From Escherichia coli (GTDB lineage Bacteria > Pseudomonadota > Gammaproteobacteria > Enterobacterales > Enterobacteriaceae): a DNA stretch of 64,000 nucleotides. Made by a program: the position numbers and the translations under genes. The notes under the pieces were generated by a model. The model saw only the letters and a program-made list of their open reading frames with translations. It ran no database searches and was not told where the DNA came from. The DNA is taken from NCBI RefSeq assembly GCF_029227855.1, contig NZ_CP074356.1; one strand, 5' to 3'. This document shows, piece by piece, positions 1 to 64,000 of this stretch; position 1 is the first letter of the stretch, and every line of letters starts with the position of its first letter.

Positions 1-272
1 ATGACGCTCTGACCGCTTTTAATCCACGGATTTTCTTTCCCGGCAATGGGTTTCACCAATAGTTGCAGCTGACTGCTGAATACGCCGCGATGATAGTTTT
101 GATAACTCACTTCCAGGTTGGATTCAGGAGCGGTCAGTTTGAGTTGCGCGTTCGCCTGCGCGACCATGTCTTCGAGATGGGTTTCAATCTTCTTGCCTGT
201 ATACCATGCGCCGCCTGTCCAGACTACGCCTAGCGCAACAATGACGCCTACCGCTACCAGCGATTTATTCAT
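1..272 (-). CDS. ydgA: YdgA-like protein, N-terminal ~90 codons only; gene runs off the window start
   Basis: Minus-strand ATG at 270-272; hand translation MNKSLVAVGVIVALGVVWTGGAWYTGKKIETHLEDMVAQ... with signal-anchor-like N-terminus; position next to manA fits E. coli synteny. Absent from ORF track because no stop lies in the window. Confidence 0.7.
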   Translation of the reverse strand, partial: MNKSLVAVGVIVALGVVWTGGAWYTGKKIETHLEDMVAQANAQLKLTAPESNLEVSYQNYHRGVFSSQLQLLVKPIAGKENPWIKSGQSV

Positions 273-372
273 AATGATTATCCATAAAATGAAATCAGGC
301 GGACTGGCCGCCTGAAGGTGTTATAAGCCTTTAATAAGCTTAGCAAGAGATGTTAATTTTTTCAGTAAGCTC

Positions 373-1548
373 TTACAGCTTGTTGTAAACACGCGCTAAA
401 CGGCCGTGGCCTTTGACAGTCACCGGTGATTCGTTGGCGGCAATAAACGCTGATTCACCCGGTTTAAGCTGTAACTGCTGAGAACCTTTCCACAGCGTTG
501 CATCGCCTTCGACGCAGAACAAAATGGCGGCACTCTGCTGGCTGATGGTGGTTTCTTTATCACTAAGGTCATGCAGCGAGAAGGCAAAATCATCCACAGG
601 AATCGGGAAGTCCAGTTCTGCACCTTGTTTCACCGGCTGGGTCAACAACTGGTTAGCCGGTTTGGCTTCGAACTTCACATTGGCAACCAGTTCCGGAATA
701 TCAATGTATTTAGGCGTCAGACCCGCACGCAGCACGTTATCGGAGTTCGCCATCACTTCCAGCGCCACGCCTTGCAGGTAAGCGTGCGGTGTTTCAGCGA
801 ACAGGAACATCGCTTCGCCAGGATTCAATTTCACCACATTCAGCAACAGCGGGGAGAACAGACCGCTGTCATCCGGGTAAAATTCAGAAATTAAACGAAT
901 TGTTTGCCACGGTTCACCCTGCTGGCTGTCAAGGGCCGATTTTAAAATCGCCAGCGCGCGGGATTTTTCTTCACCCTGCATATTCAACAGGCTGGCGAAC
1001 AGTTCGCTTAAACGTTCGGCATCAGGCTGTTGTAAAAAGTGAGCAATCGCCGGATGTGCACCTGCGACCGGCTGGAGCAGGGAGACAATCTCGGAAAACT
1101 CACGAAACGCGTTCATCGCAAGGAAAGGCGTCAGCGCAAAAACCAGCTCCGGCTTGTGGTTAGGATCTTTATAGTTACGCTCGGCGGCATCCAACGGAAT
1201 ACCTGCGGCATTTTCTTTGGCAAAACCGATTTCAGAATTGCGTTTGTTTGGATGAACCTGAATGGAGAGCGGCTGTGCTGCGCATAATACTTTGAACAGG
1301 AAAGGCAGTTCGCCAAAGCGTTTGGCAACGGCCTCTCCGAGCAGAGTCGATTTATCACTCTCAATCACATCACGCAGTGAAACGATATCTCCGGCGGCAT
1401 TCTGCACTCGTGAACTGCTTTTCGGATGTGCGCCCATCCACAGCTCGGCCATCGGCTGGCTGGACGGATTTTCCATACCATAAAGTTCAGTCAACGCCGT
1501 TTTGCTGCCCCAGGCATAGTTTTGCACTGAGTTAATGAGTTTTTGCAT
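373..1548 (-). CDS. manA: mannose-6-phosphate isomerase (391 aa)
   Basis: ORF 373..1626 (-); protein from internal Met MQKLINSVQNYAWGS... recognised as ManA; ATG at 1546-1548. Confidence 0.95.
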   Translation of the reverse strand: MQKLINSVQNYAWGSKTALTELYGMENPSSQPMAELWMGAHPKSSSRVQNAAGDIVSLRDVIESDKSTLLGEAVAKRFGELPFLFKVLCAAQPLSIQVHPNKRNSEIGFAKENAAGIPLDAAERNYKDPNHKPELVFALTPFLAMNAFREFSEIVSLLQPVAGAHPAIAHFLQQPDAERLSELFASLLNMQGEEKSRALAILKSALDSQQGEPWQTIRLISEFYPDDSGLFSPLLLNVVKLNPGEAMFLFAETPHAYLQGVALEVMANSDNVLRAGLTPKYIDIPELVANVKFEAKPANQLLTQPVKQGAELDFPIPVDDFAFSLHDLSDKETTISQQSAAILFCVEGDATLWKGSQQLQLKPGESAFIAANESPVTVKGHGRLARVYNKL

Positions 1549-1746
1549 GATCAATCCCTGTTTTAATGTGGAAATTAATCCCGCTATTAAAGCAAGAATC
1601 CTACGGGAAGTAACCTGGAGCCGCAAAAAGTCGTACTAGTCTCAGTTTTTGTTAAAAAAGTGTGTAGGATATTGTTACTCGCTTTTAACAGGGCAACGGA
1701 ACACCCGCCCAGAGCATAACCAAACCAGGCAGTAAGTGAGAGAACA

Positions 1747-3393
1747 ATGTCAAACAAACCCTTTCATTATCAGGCACCTTTTCCACTCAAAAAAGATGAT
1801 ACTGAGTATTACCTGCTAACCAGCGAACACGTTAGCGTATCTGAATTTGAAGGGCAGGAGATTTTGAAAGTCGCACCCGAAGCGTTAACTTTGTTGGCGC
1901 GTCAGGCGTTTCATGATGCGTCATTTATGCTGCGTCCGGCTCACCAACAACAGGTGGCCGACATTCTGCGTGACCCGGAAGCCAGCGAAAATGATAAATA
2001 TGTGGCGCTGCAATTCCTGCGCAACTCCGACATCGCCGCAAAAGGCGTTCTGCCAACCTGTCAGGATACCGGCACCGCGATTATTGTTGGTAAAAAAGGG
2101 CAGCGTGTATGGACCGGTGGCGGTGATGAAGTGGCGCTGGCACGCGGTGTCTATAACACTTATATCGAAGATAATCTGCGCTACTCGCAAAACGCGCCGC
2201 TGGATATGTATAAAGAGGTGAATACCGGCACCAATCTACCAGCGCAGATCGATCTTTATGCCGTTGATGGCGACGAGTACAAATTCCTCTGTATCGCCAA
2301 AGGTGGCGGTTCGGCAAACAAGACGTATCTCTATCAGGAAACCAAAGCGTTACTGACGCCGGGGAAACTGAAAAATTACCTGGTTGAGAAGATGCGCACG
2401 CTGGGTACGGCGGCCTGTCCTCCGTATCATATTGCGTTCGTTATTGGTGGAACTTCTGCAGAAACGAACCTTAAAACGGTGAAACTGGCTTCCGCTAAAT
2501 ACTATGATGAACTGCCAACGGAAGGGAATGAGCACGGACAGGCGTTCCGCGATGTGGAACTGGAAAAAGAATTGCTGATCGAAGCGCAAAATCTTGGTCT
2601 GGGTGCGCAGTTTGGCGGTAAATACTTCGCTCACGACATCCGCGTGATTCGCCTGCCACGTCACGGCGCATCCTGCCCGGTCGGTATGGGCGTCTCCTGT
2701 TCTGCTGACCGTAATATCAAAGCAAAGATCAACCGTCAGGGGATTTGGATCGAAAAACTGGAACATAATCCAGGCAAATATATCCCGGAAGAGCTGCGCA
2801 AAGCGGGAGAAGGCGAAGCGGTGCGCGTTGACCTTAACCGTCCGATGAAAGAGATCCTCGCACAGTTGTCGCAGTATCCCGTTTCTACACGCTTATCGCT
2901 GAATGGCACGATTATCGTTGGTCGTGATATTGCTCACGCCAAACTGAAAGAGCGGATGGATAACGGCGAAGGGCTGCCGCAGTATATTAAAGATCATCCG
3001 ATTTACTACGCGGGTCCGGCCAAAACGCCGGAAGGTTATGCCTCCGGTTCTCTTGGCCCAACGACCGCCGGACGGATGGATTCTTATGTCGATCAACTGC
3101 AAGCGCAGGGCGGAAGTATGATCATGCTGGCGAAAGGCAACCGCAGCCAGCAGGTGACGGATGCCTGTAAAAAACACGGCGGTTTCTACCTCGGTAGTAT
3201 CGGTGGTCCGGCAGCTGTATTGGCGCAGGGAAGTATTAAGAGCCTGGAATGTGTTGAATATCCGGAACTGGGAATGGAAGCCATCTGGAAAATTGAAGTG
3301 GAAGATTTCCCGGCATTTATCCTTGTGGATGATAAAGGAAATGACTTCTTCCAGCAGATACAACTCACACAGTGCACCCGCTGTGTGAAATAA
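1747..3393 (+). CDS. fumA: class I fumarate hydratase (Fe-S), 548 aa
   Basis: ORF track 548 aa [18 protein letters not shown]...; full-length FumA. Confidence 0.96.
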
Positions 3394-3398
3394 ACAGA

Positions 3399-3422
3399 GC
3401 CGCCCTTCGGGGCGGTTTTTTT
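3399..3422 (+). terminator. Rho-independent terminator after fumA
   Basis: GC hairpin gccgcccttcggggcgg followed by a T-run immediately after the fumA stop. Confidence 0.6.
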
Positions 3423-3535
3423 ACATGGCACGAAAGACCAAACATTTGTTATCAAATAGTAAATAATAAGTGAGCTAAAAGTTGCTTAACGAAAGCAAAA
3501 CAGAAAGAAAAAATTAATCAGGTGAGGAGCAGGCC

Positions 3536-7243
<3,708 letters not shown>

Positions 7244-7246
7244 CGC

Positions 7247-7966
7247 TTATTCCCATGCATGAGGCGCAAAAAGATAGCCTTTGTTACGCACAGTTTTAAT
7301 GCGATAAGGTTCTGCGGCGTTATCGAGCAGTTTTTTTCTTAACCGCGAAATAGCCACGTCCACGCTACGATCCAGTCCGTCATAACTGACGCCACGTAAA
7401 TTTTTCAGCAATGCATCGCGGTCCATGATTTGCCCAGCATGGGTAGCTAATTCCCACAATAATTCGAAATCAGCTGTCGAGAGCGAGATTTCAGTGTTAG
7501 CCAGGGTGACTACGCGGTTGATAGGATCGATGGTCAACGTGCCGAAATGCAGGGCTTTGTAGGGAGTCAGAGACGTTTCCTGAAGACCTTTGGTCAGCGT
7601 GGCTTGCTCATTCTGACGCAAATGCAAACGTAAACGCGCTAACAAAACAGCAGGGGGCGTCGTTTTGAGAATATAGTCGCAGGCACCCATTTCCAGTGCC
7701 AGGATGTGGTTCATATCGCTATCGAGAGAGGTTAGAAGAACAATCGGTCCGGACCACTTTGCGCGTAAATCACGACAAATGGTCATGCCGTCCTTGCCTG
7801 GTAGCATGATGTCGAGTAACACCAAATCCGGATTTTCTCGCAAAATAGTTTCTTCGGCCCGGTCGCCGCGCGGTTCCACGGTAACCTGCATATCATGTTT
7901 TGCCAGGTACGCAGCAATCAGTGAACCGACTTCCGCATCATCTTCCACAAATACGATAGTGTTCAT
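7247..7966 (-). CDS. rstA: OmpR-family response regulator RstA (239 aa)
   Basis: ORF 7247..8026 (-); start taken at internal ATG 7964-7966 (MNTIVFVEDD...); receiver domain plus winged-helix C-terminus. Confidence 0.92.
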   Translation of the reverse strand: MNTIVFVEDDAEVGSLIAAYLAKHDMQVTVEPRGDRAEETILRENPDLVLLDIMLPGKDGMTICRDLRAKWSGPIVLLTSLDSDMNHILALEMGACDYILKTTPPAVLLARLRLHLRQNEQATLTKGLQETSLTPYKALHFGTLTIDPINRVVTLANTEISLSTADFELLWELATHAGQIMDRDALLKNLRGVSYDGLDRSVDVAISRLRKKLLDNAAEPYRIKTVRNKGYLFAPHAWE

Positions 7967-8094
7967 AACATTCACGGTAGATATAAAAACGTCACAATAC
8001 ACCGCGCTGTTTTTACTTACTATCAATCGTTTCTAAACAAGGTTTCATCAGGTATTCTACTGATGACTTGTTATGGAAGTGTTAAGGTAAAAAG

Positions 8095-8430
8095 ATGGGG
8101 CTGGTAATCAAAGCCGCGCTCGGTGCGCTGGTAGTGCTGTTGATTGGTGTTTTAGCAAAAACGAAAAATTATTATATCGCCGGGCTGATTCCACTTTTCC
8201 CGACCTTTGCGCTTATCGCGCATTATATTGTTGCCAGCGAACGCGGCATTGAAGCCTTACGCGCAACTATCATTTTTAGCATGTGGTCGATTATTCCCTA
8301 TTTTGTTTACCTGGCGTCGCTATGGTATTTCACCGGAATGATGCGCTTGCCCGCCGCTTTTGTTGGTTCTGTTGCATGCTGGGGGATAAGCGCATGGGTG
8401 TTGATTATATGCTGGATTAAGCTGCATTAA
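8095..8430 (+). CDS. ydgC: GlpM-family small membrane protein (111 aa)
   Basis: ORF track 111 aa, hydrophobic; synteny between rstA and folM. Confidence 0.88.
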   Translation: MGLVIKAALGALVVLLIGVLAKTKNYYIAGLIPLFPTFALIAHYIVASERGIEALRATIIFSMWSIIPYFVYLASLWYFTGMMRLPAAFVGSVACWGISAWVLIICWIKLH

Positions 8431-9149
8431 CGCAGATGACGACCGCCATCAAGAGGGAAACTGCGTCCGGTGACAAAGCAGCTGGTAAGTAAGTAATCGA
8501 CCAGGTCGATCACTTCTTTCTCGCCAGGCGCAGTTTTCATCAGTGATTTATTCAGCGCCTGTTGTCGATATTCGGCATCATCATGTTCATTAAACAGGAT
8601 CAGCGATGGCGCAATAGAATTCACTTTCACTTCCGGTGCCAGCTTGCGGGCAAACGAGCGAGTCATATTATCCAGTGCCGCTTTGCTTGCAGCATAGGCA
8701 ATATGTTTGTCGCTACCGCGCTCCACCACATAATCGGTAAAGTGAATGATATCGCTGGCGGCGTGTCCGTGCCCACGCAGTAATCTTTCCAGTGCATGGT
8801 TGAGTAGGTATGGGGTATTAACGTGGATCTGCATCATGCAAGCCAGTACGTCGGTCAGTGGTGTACTTGGTTTTTCTGCCATCCACGCGCTGGCGTTATG
8901 CAAAATAGCACGCAGGCCATGGGTGCTTTTTAGTACTTCATCGGCAAACGCCATCACACCGTCGTTGGTCGAAAAATCAGCCTGAATACACTGCGCTCCT
9001 GCGTTAATCAGTCCATCAATGGCTGGATAGTGCGTCCGATAGCTGATAATCACCGGTTGCTTTTGATTAATGAAATGCCATGCGAGGGCGAGGCCGATGC
9101 GACGACCACCGCCAGTAATTAATATTGGCAAGGGCTGGGCTTTACCCAT
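8427..9149 (-). CDS. folM: dihydromonapterin/dihydrofolate reductase, SDR family (240 aa)
   Basis: ORF track 240 aa; Rossmann motif ITGGGRRIG; catalytic YAASKAAL. Confidence 0.93.
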   Translation of the reverse strand: MGKAQPLPILITGGGRRIGLALAWHFINQKQPVIISYRTHYPAIDGLINAGAQCIQADFSTNDGVMAFADEVLKSTHGLRAILHNASAWMAEKPSTPLTDVLACMMQIHVNTPYLLNHALERLLRGHGHAASDIIHFTDYVVERGSDKHIAYAASKAALDNMTRSFARKLAPEVKVNSIAPSLILFNEHDDAEYRQQALNKSLMKTAPGEKEVIDLVDYLLTSCFVTGRSFPLDGGRHLR

Positions 9150-9185
9150 CGTTATCTCCTTTGCTATCCAACGATGGGATGAACG

Positions 9186-10568
9186 TTATCCCACCAGCAT
9201 CCAGGTCGCCGGAACTGAGGCAATTAACAGCATGCCAATCAGCACCATTTCCTGACGATTCAGTACATTATCATGGGTATGCGTTTTACGCGCGTACAGG
9301 AAAACCAGCAGCCCCGGTGCATACAGAACAACGGATAACAGCAAGTGCATTGGACCAGAGGCGTACAATAACCATAAGCCATAAATGCAGGCACCGACAC
9401 CTACCGCTTTATGCAGTGGACGGGTTGCGATTTTCAGCAAGAACGCGCCGACCAGGAAATAGGGCACCAGAATCATTTCTGAGGCGATGGTCAGCAACGT
9501 GTTGTAATCGGAACCGGTCAGCCAGATGAGTACCAGACAAATTTGCACGCAGATGTTGGTCAACCACAGTGAGGCGGATGGCGCAGCTTGTGCGTTCTGG
9601 CGCGCAAAAATGCGCGGGAATGCTTTATGAGTGGCGGCCAGGAACGGAACTTCTGCCGCCATGATGGTCCAGCTTAAGTACGCGCCGCAAACGGAAACGA
9701 TCAAACCGGCAGCGATGATGATTTCGCCCCATGGTCCCATCATTTCCACCATCAGACCGGCCATTGACGGGTTACGAATTTCAGCCAGTTCAGGACGTGC
9801 CACCACGCCCAGCGAAAGCAGCGTTACCAGCAAGTAAACGCCCAGAGCGGAGAGAACCGCCAGCAGTGTCGCTTTGCCAACATCACGTTTATTACGCGCA
9901 CGCGCAGAAACAACCACGGCACCTTCCACACCAATGAAAACCCACAGGGTGATCAGCATGGTGTTTTTCACCTGTTCCCAAACGGGTACGCCAAGTGCAA
10001 GTCCGGTGAAGTCGAGCTTGAAGGTATCCAGTTTGAACATCATCATCGCCAACACAACAAACAGACCCAGCGGCAACAGTTTTGCCAGTGTTGCCACCAG
10101 GTTAATGCTGGCAGCGGTTTGCACCCCGCGCAGGATCAAAAAGTGAACAATCCACAATAAAGCCGATGCACCGACGATCGATTGCCAGGTATTACCATCG
10201 CCAAACAGGCGCAATTCCGGCGTGTCCGTAAAAAAGCTTAACGCGGAAAAAACGATCACCAGATAGGAGACGTTGGCGATGACCGCGCACAGCCAGTATC
10301 CCCATGCGGAACAAAAGCCGATTAGCTCGCCAAACCCTTCGCGGGCATAGGTAAAGATACCGCCGTCAAGTTCGGGACGAATGCGCGTGAGGATCAGCAT
10401 GGCAAAGGCCAGCAATAAAATGCCTGCGCCAGTAATACCCCAGCCGATGAGCAGTGCTGCCGGGCTGGCAACTGCCGCCATATTTTGCGGCAGACTGAAA
10501 ACACCCGCGCCCAGCATTGAGCTTAATACCAGCGCGGTGAGTGCGCTCAGTCCCAGTTTCTTTTCCAT
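9186..10568 (-). CDS. ydgI: APC-family amino acid transporter (putative arginine:ornithine antiporter), 460 aa
   Basis: ORF track 460 aa, about 12 hydrophobic helices; synteny. Confidence 0.92.
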   Translation of the reverse strand: MEKKLGLSALTALVLSSMLGAGVFSLPQNMAAVASPAALLIGWGITGAGILLLAFAMLILTRIRPELDGGIFTYAREGFGELIGFCSAWGYWLCAVIANVSYLVIVFSALSFFTDTPELRLFGDGNTWQSIVGASALLWIVHFLILRGVQTAASINLVATLAKLLPLGLFVVLAMMMFKLDTFKLDFTGLALGVPVWEQVKNTMLITLWVFIGVEGAVVVSARARNKRDVGKATLLAVLSALGVYLLVTLLSLGVVARPELAEIRNPSMAGLMVEMMGPWGEIIIAAGLIVSVCGAYLSWTIMAAEVPFLAATHKAFPRIFARQNAQAAPSASLWLTNICVQICLVLIWLTGSDYNTLLTIASEMILVPYFLVGAFLLKIATRPLHKAVGVGACIYGLWLLYASGPMHLLLSVVLYAPGLLVFLYARKTHTHDNVLNRQEMVLIGMLLIASVPATWMLVG

Positions 10569-10714
10569 CGATATCCAGTGATTAAAACGTGATAAGAAGA
10601 ATAAATATTAGGGCAAAACGCATAAAAATGGAGTTTGCCACTGAAGCGCGGGATTTTACGAAGAGATGTGTCTGCATGCAATGGTCGCGGGGAAATTTGT
10701 GACTAAAAATGCGA

Positions 10715-10735
10715 AAGGCGGCATCAAGCCGCCTT
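10715..10735 (-). terminator. putative Rho-independent terminator downstream of ydgH
   Basis: Perfect 8-bp inverted repeat aaggcggc-atcaa-gccgcctt; on the minus strand it is followed by a T-rich tract. Confidence 0.5.
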
Positions 10736-10753
10736 ATAGGAGTAACTGAATAG

Positions 10754-11698
10754 TTATTTATACAGATCTGCGCTGACGGTCAGGTTATTACCACGTTCCT
10801 GCCACTGGCGGGTGATGTGGTAATACTTAGCACCTTTCTTCGCGGCACGTTTCGCAACCTGATAGGAGACTTCGGTCATGTTGCCGTAGTTGCCAGAGAA
10901 TTTGATGCTGTCGAACGGGACCATCATCGCTGCGGTCGCTTTGTTCAGTTCTTCGACTTTAGTGCCATCCGGGAGCGTGACGGTGTAACGCCCGCCTTTT
11001 GATGACTGGGTTTCAAAGAAGCGACCGACTTCAGAACTTGGTGATGCGGTAGTCGCAACACCCGGGATCTCAACTTTCTTCGCGGCTTCGCCACCGGCAG
11101 CCAGAGCTGCACGTCCTGCTTCGGAATCTGCCGGGATCACATCCGGGCTCTGGACGATACGTTTCTTAGCATCTTTTTTATAGATGAATGCAGTAATACG
11201 CTGGTTGCCGCCCTGGTTGGAATCGATTTGACGAACGATGTAGAAAGAGTAGGCACCTTTCGCTTTTGCCGCTTTGGTGATGGCATCATTGACTTCTGGC
11301 TGGCTACGATAAAAGCCCTGGACGGTGACCGTGTCAAACGGTTCAATCAGAACGGCCTGATCTTTCGGCAGTTCGACAACTCCGTTAATTACGCGATTAC
11401 TTGTTTCTTCTGCTTTTTCAGCATCGGCTTTATAGAGGTCAGCGACCACACGCCAGTTACCGCTGTTACCAAAATCAGAAGTGTCGACAACATAAAAAGA
11501 GGCGGCACCTTCTTTATCTGCGCGACGAGAAACGGCTTTCACCGCTTCGCCAATAGCATTAAAACGACCGGTAACCACTACACGGTCAAAAGGTTTAACC
11601 GCTGCCGCTTGCTCCGGTGTCAGTTCTGTTGCTGCGTTAACGGAGAATGCCGTAGCAGAAAGCAGTGCCGACGCCAGGAGGGTGTTCTTAAGCTTCAT
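10754..11698 (-). CDS. ydgH: periplasmic DUF1471-repeat protein YdgH (314 aa)
   Basis: ORF track 314 aa with signal peptide; three internally repeated ~90-aa modules (..PFD.V.V.G.....E...A...A.A.GA.YY.I...). Confidence 0.92.
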   Translation of the reverse strand: MKLKNTLLASALLSATAFSVNAATELTPEQAAAVKPFDRVVVTGRFNAIGEAVKAVSRRADKEGAASFYVVDTSDFGNSGNWRVVADLYKADAEKAEETSNRVINGVVELPKDQAVLIEPFDTVTVQGFYRSQPEVNDAITKAAKAKGAYSFYIVRQIDSNQGGNQRITAFIYKKDAKKRIVQSPDVIPADSEAGRAALAAGGEAAKKVEIPGVATTASPSSEVGRFFETQSSKGGRYTVTLPDGTKVEELNKATAAMMVPFDSIKFSGNYGNMTEVSYQVAKRAAKKGAKYYHITRQWQERGNNLTVSADLYK

Positions 11699-12158
11699 AA
11701 AAATAATCCTTCGCCTTGCGCAAACCAGGTACTGGTATTGTTATTAACGAGAAACGTGGCTGATTATTGCATTTAAACGGTGTAACTGTCTGCGTCATTT
11801 TTCATATCACATTCCTTAAGCCAATTTTAATCCTGCTCAAATGACCGTCTATGCTTAAAAAACAGCCGTATCAGCATCAATACTACTGAAGCAACTGAAT
11901 TGTATAAGTTAATTTAATGTTAAGTAGTGATTCGTATCGGGGCGATGTCTCGTTTTACCTGACCGTCGAAGACAATTATCAGTCTTTATCCGGCGTTCTA
12001 AGGTGTTTATCCCACTATCACGGCTGAATCGTTAATATTTTGCGAGTTCACGCCGAAATACTGATTTTTGGCGCTAGATCACAGGCATAATTTTCAGTAC
12101 GTTATAGGGCGTTTGTTACTAATTTATTTTAACGGAGTAACATTTAGCTCGTACATGA

Positions 12159-13754
<1,596 letters not shown>

Positions 13755-13761
13755 GGGGTAA

Positions 13762-15153
<1,392 letters not shown>

Positions 15154-15157
15154 CCCT

Positions 15158-15179
15158 GACGGCCTCTGCGGAGGCCGTC
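15158..15179. terminator. bidirectional hairpin between convergent pntB and tqsA
   Basis: Inverted repeat gacggcctc-tgcg-gaggccgtc directly after the pntB stop. Confidence 0.5.
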
Positions 15180-16212
15180 ACTCTTTATTGAGATCGCTTA
15201 ACAGAACGGCGATGCTTTGACCTCCCGCTGTTTGTTCAAGCGCAATTTTGACAATAATTGTCAACGGCACGGAAAGCAGCATACCCACCGGTCCTAACAA
15301 CCATCCCCAAAAAATCAACGACAAAAATACCACCAATGTGGAAAGCCCCAGCCCACGCCCCATGATGCGTGGCTCCAGAATATTGCCGAAGACCAGATTA
15401 ATCAGCAGATATCCCGCCAGCACCAGCAACGCTTCGTAGAAGCCATTAAACACCAGTACCTGAGCAATAGGGGGGATTGCCGCGAGAACTGAACCAATAT
15501 TCGGGATGTAATTAAGCGCAAAGGCCAGCAATCCCCAGACAAAAGCGAAGCGAACATCGAGTGCGGCGAGCATCGCCCAGGCGACCAGGCCGGTGATGAT
15601 GCTGATGGCTGTTTTCAGCACCAGATAATGAGACACACTGTCAATCGCACGCTGAATCGCCGCCATCCCTTCAACCGGACGCGCCATCATTTGCTGAAAT
15701 TTTCCGGGCAATTGTGGCACTTCGAGCAGCATAAACAGCACCGTCAGCAGCAATAAAAATATTGATGACATGGCATTAGATAACTGCGTCAATAAGTTGG
15801 TGAGCAACGTCATCGCCGCGTTCGGATCAATGTAATGCGCCAGTTGGTCAACTGAGACGTCAATCCCTACGCGTTGCAACAACGGTTCAAGCGCTTGCAG
15901 CGGCGTCATAATAGAGTTGCGATATTGCGGTAACGTCCGCGTCAACTCGTTGAGTGCGGAACCCAGATAAGCTAACAGCAACACCATCGCCATCACGATG
16001 ATGGTCATCAAAATCGACACCGCCAGTACACGCGGCACTCGCCAGCGGACCATGTGTTGCACCAGCGGGTTAAGAATAACAGCAATAAATAATGCGAGAA
16101 TAAACGGCACGATGATCTCGGCGGCAAAACGGATACCGCAGAGAATAATGACCAGCATTCCCAACATAATGACGATTTTTAGGCCATTGAGCGTGATGAT
16201 CGGCTTTGCCAT
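15178..16212 (-). CDS. tqsA: AI-2 exporter family permease TqsA (344 aa)
   Basis: ORF track 344 aa; polytopic membrane protein; synteny. Confidence 0.92.
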
Positions 16213-16623
16213 GCTTGTCCCCGTTTTTTCTTCCTTTGCTAATAATAATGTCTTTTTCGCTCCGTCATCATAACGAAAATCAAACTGCTCAGGTAAAGAA
16301 GTGAAAATATTTTGAGTTAATTCTTAAGCTATGATACAAATCAGGCGTGTTCAACTACCGAGGACAATTATCATCCGCGATGACGAGAAGCAACACTGCG
16401 GATAATTGTAATATTATGGACAATTTGTTCAGGACGTTATTTTCTACATTTACCCATCTTCGTACCTCATCCACTATCTTGCTCGTAGGTGAGCAGCACT
16501 GGCGCAACGCGCTTTAGTCCTTTCTTCTGCCTAAGCTTGCGCTATGCGCGGGGCTTGACCACTTTACTTTGGTTTCGCTGAAATAAGCGAAAATTAAAAT
16601 AATTCTCTTGCAGGAGAAGGACA

Positions 16624-16989
16624 ATGTATATTTATTGGATTTTATTAGGCCTGGCTATTGCTACGGAAATTACCGGTACGCTGTCAATGAAATGGGCGAG
16701 CATCAGTGAGGGAAATGGCGGCTTTATTTTAATGCTGGTGATGATTTCTCTGTCGTATATATTTCTCTCTTTCGCCGTTAAAAAAATCGCCTTAGGCGTG
16801 GCTTATGCGCTGTGGGAAGGTATCGGTATTTTATTTATTACCTTGTTTAGCGTTTTGTTATTCGACGAAAGTTTATCGCTGATGAAAAGTGCCGGGTTAA
16901 CCACCCTGGTGGCCGGGATTGTATTGATCAAATCAGGTACCCGTAAAGCGCGTAAACCTGAACTGGAGGTGAACCATGGCGCAGTTTGA
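16624..16989 (+). CDS. mdtJ: SMR-family spermidine export protein MdtJ (121 aa)
   Basis: ORF track 121 aa; four-helix SMR architecture; overlaps the mdtI start. Confidence 0.92.
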
Positions 16990-17305
16990 ATGGGTTCACG
17001 CCGCCTGGCTGGCATTGGCAATCGTGCTGGAAATCGTTGCTAACGTTTTTTTGAAATTTTCTGACGGCTTTCGTCGCAAAATATTTGGCTTGCTCTCCCT
17101 GGCGGCGGTGCTGGCTGCCTTTAGTGCGCTTTCTCAGGCCGTTAAAGGGATCGACTTGTCTGTCGCTTATGCATTGTGGGGCGGGTTTGGTATTGCCGCC
17201 ACGTTAGCCGCAGGTTGGATCTTGTTTGGTCAACGGTTAAATCGTAAAGGCTGGATTGGCCTGGTCTTGCTGTTGGCTGGAATGATCATGGTGAAACTTG
17301 CCTGA
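16976..17305 (+). CDS. mdtI: SMR-family spermidine export protein MdtI (109 aa)
   Basis: ORF track 109 aa; paralogous to MdtJ; translationally coupled. Confidence 0.92.
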
Positions 17306-17315
17306 TGAACACGCT

Positions 17316-17345
17316 GCCCGCACTGTCGGGCAGCGTTTGAACATT
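17316..17345. terminator. putative hairpin terminator between mdtI and ydgD
   Basis: ctgcccg-cactgt-cgggcag hairpin followed by a T-rich tract. Confidence 0.45.
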
Positions 17346-18165
17346 ATTTTTGCGACAGTTGATCCAGCTTGTCGCGAAAACCGGTAACAGAAATGGCCCG
17401 GTTATCGGCGCGCCAGCGATCTTTCGCGGCAGGAGCCGAACTTTGCACCCCAATTAATTGCCAGCCGTCATTGGTATGCAACATCAGAGGCGAACCGCTG
17501 TCACCCGGCAAGGTATCGCACTGATGTGACATCACCGACGTTTGCGCCCAGCCAGTCACTTCACAGTTTTGATGACTGTACAACGTATCGAGATGATCTT
17601 CAGGGTATCCTGCCTGAGTCACTTTACGGCCAGCCGATTTTAATGCGGCGGTAAGCGCGGCTTTATCTCCCTTAAATAACGGCAACGGTGTAATGCCAGA
17701 AGGGGGATTACGTAGCACAATCAAACCGAAGTCCCACGGCGCAGCTGCGGGAGGAACAATCCAACCATCCCCATCTGCTTTTAACCGCTTTCCCAGTGTC
17801 GGATCAACGCGGCCTTCTATGTCGTGGATCTCATAGCGCCAAAGACCTTTATTTGACACGAAACGCAGCGCTACCGCTTTATCGGCTTTACCCTTTGGCG
17901 GCGTCAATAAACAGTGTCCTGCCGTTAATGCCAGATTGGGTGCAATCAGCGTCGCCGTACATAAATTGCCGCTGGCCGTTTCCAGTTGGCCAACCGCATC
18001 CCACGGTGATTGGGTCGTGTCATTCACTGGCACACGATCATCATGACCAAAAAACAGGGTGCTGACCTCATCGTTTGCCGATTTGGCAACGTCTGGTTTA
18101 TCTGCAAACACAAAAGCAGACGTCAAACTAATTGCACCCAACACTACAGCAATGGTTGTACGCAT
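17344..18165 (-). CDS. ydgD: secreted trypsin-like serine peptidase (273 aa)
   Basis: ORF track 273 aa; signal peptide; catalytic motifs TAGHC and GDSGSP. Confidence 0.9.
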
Positions 18166-18264
18166 ATCACACTCTGGTGGGTAATTATGATTATTAAAAG
18201 CAAACCCTCATAAATACTATAGACGGGACGGGATGAAAGTGGGAGTAAAATCAGATAACTACGA

Positions 18265-18348
18265 TCAGGAAAGATAAAAACGGGCGGCAATCAGTGCGCA
18301 TAAAATAAGGATGATAAGAATGAACTCAAAGCGATAACGGCCCACCAT
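18265..18348 (-). CDS. ydgU: small membrane protein YdgU (27 aa)
   Basis: Hand-translated minus-strand ORF MVGRYRFEFILIILILCALIAARFYLS; too short for the ORF track. Confidence 0.6.
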   Translation of the reverse strand: MVGRYRFEFILIILILCALIAARFYLS

Positions 18349-18440
18349 ACTACCCTCCGCTAAAGGCGGTGCTAAACGTTATCCGCTTAGCACCGTAATT
18401 TTCAGGCGCGAGGGGGCGCGCCAGCATTACTATTGATAAC

Positions 18441-18749
18441 TTACGCTGCGGGTTGTGCAGCAGGTTTTGCCGGTTGCTGATGGCTGTGTTTCTTGGCGTG
18501 TTTCTTCGCTGCCTGCGCTTTTTGTTCAGGAGCTTTCTGTTCAGCTTTGGCATTTTTATGATGCTTTTTAGCCGCCTGCGCTTTCTGGGCAGGTGCTGCT
18601 TTATGCTGTTTTTTATGATGTGTGGTTTTCGCCGGCGCTGCTTTGGTGGTCGTCGCAGTCGGAGCAGGTGTGGTCGCAGTCTCTGCAGCAAAGGCAGCAG
18701 AAGACAGACCCATAGCAGCGGCAACAACCAGAGCTAATACTTTTTTCAT
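18441..18749 (-). CDS. asr: acid shock protein Asr (102 aa)
   Basis: ORF 18441..18776 (-); start at ATG 18747-18749 ([21 protein letters not shown]); Ala/Lys/Gln/His-rich low-complexity mature region. Confidence 0.9.
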
Positions 18750-19172
18750 TGTCATACCCTCAATTTGTTTTTTCATTTAACCCCACTGCGGGGCCGTTGA
18801 AATAACTATATCCCTGGGAATGGCAGACTTCCGTGAGTGGTTGGTTTCAGCGTGTAACGATATGTACAAACGCTGAATAAATTACAGCGTTGATAATAAC
18901 GTATTGTGACTTAAGGGAAATTTAGCTACCAATAATAGTAGTCTTGATCGGGTTAACTATTTTACTACTTACAAAGCGGTAGAATAACTGCGCATCAGTA
19001 ATAAATGACACACAGCAAAATGAATCCGTTTATTTGGGTACTTATAATCCTGATGACACTAGATGCGCTGCGGGAATTGGCTGGCGCTTCGTCTATTTTA
19101 GGATGGCTATTAACGTTGGTTTGAGCAGACAATAAGTCCGGATGGGTATTTACCGCAGTCCGGACTTATTTT

Positions 19173-20426
19173 TCAGGCGTGCAGACGACGATGCAAACGC
19201 GTCCCGACCAGCAGAGCAATGACCAGCATCAGAGCAATAAATGCGCCGACGCCGTTCCAGCCATAGTTATGCCAGAAAACACCACCCAGCGTCCCGGCAA
19301 TACTCGACCCCAGATAGTAACTGAACAGATACAGCGAGGAGGCCTGGCCTTTAGCGCGTTTTGCTCGGGGGCCGATCCAGCTGCTGGCTACTGAGTGGGC
19401 TGCGAAGAATCCGGCTGAGAAGAGTAACATTCCGGCAAAGATCAGCCACAGCGAGCTAAATAAGGTCATCAGTAAACCAAACAGCATAACCCCCGTCGAA
19501 AACAACATCACCGGACCGCGCCCATAGCGGGTGGTCATGGTTCCGGCTTTGGGTGAGCTCCATGTACCGGTCAAATAGGCCAGCGATAATAAGCCAACCA
19601 CAGCCTGACTGACATGCCAGGGGGAGAGCATCAACCGATAGCCGATGTAATTAAACAGCGTGACGAACGACCCCATCAGCAAAAAGCCTTCTGCGAACAA
19701 TAACGGTAATCCCCGGTCACGCCAGTGCAGACGAAAGTTGATAAACAACGTCTTAGGTCGCAGCGAAGTCGGGCGAAAATGGCGTGATTCAGGGAGGATT
19801 TTCCAGAACATTAACGCCGAGGCCAGCGCGAAACAACCGATTGCCGCCAGCGCAATTCGCCAGTTGAAAAAGTCCGTGAAGACACCGCTAATTAAGCGTC
19901 CGCTCATGCCGCCAATTGAGTTGCCGCTGATATACAACCCCATCGAAAAGGCCACGAAACTGGGGTGGATTTCCTCACTAAGATAAGTCATGCCAACAGC
20001 TGCTACGCCACTTAACGAAAGCCCAATCAAGGCGCGCATAATCAAAATGCCGTGCCAGCTGGTCATCATTGTTGAAAGTAATGTGCAAATGGAGGCCAAC
20101 AGTAGCGCCGTTACCATCACTGGTTTGCGACCAATGGCATCGGATAGCGGGCCAGTAAACAGCAAACCGATAGCCAACATCGCCGTGGAAATGGACAGTG
20201 AAATACTACTGTTCGCGGGTGTTAAGCCAAACTCTTGTGAAAGCACCGGAAGGATAGGTTGCACACAATAGAGAAGTGCGAAGGTTGCCAGTCCGGCAGA
20301 GAACAGCGCCAGGGTGACGCGCATAAATTGCGGCGTACCGCGTTTAATAAATTGATTTGGCTGAGAAATGCTTTGCTTGTCAGTGTCGCTTGCCGGAGCG
20401 CCATCAACAGTTGTAGTACGGCTCAC
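19173..20426 (-). CDS. ynfM: MFS transporter YnfM (417 aa)
   Basis: ORF track 417 aa; 12-helix MFS pattern; GTG start at 20424-20426. Confidence 0.92.
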   Translation of the reverse strand: MSRTTTVDGAPASDTDKQSISQPNQFIKRGTPQFMRVTLALFSAGLATFALLYCVQPILPVLSQEFGLTPANSSISLSISTAMLAIGLLFTGPLSDAIGRKPVMVTALLLASICTLLSTMMTSWHGILIMRALIGLSLSGVAAVGMTYLSEEIHPSFVAFSMGLYISGNSIGGMSGRLISGVFTDFFNWRIALAAIGCFALASALMFWKILPESRHFRPTSLRPKTLFINFRLHWRDRGLPLLFAEGFLLMGSFVTLFNYIGYRLMLSPWHVSQAVVGLLSLAYLTGTWSSPKAGTMTTRYGRGPVMLFSTGVMLFGLLMTLFSSLWLIFAGMLLFSAGFFAAHSVASSWIGPRAKRAKGQASSLYLFSYYLGSSIAGTLGGVFWHNYGWNGVGAFIALMLVIALLVGTRLHRRLHA

Positions 20427-20532
20427 TTGAAATCCTTGCTAAATATGCCTGTGGATCAGGCTTATGAATAGATTAGGAAAATGGAATTGTTCTGTCTAAT
20501 ATATTAATAATCTCAAATAAGATGTTTTAAAT

Positions 20533-21426
20533 ATGAATATTGAACTTCGTCATCTGCGTTACTTTGTTGCTGTTGCAGAAGAGCTGCATTTCGGGCGCGC
20601 CGCTGCCCGCCTGAATATTTCGCAACCGCCGCTAAGTCAGCAGATTCAGGCGCTGGAGCAACAAATTGGTGCCCGACTGCTGGCACGAACCAATCGCAGT
20701 GTATTGCTGACGGCAGCAGGAAAACAGTTTCTTGCAGATAGTCGGCAAATCCTGTCTATGGTGGATGACACTGCCGCTCGCGCTGAAAGACTGCATCAGG
20801 GTGAAGCGGGGGAGTTGCGTATTGGTTTTACTTCGTCCGCTCCTTTTATTCGGGCGGTGTCCGATACGTTATCGCTGTTTCGCCGTGATTATCCTGATGT
20901 CCATTTACAAACCCGCGAAATGAACACTCGCGAGCAAATCGCTCCGCTCATTGAAGGAACGCTGGATATGGGATTGCTGCGTAACACAGCGTTACCGGAG
21001 ACGCTTGAACACGCAGTCATCGTCCATGAACCGCTTATGGCGATGATCCCGCACGATCATCCCTTGGCAAATAACCCGAGTGTAACGCTGGCTGAACTGG
21101 CGAAAGAACCCTTTGTCTTTTTTGATCCGCACGTAGGGACAGGGCTGTATGACGATATTCTCGGGCTGATGCGACGTTACAATTTGACGCCCGTCATCAC
21201 TCAGGAGGTGGGTGAGGCAATGACCATCATCGGTCTGGTTTCCGCTGGTCTGGGTGTTTCAATTTTGCCTGCGTCATTTAAACGTGTTCAGCTCAACGAA
21301 ATGCGCTGGGTGCCGATTGCTGAAGAGGATGCGGTTTCTGAAATGTGGTTGGTCTGGCCGAAACATCATGAACAAAGTCCGGCTGCGCGTAACTTTCGTA
21401 TTCATCTGCTGAATGCTCTCAGGTGA
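20533..21426 (+). CDS. ynfL: LysR-family transcriptional regulator (297 aa)
   Basis: ORF track 297 aa; N-terminal HTH LRHLRYFVAVAEELHFGRAAARLNISQPPLSQQI; divergent from ynfM. Confidence 0.92.
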   Translation: MNIELRHLRYFVAVAEELHFGRAAARLNISQPPLSQQIQALEQQIGARLLARTNRSVLLTAAGKQFLADSRQILSMVDDTAARAERLHQGEAGELRIGFTSSAPFIRAVSDTLSLFRRDYPDVHLQTREMNTREQIAPLIEGTLDMGLLRNTALPETLEHAVIVHEPLMAMIPHDHPLANNPSVTLAELAKEPFVFFDPHVGTGLYDDILGLMRRYNLTPVITQEVGEAMTIIGLVSAGLGVSILPASFKRVQLNEMRWVPIAEEDAVSEMWLVWPKHHEQSPAARNFRIHLLNALR

Positions 21427-21560
21427 GGGAAATTTCAGCGAAAAAGCCCGAAAAATGTGCTGTTAATCACATGCCTAAGTAAAAATTTGACGACACGTAT
21501 TGAAGTGCTTCACCATAGCCTACAGATTATTTCGGAGCGCGAAAATATAGGGAGTATGCG

Positions 21561-22781
21561 GTGGTTGCTGAAAATCAGCCTGGGCACATTGATCAAATAA
21601 AGCAGACCAACGCGGGCGCGGTTTATCGCCTGATTGATCAGCTTGGTCCAGTCTCGCGTATCGATCTTTCCCGTCTGGCGCAGCTGGCTCCTGCCAGTAT
21701 CACTAAAATTGTCCGTGAGATGCTCGAAGCACACCTGGTGCAAGAGCTGGAAATCAAAGAAGCGGGGAACCGTGGCCGTCCGGCAGTGGGGCTGGTGGTT
21801 GAAACTGAAGCCTGGCACTATCTTTCTCTGCGCATTAGTCGCGGGGAGATTTTCCTTGCTCTGCGCGATCTGAGCAGCAAACTGGTGGTGGAGGAGTCGC
21901 AGGAACTGGCGTTAAAAGATGACTCGCCATTGTTGGATCGTATCATTTCCCATATCGATCAGTTTTTTATCCGCCATCAGAAAAAACTTGAGCGTCTGAC
22001 TTCGATTGCCATTACCTTGCCGGGAATTATTGATACGGAAAATGGTATTGTACATCGCATGCCGTTCTACGAGGATGTAAAAGAGATGCCGCTCGGAGAG
22101 GCGCTGGAGCAGCATACCGGCGTACCGGTTTATATTCAGCATGATATCAGCGCATGGACGATGGCTGAGGCCTTGTTTGGTGCCTCACGCGGGGCGCGCG
22201 ATGTGATTCAGGTGGTTATCGATCACAACGTGGGGGCGGGCGTCATTACCGATGGTCATCTGCTACACGCAGGCAGCAGTAGCCTCGTGGAAATAGGTCA
22301 CACGCAGGTCGACCCGTATGGGAAACGCTGTTATTGCGGGAATCACGGCTGCCTCGAAACCATCGCCAGTGTGGACAGTATTCTTGAGCTGGCACAGCTG
22401 CGTCTCAATCAATCCATGAGCTCGATGTTACATGGACAGCCGTTAACCGTGGATTCATTGTGTCAGGCGGCATTGCGCGGCGATCTACTGGCAAAAGACA
22501 TCATTACCGGGGTGGGCGCGCATGTAGGGCGCATTCTTGCCATCATGGTGAATTTATTTAACCCACAAAAAATACTGATTGGCTCACCGTTAAGTAAAGC
22601 GGCAGATATCCTCTTCCCGGTCATCTCGGACAGCATCCGTCAGCAGGCCCTTCCTGCGTATAGTCAGCACATTAGCGTTGAGAGTACTCAGTTTTCTAAC
22701 CAGGGTACGATGGCAGGGGCTGCGCTGGTAAAAGACGCGATGTATAACGGTTCTTTGTTGATTCGTCTGTTGCAGGGTTAA
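21561..22781 (+). CDS. mlc: ROK-family global repressor Mlc (DgsA), 406 aa
   Basis: ORF track 406 aa, GTG start; ROK zinc motif CYCGNHGC. Confidence 0.94.
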   Translation: MVAENQPGHIDQIKQTNAGAVYRLIDQLGPVSRIDLSRLAQLAPASITKIVREMLEAHLVQELEIKEAGNRGRPAVGLVVETEAWHYLSLRISRGEIFLALRDLSSKLVVEESQELALKDDSPLLDRIISHIDQFFIRHQKKLERLTSIAITLPGIIDTENGIVHRMPFYEDVKEMPLGEALEQHTGVPVYIQHDISAWTMAEALFGASRGARDVIQVVIDHNVGAGVITDGHLLHAGSSSLVEIGHTQVDPYGKRCYCGNHGCLETIASVDSILELAQLRLNQSMSSMLHGQPLTVDSLCQAALRGDLLAKDIITGVGAHVGRILAIMVNLFNPQKILIGSPLSKAADILFPVISDSIRQQALPAYSQHISVESTQFSNQGTMAGAALVKDAMYNGSLLIRLLQG

Positions 22782-22905
22782 CATTTTTTAACTGTTCTAC
22801 CAAAATTTGCGCTATCTCAATTTGGGCCAGGAAAGCATAACTTAGACTTTCAAGGTTAATTATTTTCCTGGTTTATATTTGTGAAGCATAACGGTGGAGT
22901 TAGTG

Positions 22906-23601
22906 ATGCTGAAGCGTTTCTTTATTACCGGTACAGACACTTCTGTAGGGAAAACGGTGGTTTCCCGCGCATTGCTACAAGCGTTAGCCTCCCAGGGAAA
23001 AACGGTTGCGGGATATAAACCCGTAGCGAAGGGGAGCAAAGAGACACCCGAAGGGCTGCGTAATAAAGATGCCCTGGTGTTGCAGAGTGTTTCAACCATC
23101 GAACTGCCTTATGAAGCAGTTAATCCTATCGCGTTAAGCGAAGAAGAAAGTAGCGTGGCGCACAGTTGCCCAATCAATTACACCCTCATTTCAAACGGCC
23201 TGGCAAACCTGACCGATAAAGTCGATCATGTGGTGGTAGAAGGGACTGGCGGCTGGCGCAGTCTGATGAATGATTTGCGTCCGCTCTCTGAATGGGTGGT
23301 GCAGGAACAACTGCCGGTGTTGATGGTTGTCGGTATTCAGGAAGGTTGCATTAACCATGCACTGCTAACAGCTCAGGCGATCGCCAACGACGGGCTACCG
23401 CTCATTGGCTGGGTGGCTAACCGAATCAATCCAGGACTGGCGCATTATGCGGAAATCATTGATGTGCTCGGTAAAAAACTTCCGGCACCGCTCATTGGTG
23501 AACTGCCTTATCTGCCGCGCGCCGAACAGCGTGAACTGGGGCAATACATCCGCTTAGCTATGCTTCGCAGTGTGCTGGCGGTAGATAGAGTCACGGTGTA
23601 A
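22906..23601 (+). CDS. ynfK: dethiobiotin synthetase paralogue (231 aa)
   Basis: ORF 22894..23601; ATG at 22906; P-loop GTDTSVGKT; 3' end overlaps convergent clcB. Confidence 0.9.
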
Positions 23602-24810
23602 CGTCCGCGAAATTACCGACGCAATTACGCAGGCAATCAATAAACCGGGGAGTAGCTGATACTCCCCGGTCATTTCACATATCATCAACGTCGACATAAT
23701 CGGCGCGTGCGTGGTTGCCGCCAACAGTGTCGCCATCCCGGTCAATCCGAGTAAAAGCGTAATTTCTTCGCCATCAGGGAACCATAATCCCAGGCTACGA
23801 CCATACAACATGCCAATGGCAAGACCGATAAATAGCGTCGGTGTAAAGACACCACCGGGCGCGCCAGAACCACTACTCGCCAGCACGGCAAACAGTTTAC
23901 AGAGGAAGATCCCGGCAATGATCATTAACAGTGGCGGGGCGGTTAAAAAGGATTGTACGGTGCTATAGCCGTTGCCCCACACTGCAGGTGTGAACAGGGA
24001 AAGCAGACCCACGATCAACCCGCCCAGTGCCAGTTGCCAGGGCGGCGCAAGTTTGAGACTCACAAATCCACGATGACAGGCGTTCATTAACGTTAACAAC
24101 AGTGGTCCGCACAGACCTGCCAGCACACCTGTACTGATAATCAGCGCATAGTCACGAGCCTGAACCGTCACTGAGAGTTGTACGCTGTAGAGTAACGCGT
24201 CGCTATGATTAATCAGATTGCTAACCAGCAACGCCACGACGGCGGAAATAATCACCGGGCCGAGAGAGGCCAACATCATAGTGCCAAACAGCACTTCGGC
24301 TATAAATAAACTGCCAGCAAGCGGGGCGCGATAGGCCGCAGCCATTCCCGCCGCAGCTCCACAGGCGATCCATAATTTCCATTCCTGGCGTGGCGTAAAA
24401 CGTTGGGCAAAACAGGAGGCGGCAAGGGCAGCTAAAAGAATCATCGCACCTTCGCGACCAATTGCACTGCCGCTGGTTACTACCAGCAGAGAGGCAAGCG
24501 ATTTAACCAGGCTTGCTGCGTAATCAAACTGCCCATCGGTTTGCAACGCTTCCATATAATCGGTCGGCGCATGAGGGCGTTGCTGGGTAAATTTCTGCCA
24601 GCCCATCAGCAACAAACCCGCCGCCAGTCCGCCGAGCGCCGGGGTTAGCAGCCGTCGCCAGGGGGAAAGGTTTGTCGCTGCATTGACCAGACTGCCGGAG
24701 TCATTATTGAGGAACAACCACTCCAGTAGCAGCATCGCATGACGAAACCCGGCAACGGCAAAGGCCGCGAGAATACCAACGACTGTTGCGATAAGCAGAC
24801 GGCGGAACAT
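23554..24810 (-). CDS. clcB: ClC-family voltage-gated chloride channel ClcB (418 aa)
   Basis: ORF 23554..24870 (-); start at ATG 24808-24810 ([12 protein letters not shown]...); polytopic. Confidence 0.92.
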
Positions 24811-25004
24811 AGTGCGCAGATCCGGATAGATGTGTAGATGATGCATGAGCAGAAATGGGCAATGAAACACGGGCGACTATTTTGCGGCAAAAGAGGCCAG
24901 CCGCAAAAGCAGTGCGTGCTTTAAGAGATAAAAAAACGTGACACTGTAACCTATTATTGCCGAATTGCGCGTAATCGTCACCATCCGGCAATAATAAGGT
25001 GATC

Positions 25005-25619
25005 CTATCGAAAGAGTGGTTTAACCGCGACAGGAATTAACAGTTGTGATTGCCATTGCGCCAGCGTTAAGCGAGCCAGTTCACCCAGTGCACGGTAGAA
25101 AGGGTGTTCTGCTTTTTCGATAAAAACGTCAAGAAAACGTGTTGACCACGGAAAAAGGTGCCATGCCAGCAATTCTTCGCATTCTGTCTGGCGACCATTC
25201 TCCGCCAACCACGCAGCCATCAAGAGCAGTGAACCAAAATGATCTTCCGGTTCGTTTTGCTTCATTTCAAACTGAATGCCTTTCTCGCGCATCCACTGAC
25301 GAAGTGCCAATGTTGAATCGCCAAACAGCACAGATTCGCGATCCAGCCAGACCGATCCCCACGGCGGAGACGGCAGTGCCCACGGGCCGACAAACAAACG
25401 CTGCCAGGCCTGGGCGCGAGTCTCTTCACTCTGTGCCTGAAAAGCCGTCACCAGCGGCGCTAATGACGCTTCTGGTAGAGGCCACTGAGTTTCCCAGCCG
25501 TCACGGGTGAGTACCGCAACCATGGGGGCGGCTTCCGCACTCTCTGGAGCGTAATAAAACAGCGCGCCCAACACGCGCGCCGCGACAGAAAAATTATCTT
25601 GCTGTGAAAAATGGGTCAT
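25005..25619 (-). CDS. dmsD: Tat proofreading chaperone DmsD (204 aa)
   Basis: ORF 25005..25628 (-); start at MTHFSQQDNF...; TorD/DmsD family. Confidence 0.92.
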   Translation of the reverse strand: MTHFSQQDNFSVAARVLGALFYYAPESAEAAPMVAVLTRDGWETQWPLPEASLAPLVTAFQAQSEETRAQAWQRLFVGPWALPSPPWGSVWLDRESVLFGDSTLALRQWMREKGIQFEMKQNEPEDHFGSLLLMAAWLAENGRQTECEELLAWHLFPWSTRFLDVFIEKAEHPFYRALGELARLTLAQWQSQLLIPVAVKPLFR

Positions 25620-25661
25620 TCCTAACATCCTGAAATGTGCGGGTTGCCCCGCACCAATTTG

Positions 25662-26516
25662 TTAACCTGCAATAGCCATTCCTACCGTCATGTGCAGGCC
25701 ATAAAAGAGCACACGCCCGATCATCTCACCGCCAAGTATGAGGATTAGCCCCAGAACAAGTCCGGCAACGTGAGGTTCACGGCGACGAATGAGCGGACAA
25801 AGCCAGCATCCTAGACCTGCGCATAACAATACCACACGCCAGACCTGTAAGGAGGCGTAATCTGGTACCAGTGCGCTGGCTTGTTGTACGGATGAGTGAA
25901 TAGACGCCAGAGACAAACCTTGCAGCACAATCACCCCGGCACAAGCGATCAGCGCCAGAACGCTAATGATGGCAAAGGGTGTGGTATTAAATGTAATGCG
26001 GGCTGCCCGCAGAATTGTGGCAGCAAGTATTGGACCGCTCAACAATACTGTCAGGAAGAAAGCCAGCGTAGTGTAACCGTTATGCCAGGTTGGCACTGTG
26101 TCGATTTGATACACGCAGGTCATCATCCAGACGAAAATGACGCCGAGCGCCATGCTGACAAGTAACCAGAGTTTCCCCAACGCTTGCGGCATTTTACCGA
26201 TGACCGCCACCAGCCACCATAATCCGCCAACGGCAAAAAATATGGAGCCGGCAGCAATCTCGTTACTCAGACCAGAAGCTCCGATTCGATTCAGCGAGTT
26301 AAACGCCCGCAGTGGGGATCCCAGGTGCATGACAGAGGCAATAAACCCGATGCCCATCAACAGCCAGAGGAAAAACATGCCACGAACAATGTGCTGACGG
26401 TCTGCGTCATTTTTGGCGGCGAACCAGCCAATTCCGCTAACAATCAGCGCGCCTACTACGCATTGACCCAATACGGTAAAGATAACCAGTGGCCATTCAT
26501 GCCATCCATTTCCCAT
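25662..26516 (-). CDS. ynfH: DmsC-type membrane anchor subunit of the YnfEFGH oxidoreductase (284 aa)
   Basis: ORF 25662..26756 (-); start at ATG 26514-26516 (MGNGWHEWPLVIFTV...), directly after the ynfG stop. Confidence 0.92.
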   Translation of the reverse strand: MGNGWHEWPLVIFTVLGQCVVGALIVSGIGWFAAKNDADRQHIVRGMFFLWLLMGIGFIASVMHLGSPLRAFNSLNRIGASGLSNEIAAGSIFFAVGGLWWLVAVIGKMPQALGKLWLLVSMALGVIFVWMMTCVYQIDTVPTWHNGYTTLAFFLTVLLSGPILAATILRAARITFNTTPFAIISVLALIACAGVIVLQGLSLASIHSSVQQASALVPDYASLQVWRVVLLCAGLGCWLCPLIRRREPHVAGLVLGLILILGGEMIGRVLFYGLHMTVGMAIAG

Positions 26517-26517
26517 T

Positions 26518-27135
26518 TTACACTTCCTCCGGATTAGCCAGATAACCAGTGGTATCGCCGGTTGAGCGGCTGTTGGCGTTAGGTTTGATAACAATATTGG
26601 GTTTTGTGAAATGCGCGCGCGGCAGTGGCGCGACGGCAGCCAGAGTGCCGTGCTTCTGGCGCAGCTTTTCAATTGGACCGAACTCAAGTGCACGCAGCGG
26701 GCAGGATTCGACACATATGGGTTGTTTCCCCTCGGCGACGCGCGAATAACAACCATCGCACTTCGTCATGTGCCCTTTTTCAGCATTGTACTGTGGCGCG
26801 CCGTACGGACAAGCCATGTGGCAGTAGCGGCAGCCGATACAAACATCTTCATCAACCACCACAAAGCCATCTTCACGCTTATGCATTGCGCCGCTGGGGC
26901 AGACTTTTGTACATGCGGGGTCATCGCAATGGTTACAGGAGATGGAGAGATAATAAGCGAACACGTTCTGGTGCCAGACGCCATTATCTTCCTGCCAGTC
27001 GCCGCCAGCATATTCATAAATACGGCGGAAACTGACTTCCGGGCCAAGATCTTTAAAATCTTTGCACGCCAGTTCGCAGGTTTTACAGCCAGTACAGCGG
27101 CTGGAATCGATAAAAAATCCATATTGTGTGGTCAT
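26518..27135 (-). CDS. ynfG: 4Fe-4S ferredoxin-type electron-transfer subunit, DmsB-like (205 aa)
   Basis: ORF track 205 aa; four CxxCxxCxxxCP clusters. Confidence 0.95.
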   Translation of the reverse strand: MTTQYGFFIDSSRCTGCKTCELACKDFKDLGPEVSFRRIYEYAGGDWQEDNGVWHQNVFAYYLSISCNHCDDPACTKVCPSGAMHKREDGFVVVDEDVCIGCRYCHMACPYGAPQYNAEKGHMTKCDGCYSRVAEGKQPICVESCPLRALEFGPIEKLRQKHGTLAAVAPLPRAHFTKPNIVIKPNANSRSTGDTTGYLANPEEV

Positions 27136-27145
27136 GGGCTACTCC

Positions 27146-29572
27146 TTAAACCTTTTCGATCTGGACAAGATTGCTGTGCGACGGGTTTCCCTTTGCCAGC
27201 GGTGAAGGGCGGTGAGAGGTCAGAATATTGATACTGCCGCCGTGATCGACCCGGTCACCAAACATATCCGCTTTAAGCCACGCACCTTGCCCGATGGCGG
27301 TAACGCCAGGCAGAATACGCGGAGTCACTTTTGCGGCAATCAGCATTTCTCCATTATTGTTAAATACCCGCACGGTATCGCCATGACGGATACCGCGTGC
27401 CTGAGCATCAATAGGGTTGATCCACACCTCTTGTGGGCAGGCCTGCTGTAACACATCAATATTGCCGTAGCTGGAGTGGGTACGCGCTTTGTAGTGGAAG
27501 CCCGTTAGCTGCAGTGGATAGGTTTTCCGCAGGGGATCGTCCCAGCCATCAAAACCTGGCGTATACGCAGGAAGGGGATGAATAATTTCATCTTTTTTCA
27601 ATTCCCAGGTATCCGCAATCGTCGCCAGTCGTTCAGAATAAATTTCGATTTTCCCCGAAGGTGTTTTCAACGGGTTTGCCTGTGGATCTTCACGGAATGC
27701 GCGGAAAGCGACGTAGTGTTCTTCCGGGCATTTTTTCTTAAAGATCCCGGTCGTTTTCATCTCCTCGTAGTCGGGCATCTCAGGGTTACGTTCCTTCGTT
27801 TTCGCATGGAGATATTTGATCCATTCGTGCTGACTGCGACCTTCAGTAAAGGTTTGATAAACGTCTGGTCCTAAGCGTTTGGCAACTTCACTCAGAATCC
27901 AGTAGATGGGTTTGCGTTCAAATTTTGCTGAGGTTGCGGGTTGGGCGAGGATCACATAGCCCATATTCCCGGCAGATTCATGAGAGATAAGGTCTTCTTG
28001 CTCTGTTGGCATCAGGTCGGGCAACAGGATATCGCAATACTTAGCCGAGGCAGTCATGAAGTGGTCAATGCCAACAATCATCTCGCACTTGCTGTCATCC
28101 TGAAGCACCTCATGGGTGTGATTGATGTCGCCATGTTGATTGATCAATGTGTTACTGGCGTAGCACCATAAAAACTTGATGGGGACATCCAGTTTTTCTT
28201 TTCCACGAACACCATCACGGGTCGCGGTCATTTCCGTACCGTGGTCGATGGCATCTGTCCATGTAAAGACGGAAATCTGCGTTTTAACAGGATTCTCAAG
28301 CATCGGGAACCATTCTACCCCCAGATCCCAGCTACCTTCGCGTACACCTGAGTTGCCGCCGTTTATGCCGACGTTACCGGTGAGAACGGAAAGCATGGCA
28401 ATAGCGCGGGACGTTTGTTCGCCGTTGGAGTGTCGTTGTGGCCCCCAACCCTGACAAATATAAGCAGGTTTTGCTGAACCGATCTCTCGTGCCAACTGGA
28501 TAATTTTTTCTGCCGGGATGCTGGTGATTTTTGCTGCCCATTCCGGCGTTTTAGCTATGCCGTCAGGCCCTTCGCCCAGAATATAGGCTTTATAATGCGC
28601 GTTACGTGGTGCGTTGGCGGGCAGCGTTTTTTCATCGTAACCAACACAATATTTGTCGAGAAATGGCTGATCGACCATGTTCTCAGTAATCAGTACCCAG
28701 GCAATCGCACAGGCCAGTGCGCCATCGGTGCCTGGGCGAATTGGCAGCCATTCATCTTCACGCCCGGCAGCAGTGTCGTTATAACGTGGATCGATGACGA
28801 TCATGCGTGCGTTTGAACGTTCGCGGGCTTGCTCGACGTAGTAAGTGACACCACCGCCGCTCATCCGCGTTTCTGCCGGGTTATTTCCGAACATAACGAC
28901 CAGTTTCGTATTGGCGATATCATCCGGGCTGTTGCCATCATTGGCACCGAACATATAACTCATCGCGGCACTGATCTGTGCGGTACTGTAGCTACCATAG
29001 CGACTGAGAAAACCACCGCAAGAGTTCATCAGACGGTACGGGACGTTTGAGTTGGTGATGTTTCCGCCATCTACGCCTGTTCCGTACAGGACATGTACAG
29101 CCTCATTGCCGTAATCTTTAAGGATCCGCCGAAGATTATCACTGATGGTATCCAGGGCTTCATCCCAACTTATCCGTTCAAATTTACCTTCACCGCGCTT
29201 GCCGACGCGCTTCATGGGATATTTCAACCTGTCAGGATGATTCATCCGTCGGCGGATAGAGCGCCCGCGTAAACATGCCCGAACCTGATGATTACCGTAA
29301 ACGTCGTCACCTGTCGTATCAGACTCCACCCAGTACACGGTGTCATCTTTCACATGCAAACGTAACAGACAGCGGCTCCCGCAGTTAACGGTGCAGGAAC
29401 TCCAGACCGCTTTCTCTCCTACCGGTGCCTCTGCCGCTCGGACCATTTGGGAAAATGGCAGAGTGAAAGCACTGCTTGCCAGCGCAAGACTGCCAAGTGC
29501 GGAGGTTTTCATCAGACTTCTACGGCTGATTTCAGCCTTCATGAGCGCCTCTGTGGTATGGATTTTCATCAT
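27146..29572 (-). CDS. ynfF: Tat-exported molybdopterin oxidoreductase catalytic subunit, DmsA paralogue (807-808 aa)
   Basis: ORF track 808 aa; twin-arginine signal SRRSLMKTSALGSLALA; alternative start one codon downstream (29569). Confidence 0.95.
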   Translation of the reverse strand: MMKIHTTEALMKAEISRRSLMKTSALGSLALASSAFTLPFSQMVRAAEAPVGEKAVWSSCTVNCGSRCLLRLHVKDDTVYWVESDTTGDDVYGNHQVRACLRGRSIRRRMNHPDRLKYPMKRVGKRGEGKFERISWDEALDTISDNLRRILKDYGNEAVHVLYGTGVDGGNITNSNVPYRLMNSCGGFLSRYGSYSTAQISAAMSYMFGANDGNSPDDIANTKLVVMFGNNPAETRMSGGGVTYYVEQARERSNARMIVIDPRYNDTAAGREDEWLPIRPGTDGALACAIAWVLITENMVDQPFLDKYCVGYDEKTLPANAPRNAHYKAYILGEGPDGIAKTPEWAAKITSIPAEKIIQLAREIGSAKPAYICQGWGPQRHSNGEQTSRAIAMLSVLTGNVGINGGNSGVREGSWDLGVEWFPMLENPVKTQISVFTWTDAIDHGTEMTATRDGVRGKEKLDVPIKFLWCYASNTLINQHGDINHTHEVLQDDSKCEMIVGIDHFMTASAKYCDILLPDLMPTEQEDLISHESAGNMGYVILAQPATSAKFERKPIYWILSEVAKRLGPDVYQTFTEGRSQHEWIKYLHAKTKERNPEMPDYEEMKTTGIFKKKCPEEHYVAFRAFREDPQANPLKTPSGKIEIYSERLATIADTWELKKDEIIHPLPAYTPGFDGWDDPLRKTYPLQLTGFHYKARTHSSYGNIDVLQQACPQEVWINPIDAQARGIRHGDTVRVFNNNGEMLIAAKVTPRILPGVTAIGQGAWLKADMFGDRVDHGGSINILTSHRPSPLAKGNPSHSNLVQIEKV

Positions 29573-29629
29573 TACTCACTTATTGCTTTTCAAACAAAAT
29601 GTCATGTCAGAATTTATGGTTGTTGTGGG

Positions 29630-32056
29630 TTATATTTTTTCGATCTCGACCAGATTAGTGTGCTGCGGGTTTCCCTTCGCCAGTGGTGAAGGGCGCAGAG
29701 TGGTTAGCGTATTCACACAGCCGCCGTGGTCGATTTTATCGCCAGACATATTGGCCTCGTGCCAGGCTCCCTGGCCCATAGCGCTAACCCCAGGGAGAAT
29801 GCGTGGTGTTACTTTGGCTGGTAGCCGAACTTCGCCACGATGGTTAAACACCCGCACCATATCGCCGTTGGCAATCCCACGTTTCTGTGCATCTATAGGG
29901 TTGATCCACACCTCCTGACGGCAGGCTGCCTTCAGGACATCAATGTTGCCGTAGGTCGAGTGAGTACGGGATTTGTAATGGAAACCAAACAGTTGCAGTG
30001 GGAAGGTGCTACGTTCAGGGGAGTCCCAGCCTTCAAAGGTTGAGGCATAAACCGGCAGTGGGCTTATCACTTCATCTTTTTCCAGTTCCCAGGTACGGGC
30101 AATTTCCGCCAGCTTGCTGGAGTAAATTTCAATCTTACCGGAAGGCGTTTTAAGTGGATTTGCCTCGGGGTCGTCACGAAATGCTTTGTAGGCGACAAAA
30201 TGACCATTGGGATCTTTACGCTTATAGATACCCATTTTTTTCAGTTCGTCGTAAGACGGTAACGCCGGATCTTTGGCAAGCATTTTGGCGTACAGATGTT
30301 GTAACCATTGTTCCTGAGTGCGACCTTCAGTGAACTTTTGATAGACTTCAGGTCCAAGACGTTTCGCGACTTCACTCAGGATCCAGTAAATCGGTTTGCG
30401 TTCGAATTTTTCGCTGGTGACTGGCTGAAGGAAAATGAGATATCCCATGTTACCGGCGTAGTCGTTAGGAATAATATCTTCCTGCTCAACGGTCATCAGG
30501 TCTGGCAGCAGAATGTCGGCATATTTTGCCGATGAGGTCATAAAGTTTTCGATGACCACAATCATTTCGCATTTCGATTCGTCCTGCAGAATTTCATGCG
30601 TTTTGTTGATGTCAGAATGCTGATTAACCAGGGTATTTCCCGCGTAGTTCCAGATGAACTTAATGGGCACATCCAGTTTATCTTTGCCGCGGACGCCGTC
30701 GCGGATTGCCGTCATTTGCGGGCCATGATCGATAGCATCCGTCCAGCTGAAGCAGGAGATTGACGTTTTAACCGGATTATCCAGCACCGGCAGGCGTTCT
30801 ATGGTAATGGTATAGGTCGATTCACGCGCGCCACTATTTCCGCCGCTGATGCCGACATTGCCCGTCAAAATAGGCAACATCGCAATAGCGCGTGCAGTCA
30901 GTTCGCCGTTTGCCTGGCGTTGCGGCCCCCAGCCCTGGCAGATATAAGCGGGTTTTGCTGTGCCAATTTCACGCGCCAGTTTGATGATACGGTCCACCGG
31001 GATACCGGTAATTTGCGAAGCCCACTGCGGCGTTTTCGCTGTTTTATCGTCACCTTCACCAAGAATATAGGCTTTATAGTGACCATTTTTTGGTGCATCT
31101 GCGGGTAAGGTTTTTTCGTCATAGCCGACGCAGTATTTATCGAGAAAAGGTTGATCAACGAGATTTTCGTTAATCAATACCCAGGCAATACCCGCAACCA
31201 GCGCGGCATCGGTGCCCGGGCGAATAGGAAGCCATTCATCTTCACGACCGGCAGCCGTATCGGTATATCGCGGATCGATAACAATCATTTTTGCGTTCGA
31301 TTTCTCGCGCGCTTTTTCAAGAAGATAAGTGATGCCACCACCGCTCATGCGGGTTTCTGCCGGGTTGTTACCAAACATCACGACCAGCTTGCTGTTTTCA
31401 ATATCCGTGGTGCTGTTGCCATCATTACTGCCGTAGGTGTAGGGCATGGCACAGGAAATTTGCGCGGTGCTGTAGGAGCCATACTGGTTGAGTGAACCGC
31501 CGTAGCAGTTCATCAGGCGTTTGACCGCCGAGGCGGATGGCGAAGAGCGGGTCATATTGCCGCCAACGATCCCTGAAGAGTACTGAATATATACAGCCTC
31601 ATTGCCATATTGTTCGACGGTTTTTTTCAGGCTACTGGCCATAGTATCCAGGGCTTCATCCCAGCTAATCCGTTCGAATTTGCCTTCGCCGCGTTTGCCC
31701 ACGCGTTTCATTGGGTAATTCAAGCGATCGGGATGATTAATACGCCGACGGATGGAGCGACCGCGCAAACAGGCACGTACTTGATGATTGCCATACTCGT
31801 CGTTGCCGGTGTTGTCAGTTTCCACCCAGGTCACTTCATTATCTTTAACATGCAGACGAAGTGCACAGCGGCTACCACAGTTGACGGAACAGGCACCCCA
31901 GACCACTTTCTCGCTGGCCTGCTGTACCGCTGCCGCTGCACTGCGCAGGGTGAACGGTAAAGAAAAACCGCCTGCAGCCAGCGCCAGAGAACCTATCGCG
32001 GTAGATTTAACGAGTGTTCTGCGGCTGATGCCCACCATTTGTTCATTTTTGGACAT
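29630..32056 (-). CDS. ynfE: Tat-exported molybdopterin oxidoreductase catalytic subunit (putative selenate reductase), 808 aa
   Basis: ORF track 808 aa; twin-arginine signal SRRTLVKSTAIGSLALA; long stretches identical to YnfF. Confidence 0.95.
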   Translation of the reverse strand: MSKNEQMVGISRRTLVKSTAIGSLALAAGGFSLPFTLRSAAAAVQQASEKVVWGACSVNCGSRCALRLHVKDNEVTWVETDNTGNDEYGNHQVRACLRGRSIRRRINHPDRLNYPMKRVGKRGEGKFERISWDEALDTMASSLKKTVEQYGNEAVYIQYSSGIVGGNMTRSSPSASAVKRLMNCYGGSLNQYGSYSTAQISCAMPYTYGSNDGNSTTDIENSKLVVMFGNNPAETRMSGGGITYLLEKAREKSNAKMIVIDPRYTDTAAGREDEWLPIRPGTDAALVAGIAWVLINENLVDQPFLDKYCVGYDEKTLPADAPKNGHYKAYILGEGDDKTAKTPQWASQITGIPVDRIIKLAREIGTAKPAYICQGWGPQRQANGELTARAIAMLPILTGNVGISGGNSGARESTYTITIERLPVLDNPVKTSISCFSWTDAIDHGPQMTAIRDGVRGKDKLDVPIKFIWNYAGNTLVNQHSDINKTHEILQDESKCEMIVVIENFMTSSAKYADILLPDLMTVEQEDIIPNDYAGNMGYLIFLQPVTSEKFERKPIYWILSEVAKRLGPEVYQKFTEGRTQEQWLQHLYAKMLAKDPALPSYDELKKMGIYKRKDPNGHFVAYKAFRDDPEANPLKTPSGKIEIYSSKLAEIARTWELEKDEVISPLPVYASTFEGWDSPERSTFPLQLFGFHYKSRTHSTYGNIDVLKAACRQEVWINPIDAQKRGIANGDMVRVFNHRGEVRLPAKVTPRILPGVSAMGQGAWHEANMSGDKIDHGGCVNTLTTLRPSPLAKGNPQHTNLVEIEKI

Positions 32057-32155
32057 AACTCACTCCCTGTTCTTTATCGTTATATAAAAGTTTATATATT
32101 GAATATTTAGCGCGCTAACAATAGAGGGAGTCTACCTATTTTGGGTTAAGAATTA

Positions 32156-32169
32156 TTAATCCATATCAA
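32156..32169 (-). promoter_or_regulatory. candidate FNR-type site upstream of ynfE
   Basis: Minus strand reads TTGAT-ATGG-ATTAA (one mismatch to TTGAT-N4-ATCAA), ~105 bp upstream of the ynfE ATG; anaerobic oxidoreductase operon. Confidence 0.3.
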
Positions 32170-32254
32170 TAGAAGGGTATGAGTAATAAGGTGGGATTAT
32201 GTTGTATGTTCAAATCGCCGGATGTGTCGTATCCGGCGTGCAGTCGATAATGTG

Positions 32255-32560
32255 TTACTGCGGTTCGGCAGGCGCGCCATCCTGGGTAGACTGCGCGGGA
32301 GCAGAGACGTTACCGCTGGTGGTGCGGGTGTAGAGAATTTTATGCGTATCATTAGCGCAATGCCCGACGACCTGGGAATCAGGCTGATCAACCTGGTCAT
32401 TGGGTACAATACTTAACGTGAAGCTGCTTTCGGGAACGCCATTATTGATAATGCGCTGTGATATATCGCTCTGTATGCGCTCACAGGATCCCGGCGCGGC
32501 GAGTACCGCGGGTGAGGCGAGGGCGAGCAGAAGCGCGGCACAGCAGGTTGAGAGTTTCAT
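32255..32560 (-). CDS. ynfD: secreted DUF1161-family protein YnfD (101 aa)
   Basis: ORF 32255..32602 (-); start at ATG 32558-32560 (MKLSTCCAALLLALASPAVLA); signal peptide. Confidence 0.88.
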   Translation of the reverse strand: MKLSTCCAALLLALASPAVLAAPGSCERIQSDISQRIINNGVPESSFTLSIVPNDQVDQPDSQVVGHCANDTHKILYTRTTSGNVSAPAQSTQDGAPAEPQ

Positions 32561-32667
32561 CATAAGCTCCTTACGCGAAGATAACTTCTTTAAGCATAGC
32601 ATTTAACGTGTAAAGTACTGTATTTGCTACTATGATTGAGAATCATCTCTACTCTCTGGTGACTGTT

Positions 32668-33378
32668 GTGAAATACAAATTACTGCCATGCTTACTCGCG
32701 ATATTCCTCACAGGATGTGACCGAACAGAGGTAACACTTTCATTTACCCCTGAGATGGCCAGTTTCTCTAATGAATTCGATTTTGATCCGCTGCGTGGTC
32801 CGGTAAAAGATTTCACTCAGACATTAATGGATGAGCAAGGTGAAGTGACGAAACGTGTTTCGGGGACTTTGTCGGAAGAAGGCTGTTTTGATTCACTCGA
32901 ATTACTGGATCTGGAAAATAATACCGTGGTTGCCCTGGTACTGGACGCCAATTATTACCGTGATGCCCAGACACTGGAGAAAAGAGTTCGTTTGCAGGGA
33001 AAATGCCAGCTAGCAGAATTACCTTCTGCCGGGGTGAGTTGGGAAACCGATGATAATGGCTTTGTGATTAAAGCCAGCAGCAAACAGATGCAGATGGAAT
33101 ATCGCTATGATGATCAGGGGTATCCGCTGGGTAAAACCACGAAAAGTAACGACAAAACATTATCTGTTAGCGCCACGCCATCAACGGACCCGATCAAAAA
33201 ATTAGATTACACAGCGGTTACTTTACTGAATAATCAAAGAGTTGGTAATGTAAAACAGAGCTGTGAATATGACAGTCACGCCAATCCGGTGGACTGTCAG
33301 CTAATCATTGTTGATGAAGGAGTAAAACCCGCCATCGAACGGGTTTACACCATCAAAAATACTATCGATTATTATTAA
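32668..33378 (+). CDS. ynfC: UPF0257 lipoprotein YnfC (236 aa)
   Basis: ORF 32632..33378; preferred GTG start at 32668 (MKYKLLPCLLAIFLTGCDR), lipobox LTGC; ATG 32632 is an alternative. Confidence 0.85.
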   Translation: MKYKLLPCLLAIFLTGCDRTEVTLSFTPEMASFSNEFDFDPLRGPVKDFTQTLMDEQGEVTKRVSGTLSEEGCFDSLELLDLENNTVVALVLDANYYRDAQTLEKRVRLQGKCQLAELPSAGVSWETDDNGFVIKASSKQMQMEYRYDDQGYPLGKTTKSNDKTLSVSATPSTDPIKKLDYTAVTLLNNQRVGNVKQSCEYDSHANPVDCQLIIVDEGVKPAIERVYTIKNTIDYY

Positions 33379-33380
33379 TG

Positions 33381-33941
33381 CTATTGTGCGGTCGGCTTCA
33401 GGAGAGTCTGACCCGGTGTTTTGTGCTCTGCCAGATACTGATGCTGGAATATGCACATGCGAATGGCATTCCGATATTGACCATTAATAAAGAACTCATG
33501 CATCAATTCACCTTCAACCGTAAAGCCAAGCTTGCGGTAAATGTGAATCGCTTTTTCATTCTCTTTATCGACGATCAGATACAGCTTATAGAGATTGAGA
33601 ACGGTGAAGCCATAGTCCATTGCTAATTTTGCGGCACGCGTTGCCAGACCTTTCCCCTGATATTCCGGGGAGATAATTATCTGAAATTCTGCGCGGCGAT
33701 GAACATGGTTAATTTCCACCAGCTCCACCAGACCGGCTTTTTCGCCGTCACATTCCACCACAAAGCGCCGTTCGCTCTGATCGTGAATATGCTTATCGTA
33801 CAGATCAGAGAGTTCAACAAAGGCTTCGTAGGGTTCCTCAAACCAGTAACGCATCACACTGGCGTTATTGTCGAGTTGATGTACATAGCGTAAATCTTCA
33901 CGCTCCAGCGGGCGTAGCTTAACACTGTGGGCGCTTGGCAT
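33381..33941 (-). CDS. speG: spermidine N1-acetyltransferase, GNAT family (186 aa)
   Basis: ORF track 186 aa [39 protein letters not shown]... Confidence 0.95.
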
Positions 33942-33975
33942 AACGTGTCCTTACATTCCTTAAATCAATAACAGG

Positions 33976-34317
33976 TTAGGGGGTAATAACGCGGCCAGTT
34001 CGACGATCCAGGCAGCGCAAAGTATTTGGCTCCCAGTAGGCATTGATGTTGGCGCTTTGCTCACATTTATCGCGGTTATCAAAAGCGGCGTCGGCTTTAT
34101 CCCACTCTTTTTCAGTGCGTTTATTCACTTTCTGGCGCAGATTGCGCGTGTCATTCCATTGCTCTTTTTCCATCGCGGCGTGCTGGCGGCTTTGTGCACT
34201 GTCGCCAGACTCAATCACCAGTTTGTTAGTTTCGGCATGAATAGTTGTGCTCAATGCCAGTGCGCAAGGCAGCAGAAAAGCGAGCAGGCCAATTCGTTTG
34301 CTGAGAGTAATTTTCAT
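33976..34317 (-). CDS. ynfB: UPF0482 secreted protein YnfB (113 aa)
   Basis: ORF track 113 aa with signal peptide. Confidence 0.9.
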
Positions 34318-34451
34318 AATTCATTCCCTGTATGAATGATTAAAGGTGATTCTACACCATCCACTGCGAACGCAAAACGTACCAGGAGGATGTTTATATT
34401 GATGATATTATGTCGCCCTATAACTATACATGATGTCAATAAGTGACAAAG

Positions 34452-34778
34452 ATGATTAAAACAACGTTACTATTTTTTGCTACTGCGCTGTGTGAAATTA
34501 TTGGATGCTTTCTGCCCTGGTTGTGGTTAAAACGAAACGCCAGTATCTGGCTGTTGCTTCCGGCGGGGATTTCTCTGGCACTGTTTGTCTGGTTGTTAAC
34601 GTTGCATCCTGCGGCGAGTGGGCGTGTTTACGCGGCTTATGGTGGCGTTTATGTCTGCACGGCGTTGATTTGGCTGCGCGTTGTGGATGGCGTGAAACTG
34701 AGTCTTTATGACTGGACGGGGGCGTTGATTGCGCTTTGCGGCATGTTGATCATTGTTGCGGGCTGGGGGCGCGCGTAA
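34452..34778 (+). CDS. ynfA: UPF0060 small membrane protein YnfA (108 aa)
   Basis: ORF 34443..34778; ATG at 34452 ([13 protein letters not shown]...). Confidence 0.9.
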
Positions 34779-34982
34779 GGACATAAATCCATTTTATCAA
34801 TAAGATACGAGGAAGTGTCAGCTGACAAAAGGTATTCTATTTCATCTTTTGTCAACCATTCACGACGCAAATATACGCCTTTTTTTGTGATCACTCCGGT
34901 TTTTTTGATCTTCATACTTGTATGGTAGTAGCTCAGTTGCGTAGATTTCATGCATCACGACAAGCGATGCAAGGAATCGAAC

Positions 34983-36197
34983 ATGAAGATCGTAAAGGCT
35001 GAAGTTTTTGTTACCTGTCCGGGGCGTAATTTCGTCACATTAAAAATCACTACTGAGGACGGTATTACGGGCCTTGGGGATGCCACCCTCAATGGACGTG
35101 AGCTTTCCGTGGCCTCTTATTTGCAGGATCACCTTTGTCCGCAGCTTATTGGTCGCGATGCGCACCGTATCGAAGATATCTGGCAGTTTTTCTATAAAGG
35201 TGCTTACTGGCGTCGCGGCCCGGTGACGATGTCGGCCATTTCAGCGGTTGATATGGCGCTGTGGGATATTAAAGCCAAAGCTGCCAACATGCCGCTTTAC
35301 CAGTTACTCGGCGGCGCGTCTCGTGAAGGGGTGATGGTTTATTGCCATACCACCGGTCACAGTATTGATGAAGCTCTGGATGATTATGCCCGTCATCAGG
35401 AGCTGGGATTCAAAGCCATCCGCGTGCAGTGCGGAATCCCTGGTATGAAAACCACATACGGCATGTCGAAAGGTAAAGGTCTGGCTTATGAACCCGCAAC
35501 CAAAGGACAGTGGCCGGAAGAGCAGCTGTGGTCGACGGAGAAATACCTCGATTTCATGCCGAAATTGTTTGACGCGGTACGTAACAAGTTTGGTTTTAAT
35601 GAACATTTGCTGCATGACATGCACCATCGCTTAACGCCTATTGAAGCGGCGCGCTTTGGTAAAAGCATTGAAGATTATCGCATGTTCTGGATGGAAGACC
35701 CGACGCCTGCGGAAAACCAGGAATGCTTCCGTCTCATTCGCCAACATACCGTCACACCCATCGCGGTGGGTGAAGTCTTCAACAGCATCTGGGACTGCAA
35801 GCAACTGATTGAAGAGCAACTTATCGATTATATCCGCACTACGCTGACCCACGCGGGTGGCATTACCGGTATGCGCCGGATTGCCGATTTTGCTTCGCTG
35901 TATCAGGTACGTACTGGCTCACACGGTCCTTCCGATTTGTCACCAGTCTGCATGGCTGCGGCGCTGCACTTTGATCTGTGGGTCCCCAATTTCGGTGTCC
36001 AGGAATACATGGGTTATTCCGAACAAATGCTCGAAGTCTTCCCGCACAACTGGACTTTCGATAACGGCTATATGCATCCGGGAGACAAACCGGGTCTTGG
36101 CATCGAATTCGATGAAAAGCTGGCGGCGAAATATCCCTATGAATCTGCTTATCTACCAGTCGCACGTCTGGAAGATGGCACGCTGTGGAACTGGTAA
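34983..36197 (+). CDS. rspA: starvation-sensing protein RspA, enolase-superfamily dehydratase (404 aa)
   Basis: ORF 34950..36197; ATG at 34983 ([17 protein letters not shown]...) preceded by AAGGAA. Confidence 0.94.
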
Positions 36198-36208
36198 GGA
36201 GTAAGATA

Positions 36209-37228
36209 ATGAAAAGCATTTTAATTGAAAAACCGAATCAACTGGCAATTATCGAACGCGAAATACCTACCCCGTCAGCGGGTGAAGTACGAGTAAAAGT
36301 GAAACTTGCCGGAATTTGTGGTTCAGATAGCCATATTTATCGTGGGCATAATCCTTTTGCGAAATATCCGCGCGTCATTGGACATGAATTTTTTGGCGTC
36401 ATTGATGCAGTGGGTGAAGGCGTGGAAAGCGCCAGAGTCGGTGAACGCGTTGCTGTCGATCCGGTGGTCAGCTGTGGGCATTGCTATCCGTGCTCTATAG
36501 GTAAGCCGAACGTTTGTACAACACTGGCTGTATTAGGTGTGCACGCTGACGGTGGTTTCAGTGAATATGCCGTGGTTCCGGCAAAAAATGCGTGGAAAAT
36601 TCCTGAAGCAGTGGCCGATCAATATGCGGTGATGATCGAACCTTTTACCATTGCGGCGAACGTAACCGGTCATGGTCAACCGACTGAAAATGATACCGTT
36701 CTGGTTTACGGTGCCGGTCCAATCGGCCTGACGATCGTTCAGGTATTAAAAGGCGTCTATAACGTTAAAAATGTGATTGTTGCCGATCGCATTGATGAAC
36801 GACTGGAAAAAGCGAAAGAGAGCGGGGCTGACTGGGCGATTAATAACAGCCAGACACCGCTTGGCGAGATTTTCGCTGAAAAAGGCATAAAGCCGACATT
36901 AATTATCGATGCGGCTTGTCATCCTTCTATCCTGAAAGAGGCCGTAATTCTGGCTTCTCCAGCGGCACGTATTGTATTGATGGGCTTCTCCAGTGAACCG
37001 TCTGAAGTGATTCAGCAAGGAATTACCGGAAAAGAACTCTCTATTTTCTCTTCACGCTTAAATGCAAATAAATTCCCGGTCGTTATCGACTGGTTAAGTA
37101 AAGGGTTAATTAAACCAGAAAAATTAATTACCCATACGTTTGATTTCCAGCATGTTGCTGATGCCATTAGTTTATTTGAACAGGATCAAAAACATTGCTG
37201 CAAAGTCTTACTCACTTTTTCTGAATAA
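36209..37228 (+). CDS. rspB: starvation-sensing protein RspB, Zn-dependent alcohol dehydrogenase family (339 aa)
   Basis: ORF 36185..37228; ATG at 36209 after AAGGAG; motifs CGSDSH, GHEFFG, GAGPIG. Confidence 0.94.
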   Translation: MKSILIEKPNQLAIIEREIPTPSAGEVRVKVKLAGICGSDSHIYRGHNPFAKYPRVIGHEFFGVIDAVGEGVESARVGERVAVDPVVSCGHCYPCSIGKPNVCTTLAVLGVHADGGFSEYAVVPAKNAWKIPEAVADQYAVMIEPFTIAANVTGHGQPTENDTVLVYGAGPIGLTIVQVLKGVYNVKNVIVADRIDERLEKAKESGADWAINNSQTPLGEIFAEKGIKPTLIIDAACHPSILKEAVILASPAARIVLMGFSSEPSEVIQQGITGKELSIFSSRLNANKFPVVIDWLSKGLIKPEKLITHTFDFQHVADAISLFEQDQKHCCKVLLTFSE

Positions 37229-37285
37229 TACCAATAACGGCGAATAAGTAGTACGCATCTTACCTCTTTTTTAGAGATAACCATT

Positions 37286-37414
37286 ATGACAATAGAAAAA
37301 CACGAAAGAAGCACTAAGGATTTGGTGAAAGCAGCAGTATCGGGATGGCTGGGCACTGCGCTTGAATTTATGGATTTCAAGAGTCATACGTGTCAACTAT
37401 TTGATAAATATTAA
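37286..37414 (+). pseudogene. ydfJ: 5' fragment of an MFS-transporter gene (ydfJ-like) truncated at the prophage junction
   Basis: Hand translation MTIEKHERSTKDLVKAAVSGWLGTALEFMDF then KSHTCQLFDKY-stop; the first ~31 residues look like the conserved N-terminus of a metabolite:H+ symporter; the reading frame ends 2 bp before the integrase stop. Confidence 0.5.
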
Positions 37415-37415
37415 A

Positions 37416-38696
37416 TTAATTTTTCATTGCTTCGTTATGGGGCATGGTTGGGGCAAACTCGCTTAACTGTGTATTTAACAAAGCTACCTGTGCATTATTG
37501 TTTTCAGACATCCATTTTCCGTATACCTGAAATACCATTTGCGCATCTGCATGGCCCATCTGGTTTGCTATAAATGCCGGGTTAGCACCAGCTGTCAGCG
37601 ACCAGCAGGCATAAGTATGTCTCGACTGATATGATTTTCGATGGCGGAGTCCGGCACGTTTTATCGCTGCGTCCCACATCTGCCTTATTGAGTCAACGGT
37701 AAAATGGTCACCATAATTTTTTACTCTCGCTGACACTTCAGGTTGAAAAACAAAGGTGCATTTTTGTTTTTCTGTTCTGCCATACTCTCTGAGGTGAACA
37801 TCAATGATATGCTCTTTGCTCAGTCTCGTTAATGTCATCTGACTCCGGAGAGCGTCGATTGCTGGCTTAATAAGATGAATGACCCGATTGGTTCCCGCCT
37901 GTGTTTTTGGTACCGTGAAACGGTCTTTTGCTAAATTTCTCCTGATCATCATTGTTCCATTTTTCAGATCTATGTCCTCCCATCCAAGTGCACACAGCTC
38001 ACCAGGGCGAACGCCAGTATAAACAGAAACACACCATAAATTTTTTGCTTGCTGATTTCTGCACGCATCGATAAGACGGATAAATTCCTCCCGCGAAAGA
38101 GGATCCGGAATGGTTCTTGATTCCTTTAATGGCGAGATCCCCTTAAACGGATTATCTGGCAGGTAACCGTTATCAACACCAAACTGGAACACGGCGTTAA
38201 GATTTGTCATGTAATTATTTACAGTTACAGCCGATCTCCCTGGTTGTGTAACAATATAGTTACTTTTGGGGATCTGGTATCCAGTCAGTAGCTCTTTACG
38301 AACCTCCAGTAATTTTTCTTTATTAATCGATGAGGCAAGATTTTTTTCACCGATTATGCTCAGGATATTTTTGATGACGGCACGGTATGTGTTGAGTGAT
38401 GTTTTGGCGACTTCAGTTTCTTTCAGTGCCAGAAATTTTTCAGCCAGTTCTTTTATGGTTAAATCTTGTCGGGCCTCACCAAATTTTTCCAGATTGCGTG
38501 AGGAGGGAAACTGTTTTGCATAGTCGAAAACACCAGTTTTTATTGCGTAACAAACAGAGGCGCGTAGTTCACCTGCAACGCGCCTGTTTTTTGCTGTGTC
38601 AGGAACCCCCAGATTTTCCCTGACTCTTACGCCTTTATAAACAAACCAGATACGTAATTTCCCTCCATGGTTTTCCACGCCTGTCGGATATTTCAT
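37416..38696 (-). CDS. intQ: phage tyrosine integrase (about 426 aa)
   Basis: ORF 37416..38711 (-); preferred start at second ATG 38696 (MKYPTGVENHGGKLRIWF...) preceded by GAGAGG; catalytic region ...HRKSYQSRHTYACW...HADAQMVFQVYGKWM. Confidence 0.88.
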   Translation of the reverse strand: MKYPTGVENHGGKLRIWFVYKGVRVRENLGVPDTAKNRRVAGELRASVCYAIKTGVFDYAKQFPSSRNLEKFGEARQDLTIKELAEKFLALKETEVAKTSLNTYRAVIKNILSIIGEKNLASSINKEKLLEVRKELLTGYQIPKSNYIVTQPGRSAVTVNNYMTNLNAVFQFGVDNGYLPDNPFKGISPLKESRTIPDPLSREEFIRLIDACRNQQAKNLWCVSVYTGVRPGELCALGWEDIDLKNGTMMIRRNLAKDRFTVPKTQAGTNRVIHLIKPAIDALRSQMTLTRLSKEHIIDVHLREYGRTEKQKCTFVFQPEVSARVKNYGDHFTVDSIRQMWDAAIKRAGLRHRKSYQSRHTYACWSLTAGANPAFIANQMGHADAQMVFQVYGKWMSENNNAQVALLNTQLSEFAPTMPHNEAMKN

Positions 38697-38730
38697 TTCA
38701 ACCTCTCTCATTAGTTAGTGTGGCTTTTAG

Positions 38731-38982
38731 TCAAGTAAGATGACGTCTTGGTCTCGCTGATGCCTGGCGCTCAATCCAGCGATCAATTTCTTCCAGGTTG
38801 TAAAAGCATGGACTGTTATCCCATGGCATACCGTCATGAGCGACATGCTTATATTCCCTTCCTTCCATAAACGATTTTTCCCGGGCCTTTTTTAACGTAC
38901 CTTTTTTTATTCCTTTCAGCGCAATTAACTGCTCTTCGGATACCCATTTGCCGGGAGAGACAATCATGATTACTTCGCTCAT
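38731..38982 (-). CDS. putative excisionase (83 aa)
   Basis: Small ORF immediately upstream of int in the same orientation; assignment is by position. Confidence 0.55.
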   Translation of the reverse strand: MSEVIMIVSPGKWVSEEQLIALKGIKKGTLKKAREKSFMEGREYKHVAHDGMPWDNSPCFYNLEEIDRWIERQASARPRRHLT

Positions 38983-39054
38983 CGATTTCTTTATCTCTTA
39001 CATCAGACGAGCGCCGGTTGCAGAATACCAGTCACAACCGGCGACAGTTGAACA

Positions 39055-41526
39055 TTAAGAATCAGCCTGACTCGGGATCAGTTTTTGCCAGATAACTGAA
39101 ACGTATTTTGCCTGGTAACGGGCGTCATCAAGTGCATTATGCCGCTCACCTTCGAATGGAATAGCCGTTCTGGCATCGAAGTCTATGGCTTTCCCCAGCT
39201 CAACGATTGTGCGTACATCGCGATCGTTGTAGTAACGCCACGGGCAGGGGATCCCCTGCCGTTCGTATGAACGGCGCAAAATCGTGTTGTCGAAGTTGGC
39301 TCCATTTCCCCAGACCTGAACAAAAAATTCACCGGAGTTTTCGTCGATAAATTCCCGCAATTGTAACAGTGCATCATCTAACGGGATTTCATCGGTCATA
39401 ATGGCAGACTGCGCTTCACGTGATTGCTTCAGCCACCATTTAATGACGTCACGATCAATGACTCCGCCAGCAGTATTCAGATCTATGGTCTTGCTAAATT
39501 CCGGTCCCATATCTCCGGTTTGTGGATCGAAAAATATTGCGCCTATTGAGATAATCGGGGCATCAGGATTTTTTCCCATGGTTTCAAGGTCGATCATTAG
39601 ATGGTCACACGTCCTGCTGGTGGATGTGATAACGTGATGACCGTTCACCGTAATTAAGGGATCTGCCGTCTCGCCAGTTTCACTATCGCTGGCGTGGTCC
39701 TGAGCGCTGCCAGCATTCTCCTTGTGTGGATGTTCAGCGCCTTCCATTTTCTCCGAATCGTCTTCCTGAACTTCAACCTGGTTCTTGTCATCGAATGTTT
39801 CCTGGTATGTTGCGTCGCCCATCACCGCACCACATTCAGGGCAGTTGCCGCCGCCGGTCTGACCGTAGGCGGTGCAGATTTTTTCCGCTTCCTGTTGCGC
39901 TACTGGCTCAGGTTGTTTCGTTTCTGGCTCGTTTTGTAACGCATTTGGGCTGTTTTGTTCCGCTTTCTGGTCGTTCTGTTCCGTTTCTTGCTGGTTCTGG
40001 TTCACTGAATCGCGGGTTTCAATCCCCTTCACCCATTTCGGATCATTCGGATCGCTAATCCCTGCAACAAATTCACCACGTGATACAGCAAGCAACTGAT
40101 TGGCGTCAGGCTGGCTGATATTGGCTGCCTGCATAATTTTGTTTACTTCGTCAGCGGTAATTTTTACCGGCTCTGGTTGTGCGGTCGTGTCAGATGCACC
40201 AGTATTTTGTTGTGAACCTGAGTATGTACCGTTTTTGCGGGCGAAATATTCTTCTTTCGTGATTTCAGTAGCCCCGGCAGCCAGCGCCTTATCCAGACCA
40301 GAAAGTTTGTTTGCGCGACCGTATTTTTCGCCATCCTTGTCGGTAAAGAGGAAGTAGAACGGCCCCTCACGCTCTACAGATGGTTCGACTTCCACTTTGC
40401 ATTCAGTTTTTTCGTTGCCCGGAATTGCCGTTTCCACTGCATCAGTTTCTGGTACTGGCGACGAGAGAGTATCAGTTGCGCTCTGATTTGTTCCTTCATC
40501 TTCAAACACGCCCTTTGTAGTCAGGTATTTAGTAATGTATTTGTTCAGTGCCACAGGGTCTTTGTGAATGTCGATCGGACGTTCACGGACAAGGCCAAAA
40601 ATAGTCTGGCGGTCGTAGCGAAGGGCATCAGGCTGTTTGCGCATTGATGCCGAGATACGCTTCCAGTCTTCGCGGTCGTTGTCGATAACTTCATTTTTTG
40701 CCCAGCGATGGATGCTGCCGTCAATGTTTCCGGCATCCACATCACCAGGCCAGAGAGCGTAGGCCAGTTCGTCATCCAGTGTTTTCCATGTCTGCTTGTA
40801 TTCGCGATGAGTGGCAGCAATGACCGGGTTGATTTTTCCTGTTGAATTTTCAGTGTGCTGTTGATTGGCTCTGGCGCGGGCGAGATCAACAACAGACGTG
40901 TATTTTCCGGTTTCCTTGCGTTCATTTTCGCGACGTTTTTTCCAGATGCGCATCTCTGCCTGAATTTCGGGCCATTTAGCTCCAGGATTACATTTATGTT
41001 TAACCCACCCGATGGCATGCAGCTTAAGCTCCGGATACATGGCGTTAACTTCTGGCATTTTCATCAACGCTTCAACGATATGTCCGTCGAATGTTGCCAT
41101 GTCTTCCTGCAACAATTCCTGCGCGCTAATCACCATATCAACGGTGATGTTTTCACATGTGTCGAACTTAACCATGACAGCGTTCTGTACTTCAGGGGCC
41201 AGCTTGTCAAAAGTGACGTTCATCGGATCTGATTCAGTCTCAACCGGGACAAAGGAAGCAGACTCCTCATCCCAGCGGTTTTCCTGCATATATTCAGCAT
41301 CCCAGGAATCGAGGGCAGGGCGGGGTATACCGGGTTTATCCTCGCAAACAAGAAATTTATAAGCGCAGTCCTGAGCAACCGGATAATGTTCCAGGAATTG
41401 CCAGTGAAATTTTGCGCGGGCGCGACGTTCATCACCGGCTTCAATGGCAGTGGCTACAGCGATTGCACCTTCTTCCTTTATTGCCTGTTCGTCCGGAATG
41501 GCGGCGCAAATAAAGACTTTACTCAT
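39055..41526 (-). CDS. prophage exonuclease (RecE/ExoVIII-like position) with C-terminal DEDDh-type 3'-5' exonuclease domain (823 aa)
   Basis: ORF track 823 aa; C-terminal motifs MIDLETMG and ERHNALDDARYQ fit Exo I and Exo III of DnaQ-like exonucleases; acidic Q/E-rich central region. Confidence 0.78.
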   Translation of the reverse strand: MSKVFICAAIPDEQAIKEEGAIAVATAIEAGDERRARAKFHWQFLEHYPVAQDCAYKFLVCEDKPGIPRPALDSWDAEYMQENRWDEESASFVPVETESDPMNVTFDKLAPEVQNAVMVKFDTCENITVDMVISAQELLQEDMATFDGHIVEALMKMPEVNAMYPELKLHAIGWVKHKCNPGAKWPEIQAEMRIWKKRRENERKETGKYTSVVDLARARANQQHTENSTGKINPVIAATHREYKQTWKTLDDELAYALWPGDVDAGNIDGSIHRWAKNEVIDNDREDWKRISASMRKQPDALRYDRQTIFGLVRERPIDIHKDPVALNKYITKYLTTKGVFEDEGTNQSATDTLSSPVPETDAVETAIPGNEKTECKVEVEPSVEREGPFYFLFTDKDGEKYGRANKLSGLDKALAAGATEITKEEYFARKNGTYSGSQQNTGASDTTAQPEPVKITADEVNKIMQAANISQPDANQLLAVSRGEFVAGISDPNDPKWVKGIETRDSVNQNQQETEQNDQKAEQNSPNALQNEPETKQPEPVAQQEAEKICTAYGQTGGGNCPECGAVMGDATYQETFDDKNQVEVQEDDSEKMEGAEHPHKENAGSAQDHASDSETGETADPLITVNGHHVITSTSRTCDHLMIDLETMGKNPDAPIISIGAIFFDPQTGDMGPEFSKTIDLNTAGGVIDRDVIKWWLKQSREAQSAIMTDEIPLDDALLQLREFIDENSGEFFVQVWGNGANFDNTILRRSYERQGIPCPWRYYNDRDVRTIVELGKAIDFDARTAIPFEGERHNALDDARYQAKYVSVIWQKLIPSQADS

Positions 41527-41619
41527 TTTGTTTTAACCTCATGACAGATTTAAGGGTGAACAAATCCCTGCCATTGCTGGCATATAAGAATGAAATCGGA
41601 TGTTTATTACGGAACTGTT

Positions 41620-41811
41620 TTAAAGACCTGCCGGGATTTCGTTATTATCCTGGTGAATAACTTTATCGACAGGGTAACAGTTACCGGGAATTTTCTGTTC
41701 GGTTGCTGCAGTCACACACTCCTGCATTGTCCTGTGAACACTGACTGCAATATCAACTGGTTCTCCGGAAACAAGAAAAACTGTCAGAACAAGTGCAAAT
41801 GCTGTATTCAT
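41620..41811 (-). CDS. ydfD: small membrane-targeted protein YdfD (63 aa)
   Basis: ORF 41620..41865 (-); start at ATG 41809-41811 (MNTAFALVLTVFLVSGEPVD...); overlaps the dicB stop (ATGA). Confidence 0.8.
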   Translation of the reverse strand: MNTAFALVLTVFLVSGEPVDIAVSVHRTMQECVTAATEQKIPGNCYPVDKVIHQDNNEIPAGL

Positions 41812-41996
41812 TGCCAGCATCCTTTTTGTATCGGACGTAAACGGGCCAGCATTGAAAGAATGCATACTTTATTTAATAGCTCCCGTTCTTGTTTTCTCTT
41901 GTTAATGGCATCTTCAGTAAATACTGGGTTACTGATAGTGACACCAATTTCAAAACAACCTTCAGACGTATTAACGTTTGGTAATAACGTTTTCAT
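41808..41996 (-). CDS. dicB: cell-division inhibitor DicB (62 aa)
   Basis: ORF 41808..42101 (-); start at ATG 41994-41996 preceded by GAGGA; MKTLLPNVNTSEGCFEIGVTISNPVFTEDAINKRKQERELLNKVCILSMLARL... recognised as DicB. Confidence 0.88.
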   Translation of the reverse strand: MKTLLPNVNTSEGCFEIGVTISNPVFTEDAINKRKQERELLNKVCILSMLARLRPIQKGCWQ

Positions 41997-42165
41997 TATC
42001 GCGTCCTCAACAATGAATTTTGTGATGCAGTGCCTGGTGCCTCCAGGTGACGTTAACCAGTTAACAATTAACGTCGGATACAGAGAATCCACCCATAACA
42101 CTGTTTTTGGTTTTAACTGTTCCGCGTGCGCTCAGCCGCATTCACCGCATCACAAAATTCACTTT

Positions 42166-42223
42166 AAAAACGGCGGCAGAGCAGTCACGGAGTAAAACTG
42201 ATACCGCTAAACGTCACCAGAAA
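42166..42223 (-). ncRNA. dicF: DicF small RNA
   Basis: Reverse complement reads TTTCTGGTGACGTTTAGCGGTATCAGTTTTACTCCGTGACTGCTCTGCCGCCGTTTTT, matching the DicF sequence I recall, including terminator stem and U-tail; lies between the ydfC-like ORF and dicB. Confidence 0.85.
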
Positions 42224-42254
42224 ATTGATAACAGAGGGCGTTGCAGCGGGGTTG

Positions 42255-42446
42255 TCACTTAAGCGTATGGTCAACCTGACAACCCGGTGTCCTCAACGGG
42301 GAAGGAATAACCCCGCCATACTTACCGCCGCGCCATTTCGCGGGTTGCCACAACCGGAAGCGCACGGTCGAATTAAATTTAACGACACCGTACAGTGAGA
42401 CGAACTTCGCCGTGCGCTTTCGTGTTGTGTGCCTGCTTTTAACCAC
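42255..42446 (-). CDS. possible ydfC-like small ORF (63 aa, GTG start)
   Basis: Only positional support (between the ydfB-like ORF and dicF); composition not convincing; a second GTG ORF 42293..42478 competes. Confidence 0.25.
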   Translation of the reverse strand: MVKSRHTTRKRTAKFVSLYGVVKFNSTVRFRLWQPAKWRGGKYGGVIPSPLRTPGCQVDHTLK

Positions 42447-42482
42447 GTCAGGCGAGGTGGTATCCTTAAAATCACCACAGTT

Positions 42483-43058
42483 TTAAGGATTCATTAAGCA
42501 ATGTCGCAACCACCAATAAATCCGCTTAAGAACATGAAAATTGATTACTGGTATAAAGCGCTTACAGTTGTTGGCGCTGCGTTGTTTGTCTTTAATGGAA
42601 CGTCTTTTTTTGACAGATATCCCGTTGTTCCATTGGGTTTTTTGTCCTCCGGCATCTTTTTTATTGGTTTGGGGGAGTGGATTAATCACCCTCTCAAAGT
42701 GAGATTTATTGGTCCTGGAGTTTGGACTCGTGGATATAATCGTTCTTCGTGCGCACTCGGTATCATCTTCGACATACTTGGTTGTTTCCTGATTGTTACA
42801 GGAGTCGTCAAGTTCTTCTGATGTAAAACCGCAAATGGGGCACGTAACGGGAATTTTGAAAAGCGTTTCTCCGGGTTCCAGAACAAAATTTTCTGCGGTC
42901 TGATTTTGCTTCTCATATTTGTGCTCCGCGTCATTGTGAGAGCACATTCTTATTCTGAGTGCCTGTTTAAACTCACTGAAGCTGAGAGCTTCTTCGCCTT
43001 CGGCAAGACCTTCGAAGTATTCTTCGTAAGCCTTTTCCATGATTGTGTCGAAATCCAT
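42483..43058 (-). CDS. ydfB-like ORF, extended (191 aa from MDFDTIMEK...)
   Basis: ATG at 43056-43058, 1 nt after the ydfA stop; N-terminal ~90 aa protein-like (acidic helix, CPICGF); C-terminal half K/R/N-rich and is the codon-for-codon complement of a membrane-protein-like ORF on the plus strand. Confidence 0.4.
   Translation of the reverse strand: MDFDTIMEKAYEEYFEGLAEGEEALSFSEFKQALRIRMCSHNDAEHKYEKQNQTAENFVLEPGETLFKIPVTCPICGFTSEELDDSCNNQETTKYVEDDTECARRTIISTSPNSRTNKSHFERVINPLPQTNKKDAGGQKTQWNNGISVKKRRSIKDKQRSANNCKRFIPVINFHVLKRIYWWLRHCLMNP
42501..42821 (+). CDS. possible antisense 3-TM membrane protein (106 aa)
   Basis: ORF track 106 aa; three hydrophobic segments (ALTVVGAALFVF, VVPLGFLSSGIFFIGLG, CALGIIFDILGCFLIVTGVV); T-rich second codon positions; AAGGA 11 nt upstream of the ATG. 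Shares triplet register with the minus-strand ORF, so only one of the two is likely real. Confidence 0.35.
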   Translation: MSQPPINPLKNMKIDYWYKALTVVGAALFVFNGTSFFDRYPVVPLGFLSSGIFFIGLGEWINHPLKVRFIGPGVWTRGYNRSSCALGIIFDILGCFLIVTGVVKFF

Positions 43059-43059
43059 A

Positions 43060-43215
43060 TCACTCACCTGAGTTTCTTTCCAGCCAGCGACGGGCACCAT
43101 TTTCGGTTTTAAACGTTTTGCTTTTGGTATATGTCATCGCGGTGAACGTACCGTCCTGGTTGGGGAACACGCCACATACCAGAGATTCGCTGTTGCCAAG
43201 ATCGATAGTATCCAT
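43060..43215 (-). CDS. ydfA: DUF1391 small protein YdfA (51 aa)
   Basis: ORF 43060..43269 (-); start at ATG 43213-43215 with GAGG SD; MDTIDLGNSESLVCGVFPNQDGTFTAMTYTKSKTFKTENGARRWLERNSGE. Confidence 0.85.
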   Translation of the reverse strand: MDTIDLGNSESLVCGVFPNQDGTFTAMTYTKSKTFKTENGARRWLERNSGE

Positions 43216-43329
43216 GCTGACCTCATTTCCCCTTAACGCCGGGGTCGCGGAACTGTTTGCTGAGAACACCGTGCGGTGTCTTGATGGAAAGTAATTTAGA
43301 ATAACCTAACACGAGAGGCAAGTGTTTTT

Positions 43330-43347
43330 TGTTAGATTGATCTAACA
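43330..43347. promoter_or_regulatory. perfect palindrome TGTTAGA-N4-TCTAACA, candidate DicA operator at the dicB-operon promoter
   Basis: tgttagattgatctaaca between dicA 3' end and ydfA; same half-sites as the palindrome in the dicA-dicC intergenic region. Confidence 0.5.
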
Positions 43348-43383
43348 AAAAGAGTGGGCGCAACTAATCACTTGAAAAGAATG

Positions 43384-43791
43384 TTATTTTATTGATTTAT
43401 TTTTACGCGCTTTAAGCATTTCTTCGAAGAGTTTGTTGAAGTTTTCTACTCTTGCGCGCATTTCAGACAGCAAGGCTTCCTGCTCGGAAGATGGAAGAGC
43501 ATCGAATAATTCGATCAATTCTTTGTGGTTGGGAGTTAGCTCTGTTTCCACATGAAGTTCTTGTGCAGGCACTGGTGCCTTGTCTTCGTCACCAAACATT
43601 AGCCATGTAGGTGAGCACTTCAGAGCATCCGCTAAAGCAAACAATCGTTTTCCGACTGGCTGGGTTTCGTCTCTTTCCCATTGTGAAATTGTGACGTGAG
43701 CAACTCCAGCGAGGCGCGCAGCTTCTCGTTGTGTTAAGCGTAATTCTTTTCGTCGCGCCAGAACTCGCTGGCCTAGGGTTCTTGTATCCAT
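43384..43791 (-). CDS. dicA: HTH (XRE/CI-like) repressor DicA (135 aa)
   Basis: ORF track 135 aa MDTRTLGQRVLARRKELRLTQREAARLAGVAHVTISQWERDETQP... Confidence 0.9.
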   Translation of the reverse strand: MDTRTLGQRVLARRKELRLTQREAARLAGVAHVTISQWERDETQPVGKRLFALADALKCSPTWLMFGDEDKAPVPAQELHVETELTPNHKELIELFDALPSSEQEALLSEMRARVENFNKLFEEMLKARKNKSIK

Positions 43792-43840
43792 AGTTAGGTA
43801 ATTCTAATTTTTCTTGACTTAGGTATCCCGCGCACAATAA

Positions 43841-43858
43841 TGTTAGAAAAGTCTAACA
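43841..43858. promoter_or_regulatory. perfect palindrome TGTTAGA-N4-TCTAACA in the dicA/dicC divergent promoter region (candidate operator)
   Basis: tgttagaaaagtctaaca, 13 bp upstream of the dicC start. Confidence 0.55.
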
Positions 43859-43871
43859 AGAGGGGGCTTTG

Positions 43872-44099
43872 ATGCTTAAAGTTGACGCAATTACTTTTTT
43901 TGGCAGCAAAACAAAGCTTGCCAATGCCGCAGGAGTGAGACTGGCAAGTGTTGCTGCTTGGGGGATACTGGTTCCTGAAGGTCGCGCGATGCGTCTACAG
44001 GAGGCATCTGGCGGGGAGCTTCAGTATGATCCCAAAGTTTATGACGAATATCGTAAGACGAAGCGGGCGGGGCGGTTGAACAATGAAAATCACTCCTGA
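43872..44099 (+). CDS. dicC: Cro-like regulator DicC (75-76 aa)
   Basis: ORF 43869..44099; ATG at 43872 preceded by AGGGGG; MLKVDAITFFGSKTKLANAAGVRLASVAAWGIL... Confidence 0.88.
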   Translation: MLKVDAITFFGSKTKLANAAGVRLASVAAWGILVPEGRAMRLQEASGGELQYDPKVYDEYRKTKRAGRLNNENHS

Positions 44100-44604
44100 A
44101 CAGGCTCGTGAGGCTCTGGATGCCTGGATATGTCGACCAGGAATGACACAGGAGCAGGCGACGATATTAATCACTGAAGCATTCTGGGCTTTGAAAGAGC
44201 GCCCGAACATCGATGTTCAGCGTGTCACATATGAAGGTGGCGCGGTTGATCAGCGAGCGCTTAGCGTTAATCGAGTGAAGATATTCGAACGCTGGAAGGC
44301 TATCGACACCAGGGATAAGCGTGAAAAGTTCACAGCGCTAGTGCCTGCAATTATGGAGGCTATCCGGATTAGTGATTTCAGGTTGTATCGTGAGATCAGT
44401 GATGGAAAAAGTATTACGTACATGATCGCCGGGTTAAATAAAGAATATGGCGATGTGGTGGAATCCGGACTGCTTTTTGCAGATCCTGCCGTTGTAGATC
44501 GTGAAACTGACGAACTTATAGAAAAAGCAATTGCTTTCAAGCTTGCGTATCGACAGCAATACCAACAAAAAGCTGGATGGAATTATGAGTCTTCTTTTTG
44601 CTGA
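44083..44604 (+). CDS. prophage early protein (YdfX/YdaT-like position), 173 aa
   Basis: ORF track 173 aa overlapping the dicC stop; position equals cII in lambdoid maps; family name is a guess. Confidence 0.55.
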   Translation: MKITPEQAREALDAWICRPGMTQEQATILITEAFWALKERPNIDVQRVTYEGGAVDQRALSVNRVKIFERWKAIDTRDKREKFTALVPAIMEAIRISDFRLYREISDGKSITYMIAGLNKEYGDVVESGLLFADPAVVDRETDELIEKAIAFKLAYRQQYQQKAGWNYESSFC

Positions 44605-45550
44605 ACGCCCACTGGTTATAAACACGCAGCTGGCAATGAAAATCGGCTTAAACGAAGCCATTGTTTTGCAACAACTGCACTACTGGTTGAGAGATACCAA
44701 CTCCGGTATGGAATGTGATGGTGTTCGCTGGATTTATAACACAACGGAACAATGGCTGGAACAGTTCCCATTCTGGTCAGAGTCAACGTTAAAGCGCGCG
44801 TTTGCAAGTCTGAAAACGCTGGGGCTTTTGCGTTGTGAAAAGCTCAATAAATCAAAGCGCGATATGACCAATTTCTACACGATCAACTATGGGAGCGAGC
44901 TTTTAGATGGTGGCAAATTGAACGAATCCATCGGTTCAAAATGCGCCGCTCCATCAGGTCAAAATGACACGATGGAAGAGGTCAAAATGAAACGCTCCAT
45001 TGGTTCAAAACGATCCAATGTCATCGGGTCAAAATGGCCTGATGATCTTACAGAGAATACAACAGAGATTACTACAGAGAATAAAAACACTTTTCGTCCG
45101 GAAGCTTCGCAACCGGACCCGCAGACGACTGAACAGGATTTTTTAACCCGGAACTCCGACGCGGTTGTGTTTAGTGCGAAAAAACGCCAGTGGGGTAGCA
45201 GGGAGGATTTGGCGTGTGCGCAGTGGATCTGGGGGCGGATCGTGGGTCTCTACGAACAGGCAGCCAGTGATGATGGCGAGATCATGCGACCAAAAGAGCC
45301 TAACTGGACTGCCTGGGCCAATGACGTGCGCACAATGCGGATGCTGGATGGCAGAAGCCACAGACAAATTTGCGAAATGTTTGGTCGGGTTCAGCGAGAT
45401 CCATTCTGGGTAAAAAACATCATGAGCCCGTCAAAGCTCCGCGAAAAATGGGACGAACTGGTCATCCGCCTGGGACGTTCACCTGTACAGCGTTGTGTTA
45501 ATCATATTTCTGAACCGGATACAGAAATTCCGCCTGGTTTCAGAGGATAA
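44585..45550 (+). CDS. phage replication initiation / replisome organiser protein (O-like), about 321 aa
   Basis: ORF 44531..45550; start chosen at ATG 44585 (MSLLFAERPLVINTQLAMKIGLNEAIVLQQLHYWL...), an N-terminal winged-helix pattern I associate with phage replisome organisers; alternative start 44636. Confidence 0.7.
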   Translation: MSLLFAERPLVINTQLAMKIGLNEAIVLQQLHYWLRDTNSGMECDGVRWIYNTTEQWLEQFPFWSESTLKRAFASLKTLGLLRCEKLNKSKRDMTNFYTINYGSELLDGGKLNESIGSKCAAPSGQNDTMEEVKMKRSIGSKRSNVIGSKWPDDLTENTTEITTENKNTFRPEASQPDPQTTEQDFLTRNSDAVVFSAKKRQWGSREDLACAQWIWGRIVGLYEQAASDDGEIMRPKEPNWTAWANDVRTMRMLDGRSHRQICEMFGRVQRDPFWVKNIMSPSKLREKWDELVIRLGRSPVQRCVNHISEPDTEIPPGFRG

Positions 45551-45590
45551 GTGTTGATTTCAGGTCATGAGGTAATTTTAAGGGGGACTT

Positions 45591-46022
45591 GTGGCAAAAG
45601 TTTTTACACAAGAAGAGCGGGAAAAAATTAAAGGGCAGGTGGTGGAACTCGTGCGCCAGAGCGGTCGTGAGACGTTACGGCAACTGGAAGCTAAAACAGG
45701 TGCGACTAGATATCTGATGAGCGTTCTTGCCAGAGAGCTGGTAGCCAGTGGCGATGTATACAACTCCGGCTACGGGTTATTCCCGTCTGAACAGGCGCGT
45801 AAGGACTGGCAACACGCCCGCAAAAAACTCTCGAGGGCAAAGGTGAAGAAACCTGCTGTGGTTGATCCGGACCTTATCTGGTCATTACCTGACGGAGAAA
45901 TACGCCGCTACGACAGTCGCCTAAACATAATCTGTCGCGAGTGCCGGAAGACTGAAGTTATGCAGCGTATACTCGCATTCTATCAGGGAAATGTTCGATA
46001 TCTATTGAAGCGACGAGATTAA
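45591..46022 (+). CDS. hypothetical prophage protein (143 aa, GTG start)
   Basis: GTG at 45591 preceded by AGGGGG; basic protein; function unknown. Confidence 0.5.
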   Translation: MAKVFTQEEREKIKGQVVELVRQSGRETLRQLEAKTGATRYLMSVLARELVASGDVYNSGYGLFPSEQARKDWQHARKKLSRAKVKKPAVVDPDLIWSLPDGEIRRYDSRLNIICRECRKTEVMQRILAFYQGNVRYLLKRRD

Positions 46023-46345
46023 AGAGCATTAGTTCAGATGTGAATTGACATTTTCGTGGCACAAGATTAGCGCTAGCGTGGTCGTTTGGTTTGTGCCAAG
46101 AGCGGATAATGCTGACATTCCTATGCACTAATTAACGCAGAGCAAGCCAGTTAGTTGGTTATGGAAGTAAGTTGTAGCCAGCAACTATCACCATCGGAGA
46201 TATTTAGGGGGATGCACTCTAAGTTGTAGTTACTTTATAATGTCACTTTCAAAGCGGAAGCTTGTACAAAAGATGGATAAGCTTTTGTATAGTATGGGAT
46301 TCAAGAATCACTAAAAGATGACAACAGTACTTACAGGATGTGGCT

Positions 46346-46585
46346 ATGATCCGAATTATGATTAGAATATTTTCTTTGACATTCGTTGCTTGCGCTGGCT
46401 TTGCTGCATATCACTTCAATAGTGTGCCATTGATGTTCACTTCTGGTAGCTTTCTTGTAACATTTTTAGGTACATTTATTGTTAATAAAAAAAGTTCAGG
46501 GCATACAATAATTCAAAAAAGCGGTAGCCATTCAAAAAATAATCATACGGTCGTTTTTGGAAATAATGAAAACAAGCGAGGCTGA
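46346..46585 (+). CDS. small two-TM membrane peptide (79 aa), first gene of the AT-rich cassette
   Basis: ATG at 46346 with AGGA upstream; MIRIMIRIFSLTFVACAGFAAYHF...LMFTSGSFLVTFLGTFIV then polar tail; stop is 2 nt before the next start. Confidence 0.5.
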   Translation: MIRIMIRIFSLTFVACAGFAAYHFNSVPLMFTSGSFLVTFLGTFIVNKKSSGHTIIQKSGSHSKNNHTVVFGNNENKRG

Positions 46586-46587
46586 TC

Positions 46588-47184
46588 ATGGTTGGTGTTA
46601 CTCAAAGGTCAGGGAATTACTCACGTAATGTGCAGGTGGTTGTCGATTCTAACTCTGTTGATATTATAAAGTCTCCATCGATTTTTATGGATCTTGTTGG
46701 TATTTTAGTTGATTCGAATGTTATTGATCCTCGTACAAACAATGACTACGAGCCATATGATATTGAGAATAAAATAGACTTCAATGATGTTATAAAACAT
46801 AGAGAACGTATTGAAGGGTTCTATCTATATTCTTCGATGATAGATAAAGCGTATGAAACATTAAATGAAAGTATGCCTACTGCTAAGGAAACGGCACTGA
46901 AAAGCATCAATTCACGATATCTTGATTGTCAAGGAGATTTATTGCTTAAACATAGAGAAGCGTATAAGAGCTGCAAGGATGCTCAGGAACGGAATAATTT
47001 AAAGATTCAATTGGTAAGAGAGTTTGCAGATTGGATAATAGACAGTGTAATAGAGCACATCATTAAGAAATGCTTAAATTCTCTTATGGCAATGAATTAC
47101 ACAAGCGAAGAAATCGAATGCCATGCTTCTTTTATCGTTTATCATGCATTCGTAGAGTGTAAGATTCTGGAAAAACCAATATGA
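46588..47184 (+). CDS. hypothetical protein (198 aa), second gene of the AT-rich cassette
   Basis: ATG 46588 with GAGG SD; stop overlaps the next start (ATGA); no motif I recognise. Confidence 0.65.
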   Translation: MVGVTQRSGNYSRNVQVVVDSNSVDIIKSPSIFMDLVGILVDSNVIDPRTNNDYEPYDIENKIDFNDVIKHRERIEGFYLYSSMIDKAYETLNESMPTAKETALKSINSRYLDCQGDLLLKHREAYKSCKDAQERNNLKIQLVREFADWIIDSVIEHIIKKCLNSLMAMNYTSEEIECHASFIVYHAFVECKILEKPI

Positions 47185-47417
47185 TTATCTCTGATGTAAC
47201 AAAACCAAGCCAAACCTTGTATTACCTGGGAGCTCGGTTATTAGAATGCATGAGTTCAAATGCTTATTCGTATGTTGATATTATAGACTTGTATAATGAA
47301 TTCAAATCTAAAAATAACAACTCTTCATTCACGCAATATATTTACACTTTAAATTGGCTATATTTATTAGGCCTGGTTGATGCTAACGAAAATGGAGATT
47401 TGATATTATGTTTTTGA
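47181..47417 (+). CDS. hypothetical small protein (78 aa), third gene of the AT-rich cassette
   Basis: ATG 47181 overlapping the upstream stop; 3' end overlaps the ATPase start by 10 nt. Confidence 0.6.
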   Translation: MIISDVTKPSQTLYYLGARLLECMSSNAYSYVDIIDLYNEFKSKNNNSSFTQYIYTLNWLYLLGLVDANENGDLILCF

Positions 47418-49132
47418 AACGGCTAATAGTCAGTTCTTTCAGGCTTGGAGTGATTCGTGATATCGAATTTCACATTGGCGTTAATTTGATTATTGACCGA
47501 AACACCTCCAGCAAAGAGCAAACTGGAAATGGTGTGGGAAAAACTACTGTATTAAGAGCTTTAGATTTTTGTTTTGGAGCAGAACAACTGAATTTTTATA
47601 CCGATCCTGAATTCAAGAAAGAAAATTCGGTTATAAAAAATTATTTGATAGAGAACGAGATTGAGTTTTGTTTAATTCTCACAAAAGATTTGAATAATAA
47701 AACTGCACCAGTAATAAAAATTAAGCGTAAAATTACATCTGAGACTAATAAAACGAAGGTTATAGCCTCAATAAATGAAGAGTCCTATACGAAGGCTAAA
47801 GATTTCAACGAGGCTTTAAAAAGAACATTATATCTTGATTCCGCGATAAAACCGACCATACGAGAGATTATGGGACGTGTTATTCGAAATACGCATGACA
47901 AGATGTCGAACGCATTAAAAACGATAAAAATGGGTTCTAATACACAATATGAAACGTTAAATCTGTTTATGTTTGGGTTCGGTAACTCACAGATTCTGGA
48001 TGAAAAACAGTCAGTGACTAAAGCCTATAAACTGGCGAAATCCGATTATGAAGTAATTACTCGCCATCGCTCAAAGAATGCTTTGGAACAAGCTATTGCA
48101 ATTATAAATAGAGATATTATAGCACAAGAAGAGTTAATTTCTAATTTTCAAGTGGCAGACTCTTATAATGATATGCTTGCTGAGTTAAATGAGTTAAAAA
48201 TTAAAATTAGTGAAGTTTCTATCACACTATCATCTTTGGAGTTTAAGCAAAAATTAAACGATAAGGCTATACTAGATCTGGAAAAAAGTCATGAAAATAT
48301 AAATACACTAGATCTACAGAAGTTGTACTTAGAAGCAACTGATCGGTTAGGTAACTTAAACAAAGAGTTTACTGAGCTACTTTCGTTTCATAATAAAATG
48401 CTTGTAAAAAAAGCTGAGTTTATTAGAAAACAAATGCAGCCAGTGCTGCAAGAAATTTCCAAATATAAAGATGAACTAAATAATTTATTGACTCAAGAAT
48501 CAGAGCTTTTAAAGAGTTTGTCTTCGCATGGGACATTGGCAGACCTGCAAATAATGCAAAAAAAATTAAATTCATTATTTGAAGAAAAAGGTGGGCTTGA
48601 AGCTGGACTACTTCAAATCCAAGAGATGGAGAACAACTTTAATATACTGAAAGCAAAGTTTAATGATGTGTCAGATAGATTAAAATCTAAACTTGACGAT
48701 TTTAACAAACGTCTTGCGCTATTCAATTCCTATTTTTCTTTATATACTAAAAAATTATATCAGGATGAATATATTCTTTCCTATAAAGATTCCTCCGGTT
48801 CTTTCGTTTTTACCATTGAACCTTTAGGAACTTTGCTCACATCAGGTAATCAGGGAGAAGGAAAAAAGAAAGCCCAGGTTGCCTCTTTAGATTTTGCCTA
48901 TTTATCTGTCCAGGAGTCTTTAGAAGCCAGAACACCACGTTTTATAGCTCATGATGGAATTGAGGCAATTCATGTAAATCAAATAAATAAGTTATTCGAG
49001 ATAGCTTCGGGGATTAATGGTCAATATATATTGGCTATTCTTAAAGACAAGTTGGAGAATATTGATCAAGACTTCATCAATAATAGTGTTGTGCTTGAGC
49101 TTGGGGAGGACGATAAGTTTTTTAGGCTTTAA
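47408..49132 (+). CDS. SMC/Rad50/ABC-type coiled-coil ATPase (574 aa), fourth gene of the AT-rich cassette
   Basis: N-terminal P-loop TGNGVGKTTVLRALDFCFG (RecF/SMC-type Walker A); ~300-aa heptad-rich central region; C-terminal TSGNQGEG (signature-like) followed by RFIAHDGIEAIH (Walker-B/D-loop-like); GGAG SD. Confidence 0.8.
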   Translation: MFLKRLIVSSFRLGVIRDIEFHIGVNLIIDRNTSSKEQTGNGVGKTTVLRALDFCFGAEQLNFYTDPEFKKENSVIKNYLIENEIEFCLILTKDLNNKTAPVIKIKRKITSETNKTKVIASINEESYTKAKDFNEALKRTLYLDSAIKPTIREIMGRVIRNTHDKMSNALKTIKMGSNTQYETLNLFMFGFGNSQILDEKQSVTKAYKLAKSDYEVITRHRSKNALEQAIAIINRDIIAQEELISNFQVADSYNDMLAELNELKIKISEVSITLSSLEFKQKLNDKAILDLEKSHENINTLDLQKLYLEATDRLGNLNKEFTELLSFHNKMLVKKAEFIRKQMQPVLQEISKYKDELNNLLTQESELLKSLSSHGTLADLQIMQKKLNSLFEEKGGLEAGLLQIQEMENNFNILKAKFNDVSDRLKSKLDDFNKRLALFNSYFSLYTKKLYQDEYILSYKDSSGSFVFTIEPLGTLLTSGNQGEGKKKAQVASLDFAYLSVQESLEARTPRFIAHDGIEAIHVNQINKLFEIASGINGQYILAILKDKLENIDQDFINNSVVLELGEDDKFFRL

Positions 49133-49279
49133 GATTTGTAATTTGATAGATATGTAGATATCATTTTTCTCGCTCAAAACTGACAGTCAGATTTGAGCGA
49201 ATTGCTTATGTAAGTATTTCGCAGAATCATGCCATTTATATTTATTAGAACATACGTACTTTAAATGTGGGAGGCTGTC

Positions 49280-49366
49280 ATGTTGGTTCTTAAATGTTCG
49301 CTGACTATTGCGGTGGTGCGGGTAATTTATTGTTCTGTTATTCTTATGGATCGCCTTTCTGACTGA
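49280..49366 (+). CDS. possible 28-aa hydrophobic peptide
   Basis: ATG 49280 preceded by GGGAGG at spacing 6; MLVLKCSLTIAVVRVIYCSVILMDRLSD; could be coincidental. Confidence 0.25.
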   Translation: MLVLKCSLTIAVVRVIYCSVILMDRLSD

Positions 49367-49577
49367 TTTCATATTGGCGAGATAACGGGAGTTAAGTAGA
49401 ATGCCTGCGGGTGCTTGAGGCTATCTGCCTCGGGCATGAACACCAACGGCAGATAGAGAAAAGCCCCAGTTAACATTACGCGTCCTGCAAGACGCTTAAC
49501 ATTAATCTGAGGCCAATTTCATGCTAGACACATGTAGGTTAGCCTCTTACGTGCCGAAAGGCAAGGAGAAGCAGGCT

Positions 49578-49733
49578 ATGAAGCAGCAAAAGGCGATGTT
49601 AATCGCCCTGATCGTCATCTGTTTAACCGTCATAGTGACGGCACTGGTAACGAGGAAAGACCTCTGCGAGGTACGAATCCGAACCGGCCAGACGGAGGTC
49701 GCTGTCTTCACAGCTTACGAACCTGAGGAGTAA
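49578..49733 (+). CDS. hokD: Hok/Gef-family membrane toxin HokD (51 aa)
   Basis: ATG 49578 preceded by AAGGAGAAG; MKQQKAMLIALIVICLTVIVTALVTRKDLCEVRIRTGQTEVAVFTAYEPEE; ORF track shows an in-frame upstream extension from 49521. Confidence 0.86.
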   Translation: MKQQKAMLIALIVICLTVIVTALVTRKDLCEVRIRTGQTEVAVFTAYEPEE

Positions 49734-49740
49734 GAGACCC

Positions 49741-49830
49741 GGCGAGGGAGAAATCCCTCGCCACCTCTGATGTGACAGGCATCCTCAACGCACCCGCACT
49801 TAACCCGCTTCGGCGTGTTTTTGTTTTTAT
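49741..49830 (+). terminator. stem-loops and T-run downstream of hokD (putative 3' fold-back/terminator region)
   Basis: Hairpin ggcgaggga-gaaa-tccctcgcc at 49741-49762, then cgcttcggcg followed by tgtttttgtttttatttt. Confidence 0.4.
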
Positions 49831-49949
49831 TTTCAACGCGTTTGAAGTTCTGGACGGTGCCGGAATAGAATCAAAAATACTTAAGTAGCGCGCAGGGATA
49901 AGAGGGATGTTCCCTTAAAGGGGAGAGCTAATTATCCGGAAGGATTCTG

Positions 49950-50201
49950 ATGATGAACATCGAAGAACTGCGTAAAATTTTTTGTGAAGATGGCCTCTAT
50001 GCTGTGTGCGTTGAAAATGGAAATCTTGTTAGTCATTACCGCATTATGTGTTTGCGAAAGAATGGGGCTGCGTTAATTAATTTTGTGGATGGTCGAGTGA
50101 CAGACGGATTTATCTTGCGCGAAGGTGAGTTTGTCACTTCATTACAGGCACTGAAAGAGATCGGAATAAAAGCAGGCTTTTCAGCTTTTGCAGAAGAATA
50201 A
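49950..50201 (+). CDS. rem: Rem protein (83 aa), function unknown
   Basis: ORF track 83 aa MMNIEELRKIFCEDGLYAVCVENGNLVSHYRIMCLRK...; conserved Qin gene next to hokD. Confidence 0.8.
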   Translation: MMNIEELRKIFCEDGLYAVCVENGNLVSHYRIMCLRKNGAALINFVDGRVTDGFILREGEFVTSLQALKEIGIKAGFSAFAEE

Positions 50202-50267
50202 ACTCATCTACAATCTTGCGCGGGGCTGAACTCCCGCTGAGTAACACCGTGCCACCGGAGAAAACCG

Positions 50268-50546
50268 ATGGCACGCAACGTAAAATATTACAATTCTGAT
50301 AATTCGCCCGTTCTTGCCTGCACGCACGAGCGGTATTCTCACGCATTCAAGTCTGAATGGTTCCAGCACCCTCCATGCACTGAAGAGCAGGCTGAATGGA
50401 TAATTCAGTGTTACCGCAGGCGCGGATACGAGGTTAAGAAAGCCCTTAGTCTCGACTACCGTCACTGGATAATCTCAGTCAGATTGCCTTACTCCGAACG
50501 CCCACCGCGTCCGTCCCGTACATTCCAGCAACGCATCTGGAGGTAA
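50268..50546 (+). CDS. hypothetical prophage protein (92 aa)
   Basis: ATG 50268 with GGAG upstream; stop 1 nt before the ydfU start. Confidence 0.5.
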   Translation: MARNVKYYNSDNSPVLACTHERYSHAFKSEWFQHPPCTEEQAEWIIQCYRRRGYEVKKALSLDYRHWIISVRLPYSERPPRPSRTFQQRIWR

Positions 50547-50547
50547 C

Positions 50548-51597
50548 GTGCGGGTATTACTTCGACCTGTTCTGGTACCGGAACTCGGGCTGGTGGTCGT
50601 TAAGCCGGGCCGTGAATCCATGCCGGTATTCCACAATACCCGGGTACTGGTGGAGCCGGAACCGAAAAGCATGCGTAATCTGCCGTCCGGGGTCGTTCCT
50701 GCCGTTCGCCAGCCGCTGGTGGAAGACAAAACATTGCTGCCGTTTTTCAGTAACGCACGGGTGATTCGTGCTGCTGGTGGTGCTGGTGCATTGTCTGACT
50801 GGCTGTTGCGCCATATTAAATCCTGCCAGTGGCCACACGGCGATTATCATCACAGCGAAACCGTCATTCACCGTTATGGTACCGGCGCAATGGTGTTGTG
50901 CTGGCACTGCGACAACCAGCTGCGTGACCAGACATCCGAATCACTCGAGCAAGTTGCTCATCAAAACCTGTCAGCATGGATGATTGACGTCATCGGTCAC
51001 GCAATAAGCGGTACGCAGGAGCGTGAATTATCTCTGGCTGAATTATCCTGGTGGGCGGTCCGCAATCAGGTGGCGGACGCGCTACCGGAAGCGGTATTAC
51101 GTCGTTCGCTGGGGTTGCGTGCGGAAAAAATCCGCTCAATGTACCGCGAAAGCGACATCGTACCGGGAGAGCAGACCGCCACCAGCATATTGAAACAGCG
51201 CACAAAAAATCTTGCACCGTTGCCTCACGCCCACCAGCAACAAAACCCATCACAGGAAAAGACGGTGGTAAGCATCACCGTTGATCCAGAGTCTCCGGAA
51301 TCTTTCATGAAGCTGCCTAAACGTCACCGTTGGGTTAAGGAGAAATACACACGCTGGGTTAAGACACAGCCGTGTGCTTGCTGCGGGATGCCAGCCGACG
51401 ATCCGCATCATCTGATTGGTCACGGGCAGGGCGGAATGGGAACCAAAGCACATGATCTCTTTGTGTTGCCTTTGTGCAGAAAGCATCACGACGAGTTGCA
51501 TACGGATACCGTGGCATTTGAAGAGAAGTATGGCTCCCAACTGGAGCTGATTTTTCGATTTATCGATCGCGCGCTGGCAATTGGTGTGCTGGCCTAA
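50548..51597 (+). CDS. ydfU: DUF968-family prophage protein YdfU (349 aa)
   Basis: ORF track 349 aa, GTG start after GGAGG; C-terminal Cys/His cluster CACCGMP...[10 protein letters not shown]...CRKHHDELH. Confidence 0.87.
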
Positions 51598-51614
51598 TTT
51601 TGTGGAGTAAGTTG

Positions 51615-51992
51615 ATGCGTGATATTCAGATGGTTCTTGAGCGTTGGGGGGCATGGGCGGCTAATAATCATGAAGATGTGACCTGGTCGTCCATTGCCGC
51701 TGGTTTTAAGGGATTAATTCCTTCAAAAGTAAGATCTCGTCCGCAATGCTGTGACGATGACGCGATGATCATTTGTGAATGTATGGCTCGCCTGAGAAAA
51801 AACAACAGCGATTTACATGGTTTATTGGTGGACTATTATGTCGGCGGCATGACTTTTATGGCGCTTGCACGTAAGCATGGGCGATCTGATTGTTGGGTTG
51901 GCAGGATGCTCCAGAAAGCTGAGGGCGTAGTGGAGGGCATGCTGATGGTATTGGATCTCCGATTGGAGATGGATGCTGATTGTTCGAAATAA
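51615..51992 (+). CDS. late-gene antiterminator Q (QuuD-type), about 126 aa
   Basis: ORF 51600..51992 (TTG); ATG at 51615 after GGAG; [34 protein letters not shown]... recognised as the short Q family of DLP12 QuuD. Confidence 0.85.
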
Positions 51993-51999
51993 TTAAAGG

Positions 52000-52060
52000 A
52001 AAAGTTGCTGTCTGATTGTCATTAGTCTAACATTTTAAATGTTGGAATCGCAACGTAGTT
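52000..52060 (+). promoter_or_regulatory. putative late promoter / qut region (pR'-like), not precisely mapped
   Basis: AT-rich segment with TTGTCA and TAAATG/TATCAT candidate hexamers between the Q stop and a strong terminator. Confidence 0.3.
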
Positions 52061-52081
52061 ATTATCATATAACAGCTTGTT

Positions 52082-52109
52082 TCCTGATTTAGCCAGCCTC
52101 CCCAAAGGC
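52082..52109 (+). terminator. Rho-independent terminator (tR'-like) downstream of Q
   Basis: ccagcc-tccccaaa-ggctgg hairpin followed by TTTTTTT. Confidence 0.65.
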
Positions 52110-52147
52110 TGGTTTTTTTCTAATAAGTATCATTTCGGGTAGGGATT

Positions 52148-52672
52148 TTATTGTTTAACCCATAATAATTCATTGACATTGAATCCCAACTTTTGAGCGG
52201 TTCGCACATAGTCTGCTTTTACTTTATCTGGAATAGTTGGGGTCCTTGCCAGAATCCATAGGTATTCTCTGTTCGAACCACTAACAAGAGCATACTTATA
52301 CTCATCATCCAGTTTGATTACATTATAGCCACCATAGAAGGGGCCAAAAAACGAAACCTTCAACGCTGCAGTTTTAGTATCTCCAGTAAAGTATGCTTTA
52401 CCTTCGCTCTCGCTCCATTTATTTTTCGTTGGATCGTATCCACGGTTAAGTACACGAATCCCTCCGTCGTTCCGTTTTCCATAAGTAGCGCTGACCTGTT
52501 CCAGACCACGTTCGAACCGGTTCTCGAGGCGAGCTATTTCATACCATTTTCCGAGGTAGCGGTTGGCGTCAAAATTTGTAATCGGCTGCACACCTTTAGG
52601 TGGTGTCGGGGCCTTACATGCTATAAGAGTGAAAGAGAGTGCAATGCCAGTCAACACAGGCCATAACTTCAT
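52148..52672 (-). CDS. outer-membrane lipocalin Blc homologue (about 174 aa), prophage cargo
   Basis: ORF 52148..52678 (-); ATG at 52670-52672 with AGGA SD; lipobox LIAC; lipocalin motifs NFDANRYLGKWYEIARL, YNVIKLDDEYKYALVSG; AT-rich. Confidence 0.85.
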   Translation of the reverse strand: MKLWPVLTGIALSFTLIACKAPTPPKGVQPITNFDANRYLGKWYEIARLENRFERGLEQVSATYGKRNDGGIRVLNRGYDPTKNKWSESEGKAYFTGDTKTAALKVSFFGPFYGGYNVIKLDDEYKYALVSGSNREYLWILARTPTIPDKVKADYVRTAQKLGFNVNELLWVKQ

Positions 52673-52864
52673 AATCAATCCTGTACTTTTGATAGTTGAG
52701 AGTAAGTATGAAAGATAGATGATTACGACCGATCACTTAAAGAACTTTCATACTATATTAGGAATAGTCCATAACAGAAAAATTGTCAGTGATGACGTCA
52801 GAAAGGCAATTTATTCCGTGCACTACACAGTTTATGTGTTAATGAATTAGTCAAGGGGGAGGAT

Positions 52865-53824
52865 ATGATAAAAAAACCTGTGATTGGAATCAGCGGTTGT
52901 TTGGCCGGTTCTGCTGTTCGTTTTGATGGTGGTCACAAAAGAGCTGACTTTTTAATGGACAAATTAGTGGAATGGGTAACATTCAGACCAGTATGTCCGG
53001 AAATGGCTATAGGGCTGCCAGTTCCGCGTCCTGCTCTACGTCTTGTGCGCTCGAAGCAAGGAAATATACGGATGTGTTTCAGCCACGACCAGAATGAGGA
53101 TGTGACAGAGAGAATGACAGAGTTTAGTCGTTCTTATATGCACAAATTAAAGGATGTATCGGGGTTTGTGGTTTGTGCTAAATCTCCCAGCTGTGGCATG
53201 GAGCGCGTGCGTGTCTATGATGAAAATGGTAATCGAGGTCGTAAAGATGGAGTGGGACTATTTACGAGCACTTTGATGGAAAAGTTTTCCTGGCTACCGG
53301 TTGAAGAGGATGGGCGATTACATGATCCAGTGCTTCGTGAGAATTTTGTTGAAAGAGTTTTTGCTTTGCATGAGCTCAATCACCTTTACAAGGAGAAATT
53401 ATCAAGAAGAGAGTTATTAGCTTTTCATAGTCGTTATAAGCTTCAGTTGTTGGCGCATAGTCAGGCAGGCTATAAAGATATGGGACCATTTGTGGCTGCA
53501 ATACACGAGTGGGCGGACCTTGAATCATACTTTGAGGTGTATCGTGATAAGCTGATGGCGATTCTCAGAAAACCTGCATCACGTAAAAATCACACGAATG
53601 TGCTGATGCATATACAGGGGTATTTTAGTAATTACTTAAGTACACGCCAGCGTAAAGAGTTGACCGAGGTTATACTTAACTATCGCTTTGGCACATTGCC
53701 TCTTCTTGCGCCGTTGACTCTGCTGAAGCATTATCTGGGTGAGTATCCTAATGATTACTTGCTTACACAGAATTACTTCGATCCCTATCCGGAAGAACTG
53801 GCTCTAAGACTGATGGTGAATTAA
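52865..53824 (+). CDS. two-domain DUF523 (TudS-like Fe-S thio-nucleobase desulfidase) plus DUF1722 protein, RudS-like (319 aa)
   Basis: ORF track 319 aa; GGGGGAGG SD; N-terminal GISGCLAGSAVRFDGGHK with further Cys at FRPVCPEM and VVCAKSPSCGM (three-Cys Fe-S pattern); C-terminal half YbgA-like. Confidence 0.75.
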   Translation: MIKKPVIGISGCLAGSAVRFDGGHKRADFLMDKLVEWVTFRPVCPEMAIGLPVPRPALRLVRSKQGNIRMCFSHDQNEDVTERMTEFSRSYMHKLKDVSGFVVCAKSPSCGMERVRVYDENGNRGRKDGVGLFTSTLMEKFSWLPVEEDGRLHDPVLRENFVERVFALHELNHLYKEKLSRRELLAFHSRYKLQLLAHSQAGYKDMGPFVAAIHEWADLESYFEVYRDKLMAILRKPASRKNHTNVLMHIQGYFSNYLSTRQRKELTEVILNYRFGTLPLLAPLTLLKHYLGEYPNDYLLTQNYFDPYPEELALRLMVN

Positions 53825-54230
53825 CTGTATGCGATATCATCTGAAAGTGATGAGTTCCTGTATGCAGGATATTTACAATCGTAAAAACTACACTATGATA
53901 CCCATAGTGTCAGTTTGTATAAAAATCCTGTTCACGCTGAAGAAAACATTGAGATGCAATTTAATGTTGGTAAACATACCAGCCCCAAAAGATTTTATTC
54001 AATCTGTTTTTATATGAAGATATTTCAAGTGAATATTAAGAGTATATAATATTATTATTGCACGCAGCTATTATAATATAACAGATTAGTTTAATGATTT
54101 GTTTTTTGTGAGTTAAACACATGGTTTTATAGTTGTGATGCAATGAGATTTTCCTTATTGTTGAACTGGCGAATATTGATTTTCCACCTATACTTACCTG
54201 GTGTAACCCCAGTGATATCAGGTGGATAAT

Positions 54231-54944
54231 ATGCCATACATATGTTCTGTCATTTTGGTGTTGAACTCGTTTGGTGTCCGAATTGGTAAAGAAGATATTT
54301 TGTTTAAAAAAGGAAGTGCTGTCCTCATCGAATACAATTTAAAAGATCTTTTTTCGTCAAATACAGATCATCTAATGATCGTAGATGTTGAGGAGAAAAC
54401 AGTTAATGATTTCTTTAAAAACTACACACTCTCACCTTTTTCTGTAAGAAGGTTTTATCCGGCATACTTGATAGTAGAATGTGAAGGTTTTTCTTTGTTA
54501 AAGAACTTGGTTGCATGCTTGAATTGTGATAGCAAAACCGTGGATGTGGTTAGAAATCAAATATCACTTGCATGTCTTGCTGTCTTATCTTCAGAGAAAA
54601 TAGTGCAAAGTTTTTTGTTCGGAAGTCTTAATAGCTTAGGTTGTAAAGTTAAGGCTATTATTCACTCGGATATCTCAGCGTCATGGAGACTTTGTGATAT
54701 ATCTTCAAGATTATATATGAGCGAGAGTTTGTTAAAAAGAAAATTAAAAGACGAAGGGGTATCGTTTAGTAGATTAATTCTTGAAGAACGAATGATGATG
54801 GCGCAAAGATTATTAATTTACAGTAACCATACTGTCGGCAAGGTGGCGGGAATATGCGGGTATGACAATGCATCATATTTTGTAAGTGTTTTTAGAAGAT
54901 ATTTTGGTGTGCCTCCGCACCAATATTTATCAAGATTTTCTTAG
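54231..54944 (+). CDS. AraC/XylS-family transcriptional regulator (about 237 aa), prophage cargo
   Basis: ORF 54222..54944 (GTG); ATG at 54231; C-terminal HTH ...HTVGKVAGICGYDNASYFVSVFRRYFGVPPHQY; AT-rich with long AT-rich upstream region. Confidence 0.85.
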   Translation: MPYICSVILVLNSFGVRIGKEDILFKKGSAVLIEYNLKDLFSSNTDHLMIVDVEEKTVNDFFKNYTLSPFSVRRFYPAYLIVECEGFSLLKNLVACLNCDSKTVDVVRNQISLACLAVLSSEKIVQSFLFGSLNSLGCKVKAIIHSDISASWRLCDISSRLYMSESLLKRKLKDEGVSFSRLILEERMMMAQRLLIYSNHTVGKVAGICGYDNASYFVSVFRRYFGVPPHQYLSRFS

Positions 54945-55135
54945 AAGATATGATGTGATGGCATTTTATAAAGTTGTTTTTTTGAAGTGTAAGATTATAC
55001 GATATTTTTAGCTACGCCAGAATAATTGCTGGCGTTTTTCTTTTTGAATAGATGTTCGGGCCTTACGCTAATGTAATTTTTTTCCTTCTTCGAACCAAAC
55101 CGTGTACACCATCCGTTATCTGCGGAGGTGAGGCT

Positions 55136-55351
55136 ATGAAATCCATGGATAAGTTAACAACGGGCATCGCCTACGGCACCTCTGCAGGCAGTGCTGGCTA
55201 CTGGTTTTTACAGTTGCTCGATAAAGTCACGCCCTCACAGTGGGCGGCAATAGGTGTATTGGGTAGTCTGGTATTTGGCATGCTGACGTATCTGACTAAC
55301 CTTTATTTCAAGATTAAAGAAGACAGGCGTAAGGCTGAGAGAGGAGAGTAA
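55136..55351 (+). CDS. essQ: phage holin (71 aa)
   Basis: ORF 55052..55351; ATG 55136 after GGAGGTGAGG; [30 protein letters not shown]...[13 protein letters not shown]. Confidence 0.88.
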
Positions 55352-55355
55352 TCCA

Positions 55356-55700
55356 ATGACTCAAGTATACGAACTGGTTGTGAAAGGAGTCCGTAATTTT
55401 GAGAATAAAGTTGCGGTAACTTTAGCCTTACAGGACAAAGAACGCTTTGACGGTGAGATTTTTGACCTTGATATCACTATGGATCGTGTTGAAGGTGCTG
55501 CACTGGAGTTTTATGAGGCAGCAGCCAGAAGGAGAATCAGACAGGTGTTCTTGGATGTTGCTGCCGGGTTATGTGAAGGGGATGAGCAGTCGCCGGAAAA
55601 GCGCCCCATAATTTTAGAGGCGCAGAATGTGTGGATAACCTACAAAGGAAAGCTACCAGGAAGAATTACTGGTTATCTGAAGACTCCGCCGGAATGTTAA
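55356..55700 (+). CDS. hypothetical protein between holin and endolysin (114 aa)
   Basis: ATG 55356 after GAGGAGAG, 5 nt after the holin stop. Confidence 0.5.
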   Translation: MTQVYELVVKGVRNFENKVAVTLALQDKERFDGEIFDLDITMDRVEGAALEFYEAAARRRIRQVFLDVAAGLCEGDEQSPEKRPIILEAQNVWITYKGKLPGRITGYLKTPPEC

Positions 55701-55938
55701 TTTTAACAGCATATTTCTCTTCCAGTAATGCCACCAGCCACTTGAAGGAATTTTGTTGTTCCTGGGACCATTTGGGGCTGTGTGATTCAAGCTGGAGCGA
55801 TGCCAGTGTTGGTTGCATTTGTTCCCTGGGAATTGACAATGCCAGATATGAAAATGCGACAGTAAGGGCATTAACATCATCCCGAAGCCTGGAAATGCAG
55901 TCGAGCAACTCCTGAAGAGAAATGGTGTTATTGTCCAT
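55666..55938 (-). CDS. hypothetical protein, antisense to the lysis cassette (90 aa)
   Basis: Minus-strand ATG at 55936-55938 preceded by AAGAGGA; 3' end overlaps the convergent 114-aa ORF by 35 nt. Confidence 0.45.
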   Translation of the reverse strand: MDNNTISLQELLDCISRLRDDVNALTVAFSYLALSIPREQMQPTLASLQLESHSPKWSQEQQNSFKWLVALLEEKYAVKINIPAESSDNQ

Positions 55939-56043
55939 AAATAATCCTCTTGATTGTATTTACCTGTTCTCCGCCTGATTCAACAGGTTGGGACAGATAA
56001 ACATATCCTGGGTTCAGAAATCGATAAATCCTGATAAATATCC

Positions 56044-56577
56044 ATGAACGTAAAAGTCAAATACGGCCTGTCGGCTGCCGTTCTGGCGCTGATTGGTGCT
56101 GGTGCATCTGCTCCCCAGATACTTGACCAGTTTCTGGACGAAAAAGAAGGTAACCACACAATGGCATACCGTGATGGTTCCGGCATATGGACCATCTGTC
56201 GGGGTGCCACAGTGGTGGATGGAAAACCCGTTTTTCCCAATATGAAACTGTCGAAGGAAAAATGCGACCAGGTTAACGCTATTGAGCGTGATAAGGCTCT
56301 GGCATGGGTGGAGCGCAATATTAAAGTACCACTGACCGAACCACAAAAAGCGGGTATCGCGTCATTTTGTCCCTATAACATTGGCCCCGGTAAGTGTTTT
56401 CCGTCGACGTTTTATAAACGGCTGAATGCTGGTGATCGTAAAGGTGCATGCGAGGCGATTCGCTGGTGGATTAAGGACAGGGGGCGTGATTGCCGCATTC
56501 GTTCAAATAACTGTTACGGTCAGGTTATTCGTCGTGATCAGGAGAGCGCGTTAGTGTGCTGGGGGATCGACAGATAA
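56044..56577 (+). CDS. rrrQ: SAR-type endolysin (lysozyme), 177 aa
   Basis: ORF track 177 aa; N-terminal signal-anchor-release segment LSAAVLALIGAGASAP; motifs shared with lambdoid lysozymes (WTICRG, LNAGDRKGACEAIRWW, CWG). Confidence 0.82.
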   Translation: MNVKVKYGLSAAVLALIGAGASAPQILDQFLDEKEGNHTMAYRDGSGIWTICRGATVVDGKPVFPNMKLSKEKCDQVNAIERDKALAWVERNIKVPLTEPQKAGIASFCPYNIGPGKCFPSTFYKRLNAGDRKGACEAIRWWIKDRGRDCRIRSNNCYGQVIRRDQESALVCWGIDR

Positions 56578-56875
56578 GCAGAATATTTCTCTGAAAAATG
56601 ACGTTGGCCAACGCGAGTGGATAACACGATATTCGTCATAAATGAATTGAAGTAGTGAATAAGAGCAGAACCCCCGATTGCGCGAACAGTCGGGTTTTTT
56701 GTGTTTCCTGACTCCGGAAAAGCCAAAGGAGAAAGTGTGTTTGATTTTAGCAAACTGATTCGGGAGATTCGAACTATGGTTGAAAAATTATCCACCTGGA
56801 AATTCATTCTTTTCTGGCTGGTGTTTGCGATTATGGCCTCCGGTTATTTCATTGCTCAGATACGCTGGTGGTGAA

Positions 56876-57340
56876 ATGAAACCGGTTCTGTATGCGGTGA
56901 TTGTTATTCTACTGGTGGTCAGTGGTGCGCTGTTGCTGGCAATAGCCCATTACCGCGATAATGCCATCATCTACAAAGAGCAGAGAGATGATGCGAAGAC
57001 AAAACTCAGCCAGGCGAACGCAGCCATTACTGACATGCAGCAGCGCCAGCGTGATGTTACTGCACTCGATGCAAAATACCTGAAGGAATTAGCTGATGCG
57101 AAAGCTGAAAATGATGCTCTTCGTGATGATATTGCCGCTGGTCGTCGTCGGTTGCACATCAGAGCAGTCTGTCAGAGCGTGCGTGAAGCCACCGCCGCCT
57201 CCGGCGTGGGTAATGCAGCCGCCCCCCGACTGGCAGACACCGCTGAACGGGATTATTTCACCCTCAGAGAGCGACTGATAATAATGCAAAAACAACTTGA
57301 AGGGGCACAGCTATACATTCGAGAGCAATGCCTCAGATAA
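56876..57340 (+). CDS. rzpQ: i-spanin Rz (about 154 aa)
   Basis: ORF 56780..57340; ATG 56876 ([26 protein letters not shown]...); N-terminal TM helix plus coiled-coil periplasmic domain. Confidence 0.8.
57096..57278 (+). CDS. o-spanin Rz1 lipoprotein (60 aa), embedded in Rz in the +1 frame
   Basis: ORF track 60 aa [24 protein letters not shown]...; lipobox VVGC; proline-rich ([15 protein letters not shown]). Confidence 0.78.
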
Positions 57341-57657
57341 AAACCGGCCAAGGATAATCCGCTGAAGATTCGCCGGGGCTAGAGAGAGCCAAAGCTTTAA
57401 TTGACACCATTACTCATAGCAAGGCAATGCATCGTTTTTATGAGGTCAATAGATGCCTGATTTATTTCTGTGCTCCGTATCGTCGCTGTATTCCTTCGTT
57501 AACCATGAGTGTAGTCCGACGGGGAGCACGAGTGTATGGGAATAATAAAAAAAGATACACACCTGGGTTTACCGCTTTTATGCTTCGCGGGTTTGCTCTT
57601 CATGCAGCTAGTCCGGTACAGAGGTGTATGAAACCGGACTGCTGATTTAATTAATTC

Positions 57658-58062
57658 CTATATTAATGGTCTGTTATTTTCAACATCTTCCATGTACAAA
57701 AGATCGTGATCAAACGAATAGTAAAACCTTATGTTTTTATCTATATCTGTAATCCAGCGATAAACACCTGCTTTTGCTAAAGTGAGACGATATTGATGAA
57801 ATGTAGATTTACCTGATATAAGATTTCTGGCTGCTTCTTTAATTAATTCTGGTTTCTTTGATGTGCTAACTTTCACAAGTCCTCTACTGCCTCGAACTAA
57901 TAAAATATTATCATCATGAGTAATTAGTCTTATATTATCAGTAGCCAGATAATAAATATAATGCGCAATATTATGGCGTTTTAATTCGGAGTAAAACCAT
58001 GGGAAGTATAAATTACTTCTAACGTGTTCGAATATCTCTTGAAAAATATCTGCCTGCTCCAT
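57658..58062 (-). CDS. hypothetical AT-rich cargo protein (about 134 aa) between lysis and packaging modules
   Basis: ORF 57658..58083 (-, GTG); preferred ATG at 58060-58062 preceded by AAGAGGA; Tyr/aromatic-rich; no recognised motif. Confidence 0.5.
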   Translation of the reverse strand: MEQADIFQEIFEHVRSNLYFPWFYSELKRHNIAHYIYYLATDNIRLITHDDNILLVRGSRGLVKVSTSKKPELIKEAARNLISGKSTFHQYRLTLAKAGVYRWITDIDKNIRFYYSFDHDLLYMEDVENNRPLI

Positions 58063-58218
58063 CAGGAAATATCCTCTTGTCACTGCTACTTCTTACCATG
58101 AGCTTAGATAGTTTGCATGATTTGTTCTCTCACATCAATCTGATCCGACCTCATTGAGGTGGGCGTTGTGAATACCTGATAAGAAATGTGGGTCCTCCCA
58201 ATGGGGGAGGCTGGCACG

Positions 58219-58230
58219 GGGCGGGAGCGT
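58219..58230. other. candidate cohesive-end (cosN-like) site
   Basis: GGGCGGGAGCGT-CGCGG resembles the lambda cos start GGGCGGCGACCT-CGCGG; ~185 bp upstream of the terminase small subunit; next to palindrome CCTCCCaatgGGGGAGG. Confidence 0.3.
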
Positions 58231-58414
58231 CGCGGAAAAAGGCTAGTTTTTGCATTTCCATGGCGGCGGCAGCATGTTTGGTAATTTATTGATAATTAAA
58301 AGTTATTTCCCTTTTCACCTGTACAATATTTTTTTCTTCCTGTCATTAGACCAGTTTGCAATTAATTGAAATATATAAATAAACCTGATTTTCACCTGCC
58401 AGATGGAGTTGCTT

Positions 58415-58942
58415 ATGTCAAATGTGAGCGGGATCGGTGATGCTTATTACTGGAGTGTTTTTAAAATCGCCGAGGCCTTTGGGCTTCACCGGGACACAGT
58501 AAAAAAACGGCTCCTCGCGGCCAACACTCCTGTGGCTGCGACTGTCAGGGGGAACCCCGTTTACGCCCTGCAGCATGTCGGGCCCGCCCTGTTTAGTGTG
58601 AAGCATGAGGCAGCAGACTCTGTTCATGATCCATCCCGTATGGAGCCGAAAGAGAGAAAGGACTGGTACCAGTCTGAAAATGAAAGGATCAAGCTGGAAA
58701 AGGAGCAGCGAAAACTCATCCCAGTTGATGAAGTAGTCATCGTCTATTCGTCCATGAGAAAGGCTGTCGTCCAGGTTCTGGAGACAATTCCGGATGTTCT
58801 TGAACGCGATTGCGCTCTGACTCCTCAGGCCGTCGGCGTTGTACAGCAGGCCATTGATGACCTGCGATACACTCTTCAGGAAAAATCCTACGAGGCTTGT
58901 GCTGCTGAATTAATTCCTGATGAGGAAGGAGAGAGTCTCTAG
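58415..58942 (+). CDS. terminase small subunit (about 175 aa)
   Basis: ORF 58403..58942; ATG 58415 after GGAG; N-terminal HTH-like segment; directly precedes the large subunit. Confidence 0.75.
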   Translation: MSNVSGIGDAYYWSVFKIAEAFGLHRDTVKKRLLAANTPVAATVRGNPVYALQHVGPALFSVKHEAADSVHDPSRMEPKERKDWYQSENERIKLEKEQRKLIPVDEVVIVYSSMRKAVVQVLETIPDVLERDCALTPQAVGVVQQAIDDLRYTLQEKSYEACAAELIPDEEGESL

Positions 58943-58950
58943 GAGGAATA

Positions 58951-61050
58951 ATGGGTTTTTCATCAGCCCGAAATTTGGGAAGGGACATATCGGCAGGATT
59001 TTCCCCACCACGTCGCATGCCGATTTCGGAGGCTGTTAAAAAATTCATGCGTGTTCCCAAGGGGGCTGGTAACTCGGTGCCATGGGATCCTGAACTGACA
59101 CCCTACATCATTGAGCCCATGAACTGCCTGGCATCGCGTGAATACGATGCGGTGATTTTTGTTGGTCCTGCGCGAACAGGGAAGACCATTGGTCTGATCG
59201 ATGGATGGATTGTCTATACCATCGTTTGCGATCCTTCGGACATGCTCGTTGTGCAGATGACCGAAGATAAGGCCCGCGAGCATTCTAAAAAGCGCCTCGA
59301 CAGAACGTTCAGAAGCAGTGCGGCGGTAAAGAAAAGAATGAGTCCACGTCGTAACGACAATAATGTCCATGATAAGAAGTTCAGGGATGGCTCGTTCCTT
59401 AAAATTGGTTGGCCCTCGGTCAACATTATGTCGTCGTCGGATTACCGGTTTGTCGCCTTAACCGATTACGACCGTTTTCCGGAGAATATCGACAGCGAGG
59501 GTGATGGTTTCTCCCTGGCCTCAAAACGTACCACCACATTTATGTCCGCCGGGATGACTCTGGTGGAGAGCTCGCCGGGACGTGACATCTGCGACAGCAA
59601 ATGGCGACGTAAGTCGCCTCATGAAGCGCCACCGACGACTGGTATTCTTTCCCTTTACAATCGTGGTGACCGCCGCCGCTGGTACTGGCCATGTCCGCAC
59701 TGCGGTGAATATTTTCAGCCAGCTATGGATGCCATGACCGGCTACCGTAATGAACCGGATCCCTTTAAAGCCAGTGAGGCGGCGTATCTACTTTGCCCGC
59801 ACTGCAGCGGCATTATCACTGCGGAGAAAAAGCGTGAGCTCAATAGTGCAGGAGTCTGGTTGCGTGAAGGTCAGGTCATTGATCGTAACGGCAACGTTTC
59901 CGGTGAACCGCGCCGCTCCCGTATCGCCAGTTTCTGGATGGAAGGGCCAGCTGCTGCGTATCAGACCTGGGCGCAACTGGTTTACAAATTACTGACTGCA
60001 GAACAGGAGTATGAAGCGACAGGAAGCGAAGAAACACTCAGGGCGGTTATCAACACCGACTGGGGATTGCCTTATCTTCCTCGTGCCAGCATGGAGCAAC
60101 GAAAAAGTGAACTGCTTGAGCAGCGGGCAGAGCCAGTTCCTTCCTGCAGTGTGCCGGATGGCGTTAATTTCCTTGTGGCGACAGTGGATGTGCAGGCGGG
60201 ACGTCATCGCCGTTTTGTGGTTCAGGTAACTGGCTATGGCAGTCGTGGCGAACGCTGGATTATTGATCGTTACAATATCACGCAGTCATTGCGCAGTGAC
60301 TGCGACGGGGAGAGCCAGCGAATTGATCCGGCCAGCTATCCGGAAGACTGGGATGTCCTGCTGACGGATGTTTTTCATAAAAGCTGGCCGCTGGCCTCCG
60401 ATCCTTCTCAACAAATGCGACTGATGGCAATGGCGGTGGACTCCGGCGGTGAAGACGGGGTCACTGATAATGCCTATAAATTCTGGCGTCGTTGCCGTCG
60501 TGATGGCCTTGGTAAACGTATTTACCTGTTTAAGGGCGACAGCATCCGGCGCGCAAAACTGATCACCCGTACATTCCCTGATAACACCGGACGAACGGGC
60601 CGACGGGCGCAGGCCGCAGGTGATGTGCCGCTCTGGCTTCTTCAGACGGATGCACTGAAAGACCGGGTGAATAACGCGTTATGGCGTGACTCGCCAGGTC
60701 CCGGCTATGTGCATTTCCCTGACTGGCTGGGGAGCTGGTTTTACGACGAACTGACGTATGAAGAGCGGAGCAGTGACGGGAAATGGAGTAAGCCGGGTCG
60801 CGGTGCCAACGAAGCTTTTGACCTGATGGTGTATGCCGAGGCTCTGGTCATTCTGCATGGATACGAAAAGATCCGCTGGCCGGATGCACCGGAGTGGGCG
60901 AGCCGGGAAACCTGGCTGGAGTGTGTCCCGGACAGTACCGAACCGTCACCCTCACCGGAACCGGTATCCACGCCTGTTAAAAAACAAAAACGGAAGAAAA
61001 CAGTAACTGACGATGTTAACCCCTGGCTGACTTCCGGAGGATGGTTATGA
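58951..61050 (+). CDS. terminase large subunit (699 aa)
   Basis: ORF track 699 aa; AGGAGG SD; Walker A VGPARTGKT; lambda gpA-like layout. Confidence 0.92.
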   Translation: MGFSSARNLGRDISAGFSPPRRMPISEAVKKFMRVPKGAGNSVPWDPELTPYIIEPMNCLASREYDAVIFVGPARTGKTIGLIDGWIVYTIVCDPSDMLVVQMTEDKAREHSKKRLDRTFRSSAAVKKRMSPRRNDNNVHDKKFRDGSFLKIGWPSVNIMSSSDYRFVALTDYDRFPENIDSEGDGFSLASKRTTTFMSAGMTLVESSPGRDICDSKWRRKSPHEAPPTTGILSLYNRGDRRRWYWPCPHCGEYFQPAMDAMTGYRNEPDPFKASEAAYLLCPHCSGIITAEKKRELNSAGVWLREGQVIDRNGNVSGEPRRSRIASFWMEGPAAAYQTWAQLVYKLLTAEQEYEATGSEETLRAVINTDWGLPYLPRASMEQRKSELLEQRAEPVPSCSVPDGVNFLVATVDVQAGRHRRFVVQVTGYGSRGERWIIDRYNITQSLRSDCDGESQRIDPASYPEDWDVLLTDVFHKSWPLASDPSQQMRLMAMAVDSGGEDGVTDNAYKFWRRCRRDGLGKRIYLFKGDSIRRAKLITRTFPDNTGRTGRRAQAAGDVPLWLLQTDALKDRVNNALWRDSPGPGYVHFPDWLGSWFYDELTYEERSSDGKWSKPGRGANEAFDLMVYAEALVILHGYEKIRWPDAPEWASRETWLECVPDSTEPSPSPEPVSTPVKKQKRKKTVTDDVNPWLTSGGWL

Positions 61051-61259
61051 ACCAGAATGATATCGAAGCCATGATTCAGCGTTATACGGAAGCTGAAATG
61101 GCGGTGCTGGACGGAAAATCCGTCACCTTTAATGGTCAGCAGATGACCATGGAAAACTTATCTGAGATCCGGCAGGGACGGCAGGAGTGGGAGCGCCGCC
61201 TTGCGGCTCTGATTACACGACGACGGGGGCATCCCGGGTACCGGCTGGCGAGGTTCTGA
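61047..61259 (+). CDS. head-tail joining protein, gpW-like (70 aa)
   Basis: ORF 61041..61259; ATG 61047 after GGAGG; overlaps terminase stop and portal start (TGATG). Confidence 0.6.
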   Translation: MNQNDIEAMIQRYTEAEMAVLDGKSVTFNGQQMTMENLSEIRQGRQEWERRLAALITRRRGHPGYRLARF

Positions 61260-62767
61260 TGGCAATTCTTGATGATGTGATTGGCGTTTTTTCACCAGGA
61301 TGGAAAGCGGCAAGGCTGCGTTCCCGGGCGGTGATCCAGGCTTATGAGGCCGTAAAAACGACGCGGACACACAAAGCCCGGCGGGAAAACCGAACTGCCG
61401 ACCAGTTAAGCCTCTACGGGGCCGTGTCGTTACGTGAGCAGGCCCGTTACCTTGATAACAACCACGATCTGGTCATTGGTGTATTTGACAAGCTGGAAGA
61501 ACGGGTGGTGGGGAAAAACGGGATTATTGTCGAGCCACATCCGGTATTACGCAATGGGGCCATTGCCCGTGATCTGGCAGCGGAGATACGCACCCGATGG
61601 AGTGAATGGTCTGTCAGTCCGGAAGTTACCGGGCAGTTTACCCGTCCGATGCTGGAACGTCTGATGCTGCGTACCTGGCTGCGCGATGGTGAGGTGTTTG
61701 CCCAGATGGTTTCCGGGCGCATAAACAGCCTGACGCCTTCTGCCGGTGTTCATTTCTGGCTGGAGGCACTCGAGCCAGACTTTATTCCCATGACCAGTGA
61801 TGAGAGCAACAGGCTGAATCAGGGCGTGTTTGTTGATGACTGGGGGCGTCCCGAAAAATATCTGGTGTATAAAAGTCGTCCTGTATCCGGACGGCAGATG
61901 GAAACCAAAGAAGTGGATGCAGAGCGAATGCTGCATCTTAAATTTGTTCGCCGTCTGCACCAGATGCGCGGGACGTCTTTATTGTCCGGTGTGCTGATCC
62001 GCCTCAGTGCCCTGAAAGAATATGAAGATTCTGAGCTGACTGCAGCAAGGATCGCTGCTGCTCTGGGGATGTACATCCGCAAAGGCGACGGACAGAGCTA
62101 TGAAACGGATGGTAATGACAGCAAGGAGAATGAACGCGAGCTTACCATTCAGCCAGGCATTATTTACGACGATCTGAAACCCGGCGAAGAAATCGGAATG
62201 GTGAAGTCGGATCGCCCCAATCCTAACCTTGAAACTTTTCGTAATGGTCAGTTGCGTGCCGTGGCGGCGGGCAGTCGTCTGAGTTTTTCCAGTACAGCGC
62301 GCAACTATAACGGCACTTACAGCGCCCAGCGTCAGGAGCTGGTTGAATCCACTGATGGCTACCTGATCCTGCAGGACTGGTTTATTGGTGCCGTCACCCG
62401 CCCGATGTATCGTGCCTGGCTGAAACAGGCTGTGGCATCCGGTGTTATCAGGCTACCCCGCGATCTTGACCGTTCTTCACTGTATACCGCGGTGTATTCC
62501 GGACCGGTGATGCCGTGGATTGACCCTGTTAAGGAGGCTGAGGCCTGGAAAATTCAGATTCGTGGTGGAGCGGCGACAGAATCAGACTGGGTACGTGCAG
62601 GTGGTCGTAATCCGGATGATGTCAAACGTCGGCGCAAGGCAGAAATTGATGAAAACCGCAAGCTGGATCTGGTATTTGATACCGATCCGGCCAGTGATAA
62701 AGGAGGCAGCAGTGCCGCAACGAAACGACAGGAGCCGCAGCACACCGACGACCAGTCCGAAGAATAA
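61259..62767 (+). CDS. portal protein (502 aa)
   Basis: ORF 61187..62767; ATG 61259 (MAILDDVIGVFSPGWKAARL...); size and position after terminase/gpW. Confidence 0.88.
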   Translation: MAILDDVIGVFSPGWKAARLRSRAVIQAYEAVKTTRTHKARRENRTADQLSLYGAVSLREQARYLDNNHDLVIGVFDKLEERVVGKNGIIVEPHPVLRNGAIARDLAAEIRTRWSEWSVSPEVTGQFTRPMLERLMLRTWLRDGEVFAQMVSGRINSLTPSAGVHFWLEALEPDFIPMTSDESNRLNQGVFVDDWGRPEKYLVYKSRPVSGRQMETKEVDAERMLHLKFVRRLHQMRGTSLLSGVLIRLSALKEYEDSELTAARIAAALGMYIRKGDGQSYETDGNDSKENERELTIQPGIIYDDLKPGEEIGMVKSDRPNPNLETFRNGQLRAVAAGSRLSFSSTARNYNGTYSAQRQELVESTDGYLILQDWFIGAVTRPMYRAWLKQAVASGVIRLPRDLDRSSLYTAVYSGPVMPWIDPVKEAEAWKIQIRGGAATESDWVRAGGRNPDDVKRRRKAEIDENRKLDLVFDTDPASDKGGSSAATKRQEPQHTDDQSEE

Positions 62768-62779
62768 TTCCTGGTTCAG

Positions 62780-64000
62780 GATGCAGGCTGGTCACCAGAG
62801 TGACGCGGATATTTATATTTATGACGAGATTGGTTTCTGGGGTGTTACAGCGAAGCAGTTTATCAGTGATCTGAATGCACTGGGCGATATCACCCACATT
62901 AATCTCCATATCAATTCACCGGGTGGCGATGTCTTTGAAGGCATCGCCATTTTTAATGCGCTGAAAACACATGGTGCGTCCATTACCGTTTATGTCGACG
63001 GTGTGGCGGCGTCAATGGCGTCGGTCATTGCGATGGTGGGAAACCCGGTCATTATGCCGGAAAACACCTTCATGATGATTCATAAACCATTTGGCTTTAC
63101 GGGCGGTGATGCGGAGGACATGCGCACCTATGCCGACCTGCTCGATAAGGTTGAGGCGGTTCTGTTACCCGCTTATGCACAGAAAACCGGGAAAACCACC
63201 GATGAAATTGCTGCCATGCTGGCGGATGAGACCTGGATGTCCGGTGCCGAATGTCTGGCACATGGATTTGCTGATCAGGTGACGCCAGCCGTTAAGGCAA
63301 TGGCATGTATTCAGTCAAAACGTACAGAGGAATTTAAAAAGATGCCGGAATCCATTCGAAACATGATTACTCCGCCACGCAACAGTGCTCCACGCGTACA
63401 GGATGATGAACCTGCAGCCTCCCGGACGCCAGTGCAGGCAGCAGCACCCGTGGTGGATGAAAACAGTATCCGTGCGCAGGTACTGGCAGAGCAAAAAGCG
63501 CGTGTAAACGGTATTAATGATCTGTTTGCCATGTTTGGCGGGCGTTATCAGACGCTGCAGGCTCAGTGTCTTGCCGATCCTGAGTGTTCGCTGGAGCAGG
63601 CCCGCGAAAAGCTGTTGAACGAGATGGGGCGCGAGTCCACGCCATCCAATAAAAATACACCGGCTCATATTTATGCTGGTAACGGTAATTTTGTGGGGGA
63701 CGGGATCCGCCAGGCGCTGATGGCGCGTGCCGGATTTGAAAAAACCGAACGTGATAATGTCTACAACGGGATGACCCTGCGTGAATATGCCCGTATGTCA
63801 CTGACTGAACGGGGTATTGGGGTTTCCGGTTATAACCCGATGCAGATGGTCGGTGCGGCGTTCACCCACAGTACGTCTGACTTCGGTAATATTCTGCTGG
63901 ATGTTGCGAACAAAGCCATTCTGCAGGGCTGGGAAGATGCTCCTGAAACCTATGAACAATGGACGCGGAAAGGTCAGTTGTCTGATTTTAAAATTGCCCA
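62780..64000 (+). CDS. prohead serine protease (ClpP-like) fused to scaffold/capsid region; 3' end beyond the window
   Basis: Hand translation MQAGHQSDADIYIYDEIGFWGVTAKQF...INSPGGDVFEGIAIFNALKTHGASITVYVDGVAASMASVIAMVG... (ClpP-type motifs); frame open to position 64000. Confidence 0.8.

Follow-up and report, generated by a model that had tools for sequence, protein, structure and literature searches.

The DNA at 18441 to 18749 of the window (the whole stretch of 64,000 nucleotides of Escherichia coli DNA that was analysed) is an ordinary copy of the characterised E. coli gene asr, a member of the Asr family by every test that could be applied to it; there is nothing new in kind at the locus, and the gene was already known. 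Taken as a whole, our reading is held with high confidence: an ordinary asr, overlapped by two long open reading frames (ORFs) that are by-products of its composition, and represented in a few strains by length alleles bounded by short direct repeats. The small addition made here is a catalogue of four such in-frame asr alleles, each bounded by microhomology.

The ORF listing gives a 309-nt ORF at 18441..18749 on the minus strand, encoding 102 aa plus a stop from an ATG at 18749. Its product matched Pfam PF06392 ('Asr') at 46.8 bits (E=4.5e-12; the cut-off, or gathering score, is 24.9), with residues 22-102 aligning to profile positions 1-101 of 101, and its coding sequence (CDS) was 100% identical to the annotated asr of E. 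coli CFSAN018748, within a match that was itself 100% over 509 bp. The RefSeq label on the identical 309 nt is 'acid resistance repetitive basic protein Asr'. The gene is in the orthologous position, with the order ynfM-asr-ydgU-ydgD conserved in the RefSeq annotation of the identical locus and in that of K-12 DH10B. By the ORF, the Pfam match and the RefSeq identity, the coordinates and the gene name assigned by the sequence-only reading were exact. Asr of E. coli K-12 (b1597; PF06392) is the same gene, with 102 aa and the same neighbours ynfM, ydgU and ydgD; compared with DH10B, the Asr of the window has 2 amino-acid differences (T25A, T67A) and its CDS 6 nucleotide differences, while the signal peptides are identical and both proteins carry two QKAQAAKKH motifs; there is no difference of substance. 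An in-frame upstream ATG at 18776 on the minus strand would give a 111-aa version (18441-18776) with an added MKKQIEGMT; it is the start in some database entries (141-aa chimeras, described below), and the RefSeq start is the ATG at 18749. The features of the gene are as follows.

18441..18749, minus strand: asr CDS, acid shock protein (ORF, Pfam PF06392, 100% identity to CFSAN018748)
18687..18749, minus strand: signal peptide, codons 1-21 (from the translation; codons with T at position 2 occur nowhere else in the gene)
18444..18686, minus strand: mature low-complexity basic region, 81 aa (composition and entropy)
18561..18587, minus strand: QKAQAAKKH copy 1, residues 55-63 (exact 9-aa repeat)
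18498..18524, minus strand: QKAQAAKKH copy 2, residues 76-84 (exact 9-aa repeat)

By inspection, the N-terminus is a Sec-type signal peptide (MKK, a hydrophobic core and AFA/AE), and it is invariant across E. coli alleles and orthologues. The AFA/AE pattern suggests the putative cleavage site, and the Pfam match begins at what would be the first mature residue, 22. Acid-induced Asr is reportedly exported and processed to a form of about 8 kDa.

The mature protein consists of 25 A, 17 K, 9 T, 9 Q, 8 P, 8 H, 3 E, 1 N and 1 S, that is, 9 residue types with an entropy of 2.69 bits/residue, A, K, T and Q together making up 74%; aliphatic (V, L, I) and aromatic residues are lacking, and M, F, D and R are also absent. 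The sole exact internal peptide repeat, QKAQAAKKH, begins at residues 55 and 76, 21 aa apart, and the identity-by-lag profile of the mature protein peaks at 21 residues. A 9-aa repeat was reached in 0/5000 shuffles of the mature sequence, the longest among the shuffles being 8. Degenerate HHK/KKH stretches are found besides the exact repeat, and the core motif of the family is present as two exact copies in a mature region rich in Lys, His, Ala and Gln. The low complexity and internal repetition that had been read from the letters were borne out, the repetition being real but modest. In the DNA, copies 1 and 2 differ at 6/27 nt, all of them third-position and synonymous, and have diverged at every available synonymous site. 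Since the copies differ at synonymous sites only, the internal duplication is old and the Asr peptide is under purifying selection; what has been conserved is the peptide, not the DNA. The DNA repeat families in asr have just 70-78% identity across 30-36 nt, and Tandem Repeats Finder returned a weak 12-nt, 2.5-copy row with a score of 48 and no real array. No exact direct repeat is longer than 11 nt, a length reached by two, AAAGCGCAGGC (at CDS 166 and 229) and CATCATAAAAA (at CDS 130 and 187), and the longest homopolymer is A6.

In the literature, Asr is described as a periplasmic, intrinsically disordered chaperone with a net-charge-dependent action (PMC10746267, with reference to Seputiene 2003 and Ren 2022); asr is induced ~1000-fold at pH 4.4, where ~2% of Ribo-seq reads map to it (PMC10746267). 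Its functional analogy to HdeA/HdeB and to disordered hydrophilin- or LEA-like protectants is that it protects proteins of the periplasm and outer membrane at low pH, by a disorder-based action (PMC10746267). No sequence relationship to these proteins was found in the Pfam search, where Asr was the only family above its cut-off. HdeA and HdeB are folded dimers.

The Asr orthologues of other Enterobacterales (E. fergusonii, Yersinia, Serratia, Brenneria and Pectobacterium) likewise have a signal peptide and an Ala/Thr/Pro-rich part followed by a Lys/His/Ala/Gln-rich part. The QKAQAAKKH core is near-invariant and was present in all full-length orthologues examined, with one copy in Yersinia and Brenneria, two in E. 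coli, E. fergusonii and Serratia, and three in Pectobacterium aroidearum. The length of the full-length orthologues varies between 73 and 117 aa, and the spacing of the motifs is 18-23 aa, against 21 in E. coli. The differences in motif copy number among genera indicate that gain and loss of the unit is real over long time scales.

The surroundings of asr are those of the known locus. Its downstream neighbour lies 92 nt away:

18265..18348, minus strand: ydgU, 27-aa small membrane protein MVGRYRFEFILIILILCALIAARFYLS (RefSeq annotation mapped from the identical locus)

The YdgU protein is hydrophobic, and its RefSeq names are inconsistent ('hypothetical protein', 'stationary phase-induced protein' and 'small membrane protein YdgU'); the gene is co-transcribed with asr and is the most strongly acid-induced small ORF (PMC10746267). 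The asr-ydgU spacer (18345-18445, minus strand), folded as RNA, forms three consecutive hairpins at -38.5 kcal/mol (z = -2.9; 0/200 shuffles were as stable), the last of which overlaps the ydgU ribosome-binding region (GGAGGG) and, going by the predicted fold, might modulate read-through or the translation of ydgU. A simple terminator scan did not flag these hairpins, and a promoter and terminator scan of 18200-19200 gave no signal above shuffle expectation. On the other side, between ynfM and asr, is a small ORF (19005-19124, plus strand) with RefSeq lengths of 72, 105 and 120 nt in different genomes, under the name 'hypothetical protein' or 'KPN_01571 family protein'; in the window it has a 39-aa form from 19005 and a 23-aa form from 19053 (MTLDALRELAGASSILGWLLTLV).

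Two further long ORFs overlap asr, and both were present in the ORF track as listed, with 125 and 94 aa respectively. The sequence-only reading had taken them for artefacts of the repetitiveness of the gene.

18350..18727, minus strand: spurious ORF in the sense +1 frame, 125 aa (ORF listing; no Pfam; codon logic)
18453..18737, plus strand: spurious ORF in the codon-aligned antisense frame, 94 aa (ORF listing; no Pfam; codon logic)

Why these frames are open can be followed codon by codon. The sense +1 frame reads codon positions 2-3-1, and a stop in it needs a T at codon position 2; the codon-by-codon check found such codons at 1, 4, 5, 7, 8, 9, 13, 15 and 20, all in the signal peptide, and because none lies beyond Phe20 the frame has no stop after that residue. 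From the end of the gene the +1 ORF continues by chance through the 3' untranslated region to 18350. A stop in the antisense frame needs a sense TTA, CTA or TCA, and, because the TTA of Leu5 is the only one present, the frame has a single stop, the ORF being closed at 18735-18737 by the complement of that codon. Codon order was shuffled, which destroys the repeats and keeps the composition: the antisense open run still averaged 76 ± 15 of 102 codons, the observed 97 being reached in 10% of shuffles, and the sense +1 run averaged 57 ± 17, the observed 96 being reached in 3%. Since the shuffle scatters signal-peptide codons into the mature part, these figures understate the openness predicted from composition alone. 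The open length of the two frames does not go beyond what the composition of the host gene provides, the codon types that would give stops being absent from the mature region. As the openness both survives the destruction of the repeats and is explained by codon logic, the ORFs are artefacts of composition and not of repetition; the earlier judgement that they are artefacts was right, on Pfam and codon logic, and the cause it gave was imprecise.

The protein databases hold another trace of the +1 frame. The protein homology search missed the main E. coli cluster of 102 aa and recovered only orthologues, fragments and frameshift chimeras, and an exact look-up of intact Asr (102, 111, 123 and 81 aa) had no match in the collection of 15 billion proteins. 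Many 'Asr' entries of 132 or 141 aa start as Asr, switch to the +1 frame and end at the stop at 18350-18352, and the only database relatives of the +1 ORF that the protein search recovered are the tails of such chimeras. Their commonest junction is the following run, where ...TTHHK is followed by NSIKQH...

18609..18614, minus strand: A6 run, CDS 136-141 (homopolymer list)

This junction was seen in P0016, P0022, P0023, P0024, P0027, P0052 and P0058, and a second one was at an A5 run (...AAK followed by SIIK...). A synthetic A5 query representing the commonest frameshift had no exact match among 5,422 complete E. coli genomes, and the frameshifted entries are accordingly either rare mutations or sequencing errors at homopolymers. 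With the +1 frame open as far as 18350, a frameshift in asr is called as a longer 'Asr' of 132 or 141 aa and not as a truncated one. Salmonella, Klebsiella and Serratia 'Asr' entries are also chimeras, with long alternative-frame tails, up to 179 aa (P0056, P0063, P0067, P0070, P0071, P0077, P0120 and P0037), and the open alternative frame, with the mis-annotation to which it leads, is therefore family-wide. Such 132-/141-aa entries contaminate protein databases.

Could one or both of the alternative ORFs be a real overlapping gene, or could the +1 frame be reached by ribosomal or transcriptional slippage at A6, yielding an Arg/Lys-rich product of 132 aa? It is rare for ordinary genes to have both frames long at once (306-nt stretches taken from 27 other long frames of the window were fully open in 1.3% for sense +1 and in 9% for antisense), the +1 open run was matched by just 3% of codon shuffles, and translation of asr in acid is so extreme, by the Ribo-seq share cited above from PMC10746267, that even rare frameshifting would give product. 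The openness is nevertheless fully accounted for by the codons of asr, and neither ORF had a Pfam match at E<=1 or a family of its own. The junctions of the chimeras, the sole relatives, are at differing A-runs, as expected from mutations or sequencing errors and not from a conserved gene; the A6 run is not phased in the asr frame as a classical X XXY YYZ slippery heptamer; and the last ~30 codons of the +1 ORF cross the hairpin-rich untranslated spacer. The single-nucleotide polymorphisms among 11 asr alleles, with third positions accounting for 6/12, show a bias too weak to discriminate between frames. We give the overlapping-gene explanation virtually no credence: the alternative ORFs are non-coding by-products of residue and codon composition. 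Long +1 and antisense ORFs in low-complexity genes free of hydrophobic residues are predictable from codon logic, and are not worth chasing.

The length of asr was compared across strains with a 509-bp query centred on the gene, which had a match in 5,422 of 5,426 complete E. coli genomes. In-frame length alleles were found in 17 of the 5,422 (0.3%), and the remaining 99.7% were length-invariant. From the 5,422 a spread sample of 60 rows was taken, 59 of them colinear and all 59 spanning exactly 509 bp; the weakest of the 60 was an insertion of the IS66 family (ISCro1) in strain ZYB39. The comparison of asr length among strains, which the sequence-only reading had proposed, thus uncovered four in-frame alleles in place of a single length. 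All four are bounded by direct repeats of 9-11 nt:

18574..18584, minus strand: first copy (CDS 166-176) of the 11-nt direct repeat AAAGCGCAGGC, where the +63 and -63 alleles have an endpoint
18511..18521, minus strand: 11-nt direct repeat AAAGCGCAGGC, second copy (CDS 229-239) (exact repeat list and allele alignments)
18486..18506, minus strand: pair of 9-nt repeats AAGAAACAC at CDS 244-252 and 256-264, spaced 12 nt, which bound the 98-aa allele (-12 nt)
18652..18681, minus strand: pair of 9-nt repeats GACTGCGAC at CDS 69-77 and 90-98, spaced 21 nt, which bound the 95-aa allele (-21 nt)

The +63 nt allele came to light through the A5 query, as a span of 135 bp where 72 bp was expected. It is carried by 3 O157:H7 genomes from Minnesota, in which asr is 372 nt and encodes 123 aa with three QKAQAAKKH copies, and it is a perfect tandem duplication of CDS 166-228, a unit of 21 aa, flanked by AAAGCGCAGGC repeats. 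A junction query for the reciprocal deletion recovered the -63 nt allele from the related cheese isolates UC4224, UC4315 and UC4316, in which asr is 246 nt and encodes 81 aa with one motif copy. The -12 nt allele, with 98 aa, has lost AKKH between AAGAAACAC repeats and was found in 10 genomes, the junction probe matching 45/45; in three that were fetched the CDS was 297 nt on one common local haplotype, and since the 10 genomes share that haplotype they may go back to a single event. In strain MS1665 a -21 nt allele has lost seven residues between GACTGCGAC repeats, leaving an asr of 288 nt and 95 aa. The proteins of the length alleles are annotated under RefSeq WP_ accessions, and no paper describing an asr length polymorphism was found in the literature searched.

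For each exact direct repeat of >=7 nt in four haplotypes, junction probes were built for both the deletion and the duplication product; in the final probe search longer spacers were used, and duplication probes that seeded 192 wild-type records of one haplotype were left out. At the other probed direct-repeat pairs of >=7 nt, with spacings of 15, 24, 42, 46, 48, 57, 58, 75 and 96 nt, no deletion or duplication was found, and this includes the 11-nt pair CATCATAAAAA, 57 nt apart, for which the probes recovered neither product. Partial probe matches at query 1211-1243 and 2322-2358 were rejected as haplotype noise, and the one genome fetched (EA2) had a normal 309-nt asr. Junction probes detect predicted repeat events only, a bias that is offset for indels of at least ~12 nt by the identity bands of three independent tile searches. 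These bands reproduced the allele counts, with 3 records at 90-95% (the -63 allele), 10 at 80-90% (the -12 allele) and 1 at 90-95% (MS1665), and the correspondence was confirmed by local re-alignment of the alleles. The 5' tile had no record under 95% identity, and by the tile-band counts there is no other indel of roughly >=12 nt among the 5,422 genomes; these counts do not bound indels of 1-6 nt.

Five records had no colinear match over >=80% of the 509-bp query, and asr was interrupted by an insertion sequence (IS) in at least 2 complete genomes, by ISCro1 in ZYB39 and by IS1A in MSB1_4I. The ISCro1 of ZYB39 (IS66 family; L002 3350-6050) is inserted near asr codon 84 and the IS1A of MSB1_4I (L014 1786-2483) lies in the 5' part of the gene; both interrupted loci nevertheless have an 'Asr' CDS in the PGAP annotation, in truncated or fused form. 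In one genome the asr match was on a plasmid-classed record, and 4/5,426 genomes were without any asr match.

That the length alleles are artefacts of assembly or sequencing we consider extremely unlikely. Assemblers can collapse or expand repeats, and many of the frameshifted Asr entries from drafts and metagenomes are probably homopolymer errors, the A5 allele being found in 0/5,422 complete genomes. The four alleles, in contrast, are all in-frame, with clean junctions, in finished genomes; the 10 genomes with the -12 allele are from different laboratories, hosts and countries; and three related genomes share the +63 allele, as another three do the -63 allele. A 63-bp unit is, moreover, far shorter than a sequencing read, which makes its collapse unlikely.

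With the alleles taken as real, how they arose can be proposed from the anatomy of their junctions. Short direct repeats would occasionally serve as the endpoints of in-frame deletion or duplication, through replication slippage or microhomology-mediated recombination, and the rare E. coli alleles of 81, 95, 98 and 123 aa would result from such events. The strongest hint of such a mechanism is the existence of reciprocal +63 and -63 products at one repeat pair. Over longer times, repeat-endpoint events may have led to the 1-3 motif copies of different genera. As synonymous divergence has proceeded while the peptide was conserved, just 9-11 nt of exact DNA repeat is left, and this divergence between motif copies would keep the event rate low.

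A much stronger claim would be that asr is a hypermutable, slippage-prone, contingency-like locus with frequent length change between strains, and this we judge very unlikely. Its attraction is plain, in that four in-frame alleles exist, all bounded by direct repeats and including both reciprocal products of one pair, motif copy number varies between genera, and Yersinia has 83-aa and 91-aa forms within a species. Against it stand the 17/5,422 genomes, in which each allele belongs to one clone or local haplotype; the lack of a tandem array, with exact repeats of <=11 nt and homopolymers of <=6 nt; and the synonymous differences between the motif copies, which remove the substrate for slippage. 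For E. coli the census contradicts the strong form of the claim, which is largely refuted. The likeness to simple-sequence contingency loci consists of length change at direct repeats and of A-runs as the sites of frameshifted entries; asr differs from them in having no long perfect tract, whether homopolymer or tandem array (its longest homopolymer is 6 nt and its longest exact repeat 11 nt), and close strains do not frequently differ in length, as both the 17/5,422 and the identical span of the 59 colinear rows attest. It is not a contingency (phase-variable) locus. The proneness to slippage and length variation that had been read from the repeats was therefore correct in kind, given the four repeat-bounded alleles, and overstated in degree.

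The biological weight of these observations is small, asr being a characterised gene whose RefSeq name already says 'repetitive'. The rare repeat-bounded alleles do nonetheless form a graded set: by residue counting with His protonated, the estimated net charge is ~+22 for the 102-aa protein and ~+15, +19, +21 or +28 for the length alleles, and one, two and three QKAQAAKKH copies correspond to precursors of 81, 102 and 123 aa with net charges of ~+15, +22 and +28. The three-copy form belongs to an O157:H7 clone, the one-copy form to cheese isolates. The 1/2/3-copy series may, in particular lineages, tune the net-charge-dependent chaperone activity and hence acid survival, and so be something other than neutral noise, and, more speculatively, the open +1 frame may now and then be reached at A6 when asr is so extremely translated under acid induction; both are ideas that we regard as very unlikely. 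The rare 81-, 95-, 98- and 123-aa alleles are, all the same, a ready natural series on which the net-charge model published for this disordered chaperone could be tested.

Follow-up and report, generated by a model that had tools for sequence, protein, structure and literature searches.

Organization of the ynfEFGH-dmsD locus

We analysed a 64,000-nt stretch of Escherichia coli DNA (hereafter the window; contig NZ_CP074356.1 of RefSeq assembly GCF_029227855.1), which is 100% identical to strain JNEC-KY178 and to the annotated E. coli genome NZ_AP045174.1. Open reading frames, RefSeq annotation and NCBIfam models place ynfF and ynfE at 27146-32056 on the minus strand, with ynfG, ynfH and dmsD downstream in one copy each:

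32156..32169, plus strand: FNR-consensus-like site TTAATCCATATCAA, found by pattern search, with 1 mismatch to TTGAT-N4-ATCAA, ~100 nt upstream of the ynfE start codon
29630..32056, minus strand: ynfE, first catalytic-subunit gene, a 2,427-nt ORF of 808 codons encoding 808 aa (ORF, RefSeq, NCBIfam, Pfam, motifs)
29573..29629, minus strand: ynfE-ynfF spacer, 57 nt (from the sequence)
27146..29572, minus strand: ynfF, second catalytic-subunit gene, a 2,427-nt ORF of 808 codons (ORF, RefSeq, NCBIfam, Pfam, motifs)
26518..27135, minus strand: ynfG, shared four-cluster iron-sulfur electron-transfer subunit of 205 aa (262 bits with TIGR02951, cutoff 214; RefSeq)
25662..26516, minus strand: ynfH, membrane anchor subunit and DmsC paralogue, 284 aa (RefSeq; 57% aa identity to DmsC)
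25005..25619, minus strand: dmsD, Tat proofreading chaperone of 204 aa (344 bits with NF008632, cutoff 162; RefSeq)

RefSeq starts ynfF one codon later than the ORF, at 29569, giving 807 aa, so the description of two ~2.4-kb genes for proteins of 807-808 aa in an earlier note on this DNA is accurate. Its gene names, operon layout and single downstream copies of ynfG, ynfH and dmsD are likewise borne out by RefSeq and by NCBIfam, where each protein passes its own cutoff apart from YnfH, for which no NCBIfam match was found at 1e-10; the Pfam family PF04976 (DmsC) does match the ynfH-equivalent gene of loci L102-L105. The ynfG start lies 10 nt past the ynfF stop codon. A consensus scan of the 57-nt spacer between ynfE and ynfF found neither a promoter-like nor a terminator-like site, which is consistent with co-transcription. 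We take the ynfEFGH-dmsD operon to be under FNR control. FNR-like sites across the window are no more frequent than chance (53 seen versus 44 expected), and it is position alone that makes TTAATCCATATCAA a suggestive candidate for a site upstream of ynfE.

The catalytic genes, a DmsB-type iron-sulfur subunit, a DmsC-type anchor and the DmsD chaperone thus share a single strand. We consider it very probable that the region is the ordinary, already known ynfEFGH-dmsD operon of E. coli in its intact state, and that ynfE and ynfF are an old tandem duplicate whose copies have evolved independently. Of 5,426 complete E. coli genomes, 5,322 carry ynfEF.

Two related catalytic subunits

Family models separate the two catalytic proteins cleanly. 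YnfE scores 1796.8 bits against NF041885 (selenate/tellurate reductase subunit YnfE; cutoff 1675), which YnfF fails at 1480.3 bits; YnfF scores 1772.6 bits against NF041884 (selenate/tellurate reductase subunit YnfF; cutoff 1650), which YnfE fails at 1477.9 bits. Both pass TIGR02166, the DmsA/YnfE-type model of the DMSO reductase superfamily, with 1397 and 1284 bits against a cutoff of 778. YnfE carries the Pfam domains Fe4S4 (49-108), Molybdopterin (111-566) and Molydop_binding (687-800), and YnfF has the same three. The cysteine group of YnfE (C56-x3-C-x3-C...C96) recurs in YnfF as C-x3-C-x3-C...C. Twin-arginine motifs at aa 11 of YnfE (SRRTLVK) and aa 16 of YnfF (SRRSLMK) predict export, and together with the Pfam domains they agree with the assignment of both proteins as putative Tat-exported molybdoenzymes. 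The same note had called their signal peptides near-identical, which proved wrong: the signal-peptide region is 42% identical (22 of 53 columns, 6 gapped) versus 71.8% in the mature part, and only an SRRxLxK...GSLALA...LPF core is common to both.

The YnfEFGH-DmsD system is described as a selenate (tellurate) reductase (Lubitz & Weiner 2003; Guymer et al. 2009; Fujita et al. 2021, as cited in PMC12096835 and PMC5203670). Deletion of ynfEF in E. coli abolishes selenate reduction, and the two proteins have been termed isoenzymes (PMC12724226); in Salmonella, most of the activity comes from YnfE (PMC5203670). By analogy with the DmsABC model and from this published genetics, YnfE and YnfF would be alternative Tat-exported DmsA-type catalytic subunits, each with a molybdopterin guanine dinucleotide cofactor and one [4Fe-4S] cluster. 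Either one would pair with the single YnfG, the quinol-oxidising YnfH anchor and DmsD to form a periplasm-facing selenate/tellurate reductase.

Divergence without gene conversion

The earlier note described long identical protein stretches in this pair, regarded such tandem duplicates as substrates for homologous recombination and gene conversion, and named low nucleotide identity as the finding that would speak against this. At the protein level the stretches are real: BLASTP aligns YnfE and YnfF at 567 of 801 positions (71% identity, E = 0), and the longest identical blocks measure 25, 20, 20, 19 and 18 aa. They have no equivalent in the DNA, where unbroken identity extends over at most 20 nt in the window strain (20.1 +/- 3.7 in shuffled sequences), 17 nt in K-12 and 17-20 nt over the strain pairs tested. 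Pairwise alignment gave 69.4% DNA identity, with 46% at third codon positions, a saturated dS of ~2.3 and a dN of 0.21 (NG86), largely the low identity the note had named. The long protein blocks reflect purifying selection on cofactor-binding segments. Assembly collapse, raised as a worry for this pair, poses no problem for genes only 69% identical, and the assembly carries the two as distinct copies.

We looked for exchange within and between strains. Local identity in the window's ynfE/ynfF pair showed no excess, its observed maximum being attained in 1,874 of 2,000 simulations. Among 9 ynfE and 9 ynfF alleles from diverse strains, no conversion tract was found; runs of informative sites matching the paralogue never exceeded 2, and ynfE-ynfF identity stayed at 69.1-70.1% across all strain pairs. 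The minimal efficient processing segment (MEPS) in E. coli is ~23-90 bp (PMC3758752), and no identity block of that length occurs in the pair, in the window strain, in K-12 or across the strain pairs tested. With 69% identity and no identical stretch above 20 nt, ynfE and ynfF should be poor substrates for RecA-dependent homologous recombination. In a neighbour-joining tree built on simple distances, YnfE (34 taxa) and YnfF (5 taxa) form separate clades with 100% bootstrap each, E. coli clustering with Salmonella and Citrobacter inside both, a pattern across genera that argues against concerted evolution.

Could concerted evolution nevertheless maintain the identical stretches, with the pair acting as an active substrate for recombination and gene conversion? 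The protein blocks of up to 25 aa and a same-codon frequency at identical residues of 48%, versus 40% expected with synonymous sites fully randomised, lean that way, and the rare gene fusions described below show that ynfE and ynfF are able to pair and exchange. The codon excess is likely explained by shared codon bias at conserved residues, and the protein blocks lack a DNA counterpart beyond the run length that shuffling produces. Saturated synonymous divergence, the lack of clustered paralogue-type variants in the 18 alleles and the reciprocal monophyly of the two clades all count against it, as does a Salmonella pair that is also 71% identical (PMC5203670). We regard concerted evolution as highly improbable and close to refuted, although conversion events that were very old or very short may have occurred. 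What survives of the earlier claim is rare unequal exchange (10 of 5,426 genomes); conversion finds no tract in the window pair or the 18 alleles and no run above 20 nt. In a side analysis, the 93% aa identity of YnfG and DmsB had suggested gene conversion between ynfG and dmsB in E. coli, which a dS of 2.5 ruled out.

Natural ynfE'-'ynfF hybrid genes

We screened 5,426 complete E. coli genomes with a split probe and added a protein look-up. The screen revealed a single in-register ynfE'-'ynfF hybrid gene in 10 genomes, representing two alleles (A and B), with the probe joined within exactly 2,427 bp in all ten. The look-up added two further independent hybrids (alleles C and D) by a method able to see only full-length hybrids in register; that in-register junctions predominate is thus partly a matter of ascertainment. 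Fusion has therefore taken place in at least four independent events in natural E. coli. The exchange islands, given in window coordinates with their position in ynfE, are:

31353..31366, minus strand: allele B island AACCCGGCAGAAAC, 14 nt (ynfE nt 691-704); ynfF partner 28869-28882
31028..31036, minus strand: allele C island AAAACGCCG, 9 nt (ynfE nt 1021-1029); ynfF partner 28544-28552; P0020
30901..30910, minus strand: allele A island AACGGCGAAC, 10 nt (ynfE nt 1147-1156); ynfF partner 28417-28426
30764..30769, minus strand: allele D island AAAACG, 6 nt (ynfE nt 1288-1293); ynfF partner 28280-28285; P0021

The allele D island extends to 9 nt, GTTAAAACG, in the window strain, where both parental genes are intact and distinct; the hybrids are known from other strains. 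Each allele is a 2,427-nt gene with one clean, in-frame, in-register switch from E- to F-type sequence and an 808-aa product, in the locus order ynfD, fusion gene, ynfG. Site by site, allele B goes from 227/0 in its E-type part to 0/506 in its F-type part, and in allele C none of 740 sites is discordant. Allele A occurs in ECONIH4, the 0H series and CAVP776, and is nucleotide-identical over 6.9 kb in eight complete genomes (ECONIH4, six 0H from Alberta and CAVP776 from Virginia); its exact protein is present on 68 contigs from several sources. Allele B is carried by JCC-EE 7 and FELIX_MS533. Further carriers of hybrids are the assemblies GCA_014942065.1 and GCA_017909975.1.

Assemblers commonly use k-mers whose smallest sizes exceed 17-20 nt. 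Collapse of two paralogues into one, the hazard named in the earlier note, could in principle create such chimeras, and alleles C and D do come from draft short-read assemblies. No identical stretch between the paralogues exceeds 17-20 nt, however; C and D are each found in an NCBI assembly and in an independent Logan assembly, allele A recurs unchanged in complete genomes from three separate sources and on the 68 contigs, and allele B is found in two independent complete genomes. With junctions that are clean and in frame and the correct genes on both flanks, an assembly artefact is barely credible as the source of the hybrids.

Unequal exchange between ynfE and ynfF thus happens, rarely, and it is not classical long-homology recombination, as exchange intervals of 6-14 nt sit well below the classical homology requirement. 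Each hybrid lacks, in register, a single repeat unit of 2,484 bp, so that 5' ynfE is joined to 3' ynfF. Short-homology or homeologous exchange is the likely mechanism, perhaps through slipped misalignment, through template switching from one sister chromosome to the other, or through RecA exchange that evaded rejection by mismatch repair. We rejected the in-register junctions as statistical proof of homeologous pairing: among exact matches of at least 6 nt only 5.6% lie in register, yet 78-100% of those of 10-14 nt do, and C and D were ascertained in register only. AZ191, a candidate fifth in-register fusion, was also dismissed: it is a 1,931-bp deletion out of register, in an ST131-type background, and its junction links ynfE nt 834 with ynfF nt 279 without microhomology.

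A more far-reaching proposal would have ynfE and ynfF, for all their 31% DNA divergence and lack of identity blocks above 20 nt, recombining recurrently in register in nature, yielding functional hybrids, one of which persists in a circulating lineage (the 68 contigs), with the clean loss of ynfF in Escherichia whittamii, and perhaps in further single-copy lineages, arising by the same process. We think this improbable; homeology-guided exchange would then evade mismatch-repair rejection, and the hybrids would be natural domain-swap variants mapping the distinctions between YnfE and YnfF. As they stand, the four hybrids record that wild genomes undergo unequal exchange at identity islands of 6-14 nt, and they offer ready chimeras for locating determinants of substrate preference. 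We found no mention of the hybrid alleles, or of the patchy distribution of ynfF across genera, in the literature searched.

Decay of either copy

Decay through internal deletions, IS insertions or frameshifts in either copy is far commoner than fusion. A ynfF pseudogene with internal deletions, recognised by its 580-bp deletion junction, is present in 546 of 5,426 genomes (10%), and IS insertions in ynfE and ynfF are frequent. Both genes have been listed among the most pseudogenised metabolic genes (PMC13322260). Such common decay fits partial redundancy of YnfE and YnfF. The ST131-type 854-bp shortening of ynfF had looked like a paralogue-mediated event and turned out to consist of two internal deletions (274 + 580 bp) without junction homology. 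A dead ynfF in ~10% of complete E. coli genomes, among them that of EC958, the ST131 model strain, affects how 'ynfF' expression and knockout data from such strains are read.

Origin and distribution of ynfF

A true ynfF adjoins ynfE in 4 of 79 loci from other genera (Salmonella twice, C. amalonaticus and Pseudocitrobacter); the remaining Enterobacteriaceae loci pass directly from ynfE to ynfG or end before a second gene would be visible. This sparse distribution raises the possibility that ynfF arose otherwise than by local tandem duplication of ynfE: it may be an ancient duplicate lost in most Enterobacteriaceae, or a horizontal insertion between ynfE and ynfG. In keeping with that, YnfF branches outside the whole YnfE clade, including its Yersiniaceae and Budvicia members, and its N-terminal n-region and C-terminus are closer to DmsA than to YnfE (also reported in PMC5203670). 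Other evidence points back to local duplication. YnfF shares 29 fixed states with YnfE and 16 with DmsA; its long stem branch could be misplaced by long-branch attraction in a neighbour-joining tree; and ynfF occupies the identical position in all carriers. It also has 3 of 4 derived states of Enterobacteriaceae YnfE, favouring a younger duplication within Enterobacteriaceae and a burst of change after it, though with only 4 usable columns this signature is underpowered. On balance we find a separate origin possible and rather doubtful, and we retain the old tandem duplicate as our reading of the pair.

The single gene of E. whittamii follows E-type sequence as far as ...GAGATCGAAAA and F-type sequence from there on (GGTTTAA, spacer, ynfG). 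We discarded this junction as proof of an E/F crossover, because its pattern recurs in nearly all single-copy genera. Tree-based parsimony, the only evidence on this point, favours secondary loss of ynfF over ancestral absence in this species. No direct ynfE-to-ynfG junction was found in E. coli genomes, and no ancient E/F chimeras were found in single-copy genera.

Comparison with known systems

The window operon matches the YnfEFGH-DmsD operon of E. coli and Salmonella in genes, order, lengths, Tat signals and the 71% identity of YnfE and YnfF, and shows no difference from it. For the window itself the consequences are few: a textbook operon in its normal state, without collapse or conversion. 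DmsABC, the E. coli dimethyl sulfoxide reductase, has the same three-subunit architecture with all domains (YnfE 68% and YnfF 67% identical to DmsA, YnfG 93% to DmsB, YnfH 57% to DmsC), and DmsD serves both systems (PMC12096835). It differs in having a separate locus and one catalytic gene. YnfE (1345 bits) and YnfF (1317 bits) fail the DmsA-specific NCBIfam cutoff of 1600, and synonymous sites are saturated in all DmsABC-Ynf pairs (dS 2.5-4.4).

Single-copy ynfE-ynfG-ynfH loci with the same downstream genes occur in most Enterobacteriaceae (Enterobacter, Klebsiella, Kluyvera, the C. freundii group) and in Escherichia whittamii. Their catalytic gene is orthologous (84-96% aa identity) and E-type throughout (84-97 of 99 diagnostic columns). 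They differ in lacking ynfF, and their gene end ...GAGAAGGTTTAA, 10-nt spacer and ynfG reproduce the junction of E. coli ynfF.

Gene conversion keeps tufA and tufB of enterobacteria at ~99% DNA identity. Like them, ynfE and ynfF are two full-length paralogues per genome with partly interchangeable products; unlike them, they show 69% identity, saturated synonymous sites and separate orthologue clades, and identical protein blocks in paralogues should not be taken as DNA-level homology. Haemoglobin Lepore and the red/green opsin hybrids arise by unequal crossover between tandem paralogues with long, highly similar homology. The ynfE'-'ynfF alleles resemble these in being in-register deletions of one unit that leave an in-frame chimera of 5'-A and 3'-B type, but their 6-14-nt intervals on a ~70% background bring them closer to bacterial short-homology deletion formation.

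The ynfE-ynfF pair and its surroundings

Two neighbouring genes for catalytic subunits lie in the window, separated by a 57-nt spacer:

ynfE, 29630-32056, minus strand, 2,427-nt ORF
ynfF, 27146-29572, minus strand, 2,427-nt ORF

The ORFs, NCBIfam scores and domains bear out the earlier note's reading of a tandem pair of ~2.4-kb catalytic-subunit genes. YnfE passes its own NCBIfam model (1796.8; cutoff 1675) and fails that of YnfF (1477.9), and YnfF passes its own (1772.6; cutoff 1650) and fails that of YnfE (1480.3). Fe4S4, Molybdopterin and Molydop_binding domains occur in both proteins, as do the twin-arginine motif, a C-x3-C-x3-C...C group and the conserved YSTAQ serine context; the proposed assignment to Tat-exported molybdoenzymes therefore holds, with export predicted. 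The region is 100% identical to that of E. coli strain JNEC-KY178, whose annotation names the pair ynfE and ynfF, for subunits of a selenate/tellurate reductase; ynfG, ynfH and dmsD follow as one copy each. The signal peptides had been described as near-identical, but this region is only 42% identical, compared with 72% for the mature protein, in agreement with the published difference of the YnfE n-region from those of YnfF and DmsA (PMC5203670). The locus is known, its outline had been described correctly, and the window itself contains nothing unusual.

Drawing on the literature and on the paralogous DMSO reductase DmsABC, we infer that YnfE and YnfF act as alternative catalytic subunits on common YnfG, YnfH and DmsD. 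E. coli without ynfE and ynfF no longer reduces selenate (PMC12724226), and in Salmonella most of the activity comes from YnfE (PMC5203670). A candidate FNR-like site lies ~100 nt upstream of ynfE. A consensus scan found no promoter-like or terminator-like signal in the spacer, consistent with ynfE and ynfF sharing one transcript.

The surrounding window also contains:

tus, 4936-5865
prophage integrase, 37416-38696

The presence of tus puts the ynf locus in the replication terminus region. A lambdoid (Qin-like) prophage (window 37416-64000) starts beside rspB. Besides dicB, hokD and genes for lysis and terminase, it has tRNA-Ile, tRNA-Thr and tRNA-Gly genes at ~55096-55405. At the same site strain EC958 has no prophage, and rspB adjoins ydfJ.

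Divergence and tests for gene conversion

The earlier note took the pair for a substrate of recombination and gene conversion, a view that low nucleotide identity would refute. Identity is low: 69.4% for codon-aligned DNA (79%, 83% and 46% at codon positions 1, 2 and 3) and 71% for protein (BLASTP), with NG86 dN and dS of 0.21 and 2.3 (saturated). The proposed pairwise alignment mapped no conversion tract in the window's pair. Identical, degenerate residues use the same codon in 48% of cases versus 40% if fully randomised. Long identical stretches do exist in the proteins but not in the DNA, where the longest run is 20 nt (20.1 +/- 3.7 in codon-column shuffles). Windows of 30 identical, degenerate residue sites revealed no local same-codon excess, the observed maximum being reached in 1,874 of 2,000 uniform-rate simulations.

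We extended the comparison to 9 alleles of each gene, taken from diverse E. coli strains and at most 2.9% divergent within a gene. Every ynfE-ynfF pair is 69.1-70.1% identical, with longest identical runs of 17-20 nt. No conversion tract was found in any of the 18 alleles, paralogue-type bases never extending beyond two consecutive informative sites. In a bootstrapped neighbour-joining tree of 46 proteins, the YnfE (34 taxa) and YnfF (5 taxa) clades each have 100% support, and E. coli sits with Salmonella and Citrobacter within both. Salmonella YnfE and YnfF are likewise 71% identical (PMC5203670). Judged by these clades and the Salmonella value, concerted evolution of the pair is excluded at least since the split of E. 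coli, Salmonella and Citrobacter. The same tree gives YnfF a long stem branch, yet slower change than YnfE inside its clade (E. coli-Salmonella distance 0.080 versus 0.130). The pattern suggests that YnfF changed rapidly at first and later came under stronger constraint.

Natural ynfE'-'ynfF hybrid genes

Although no conversion tract was detected and efficient homologous recombination is not expected, the recombination claim survives in one respect: rare unequal exchange has occurred in other strains. We searched 5,426 complete E. coli genomes with a split probe (3' 1 kb of ynfF plus 5' 1 kb of ynfE), whose halves come together at a single place only when roughly one repeat unit is absent. They joined within exactly 2,427 bp in 10 genomes; an eleventh was complex. 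All 10 carry a single 808-codon gene between ynfD and ynfG that, assigned site by site, changes cleanly and only once from E-type to F-type sequence. Reading 40 of the 899 members of a protein cluster brought up two further hybrids, alleles C and D, also 808 aa long but with different breakpoints; each is flanked by the genes expected at this locus.

Hybrid alleles, their carriers and the identity island at the exchange
Allele A: ECONIH4, six 0H strains, CAVP776; AACGGCGA[A/G]C, 10 nt; ynfE nt 1147-1156
Allele B: JCC-EE 7, FELIX_MS533; AACCCGGCAGAAAC, 14 nt; ynfE nt 691-704
Allele C: P0020, 4 contigs; AAAACGCCG, 9 nt; ynfE nt 1021-1029
Allele D: P0021, 2 contigs; AAAACG, 6 nt; ynfE nt 1288-1293

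Carriers of allele A are identical over 6.9 kb, and its exact protein occurs on 68 contigs. Allele B is an exact K-12 composite (informative sites 227/0, then 0/506), and allele C has 0/740 discordant sites. All four islands are also found in the window's own genes and lie within the central Molybdopterin domain. It is very unlikely that the hybrids are assembly artefacts: no identical ynfE/ynfF stretch exceeds 17-20 nt, and independent projects and independent assemblers have recovered the alleles repeatedly. The eleventh genome, strain AZ191, was rejected as an in-register fusion, its 1,931-bp deletion being out of register and without homology.

Loss of one repeat unit is thus rare, clean and in register, at very short identity islands and without conversion. 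Because homologous recombination in E. coli requires ~23-90 bp of homology (MEPS) and mismatch repair aborts exchange of diverged sequences (PMC3758752, PMC8918686), we infer that these events did not come from classical RecA recombination, which acts on long homology; mutS/mutL mutants tolerate shorter MEPS (PMC3758752, PMC8918686). Slipped misalignment is one likely route and template switching between sister chromosomes another, as is homeologous exchange escaping mismatch repair. The hybrids do not distinguish between them, since 78-100% of exact ynfE/ynfF matches of at least 10 nt are in register regardless and the 6-nt case (allele D) came from a method blind to out-of-register products.

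Decay of the pair in E. coli

The same 5,426 genomes served as the population survey.

ynfEF states among 5,426 complete E. coli genomes
Any ynfEF match: 5,322 genomes
At least 80% of two-gene segment covered: 5,126 genomes
ynfF 580-bp deletion junction (pseudogene; counted within the 5,126): 546 genomes (10.1%)
In-register ynfE'-'ynfF fusion: 10 genomes (2 alleles)
Out-of-register E/F deletion (AZ191): 1 genome

No match was found in 104 of the 5,426, and none of the 5,426 has a direct ynfE-to-ynfG junction. The representative pseudogene carrier, MNCRE44, lacks two segments from inside ynfF, one of 274 bp (window 27228-27501), the other of 580 bp (window 28276-28855), with no homology at either junction; what is left is a 1,570-bp frameshifted pseudogene, and the ynfE beside it is intact. 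A frameshifted ynfF pseudogene of 1,570 bp also occurs in EC958, the ST131 reference strain (pseudogene loci L002 and L101); the 'ynfF' expression reported in EC958 (J Bacteriol 2025, PMC12096835) therefore measured pseudogene transcription.

Other lesions are diverse. In GPEC1031 (locus L003, 7515-11515), ynfE is cut at window ~30660 by an element with a site-specific integrase, then IS100; the record class at 72% query coverage is likewise truncated. An IS1-associated deletion in MB07152 (locus L004, 5001-7341) runs from within ynfF into ydfJ, leaving the 3'-terminal 336 bp of ynfF beside IS1 and a 5'-truncated ydfJ. In many genomes ynfE or ynfF is interrupted by IS1203, IS3, ISEc52, IS5 or IS1 (records H146-H165). 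A further independent inactivation is seen in strain 25-06685 (locus L100, 1-2425), whose ynfF is full-length but for a 1-nt frameshift. In many lineages the locus is decaying, and a 2026 pangenome study ranks both genes with the metabolic genes most often pseudogenised (PMC13322260). Frequent single-copy loss in natural strains fits partial redundancy of YnfE and YnfF.

Distribution of ynfF across genera

Among 80 YnfE loci from other species, a true ynfF stands beside ynfE only in Salmonella (two subspecies), Citrobacter amalonaticus and Pseudocitrobacter faecalis, whose ynfF genes are 89-92% identical. In most Enterobacteriaceae loci a single E-type gene directly precedes ynfG; in single-copy Enterobacteriaceae we found no ancient ynfE/ynfF chimera, the catalytic gene being E-type over its whole length. 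Escherichia whittamii (locus L005, 7001-10055) has ynfE, a 10-nt spacer and ynfG, with no ynfF. At the junction the sequence is of the E type as far as GAGATCGAAAA and of the F type beyond (last two codons plus spacer), a pattern rejected as proof of an E/F crossover given that nearly all single-copy genera share it. The absence of ynfF here is probably a secondary loss, favoured by parsimony on the tree.

In the 46-protein neighbour-joining tree, YnfF falls outside the entire YnfE clade. It has 29 fixed states in common with YnfE versus 16 with DmsA, and carries three of the only four usable Enterobacteriaceae-YnfE signature states. On the age of the duplication, tree position and shared-state counts appear to point different ways.

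We also compared Salmonella ynfG (locus L017, from 11985) with E. coli dmsB, the DmsABC FeS-subunit gene (locus L085, 5415-6032), and with E. coli ynfG. Nucleotide identity is 86.1% to dmsB (third positions 61%) and lower, 82.5%, to ynfG (third positions 55%), and the Salmonella ynfG and E. coli dmsB products both end in NPKEV. In Salmonella diarizonae a 70-nt stretch just past the ynfF stop, made up of the 10-nt spacer and the first 60 nt of ynfG, matches the E. coli dmsA-dmsB junction exactly. This likeness could stem from conversion between dmsB and ynfG in one lineage or another, or E. coli ynfG may have changed faster.

Only two items here are mildly new: the hybrid alleles found in nature and the scattered occurrence of ynfF among genera. 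In Yersiniaceae, the gene right after that of the YnfE orthologue encodes a DmsA orthologue (distance 0.21 to E. coli DmsA). Serratia, Rahnella and Ewingella have the order YnfE orthologue, DmsA orthologue (distance ~0.21), dmsB-like gene (loci L069, L072, L074, L076, L077, L080 and L081; second large gene at ~9.5-12.1 kb in most), unlike the arrangement in E. coli.

Follow-up and report, generated by a model that had tools for sequence, protein, structure and literature searches.

The 14-bp sequence TTGATATGGATTAA upstream of ynfE is an already known and documented FNR operator of the class II promoter of ynfEFGH-dmsD. We are nearly certain that it serves as the single FNR operator of an activator-dependent sigma-70 promoter of this class, and that the control of the operon includes a further step through NarL. 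The site lies in a stretch of 64,000 nucleotides of Escherichia coli DNA (contig NZ_CP074356.1; referred to below as the window), at positions 32156–32169, where the plus strand reads TTAATCCATATCAA and the minus strand, which is the strand of ynfE, reads TTGATATGGATTAA. Its sequence, geometry and conservation were read directly from this window and its relatives. The near-consensus half-sites that the initial annotation had placed on the ynfE strand are present exactly as described, with 9 of the 10 specified positions agreeing with the FNR consensus TTGAT-N4-ATCAA. The promoter-distal half-site (TTGAT) is perfect, while the promoter-proximal one (ATTAA) agrees with ATCAA at 4 of 5 positions and carries T for C. 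The FNR site is centred on 32162.5. Counted from the A of the ynfE ATG at 32056, this is 106.5 bp upstream, and the annotated distance of about 105 bp was accurate. The position is intergenic and has the correct spacing to a -10-like hexamer.

The gene next to the site, ynfE, is an ORF of 808 amino acids on the minus strand (29630–32056) which scores 1796.8 bits with NCBIfam NF041885, above the cut-off of 1675. On the same strand, ynfF to dmsD complete the operon (25005–29572). These genes are ynfF (27146–29572; 1772.6 bits with NCBIfam YnfF, where the cut-off is 1650), ynfG (26518–27135), ynfH (25662–26516) and dmsD (25005–25619), as assigned from their ORFs and from the RefSeq annotation of an identical strain. 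The gene order in RefSeq is ynfD, ynfE, ynfF, ynfG, ynfH and dmsD, and ynfEFGH-dmsD is a selenate/tellurate reductase operon. E. coli H20 MIN6 carries an IS1 insertion at the -10 of ynfE, which parts the FNR site from the gene, and in APEC IMT5155 ynfE is annotated as frameshifted, indicating that the operon is dispensable in some lineages.

To score the site, a symmetrised weight matrix was built from 62 other ChIP-bound FNR sites (Myers et al. 2013, Table S6), with the ynfE site left out. In this leave-one-out matrix the ynfE site scores 13.1 bits and ranks second among about 64,000 positions of the window. The training sites span 11.5–20.6 bits and 9 of the 62 score below the ynfE site; with a proximal half-site that lacks the consensus C, it is an FNR site of modest strength. 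The top score in the window, 14.7 bits, belongs to TTCATGTAAATCAA at 48969–48982, which maps inside a DUF2254-family gene (by coordinate mapping to strain JNEC-KY178) and is probably a non-functional, intragenic match.

The simplest competing reading is that a near-consensus match arose by chance in AT-rich intergenic DNA and has no regulatory role. Allowing at most one mismatch, the window contains 6 matches to TTGATNNNNATCAA where 3.55 are expected, and a count of 6 is reached in 17 of 100 shuffled sequences, so the bare consensus count is not enriched and was not used as evidence. The higher-scoring match at 48969–48982, which appears to be intragenic, also speaks for chance. The case against chance is built on the context of the site, its conservation and experiments in the literature, rather than on the consensus match itself. 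In K-12, the identical site lies at a ChIP-seq peak and expression depends on FNR (Myers et al. 2013, PMC3688515), the site is kept at a fixed position across genera while its flanking columns vary, and the gap to the -10 is the one seen at dmsA P1. Together these effectively refute the chance reading, to which we attach virtually no weight.

The most direct evidence comes from K-12. In Myers et al. (2013, PMC3688515), ynfEFGH-dmsD is classified as directly FNR-activated (category 1), with the top FNR site at -40.5 (Table 1), and an FNR peak at ynfE is reported from ChIP-seq/ChIP-chip. The identical 14-mer TTGATATGGATTAA is listed in Table S6 of that study at coordinate 1655980, with a PatSer score of 13.01 and the flag '+', which denotes a site at an FNR ChIP-seq peak. 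The sigma-70 occupancy at ynfE is 27 under aerobic and 709 under anaerobic conditions (Table S2), the operon is 'Activated' in the wild type compared with Δfnr (Table S8), and the aerobic/anaerobic ratio of ynfE mRNA is 0.027, i.e. about 37-fold more transcript anaerobically (Table S12). From the above, the anaerobic activation through FNR proposed in the initial annotation is borne out: comparison with the mapped FNR sites returns the same 14-mer, and the published centre of -40.5 (Table 1) keeps the site within the -41.5 region, outside which a mapped start would have spoken against the proposal.

Control by nitrate was reported by Xu, Busby and Browning (2009, J Bacteriol 191:3172), who, as related in three independent citing papers, found the ynfE promoter to be FNR-activated and NarL-repressed. 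One of these three describes a biosensor trigger rebuilt from the ynfE promoter which responds only under anaerobic conditions without nitrate. FNR occupancy, the dependence of expression on FNR and anaerobiosis, and repression by NarL are thus the results of published experiments on a K-12 site identical to the one in the window.

CRP and FNR sites have the same dyad geometry. On this ground, the palindrome could be taken as a target of CRP or of another protein of the CRP/FNR family instead of FNR. However, the half-site reads ATTGAT where a CRP site would have TGTGA, and it lacks the G by which CRP sites are told apart. The site is also marked by FNR ChIP-seq and not by CRP data, and expression is fnr-dependent (PMC3688515). 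We consider CRP or a related protein a scarcely credible owner of this site, and FNR is retained as its regulator.

The K-12 promoter of ynfEFGH-dmsD (also given as ynfEFGHI) is the same locus, one core base apart (32137). The alignment with K-12 MG1655 is gapless, and the FNR 14-mer, the -10, the leader and the Shine-Dalgarno sequence are identical. Between the ynfD stop and the ynfE ATG, 4 bases differ from K-12, of which 3 fall in the hairpin region behind ynfD and 1 in the promoter core. The latter is at 32137 (-15), where G in K-12 is replaced by A; the right heptamer of a NarL-type repeat changes from ATGGGTA to ATAGGTA and still fits AKRRGTA. As a side observation, two tables of Myers et al. 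(2013, PMC3688515) disagree on the centre of the ynfE FNR peak, Table 1 having 1,656,036 and Table S5 1656063, which may be a transposition of digits in the source; by our own coordinate mapping, both printed centres lie 50–75 bp downstream of the FNR motif.

The anatomy of the promoter agrees with dependence on an activator. A -10-like hexamer, TAGACT, which matches TATAAT at 4 of 6 positions, lies on the minus strand at 32129–32134, 21 bp after the FNR 14-mer, and TAAACT or TAGACT is kept at this position in the orthologue alignment. A -35 hexamer is absent, as AATAAT, 17 bp upstream of TAGACT, matches TTGACA at only 1 of 6 positions. At a threshold of 9 of 12 matches, a consensus scan of 31900–32700 returned no complete sigma-70 promoter, which is consistent with an activator-dependent promoter and is not counter-evidence. 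When the published position of -40.5 (Myers et al. 2013, Table 1) is applied to the centre at 32162.5, transcription would start at an A at 32122 (minus strand) and give a leader of 66 nt. The Shine-Dalgarno sequence GGGAG is found at 32063–32067 on the same strand, and GGAGTGAG is conserved across all aligned orthologues.

A second alternative accepts binding of FNR and supposes another architecture (class I or repression), with the true start elsewhere, for example nearer to the ATG. In its favour, the start used here was taken from Table 1 of Myers et al. (2013), i.e. from K-12 and not from this strain, the printed ChIP peak centres (1,656,036 and 1,656,063) map 50–75 bp downstream of the site, and the leader is AT-rich with several TATA-like strings. 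However, the -40.5 was given relative to a known start, and the effect of FNR is activation and not repression (PMC3688515). Moreover, there is a single -10-like hexamer at class II distance, TAGACT or TAAACT, which is conserved and has the spacing found at dmsA P1. A different architecture is therefore judged very unlikely, and the class II arrangement is preferred.

At class II FNR promoters, a dimer of FNR carrying [4Fe-4S] clusters sits over the -35 region and contacts region 4 of sigma and the alpha subunit. By analogy with such promoters, FNR with its [4Fe-4S] cluster would dimerise at ynfE in the absence of oxygen and bind TTGATATGGATTAA, centred at about -40.5/-41.5. Because the FNR site sits where a -35 hexamer would be, bound FNR would recruit and activate RNA polymerase from that place. 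The same two contacts are predicted at ynfE, by which the weak -10 TAGACT could be used, and transcription would begin near 32122.

The closest known system is P1 of dmsABC, the paralogous operon of E. coli, which is a class II FNR promoter also under the control of NarL and ModE. Its FNR site TTGATACCGAACAA is followed after 21 bp by TAATAC, and at ynfE the same 21-bp gap leads to TAGACT. The FNR 14-mers of both promoters begin with TTGATA and are then followed by AATAATT, and a ModE-type palindrome lies downstream of the start in both. The FNR positions are also alike (-41.5 at dmsA and -40.5 at ynfE; Myers et al. 2013, PMC3688515). The two promoters differ in the leader (about 137 nt at dmsA and 66 nt at ynfE), in the distance from the ModE site to the FNR centre (93 bp at dmsA and 73 bp at ynfE), in the defective half-site (AACAA at dmsA and ATTAA at ynfE) and in the arrangement of the NarL heptamers. 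The lone departure from the consensus at ynfE recurs in the FNR sites of ompW, uspF, katG and cspA (TTAAT...ATCAA), which are bound in vivo (PMC3688515, Table S6); these are other genes with sites at other positions, and only the regulator is shared.

Within E. coli, an 801-bp regional query found matches in 5,383 of 5,426 complete E. coli genomes, and a 71-bp core query matched 5,036 genomes, 515 of them at an identity of at least 99%, i.e. exactly. The FNR 14-mer is unchanged in all sampled divergent alleles, even where as many as 4 of the 71 bp differ.

For a wider comparison, the N-terminal 300 residues of YnfE served as the query in a scan of species-representative genomes, which gave 80 loci. 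A YnfD homologue is encoded just upstream in 79 of 80 loci, which identifies them as orthologous loci and not dmsA. The motif counts refer to the best matches in the 140 bp upstream of ynfE, and since the 80 sequences are related, they are not counts of independent events. Of these 80 ynfD-ynfE loci from other enterobacterial species, 75 have a TTGA-N7-TAA core at 85–135 bp upstream of the ATG. The best match to the FNR consensus has at most one mismatch in 29 of 80 loci (5 of 400 shuffled sequences) and at most two in 49 of 80 (50 of 400). The columns that flank the FNR site are variable in the alignment, and by this contrast with its neighbours the site stands out as a real footprint of conservation.

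The mismatch in the proximal half-site is itself conserved. Position 12 of the FNR site (32158 in the window) is T in all 75 core-bearing orthologues, and the consensus C is found in none of them. Either selection for a weak half-site or a constraint from an overlapping element may lie behind this. As a candidate for such a constraint, a -35-like TTAATA within the FNR site was considered and rejected, as its 19-bp spacer to TAGACT was judged too long to account for the conserved T.

Control by FNR may not be universal among orthologues. In Klebsiella, Raoultella, some Kluyvera and also Pluralibacter, the orthologous position reads TTGACCrGGGATAA and reaches only 3–5 bits with the FNR matrix. 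The proximal half-site is decayed in Klebsiella, Raoultella and some Kluyvera, and FNR may have a weaker or otherwise organised role there. At the loci with this sequence, those of Pluralibacter included, a 7-2-7 NarL-type repeat downstream is well kept, and anaerobic control may be arranged in another way.

In the window, this NarL/NarP-type 7-2-7 inverted repeat, TAACCCA-AA-ATAGGTA, occupies 32133–32148 on the minus strand. The repeat is centred at about -18.5, 22 bp downstream of the FNR centre, and reaches into the -10 with its right heptamer. The repeat has 2 mismatches to TACYYMT-NN-AKRRGTA and is not significant by itself (5 matches in the window against 3.5 expected). Among the orthologous loci, a repeat with at most one mismatch is present in 41 of 80, against 1 of 400 shuffled sequences, and in 58 of 80 the distance between its centre and that of the FNR site is fixed at 22–23 bp. 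We infer that the repeat at 32133–32148 is the target of NarL. With the right heptamer over the -10, occlusion of polymerase by phospho-NarL would be a natural mechanism for the published repression by nitrate. When nitrate is present, phospho-NarL would most probably bind this conserved repeat, which lies between the FNR site and the -10, and so block polymerase; in combination with activation by FNR, the operon would be switched on only when oxygen and nitrate are both lacking. A further NarL-type heptamer upstream, TACTCAT (32179–32185), was discarded as a probable chance match, as it is without conservation even in E. whittamii.

ModE recognises CGnTATATA-N6-TAYATAnCG (TATAT-N7-TAYAT). We searched with a pattern drawn from the palindromes identified in the K-12 control regions of modA, moaA and dmsA. 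A ModE-like operator, CAATATATA-AACTTT-TATATAACG (TATAT-N7-TATAT), was found on the minus strand at 32078–32101, which corresponds to +22 to +45 of the ynfE leader. It has 1 mismatch to the pattern and is the sole match in the window (0.03 expected), and it also fits TATAT-N7-TAYAT. With up to two mismatches and at a fixed position, it is found in 13 of 80 orthologous loci and in none of 400 shuffled sequences. These 13 loci come from Escherichia, Salmonella, Citrobacter and Intestinirhabdus; their half-sites are conserved and the spacer varies. In the 80-locus set, the operator is not conserved in Enterobacter or Klebsiella.

In the part of the literature that was searched, we found no statement linking ModE to ynfE. 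An extended scheme can be drawn up in which the ynfE promoter would integrate three inputs, namely oxygen through FNR, nitrate through NarL and molybdate through ModE (as at dmsA), together with selection for a weak FNR half-site; we regard it as tentative and rather unlikely in this full form. Should the ModE-like operator prove real and not yet described, molybdate sensing would join the control of this selenate/tellurate reductase operon, a small and incremental gain.

The leader also contains a perfect 12-bp palindrome, TTAGCGCGCTAA, at 32107–32118 on the minus strand (+5 to +16), whose TTAGC core is kept in most enterobacterial genera in the alignment. A role of the leader palindromes in RNA was considered and set aside in favour of protein-binding sites on DNA: the ynfE leader RNA has no significant structure, folding no better than shuffled sequences (z = +0.45), and has no match in Rfam.

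On the other side of the promoter, a GC-rich hairpin follows the ynfD stop at 32216–32238 on the minus strand (-13.7 kcal/mol, z = -4.2), and it bounds the ynfE promoter region on the upstream side. Behind the hairpin there is only AUUUG, and a terminator scan of 31900–32700 called none, this hairpin included. It is probably a weak ynfD terminator at best, and part of the transcription of ynfD could conceivably run on into ynfE.

For the ynfE site itself, the analysis confirms the annotation and adds little beyond that, and the promoter is already in use as a biosensor part for anaerobic, low-nitrate conditions. Its layout is now placed on window coordinates, with the FNR site, the NarL-type 7-2-7 repeat, the -10, the inferred start and the ModE-like palindrome. 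As a real operator that could be recognised from sequence alone, the site makes a clean positive control.

A second FNR match in the window, TTGCGCTATCTCAA, lies on the plus strand at 22807–22820, about 92 bp upstream of the start of ynfK (about 22904–22906), a paralogue of bioD, and scores 9.9 bits with the FNR matrix. A TAGACT at 22843–22848 stands at class II distance from it, the geometry having been compared by hand. In Myers et al. (2013, PMC3688515), ynfK is listed with an FNR peak and with activation by FNR, and the match at 22807–22820 is probably the ynfK FNR site of that study.

Follow-up and report, generated by a model that had tools for sequence, protein, structure and literature searches.

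A full-length Qin-type lambdoid prophage with its attL in the 5' end of ydfJ in Escherichia coli

Our analysis of a stretch of 64,000 nucleotides from an Escherichia coli genome (contig NZ_CP074356.1; henceforth the window) indicates that the interval 37229-37415, which runs from the rspB stop (37228) to the stop codon of an integrase gene on the minus strand (37416-37418), contains the attL of a lambdoid prophage that is site-specifically integrated in the 5' end of ydfJ. We hold this reading to be close to certain (probability of about 0.97), and nothing that we found contradicts it, some expression of an N-terminally shortened transporter being possible under it. An earlier note, made from the sequence of the window, had described a reading frame 3' of rspB that begins like a symporter and then enters unrelated sequence, and had interpreted it as the 5' end of a ydfJ-like MFS transporter gene, at which a prophage with a convergent integrase begins. 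Each of these points was upheld: identity to ydfJ ends at 37378 with phage DNA thereafter, alignment to an uninterrupted allele identified the fragment, and the integrase was recovered both by Pfam and in the annotation.

The bacterial side of the junction was delineated by comparison with the uninterrupted locus of strain SW4848, where the gene order is speG, ynfB, ynfA, rspA, rspB, ydfJ (455 aa), ydfI and ydfZ. The window and this locus gave a single collinear alignment of 3,579 nt (99.0% identity), which spans speG-ynfB-ynfA-rspA-rspB-ydfJ' and has 37378 as its last base. As expected of the E. coli rsp region, speG, ynfB and ynfA precede rspA (34983..36197, plus strand), the first gene of the interrupted rspA-rspB-ydfJ-ydfI cluster, which codes for a member of the D-mannonate dehydratase family ('starvation-sensing protein RspA' in the RefSeq annotation of strain 19A14; NCBIfam NF011654 and NF043051, with E of about 1e-247 and 1e-224). 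Directly 5' of the ydfJ fragment lies rspB (36209..37228, plus strand), a Zn-dependent oxidoreductase gene by NCBIfam (NF007489, E 1e-208) and by RefSeq annotation. It is separated from the fragment by an intergenic spacer of 57 nt (37229..37285, plus strand), whose bacterial origin is evident from its collinearity with SW4848. The fragment itself comprises codons 1-31 of ydfJ (37286..37378, plus strand), and is identical to the intact SW4848 gene at 93 of 93 nt and to its product (WP_000151243.1) at 31 of 31 aa.

The open reading frame of 42 aa that starts with this fragment is too short for HMM searches, in which it had no Pfam or NCBIfam match, and its identification was for this reason derived from nucleotide identity and synteny. 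The collinear alignment up to codon 31 of ydfJ places the fragment at the syntenic position, far beyond what could be expected by chance, and by these two measures it is the 5' part of the MHS-family MFS transporter gene ydfJ. The intact protein matches Pfam MFS_1 (E 2.7e-37) from residue 21 onwards, and its hydropathy profile has a first hydrophobic segment at about residues 13-42. Given that the break falls at codon 31/32, the gene is cut inside the segment for the first transmembrane helix. The topology was judged from this domain boundary and hydropathy profile; a PDB sequence search with intact YdfJ for transmembrane topology returned no match at E <= 1e-5. We take the product of ydfJ to be a sugar-acid transporter. 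The rspAB-ydfJ-ydfI cluster of strain CFT073 has reportedly been linked to L-gulonate catabolism.

A four-way alignment of attB, attP, attL and attR revealed a common core of 11 bp, TTATGGATTTC, at 37368..37378, which is identical in all four sites. The attB of SW4848 reads ...GCGCTTGAATTT ATGGATTTC C AG TTATATTCGC... and the attP of phage mEp460_ev081 reads ...ACACCTGTGAATT ATGGATTTC A AG AGTCATACGT..., while the attL of the window and of K-12 reads ...GCGCTTGAATTT ATGGATTTC A AG AGTCATACGT... (K-12 having two different bases further into the phage arm) and the attR of 19A14, identical in K-12, reads ...ACACCTGTGAATT ATGGATTTC C AG TTATATTCGC.... Beyond the core there is an imperfect extension to 37381, with an A/C mismatch at 37379 followed by AG. 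The core of attL is flanked by the bacterial T at 37367 and the phage A at 37379, and that of attR by the reciprocal pair; this reciprocity implies that both strand exchanges took place within 37368-37378. Hence the crossover must, by sequence comparison, which is also what sets the limits of the core, fall within these 11 bp. An attL near 37375-37415 had been proposed earlier, and it is indeed found at this junction, but the core lies slightly to the left (by about 7-10 nt) and merely touches the left edge of that range, the rest of which covers the first part of the phage P' arm. In annotation the prophage boundary therefore belongs at the 11-bp core.

Both ends of the prophage could be checked against free phages. 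We reconstructed attP by joining 400 nt of phage DNA to the left of attR with the 400 nt that run rightwards from the core in the window. This sequence was contiguous over its full length in Tritos, HannyBb, PhiR42_1 and mEp460_ev081, at 98.9-99.6% identity, and in all four phages it adjoins their own integrase and excisionase genes; likewise, the DNA of the window from 37379 onward is contiguous with the left arm of each of them. The contiguity of attP in free phages thus provides independent confirmation of both prophage ends. A search of attP for arm-type repeats returned only short two-copy families and one significant core-like copy. The latter is a recurrence of the attP 21-mer ACCTGTGAATTATGGATTTCA as ACCTGTGCATTATTGTTTTCA, with 3 mismatches, at 37486-37506 (plus strand), 118 nt into the prophage and inside the 3' coding end of int; there was no match in 100 shuffles of the window. 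This copy is identical in the Qin prophage of K-12, Tritos and mEp460_ev081, and has 6 mismatches in an O157:H7 variant; it may represent a site bound by Int, or else a duplication of old date. We also observed that the attP of the Tritos record (OV696610.1, 2893-2913) has ATGCATTTC where the others have ATGGATTTC, a G-to-C change inside the 11-bp core that could reflect either true variation or an error in sequencing.

As a consequence of the insertion the 5' fragment of ydfJ is extended by phage DNA into a chimeric reading frame, MTIEKHERSTKDLVKAAVSGWLGTALEFMDFKSHTCQLFDKY, of 42 aa (37286..37414, plus strand; stop codon 37412-37414). Its tail of 11 codons and the stop (37379..37414, plus strand) is derived from the phage, constituting the start of the P' arm of the prophage, and is contiguous with the left arm in the free phages. 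A single nucleotide (37415) separates the stop of the chimera from that of the convergent integrase gene, where a gap of 2 bp had previously been counted. In the identical genome 19A14 RefSeq leaves the 5' fragment without annotation (NZ_CP147046.1, 1724533-1724719), and gives only the 3' part, 46 kb away, as a ydfJ pseudogene. The correct label for the frame at 37286-37414 is accordingly the 5' piece of a ydfJ pseudogene split by a prophage.

The 11-mer core occurs once in the window, and neither the remaining 1,275 nt of 3' ydfJ nor the rest of the SW4848 locus beyond the alignment has a blastn match anywhere in it. These two results place attR outside the window, and the far end of the prophage was located in the 19A14 genome (NZ_CP147046.1), which is 100.0% identical to the window over all 24,901 nt of 39100-64000 and in which the record coordinate equals 1761948 minus the window coordinate. 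There, the ydfJ remainder (1677229-1678512) is annotated as 'MHS family MFS transporter YdfJ, incomplete, missing N-terminus' and is followed by ydfI, ydfZ and rspR, with ynfT, ydfK, pinQ and then tail genes on its other side. The core-to-core distance is 46,066 bp. The earlier note had correctly anticipated that the rest of the transporter gene lies past the far prophage end and outside the window. The matching core at that end is the one found at attR of 19A14. The only intact homologue of the fragment that we found is its own allele, and the att core maps to the junction.

At attR the remainder of ydfJ forms an open reading frame of 427 codons, with the native Met29 as its first residue, that matches the intact allele at 426 of 427 positions. 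Two codons 5' of Met29 there is an in-frame TGA, and this rules out a replacement N-terminus for YdfJ supplied by the phage. Excision performed in silico, by joining 37286-37378 to the right side of attR, yielded a 455-aa reading frame identical to SW4848 YdfJ at 454 of 455 residues. By this comparison ydfJ is split but has no other damage, and a precise excision would make it whole.

These observations can be drawn together in a model in which the phage tyrosine integrase recombined the core of attP with the same 11 bp in codons 28-31 of ydfJ. Integration left codons 1-31 joined to rspAB at attL and shifted codons 29-455, together with ydfI, to attR, 46 kb off and severed from the operon promoter, so that promoter drive on ydfJ'-ydfI is presumably lost. 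The orphaned 5' fragment reads 11 codons into phage DNA, giving the 42-aa chimera that abuts the convergent int. The transporter gene is interrupted, and for as long as the prophage stays in place its function is probably lost; Int and Xis would be expected to restore the gene by precise excision. Consensus scans for promoters and terminators at attL and attR gave nothing above shuffle expectation, and neither support nor exclude read-through or a phage-borne promoter.

A different view of the consequences would be that the insertion rewires the regulation of ydfJ and does not inactivate it, with a 427-aa YdfJ still expressed from Met29 and functional. The 427-codon frame is indeed intact, with a native in-frame ATG and near-complete identity to the allele of uninterrupted strains, and some transcript exists in K-12, where ydfJ is among the genes differentially expressed after induction of DicC in a transcriptome study (PMC11430063). 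However, the protein would be deprived of residues 1-28, which include the first 8 residues of MFS_1 and about half of the first hydrophobic helix, and the in-frame TGA leaves it with no phage-encoded N-terminus in place of the lost part. Furthermore, the 600-bp phage arm has no promoter-like site facing the remainder in a consensus scan, a weak kind of evidence, and the remainder is carried as a pseudogene in RefSeq; we regard a functional shortened transporter as improbable. The chimera at the opposite end could similarly be imagined to be a small functional membrane peptide made from the rspAB transcript. It keeps the native ydfJ translation start, lies 57 nt 3' of rspB with no intervening terminator-like site detected in a consensus scan (again weak evidence), and the same 42-aa chimera is found in thousands of genomes. 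Yet the prevalence of the prophage by itself accounts for that of the chimera, which consists of half a transmembrane helix and 11 residues dictated by the sequence of the phage arm, and has neither a family match nor a RefSeq annotation. We give this idea next to no credence.

The prophage might also act as a reversible switch ('active lysogeny'): when substrate is available it would be excised in a regulated manner and without lysis of the cell, which would make ydfJ whole again and put ydfJ-ydfI back under the rspAB promoter. The Listeria comK prophage offers a precedent for excision and reintegration acting as a reversible switch, and in like manner such events would here switch the sugar-acid cluster rspAB-ydfJ-ydfI between an active and an inactive state. 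In favor of this, int and xis are intact in the window prophage, the split ydfJ is undecayed to the extent that its in-silico excision gives an intact frame of 455 aa, the perfectly identical 11-bp core means that excision would be scarless, and close relatives of the prophage occur as free phages. On the other hand, nothing supports regulated excision as such, the int of the K-12 occupant is a pseudogene, which indicates that the disruption there is fixed rather than switched, and the remainder may be intact simply for the reason that core genes diverge little within E. coli. That about 63% of genomes have no intact site (see below) also suggests that the transporter is dispensable, and a switch of this type seems to us very unlikely. 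We thus favor plain site-specific integration into ydfJ as the account of this junction.

The window contains the left 26.6 kb (37379..64000) of a 46-kb lambdoid prophage of the Qin type, which runs on past the end of the window as judged from the annotation of the identical genome. Its first gene encodes a full-length tyrosine integrase of the intQ type (37416..38711, minus strand; the RefSeq start at 38696 gives 426 aa) with the Pfam domains Arm-DNA-bind_2 (PF12167, E 5.6e-24) and Phage_integrase (PF00589, E 4.1e-18). By inspection, the motifs TGVRPGE, YQSRH and GH and a C-terminal Y are present, corresponding to the expected catalytic positions of the conserved pattern R...(H/Y)xxR...H...Y. 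This is followed by an excisionase gene (38731..38982, minus strand), identified by the Pfam DUF1233 'putative excisionase' (E 1.6e-31) and by the annotation of 19A14 and Tritos, and by a gene for a RecE-like exonuclease (39055-41526). The order of the prophage in the window is int, xis, the RecE-like exonuclease, ydfD, dicB, DicF, the immunity region, and a cargo of defence and toxin-antitoxin genes, after which come Q, the lysis genes, terminase, portal and a protease/capsid fusion. Rfam searches recovered the DicF sRNA (42171-42222, minus strand, 64.8 bits) and the sok antitoxin RNA of hokD/sok (49409-49583, plus strand, 115.3 bits). According to the annotation of the identical genome, the terminase, portal, protease-capsid and tail modules of the prophage are complete, and rem and ydfU are present. 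Only a few of its genes are flagged as partial or frameshifted in 19A14, among them a frameshifted tail assembly gene and a partial tail-fibre assembly gene. Given these flagged tail genes, infectious particles may not be formed, which would leave excision unaffected. With its intact int and xis, the prophage may be able to excise.

Between the replication region and hokD, at about 46588-49132 (plus strand), we observed an 'ABC-three component system' made up of a DUF2326 protein, a middle component 6 and a third protein, which is probably anti-phage defence cargo. The same spot in related prophages is occupied by genes for dCTP deaminase, AIPR, DUF262, FRG, DUF4209 or DUF7380 proteins, and this variety makes it look like a hotspot of defence genes.

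A comparison with the Qin (Kim) prophage of K-12 showed the same arrangement around a reduced element. The core and its immediate flanks are identical at both attL and attR, the integrase is of the same type, the junction of rspB, ydfJ' and int (a query of 1,101 nt) is 99.1% identical, and the neighbors are rspB on one side and ydfJ'-ydfI-ydfZ-rspR on the other. The Qin signature genes dicB, DicF, ydfD, ydfA, hokD/sok, rem, ydfU, essD, rrrQ, ydfK, pinQ and ynfT are common to both. In K-12, rspB is followed by an integrase pseudogene without its N-terminus, an IS2 fragment, a partial exonuclease gene, ydfD and dicB, and from about 20 kb onward come tfaQ, pinQ, ydfK, ynfT and then 'ydfJ, missing N-terminus', ydfI, ydfZ and rspR. 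Qin is therefore a remnant of about 20 kb with int truncated beside the IS2 fragment and with exonuclease and tail genes partial, whereas the window prophage is 46 kb long, its int, xis and exonuclease genes are of full length, its modules for packaging, head and tail are complete, and it bears other cargo, including the ABC-three-component system. Thus, it is a full-length relative that does not share the defective, cryptic state of Qin. The statement in the earlier note that Qin likewise splits ydfJ in K-12 agrees with the K-12 attL and attR sequences and with published accounts, which describe integration of Qin at the 5' end of ydfJ with loss of the promoter and a truncation of 28 codons (PMC6379469) and name ydfJ as its insertion site in strains W, K-12, B and Crooks (PMC3032704). 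A lambda-like prophage of 46.8 kb has also been recorded 'between ydfJ and rspB' in SE11 (PMC2608844).

Among free phages, mEp460_ev081, Tritos, HannyBb and PhiR42_1, with genomes of 45-49 kb, share the attP region, int and xis with the window prophage (over the 800 nt compared above), and the early region of mEp460-like phages is 93-96% identical over 29-41% of the prophage part of the window. However, these are mosaic relatives only; no phage record covers at least 80% of that part, and the terminase and portal genes are closest to those of phage cdtI (98.9%). Lambda-type integration at the 5' end of a gene, as exemplified by the Rac prophage in ttcA, is similar in that the tyrosine integrase has an arm-binding domain and an excisionase beside it, the common core is short, and attL and attR arise within coding sequence. 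Integration of Rac leaves TtcA with an altered N-terminus (PMC6379469), in contrast to the window prophage, which by virtue of the in-frame TGA gives ydfJ no substitute N-terminus, ydfJ being annotated as a pseudogene.

We surveyed the occupancy of the site by a megablast search of window positions 36800-37900 (1,101 nt) against 5,426 complete E. coli genomes. Matches to this junction query were obtained in 5,168 of them, with at least 80% of the query covered in 2,661. Among the matches listed, genomes of high coverage span the entire junction with rspB and int, and those with intact ydfJ end at query positions 579-582, equivalent to 37378-37381 of the window, within a feature annotated 'ydfJ: MHS family MFS transporter YdfJ'. 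A query of 601 nt spanning attB was covered to at least 80% in 2,011 of 5,374 genomes, implying that about 63% of complete E. coli genomes are without an intact site; among the split genomes listed, the match to its right half begins at the core. The matches listed include intact ydfJ in CFT073 and O25:H4, and split ydfJ in K-12, BL21, O103, O111 and O157; anecdotally, going by these rows, occupancy may follow phylogroup. Essentially this prophage was found in only six genomes of the collection.

Two further observations concern related attachment arms elsewhere. In O157:H7 7386WT (NZ_CP089036.1, about 3950-4600), an attP-like junction of phage arm, core and phage arm lies next to a DinI-like gene and to an integrase that is truncated at its N-terminus and shares about 91% identity with that of the window; rspB is not adjacent. 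By its sequence, this resembles what tandem or rearranged prophages at the ydfJ att site would leave. Many records of Stx2a-converting phages (LC727844-LC727872) end in an integrase/att arm that is 91-92% identical, which indicates that some Shiga-toxin phages carry a related arm.

The insertion of Qin-type phages at the 5' end of ydfJ has been well documented before, and the window holds a junction of a new, complete instance of it, whose only difference from the K-12 arrangement is a full-length prophage with intact int and xis. Beyond correct annotation, the finding by itself matters little. The proportion of genomes lacking an intact ydfJ does imply that phenotypes of the rspAB-ydfJ-ydfI cluster are strain-dependent. 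A complete phage of 46 kb, with free-living phages among its close relatives, here occupies the ydfJ site that is familiar from the decayed Qin element in K-12, making the strain a possible source for the study of active Qin-type phages.

Follow-up and report, generated by a model that had tools for sequence, protein, structure and literature searches.

The dicF gene and its 3′ end

The window analysed here, a stretch of 64,000 nucleotides, carries a prophage early-left operon on its minus strand, in which ydfA, the start of ydfB, dicF, dicB and ydfD follow one another, and a 106-aa protein gene that converges on the operon from the plus strand at the place of ydfC. The 53-nt dicF gene occupies 42171..42223 (−). 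When the whole window was searched with cmscan at gathering thresholds, two Rfam hits were obtained in all 64 kb, only one of which was DicF (RF00039), at 42222..42171 (−), covering model positions 1–52 of 52 and scoring 64.8 bits (gathering threshold 48; E = 6.1e-12). Alignment with dicF of the cryptic K-12 Qin prophage (b1574; NC_000913.3 1649382..1649434) gave 51 identical nucleotides out of 53, the differences being G16A and C53G.

A preliminary description, made from the letters alone, had called a DicF RNA over 42166-42223 and named the Rfam covariance model as the check on it. The RNA passes this model, and the span corresponds to the 53-nt RNA (42223..42171) plus a tract of five U residues, on the minus strand, which the description had left unstated. 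A chance resemblance or an RNA of another family is virtually impossible; the model is short (52 positions), which is all that speaks for it, whereas the E value of 6e-12, the 51/53 identity and the synteny with dicB, ydfD, ydfA and dicA/dicC at the Qin site rule it out. The identity of the RNA is thus established in silico, and 42223..42171 (−) is very probably dicF in the full sense, an Hfq-dependent antisense RNA of 53 nt known from Qin-type lambdoid prophages, with a K-12-like mechanism. DicF is already known, and its sequence as found here occurs unchanged in 25 RefSeq genomes.

The Rfam structure line and folding both place a stem-loop at nt 16–52 of DicF, followed by nt 53 and UUUUU, as a Rho-independent terminator and Hfq-type 3′ end (42166..42208, −). 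The 3′ end of DicF arises by early Rho-independent termination (PMC9438474). Ten of the 11 model base pairs are standard, the outermost one, 16-52, is an A·C mismatch, and the UUUUU (42170..42166) comes after two unpaired nucleotides 3′ of the stem. The resemblance to DicF described as nearly base for base holds at 51 of 53 positions, but one of the two substitutions sits in the terminator stem; likewise, the intrinsic terminator is present as a stem-loop followed by UUUUU, but its outermost G16–C52 pair has become A·C. A simple terminator scan of 41500-44200, whose rule demands an uninterrupted stem and a loop of 3–8 nt, did not flag the DicF terminator, whose stem is bulged and whose loop has 11 nt; this was not counted against the terminator.

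dicB, the operon genes and the prophage

Downstream of dicF, the 62-aa cell-division inhibitor DicB is encoded at 41808..41996 (−). It was recognised by PF05358 (128.4 bits, cutoff 27) and NF049927 (131.6 bits, cutoff 100) and is 90% identical to K-12 DicB (56/62), with four of the six differences falling in the last eight residues. The dicB ATG lies 174 nt past the DicF 3′ end, a spacing as in K-12, and GAGGA stands 7 nt before it. The order and the good Shine-Dalgarno sequence given in the preliminary description were therefore found, although "immediately downstream" is a loose term for a 174-nt gap. ydfD (DUF1482, lysis protein family; 41620..41811, −) overlaps the dicB stop codon, matches PF07358 with 88 bits and is 94% identical to K-12 YdfD. 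The first gene of the operon, ydfA (DUF1391; 43060..43215, −), matches PF07151 with 96 bits and is 96% identical to K-12 YdfA.

The operon had further been described as ydfABC-dicF-dicB, and this could not be upheld: ydfA is intact, only the first 34 codons of ydfB remain and ydfC is absent. In tblastn searches of the window with K-12 proteins, residues 1–34 of the 42 of YdfB were matched, and YdfC had no match at E ≤ 1e-3. In agreement, the PGAP annotation of a genome 100% identical over the 2.4-kb region has ydfB as an incomplete pseudogene, no ydfC and nothing between ydfB and dicB. The Qin-type six-element order ydfA-ydfB-ydfC-dicF-dicB-ydfD is thus not found, and ydfA, dicF, dicB and ydfD are present. 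Since dicF and dicB are both there and look intact by sequence, the claim of a complete division-inhibition module is supported at the sequence level.

Left of ydfD, the minus strand carries an intact exonuclease gene of 823 aa (41526..39055; tblastn and Pfam), whose K-12 counterpart ydfE is a truncated pseudogene, then an excisionase gene (38982..38731; ORF and annotation) and an intact integrase gene (38711..37416) whose product is 97% identical to that of the intQ pseudogene. From 37393 leftwards follow ynfP and then rspB, the Qin attachment site (tblastn and annotation). Window positions 35500..64000 are 99.7–99.9% collinear with the prophage of E. coli WP2-W18-ESBL-08, which extends between rspB and ydfJ and includes genes for lysis, head and tail alongside Q, hokD and rem. 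The DNA is therefore prophage, as had been proposed, and a Qin-family element that looks complete, unlike the K-12 relic. It shares with K-12 Qin the stem-loop with U5, the leader, the 174-nt spacer, the attachment site at ynfP/rspB, DicA/DicC-type immunity and rem. K-12 Qin is defective, with intQ and ydfE pseudogenes and an IS2 insertion, whereas the integrase and exonuclease genes of the window prophage are intact; conversely, the window has no ydfC, and its ydfB is truncated and fused to another ORF.

Two further features of this prophage were observed. A Sok antisense RNA (RF01794, 115 bits) at 49409-49583 (+) overlaps the hokD toxin gene at 49578-49733, and this pair is the known Qin type I toxin-antitoxin. 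At 46588-49132 (+) lie three consecutive genes, whose products have 198, 78 and 574 aa, the last being a DUF2326 protein. The collinear genome has them annotated as "ABC-three component system", and they look like a candidate anti-phage or abortive-infection cassette. The trio sits between the replication genes and hokD, where K-12 Qin has relBE.

Immunity region and control

Upstream of ydfA, a 135-aa CI-type repressor (HTH_3; 43384..43791, −) is 57% identical to K-12 DicA over 132 aa, and divergent from it a Cro protein (P22_Cro, PF14549; 43869..44099, +) is 86% identical to K-12 DicC, identifying the regulators as DicA-like and DicC-like. The dicA-ydfA intergenic region (43216..43383, −) aligns with that of K-12 and is the counterpart of dicBp. 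In K-12, three operators and the promoter dicBp are placed in the immunity region (PMC10448788). Half-sites of the form TGTTAG...CTAACA are kept in both the dicA-ydfA (43216-43383) and the dicC-dicA (43792-43868) intergenic regions, with spacers that differ from those of K-12, and the ydfA 5′ UTR is nearly identical to that of K-12. The promoter hexamers can be assigned provisionally within 43216..43383, and operators are predicted on both sides of dicA, as expected of DicA/DicC-type control. Rem is the antirepressor of DicA in K-12 (PMC10448788); the rem gene of the window (49950..50201, +), an ORF that corresponds to "protein Rem" in the collinear genome, is by analogy the likely inducer of the operon, and repression would be exerted by the DicA-like protein and lifted by Rem. 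That a repressor just 57% identical to DicA faces the same half-sites as in K-12 raises the question of immunity cross-reaction.

The leader and the processing hairpin

In K-12, a transcript beginning upstream of ydfA is processed by RNase III to a 190-nt RNA and by RNase E to the 53-nt DicF (PMC10448788). The 150 nt upstream of dicF are 100% identical to K-12, and the 174 nt down to dicB about 98%. Identical to K-12 is thus the leader (42224..42346, −), which lies between the DicF 5′ end and the hairpin described below and would form the body of the 190-nt precursor. Farther upstream, a long imperfect hairpin at 42347..42432 (−), a predicted RNase III substrate, is seen in the minimum free energy (MFE) and centroid structures of the window as well as of K-12, and its 5′ arm differs from K-12 by two U-to-C changes that turn G·U into G-C and preserve pairing; the hairpin is conserved in four contexts. 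Judging from these folds, the hairpin at 42432..42347 would be the RNase III substrate from which the 190-nt DicF precursor derives, since a 190-nt RNA ending at the terminator would start at about 42360, in the 3′ arm of the hairpin. The RNase E cut is expected in the AU-rich stretch at the DicF 5′ end, and this AU-rich junction is identical in K-12.

The locus shares its logic with operon-internal and 3′UTR-derived sRNAs such as SroC (PMC9438474), i.e., a polycistronic transcript, an internal Rho-independent terminator and an endonucleolytic 5′ end. It differs from them in that the ORF upstream of the window dicF is a ydfB fusion that is itself antisense to another gene.

The G16A + C53G allele

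The allele with both substitutions is rare. Among 5,426 complete E. coli genomes, an exact 71-nt match was obtained in 25 records, compared with 3,044 for the K-12 allele, and the combination occurred in one of the 43 IMG/VR loci carrying dicF. By itself, C53G is frequent in prophages of this type, being present at loci L003-L005 and at 21 of the 43 IMG/VR loci with dicF found; position 53, which lies outside the stem, is C, G, T or A among natural alleles. The Rfam score falls from 76.7 bits for the K-12 allele to 72.5 for the allele with C53G only and to 64.8 for the window allele, which is 12 bits below the K-12 sequence.

Folding showed that G16A loses the closing G16–C52 pair and raises the hairpin energy from −15.1 (K-12) to −12.8 kcal/mol. 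With A16 and G53, an extra helix, GACG(9–12):CGUU(52–55), appeared in both the MFE and centroid structures, and the predicted unpaired probability of nt 9–12 dropped from 0.85 to 0.22. The A16 mismatch, together with the two unpaired bases before the five-residue U tract, could according to these models lower termination and the formation of an Hfq-competent 3′ end. The window allele might then be a weakened variant, in which G16A destabilises the terminator and, together with C53G, sequesters part of the 5′ seed, giving less 53-nt DicF, more read-through into dicB and ydfD and weaker regulation of targets that pair with this seed, xylR among them. The loss of hairpin energy, the reduced accessibility of nt 9–12, the alternative helix, the drop in bit score and the rarity of the allele all point in this direction, and so rare an allele would fit a change that is slightly deleterious or recent. 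We nevertheless consider a weakened DicF unlikely. The energy differences are small, at 1–2 kcal/mol; six G-C/A-U pairs and the inner helix are retained; position 53 is free to vary in nature; the predicted xylR duplex is improved by G16A; and Hfq may remodel the 5′ region. Furthermore, the allele is unchanged in 25 genomes, so it is no isolated sequencing error. As a natural allele, G16A offers a ready test of how terminator strength splits the output between DicF and DicB.

Complementarity to the targets

PMC5069750 assigns pairing with ftsZ and pykA to the 3′ part of DicF and pairing with xylR to its 5′ part. Nucleotides 17–52 of the window DicF are identical to K-12, and the pairing cores for ftsZ, pykA and manX, which RNAduplex located at DicF nt 23–52 against the K-12 target regions, are unchanged, with energies similar to those of K-12; this program over-extends looped duplexes and ignores intramolecular structure, and was used only to locate the pairing-core nucleotides. 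The duplex predicted likewise with the K-12 xylR region uses nt 5–17, in which G16A turns a G·U into an A-U pair. Complementarity is therefore maintained toward the K-12 target regions, which stood in for the host's own target genes as these lie outside the window.

A convergent gene in place of ydfC

Homology to K-12 ends at 42957 and resumes about 210 nt upstream of dicF, at the 5′ foot of the processing hairpin, and a segment of about 520 bp, unrelated to K-12, stands in place of the end of ydfB and of ydfC. Convergent with the operon, this cassette holds the gene of the 106-aa protein (42501..42821, +), in which hydropathy analysis showed three hydrophobic segments. Sixty homologues of about the same length were found, including proteins of Yersinia (51% identity), Herminiimonas (43%) and Reinekea (41%), and the motifs DYWYKA and GLGEW.NHP are invariant in the family. 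Substitutions between lineages pile up at the third codon positions of the gene, e.g., 11/7/35 for positions 1/2/3. Because of the homologues, the invariant motifs and the third-position substitutions, we regard the gene as real. Searches of the Pfam, PHROG and NCBIfam models gave no match to the protein.

In every prophage context examined, the gene lies left of a cI-type repressor and antisense to the early-left operon, a position that we take to be of the kind held by the lysogen-expressed morons of the sieB type in the early-left region of lambda, P22 and Rac. The likeness to those morons consists in a small multi-pass membrane protein, encoded left of a cI-type repressor and antisense to the early-left operon; the differences are that the 106-aa protein has no similarity to any named family and that its gene is wholly overlapped by an open antisense frame. 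The family, of about 100–110 aa and unnamed, was seen at window positions 42501-42821 (+) and at the comparison loci L013 and L020-L024. On Reinekea-type contigs, the family gene adjoins a conserved 132-aa ORF, and one contig (L018) has it near a reverse transcriptase.

An open frame antisense to the convergent gene

The operon strand carries an ORF of 191 codons (42483..43058, −), whose first 34 codons are the start of ydfB (tblastn) and continue in frame into an unrelated ORF that contains the motif IPxxCPICGF. The frame crosses the 106-aa gene from end to end, antisense to it and in codon register with it, and closes at 42483, which leaves 50 nt to the RNase III hairpin. Searches of Pfam, PHROGs and NCBIfam matched phrog_35040, to which no function is assigned there, over the full length of the 191-aa ORF, and besides only the ydfB-type N-terminus. 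The motif IPxxCP[IV]CGF, just outside the overlap, is conserved with synonymous third-position changes across lineages, and the part of the ORF that carries it looks coding by this pattern.

Within the overlap, amino-acid identity is 61% in the minus frame versus 84% in the plus frame. For the overlap, a reading in which the minus ORF (205 or 191 aa) is the true gene and the plus ORF only its reflection was rejected on account of this difference, of the 11/7/35 distribution of substitutions and of homologues of the plus protein that have the same length and occur in unrelated bacteria without an open frame on the other strand.

As the minus frame is stop-free across the overlap, the 106-aa gene has no TTA, CTA or TCA codons, although codons of these types make up 25% of Leu and 27% of Ser codons in the neighbouring prophage genes. 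Among 12 representative lineages (at most 67% identical, taken whether the frame was open or closed, and not fully independent), the antisense frame is open in seven, whereas 0.48 would be expected if the frequency of A-ending codons at the four-fold sites of each gene is taken as the basis (Poisson-binomial P ~8e-10). Closed frames, with three to nine stops, were found in L076, L080, L086 and the chromosomal homologues, and single stops in L021, L060 and L069. A literature search on ydfB combined with antisense overlap found nothing.

A tentative interpretation is that the cassette holds a true antisense, codon-aligned overlapping gene pair, in which the stop-free frame is kept for its translation or for a second protein. 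In the first case, ribosomes crossing the convergent moron may let the early-left transcript reach dicF and dicB without Rho-dependent polarity, and in other phages transcription may reach kilR or recET in the same way. The alternative is a second real protein with the IPxxCPxCGF motif and a disordered tail. On statistical grounds, the stop-free frame is a strong candidate either for a gene overlap or for an anti-polarity that depends on translation, and would be of wider interest if confirmed.

Proposed expression of the module

In transcription, processing, Hfq dependence and phenotype, the module would, by analogy with the work on K-12, behave as follows. In the lysogen, the DicA-like repressor would shut the leftward early promoter upstream of ydfA. 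Once repression is lifted, by Rem or by a spontaneous switch, a polycistronic RNA would be made that comprises ydfA, the ydfB-fusion ORF, dicF, dicB, ydfD and perhaps the exonuclease gene. RNase III would cut this RNA at the hairpin (42432..42347) to give a precursor of about 190 nt, which RNase E would trim to the 5′ end of the 53-nt RNA; the 3′ end would be made by termination at the stem-loop and U5, and dicB would be carried by the read-through transcripts. DicF would then repress ftsZ, pykA and manX by pairing with their mRNAs through nt ~23–52, and xylR by pairing through nt ~5–17, and DicB would separately block division together with MinC.

Before it reaches dicF, the transcript has to pass through about 750 nt of antisense to the convergent gene, and transcriptional interference or polarity absent in K-12 could result. 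In the extreme case, the cassette would block early-left transcription before dicF and dicB, and the module would be a decaying relic that is never expressed. The disrupted ydfB, the lost ydfC and the convergent gene, whose promoter is to be expected upstream of it, between the operon promoter and dicF fit such a decay, and a dicF that is probably degraded does exist elsewhere, e.g., in L007, where 15 nt of the 5′ seed are missing and the score is 51.3 bits. We consider it quite improbable here, however, since dicF, the processing region, dicB and ydfD carry no disabling change, the integrase and exonuclease genes are intact, unlike in K-12 Qin, the junction between cassette and dicF is retained in several prophage types, and the operon-strand frame stays open across the cassette, which fits continued translation of a through-transcript. 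An expressible module of the K-12 kind remains the preferred interpretation.

DicF as a moving block

The 2.4-kb arrangement, at 80% or more of the region, is present in 278 of the 5,426 complete E. coli genomes. That the genes around dicF vary was already described in PMC5069750, where dicF is seen in other prophage contexts, such as the multi-copy dicF of O157:H7 and the partial dicBF loci of Fig. 9. The window is one more such context, and the order ydfA, truncated ydfB, convergent 106-aa gene, dicF and dicB is not among the arrangements named in the text consulted. As one more prophage copy of a well-studied sRNA, it has little consequence for DicF itself.

In the Rac-like prophages of L020 and L021, the 106-aa gene is followed by a dicF block (L020 3257-3721, −; L021 3242-3716, −) that begins at the hairpin and ends about 165 nt beyond the terminator, and then by isrK, a C4-type antisense RNA, an antirepressor gene (Phage_pRha/ASH) and kilR. 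These last four stand in place of dicB. The division inhibitor that accompanies DicF in these prophages is therefore another one, kilR instead of dicB, and, as the block recurs, DicF moves between different cargo within a unit of about 480 bp. The unit, which is made up of the RNase III hairpin and the leader, DicF with its terminator, and the spacer that follows, appears to be conserved and to recombine as a block, with ydfC or the membrane-protein cassette upstream and either dicB or isrK/C4/antirepressor/kilR downstream. In L026 and L038, IMG/VR sequences with a 100% identical 106-aa gene, no dicF was found within six mismatches in 2.5 kb of flank, which suggests occasional loss or replacement of the DicF block.

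A shortened dicF was observed in L007 (E. coli JNEC-KY176) at 1490-1541. It lacks about 15 nt of the 5′ seed, and its 51.3 bits are just over the Rfam threshold; it is probably degraded, or else specialised to targets of the 3′ seed. In the same locus, a 447-bp gene on the opposite strand lies between ydfC and dicF.

Follow-up and report, generated by a model that had tools for sequence, protein, structure and literature searches.

Antisense gene pairs and prophage control regions

Reports of long antisense gene pairs in bacteria and phages are scarce and contested, since the evidence for them mostly consists of expression data from a single strain. In EHEC, long ORFs lying antisense within other genes (ano, asa, pop, laoB and others) have been described by Neuhaus, Scherer and colleagues, and overprinting has been proposed for them (PMC9927249, PMC5960689, bioRxiv 10.1101/2020.11.18.388249); these cases were established mainly by Ribo-seq and phenotypes, belong to one species and are usually young. 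In Pseudomonas phage Fc02 (Beetrevirus), olg1 and gene 10 overlap in antisense in the lysis-lysogeny region, both are translated and both exclude phages, the lysogenic transcript carrying one of the pair and its partner being the second early-lytic gene after a cro/ner-type gene (PMC9936078). SieB, a small prophage membrane protein, provides a further point of reference, as P22 escapes its own SieB via Esc and the sas antisense RNA (review, PMC12197685).

The locus described here lies in a window of 64,000 nucleotides of Escherichia coli (contig NZ_CP074356.1), the whole stretch of DNA that was analysed, and consists of a plus-strand gene, Y, nested in the frame of a minus-strand gene, X. Comparative sequence analysis gives good support to the view that X and Y, in the control region of a prophage, are a rare case of two antisense genes with complete overlap. 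Unlike the EHEC cases, the pair is conserved in at least 10 deeply diverged lineages and has a natural negative control; the locus is absent from the main text of bioRxiv 10.1101/2020.11.18.388249, and a literature search returned no description of the X/Y locus, mEp390 gp39 or the Y family. The Fc02 pair differs in its unrelated proteins and phage type (Olg1 is soluble and gp10 insoluble), and the Fc02 study is without comparative evidence of frame maintenance, whereas X/Y is known here exclusively through comparative evidence. Rac sieB occupies the same slot and orientation as Y, just behind the DUF1391 gene ydaF, which is homologous to ydfA, and running antisense to the early-left kil operon. 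SieB, however, is 162 aa long, and Esc is encoded in frame within sieB and not on the opposite strand. The backbone of the window is that of K-12 Qin (ydfA-ydfB-ydfC-dicF-dicB), with the DUF1391 gene ydfA, identical first 34 residues of YdfB and DicF; Qin retains ydfC and the C-terminus of YdfB and has no Y, whereas the window carries an X/Y cassette instead.

Organisation of the locus and the ydfB fusion

Y lies wholly inside a long minus-strand ORF of the ORF list (Table 1), whose product comprises 191 aa from ATG 43058, one base past the ydfA stop at 43060, or 205 aa from ATG 43100. The shared triplet register noted in the preliminary description was confirmed, as the offset of the two ORFs is 18 (42501-42483) and their codon boundaries therefore coincide. 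The X reading frame terminates 15 nt beyond the start codon of Y, in the same register throughout. The K/R/N-rich character attributed to the second half of the minus-strand product was also borne out, with 29% K+R+N and a net charge of +9 inside the overlap versus 13% and -9 outside it.

Table 1. Features of the X/Y locus and its surroundings (positions in the window)
Feature	Position	Strand	Description	Basis
DicF sRNA gene	42171..42222	-	downstream of X, same operon	Rfam RF00039, 64.8 bits, E 2.4e-13
X/Y cassette, probably mobile	42441..42957		takes the place of ydfC and of the 3' end of ydfB	left junction between 42441 and 42468
Candidate Y promoter	42458..42472	+	extended -10 TGgTATCCT (42458-42466) and -10-like TAAAAT (42467-42472)	by-eye alignment, inferred
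Long minus-strand ORF	42483..43058	-	in-frame chimera YdfB(1-34)::X; 191 codons and stop, 205 codons from ATG 43100	
Y Shine-Dalgarno sequence	42486..42490	+	AAGGA	10 nt ahead of ATG
X tail	42486..42821	-	112 codons antisense to Y, same register, K/R/N-rich	stop-free
Gene Y	42501..42821	+	predicted three-helix inner-membrane protein, 106 aa	ORF, homologues, motifs, divergence, AlphaFold
X N-domain	42822..42947	-	native start ATG 42947; outside overlap	segment EPGE..F.IP..CPxCGF.SEEL conserved
ydfB remnant	42957..43058	-	34 codons, C-terminus replaced	PGAP pseudogene, BLASTP, blastn
ydfA (DUF1391)	43060..43215	-	upstream of chimera, dicB-type early-left operon	PGAP of identical locus L001, offset 39799
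DicA-like repressor gene (context)	43384..43791	-		ORF; HTH protein in L001 annotation

The minus-strand ORF had been presented as an extended ydfB-like frame, which is correct for its beginning, while the remainder belongs to a separate conserved gene, X. The proposed comparison with K-12 ydfB and ydfC showed residues 15-48 of the 205-aa product to be 100% identical to YdfB residues 1-34, after which similarity ends (BLASTP). Identity of the ORF with full YdfB (b1572, 42 aa) was rejected, since similarity covers residues 1-34 and not the full length, as was identity with YdfC (b1573; best BLASTP E = 17). PGAP, applied to an identical genome, annotates a ydfB pseudogene missing its C-terminus and calls no other gene here. 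Native X begins at ATG 42947 and comprises 154 aa. Strong Shine-Dalgarno sequences precede the X start in most lineages, and ATG 42947 of the window has a weak AAGA only; thus, the SD-like AGGTGA ahead of ATG 43058 (the ydfB fusion) marks the likely initiation site. In each of the two E. coli variants, X is fused to a neighbour, to YdfB here and to YdfC in L060 and L014, an arrangement that looks sloppy.

In blastn comparisons, homology to L003, L004 and L005 breaks off at 42440-42467 and begins again no earlier than 42958, and homology to a ydfA-ydfB-ydfC phage resumes at 42958 (right junction). Y, as a membrane-protein gene, and X, as an early gene reading antisense through it, probably constitute a mobile module in the lambdoid early-left operon. 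Among early operons, X is placed either after cro or on the early-left side. Most of the 1-kb carrier region is present in 791 of 5426 complete E. coli genomes (~15%); a peptide-pattern scan of genome contigs, with strict patterns, yielded 16 loci only. In the protein database, copies of the 205-aa call are much more numerous than those of the 106-aa call. Phage annotation calls the minus-strand ORF (HannyBb, phrog_35040, mEp390 gp39), the cassette of HannyBb being 99% identical, and annotation pipelines either miss Y (PGAP, PHROGs) or call the opposite strand alone.

Gene Y and its family

Y is a real gene and, on the evidence of its homologues and predicted structure, is a member of a three-helix membrane-protein family that has no annotation. 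Its 60 homologues, typically ~100-110 aa in length and with identity down to 34%, occur in Yersinia, Herminiimonas, Reinekea and metagenomes, and the family alignment contains two invariant motifs, DYWYKA and GLGEWINHP (invariant residues Y16, W17, Y18, K19, A20, G56, G58, E59, W60, N62, H63 and P64). The codon-position check suggested earlier showed that divergence in the overlap follows the Y frame in every pair compared (p3>>p1>p2), with p1/p2/p3 values of 0.08/0.08/0.25 between the window and L060 and of 0.10/0.07/0.42 between L088 and L090. AlphaFold (pLDDT 86.5, pTM 0.73) predicts helices at residues 17-32, 42-62 and 85-105. The homologues, motifs, Y-frame divergence and predicted helices thus uphold the original reading of the plus-strand ORF as a membrane-protein gene that dictates the sequence of the overlap. 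Stand-alone Y genes with intact motifs and no antisense ORF were found in Herminiimonas, Pseudomonas guineae, Reinekea, Salinimonas and others.

The sequence features first cited in favour of Y were also recovered: T occupies 42% of its second codon positions, and its plausible Shine-Dalgarno sequence, AAGGA, recurs at equal spacing ahead of the TTG start of Y in mEp390 and Pantoea rodasii. Further upstream, the TGgTATCCT element of the candidate promoter is kept in L010, L006 and L067; TTAAAATCAC also occurs in L072. A strict scan for sigma-70 promoters and terminators detected no Y promoter or terminator above background and did not report the candidate -10.

Searches of Y against Pfam, PHROGs, NCBIfam and PADLOC matched no family, and at E <= 1 the PADLOC-DB profiles matched Y or any of three homologues with 0 families. 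Sequence profiles of the PDB and Foldseek against the PDB gave no matches, and a structure search of AFDB with Y returned uncharacterised Y homologues only. Class I holins are proteins of ~100 aa with three helices, encoded in the lysis cassette and ending in a charged C-terminal tail. This assignment was rejected for Y, which lies in the immunity region and not in a lysis cassette, ends in VVKFF without a charged tail and matches no holin family of Pfam or PHROG.

Gene X and its two parts

Beyond the overlap, the sequence comparisons reveal purifying selection on the minus frame in the N-domain of X: this domain is conserved at the protein level across lineages, and its minus-frame divergence follows p3>p1>p2 (0.35/0.26/0.70 for p1/p2/p3 between the window and L060; 0.29/0.26/0.71 between L095 and L089). 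A HMMER search with the X profile against 1.84 billion representatives gave 132 matches; the 24 best of these cover almost the entire profile, and 23 of them measure 146-166 aa, the exception reaching 206 aa. The only PHROG matched by X, phrog_35040, consists of the same ORF calls, and comparison of the N-domain with NCBIfam YnfU and a Lar-like PHROG gave sub-threshold matches only. A zinc ribbon in the N-domain was considered and rejected, as the four ligands are not conserved despite the presence of CPxCG in the enterobacterial types; the early-right types carry GW in place of this motif.

From its sequence setting, X looks translated, and translation presumably extends through Y. The gene is tightly packed in its operons: in mEp390, X (gp39) stands between cro (gp38) and cII (gp40) with gaps of 36 and 16 nt, while in L088 it starts 1 nt past the cro stop and ends 4 nt ahead of the next gene. 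The tail is of a different nature. Within the overlap, amino-acid identity of X is about half that of Y, which is always the higher of the two, and AlphaFold (pLDDT 50.7) predicts X to be disordered apart from a sole helix at residues 138-152, in the tail. The tail appears to be kept open without being conserved as a protein, and its peptide may be functionless.

Maintenance of the antisense frame

The same-register antisense frame is the most stop-poor frame of a gene, because a stop in it requires TTA, CTA or TCA on the opposite strand. Across 10 diverged lineages, the frame of the X tail contains 0 such stops. These lineages are clusters with <80% amino-acid identity between them and with synonymous sites close to saturation (p3 0.5-0.75); under a null based on the third-position composition of each gene, 2.5-6.3 antisense stops per gene are expected, giving a joint P of ~1e-26 for zero stops in all 10 clusters if the clusters are independent. 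In the window, none of the 10 Leu and 6 Ser codons of Y is TTA, CTA or TCA, where local codon usage predicts 4.2 (P(0) ~0.007), and Y does use other A-ending and rare codons (e.g. ATA, AGA, GGA). The avoidance is frame-specific, as the other four frames total 36-112 stops over the 10 lineages and only Y and its same-register antisense are stop-free. The control genes, stand-alone Y genes and Rac sieB, contain 1-17 antisense stops and fit the same null (Rac sieB has 7 in the same register), and stops at the neutral rate were seen only in Y homologues without the X N-domain. Among 22 E. coli variants, three have X interrupted by a single stop.

Both frames are open beyond chance in many lineages, and purifying selection on amino acids within the overlap was found for Y and not for X. 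These comparisons indicate that the X frame is under selection to stay open, while amino-acid selection in the overlap acts on Y. The two ORFs had been regarded as mutually exclusive, a view that does not stand, given that the minus frame carries a conserved gene that is stop-free through Y in diverged prophages. Lineages in which one frame is retained and the other disrupted, proposed earlier as the evidence to look for, occur in both senses: Y is intact and the minus frame broken in L059, L066, L082 and the stand-alone Y genes, and X is retained with Y deleted or shrunk in L114/L115, P0178 and P0215. Since both one-gene states occur, X and Y are each able to exist without the other.

Alternative explanations

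Apart from selection on a protein, the openness of the X frame could reflect the passage of ribosomes: X would be translated through Y with a functionless tail peptide, and ribosome cover would protect the early transcript against Rho-dependent polarity, or the X/Y RNA duplex against RNase III, and would permit coupling to the next gene. Such a reading, doubtful on balance, draws on the unconstrained yet stop-free tail, on the early-right contexts, where X ends 4-22 nt ahead of the next gene start, and on L066, in which X has no co-oriented downstream gene and ends at the N-domain, with 8 antisense stops in Y. Nevertheless, Y of L082 lies antisense inside a cro-cII-O operon without X and has 9 antisense stops, and in early-left contexts X is followed by 260-285 nt of untranslated RNA anyway (42483 to DicF at 42222 in the window; also L011), which together weaken anti-polarity as the sole cause of X openness. 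The truncated X of L066 and the X-less Y of L082 also show that nesting is not obligatory. Furthermore, an in-frame deletion of ~73 codons has left forms that keep exactly the X N-domain and the C-terminal helix opposite a mini-Y of 33-35 aa, both frames being open, which points to a protein function of the X C-terminus. A search for further short X forms, aimed at selection on the X C-helix after loss of Y, found them in two lineages only, a single, uninformative pair with p1 0.39, p2 0.25 and p3 0.42.

It is improbable that Y is the only real gene and the minus-strand ORF a ydfB pseudogene remnant running on as a shadow ORF. Shadow ORFs resemble X in being same-register antisense frames, hydrophilic and K/R/N-rich opposite a hydrophobic gene, and this frame is poor in stops in any gene; PGAP calls a ydfB pseudogene and nothing else, the overlap conserves amino acids of Y alone, and X is predicted to be disordered. 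However, shadow ORFs decay at the neutral rate, whereas the stops expected under the null, and found in the controls and sieB, are missing from all 10 X/Y lineages. The minus frame also continues for 111-312 nt past the Y stop into the N-domain selected in that frame, and X has Shine-Dalgarno sequences, a conserved length and tight operon packing. A shadow ORF or annotation artefact was therefore rejected, as accumulation of stops at the neutral rate was not found among the X/Y homologues.

A similarly low probability is given to an arrangement of the type I toxin-antitoxin kind, in which Y would be a membrane toxin with its mRNA regulated by the complementary early transcript, the coding capacity of the minus strand in the overlap being incidental. 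Y is small and hydrophobic, a convergent transcript spans it completely, DicF is encoded nearby, as are further antisense regulators of prophages, and the mini-Y of L114 and L115 has a single helix, although it is confined to these rare deletion forms. Against this, Y with its 106 aa, three helices and conserved cytoplasmic hairpin exceeds the size of type I toxins, no antisense partner accompanies the stand-alone Y genes, and neither the frame-specific avoidance of stops nor the conserved X N-domain would be explained. Membership of the type I class (toxin of <~60 aa with a single helix, non-coding antisense RNA) was accordingly rejected, the antisense strand being coding.

That only the minus-strand ORF is real, with Y as its shadow, can practically be dismissed: phage annotators do call the longer ORF and its 205-aa copies outnumber the 106-aa ones in the protein database, but codon-position divergence in the overlap follows Y, identity of Y always exceeds that of X, Y occurs alone with intact motifs opposite a frame full of stops, and AlphaFold folds Y confidently and X not.

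Possible roles of the pair

The likeness to superinfection-exclusion genes suggested at the outset holds for position, Y occupying the Rac sieB slot in the same orientation, and fails for sequence: BLASTP gave no alignment between Y and Rac SieB, and no SieB family of Pfam, PHROG or NCBIfam was matched. In common with SieB-type genes, Y is an early-left prophage membrane-protein gene that is opposed to, or independent of, the early operon. Position and analogy with SieB are what suggest a role in exclusion. A promoter of its own would drive Y in the direction opposite to the early operon; the protein would therefore be expected in the lysogen or at establishment, and convergent early transcription would silence the gene after induction. 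In the most likely working model, Y would be a SieB-type membrane effector of the lysogenic phase, acting in exclusion or abortive infection.

X would then be the early-lytic counterpart of Y. Its transcription would silence the Y mRNA, and its protein may neutralise pre-existing Y, a logic that P22 follows in escaping SieB with Esc and an antisense RNA. The C-terminal helix of X, being the codon-wise complement of the conserved N-terminus of Y, might be selected by consequence, and nesting would keep X and Y inseparable in the mosaic recombination of phages. A stronger version, in which Y and X are an effector and its antidote on opposite strands of the same codons, with the X helix overprinted on the antisense of the conserved Y N-terminus, transcription of X silencing the Y mRNA and the X protein binding Y, is put forward tentatively and is on the whole unlikely.

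Significance for antisense genes and prophages

If true, the effector/antidote scheme would make X/Y a natural, anciently conserved case of functional partner proteins encoded in sense and antisense. Apart from this scheme, X/Y adds comparative evidence to the few and disputed antisense pairs, with a built-in control in which partnerless homologues gain stops at the expected rate. The mode of selection is unusual, in that the frame is kept open while its sequence is free, and it distinguishes a need for translation from a need for a particular sequence. Further, either gene can be knocked out by changes that are silent in the other. The locus also uncovers an unannotated family of predicted membrane proteins in the slot where Rac has sieB.

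Two Genes in One Codon Register

Both ORFs of the preliminary description were found in the ORF listing, and their codon boundaries coincide because their left ends differ by 18 nt (42501-42483). The plus-strand ORF (hereafter Y) carries T at 42% of its second codon positions and a Shine-Dalgarno sequence (AAGGA) 10 nt 5' of its ATG. The product of the minus-strand ORF contains 29% K+R+N within the overlap versus 13% outside it, and its ATG at 43058 lies one base past the ydfA stop.

Y is a real gene, as the preliminary description had favoured. Database searching gave 60 homologues of its product (typically ~100-110 aa, identity down to 34%) from Yersinia, Herminiimonas, Reinekea and numerous metagenomes, with invariant residues in the motifs DYWYKA and GLGEWINHP. 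The AlphaFold model is confident (pLDDT 86.5, pTM 0.73), with helices at residues 17-32, 42-62 and 85-105 and a hairpin at 66-78. Foldseek searches with this model returned uncharacterised homologues only from AFDB and no match from PDB, and no Pfam, PHROG, NCBIfam or PADLOC family matched Y. Codon-position scoring, which had been proposed as a check, follows the Y frame in the overlap and the minus frame beyond the Y stop. In all pairwise comparisons the overlap diverges according to Y codon positions (positions 1/2/3: 0.08/0.08/0.25 between the window and comparison locus L060; 0.10/0.07/0.42 between loci L088 and L090), and the identity of Y is always far greater than that of the minus-frame translation. 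Purifying selection on the Y amino-acid sequence is thereby shown.

The minus frame runs open for a further 111-312 nt past the Y stop codon, and this part codes for a small conserved domain, the N-domain of a second gene (hereafter X) whose tail is antisense to Y. Enterobacterial early-left types carry the pattern E..F.IP..CPxCGF.SEEL and early-right types FFE.L...PGSV..D....VTL.GW.LE.F. Divergence here follows the minus frame (L095-L089, 0.29/0.26/0.71; L072-L071, 0.29/0.29/0.68; window-L060, 0.35/0.26/0.70), showing that the N-domain is under purifying selection. In its AlphaFold prediction X is disordered (pLDDT 50.7) apart from a C-terminal helix, which is the codon-wise complement of the conserved Y N-terminus. 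Searching 1.84 billion representatives with a profile gave 132 matches, and the best 24 of these, aligned over almost the whole profile, comprise 23 proteins of 146-166 aa and one of 206 aa.

X sits close-packed in early operons. In phage mEp390 it is gp39 (151 aa), between cro (gp38) and cII (gp40) with gaps of 36 and 16 nt; L072 has the same cro-X-cII arrangement, and in L088 X begins 1 nt past the cro stop and ends 4 nt short of the next gene. The E. coli and Yersinia copies of X occupy the early-left side, downstream of the repressor. A good Shine-Dalgarno sequence precedes the X start in most lineages. In the window, a recombination junction ~10 nt upstream of the native start has placed X in frame with YdfB(1-34), and AGGTGA precedes the resulting fusion start.

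Selection for an Open Antisense Frame

The same-register antisense frame can be closed solely by TTA, CTA or TCA codons of Y. Viral, genome and contig-look-up scans, together with annotated phage records, supplied loci whose Y genes form 22 clusters at 80% identity. No such codon occurs in the 10 prophage clusters with the partner domain, with minor exceptions in the E. coli cluster (one such codon in each of three of its 22 variants, none in the other 19). Synonymous sites between clusters are near saturation (third-position differences of 0.5-0.75). With the third-position composition of each gene itself as the null model, 2.5-6.3 antisense stops per gene are expected (local codon usage gives similar values), and the joint probability of zero stops is ~1e-26 if the clusters are independent. 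Control Y genes (stand-alone Y in Herminiimonas, Desulfobacteraceae, Pseudomonas guineae, Reinekea, Salinimonas and Marinobacter, and in loci L066 and L082) contain 1-17 stops, near the null expectation. Furthermore, only the Y frame and its same-register antisense are stop-free, while the other four frames total 36-112 stops. The minus frame is therefore no chance shadow: selection is shown to keep X open across Y, and the earlier view of the two ORFs as mutually exclusive was wrong.

Prophage Setting and Cassette

The region belongs to a Qin/DicB-type lambdoid prophage, in the order exonuclease, ydfD, dicB, DicF, X/Y region, ydfA, DicA-like repressor, followed by cro-like and ydaT-like genes in divergent orientation. 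Of 5426 complete E. coli genomes, 791 contain most of the 1-kb region, and the temperate phage HannyBb carries it at 99% identity. PGAP annotates a 34-codon ydfB pseudogene only and leaves the remainder blank; the 205-aa ORF is the call of the HannyBb annotation and phrog_35040, and the plus ORF is annotated in neither of the two annotated records examined.

Features of the X/Y region and of the miniature pairs (window coordinates unless a comparison locus is named)
Feature	Position	Strand	Remarks
Long minus ORF	42483..43100	-	205 aa, ORF listing; 191 aa from ATG 43058
Y ORF	42501..42821	+	106 aa, ORF listing
Native X start	ATG 42947	-	154 aa; weak AAGA only as Shine-Dalgarno
Candidate Y -10-like TAAAAT	42467-42472	+	conserved in aligned upstream regions
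Candidate Y extended -10 TGgTATCCT	42458-42466	+	conserved in aligned upstream regions
DicF	42171-42222		Rfam, 64.8 bits
Miniature nested pair	L114 2592-2837; L115 3001-3243; L117 1468-1719

The ydfB-like reading of the minus frame stood for its start: residues 15-48 match the first 34 residues of K-12 YdfB at 100% identity, with no likeness beyond, and protein comparison with K-12 YdfC gave no similarity. In blastn against a prophage with K-12-like ydfA-ydfB-ydfC, homology is lost at 42440 and returns at 42958, and in two further prophages the breakpoints are 42467 on one side and 43072 or 43227 on the other; thus, a ~0.5-kb cassette stands in place of ydfC and the end of ydfB, and the X/Y pair is shown to travel as a cassette.

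The slot between ydfA/ydfB and dicF (window 42441-43072; L004 2168-2755; L005 2144-3562) is a recombination hot spot. In mEp460_ev081 and PPompW/Stx2a phages it holds unrelated convergent gene pairs, a small soluble plus-strand protein facing a minus-strand protein of 121-135 aa. In E. coli CP055976 (L014 4139-4803), the module adjoins a HigB/HigA-like toxin-antitoxin pair rather than ydfA, and X is joined in frame to ydfC. A putative 61-codon GTG ORF (42293-42478, minus strand), annotated in HannyBb only, begins 4 nt past the X stop codon, in backbone common to other prophages upstream of DicF. Directly downstream of DicF, a sub-threshold Rfam match to the sRNA STnc100 (41964-42173, minus strand; 34.5 bits, gathering score 47) reaches into the dicB 5' end.

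Variant Arrangements

In L066 the same pair is convergent and non-nested: X stops right after CPICGFTSE, 9 nt into the Y 3' end, while 8 antisense stops are present in Y. The ORFs that flank the pair (L066 2560-6326 in all) are presumably AbiH-like (GNGFDL motif) and DUF2971-like, and these motif-based labels suggest a defence-island-like setting. L082 has Y antisense within a cro-cII-O operon, without X. L114 and L115 encode an 80-81-aa X (N-domain plus C-helix) between cro and cII, opposite a 33-35-aa single-helix mini-Y (MENPLSKLALDYWYKVLIVAGTALIIFGIIKLF); ~73 codons are deleted in frame and both frames are still open. This miniature pair is rare (two lineages only found). In proteins P0178 and P0215 the X N-domain is joined to other C-termini, one being the C-terminal part of a 294-aa ORF that adjoins X in L088 and the other an unrelated 60-aa tail, which suggests an independent small domain. 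From these variants it follows that either gene can occur without the other; the nested state is common, not obligatory.

The X frame may be open so that translation reaches a functional C-terminal helix via a spacer, a reading favoured by the deletion forms, which keep the N-domain and C-helix. Alternatively, ribosome transit may be what matters, avoiding polarity or duplex cleavage; L066, where X ends early, and the tight junctions of X with the next gene favour this, but L082 and the stretch of 260-285 nt left untranslated past X on the early-left side weaken it.

Proposed Expression and Function

Y would have a promoter of its own, with transcription running opposite to the early operon; two candidates are tabulated, neither of which was reported by a strict promoter scan. 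Such a promoter would imply production of Y during lysogeny or its establishment, with convergent early transcription shutting Y off once the prophage is induced. X would be produced early in lytic growth. In early-right phages, some 60 nt separate the start of Y from that of cII, and Y is directed through cro toward cI, which is the geometry of lambda PRE. In L034-type early-right phages (L072 3930-3961; L095 2440-2470), Y is preceded by a -10-like TTAAAAT/TTAGAAT that overlaps with the stop codon of X, and the start codon of cII lies within the -35 region, a PRE-like geometry. Y may stand first on a CII-dependent establishment transcript that passes through anti-cro into cI.

A conserved element at 42430-42466 of the window (GCCTGCTTTTAACCACGTCAGGCGAGGTGGTATCC) contains two overlapping hairpins (GCCTG/CAGGC and CCAC/GTGG) and, on the plus strand, can also be read as a -35 (TTAACC) with the extended -10 TGgTATCCT. 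It is common to prophages with different cargo in this slot (L003-L006, L010, L067) and therefore belongs to the backbone, not the cassette; its role could be that of a rightward promoter or of a signal for RNA processing.

Y is hypothesised to be an exclusion or abortive-infection effector because of the Rac sieB slot and by analogy with P22 sieB/esc/sas (PMC12197685) and Fc02 olg1/gene 10, which are overlapping exclusion genes (PMC9936078). Rac sieB (K-12 locus L116, 2672-3160) is a membrane-protein gene equivalent to Y in slot and orientation and convergent, with a 4-nt overlap, with the DUF1391 gene ydaF. However, unlike the X/Y module it has 7 same-register antisense stops, and SieB and Y have no sequence similarity. 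SieB/Esc/sas, the Fc02 genes and the antisense overlapping genes reported from EHEC are the closest known systems, none homologous to X/Y, and the literature search found no description of the X/Y locus, mEp390 gp39 or the Y family. Sequence comparison presents X/Y as a nested pair of antisense genes in the same register, conserved since ancient times and provided with a natural negative control. The mode of selection is unusual, in that the X frame is held open across Y while its sequence is left free.
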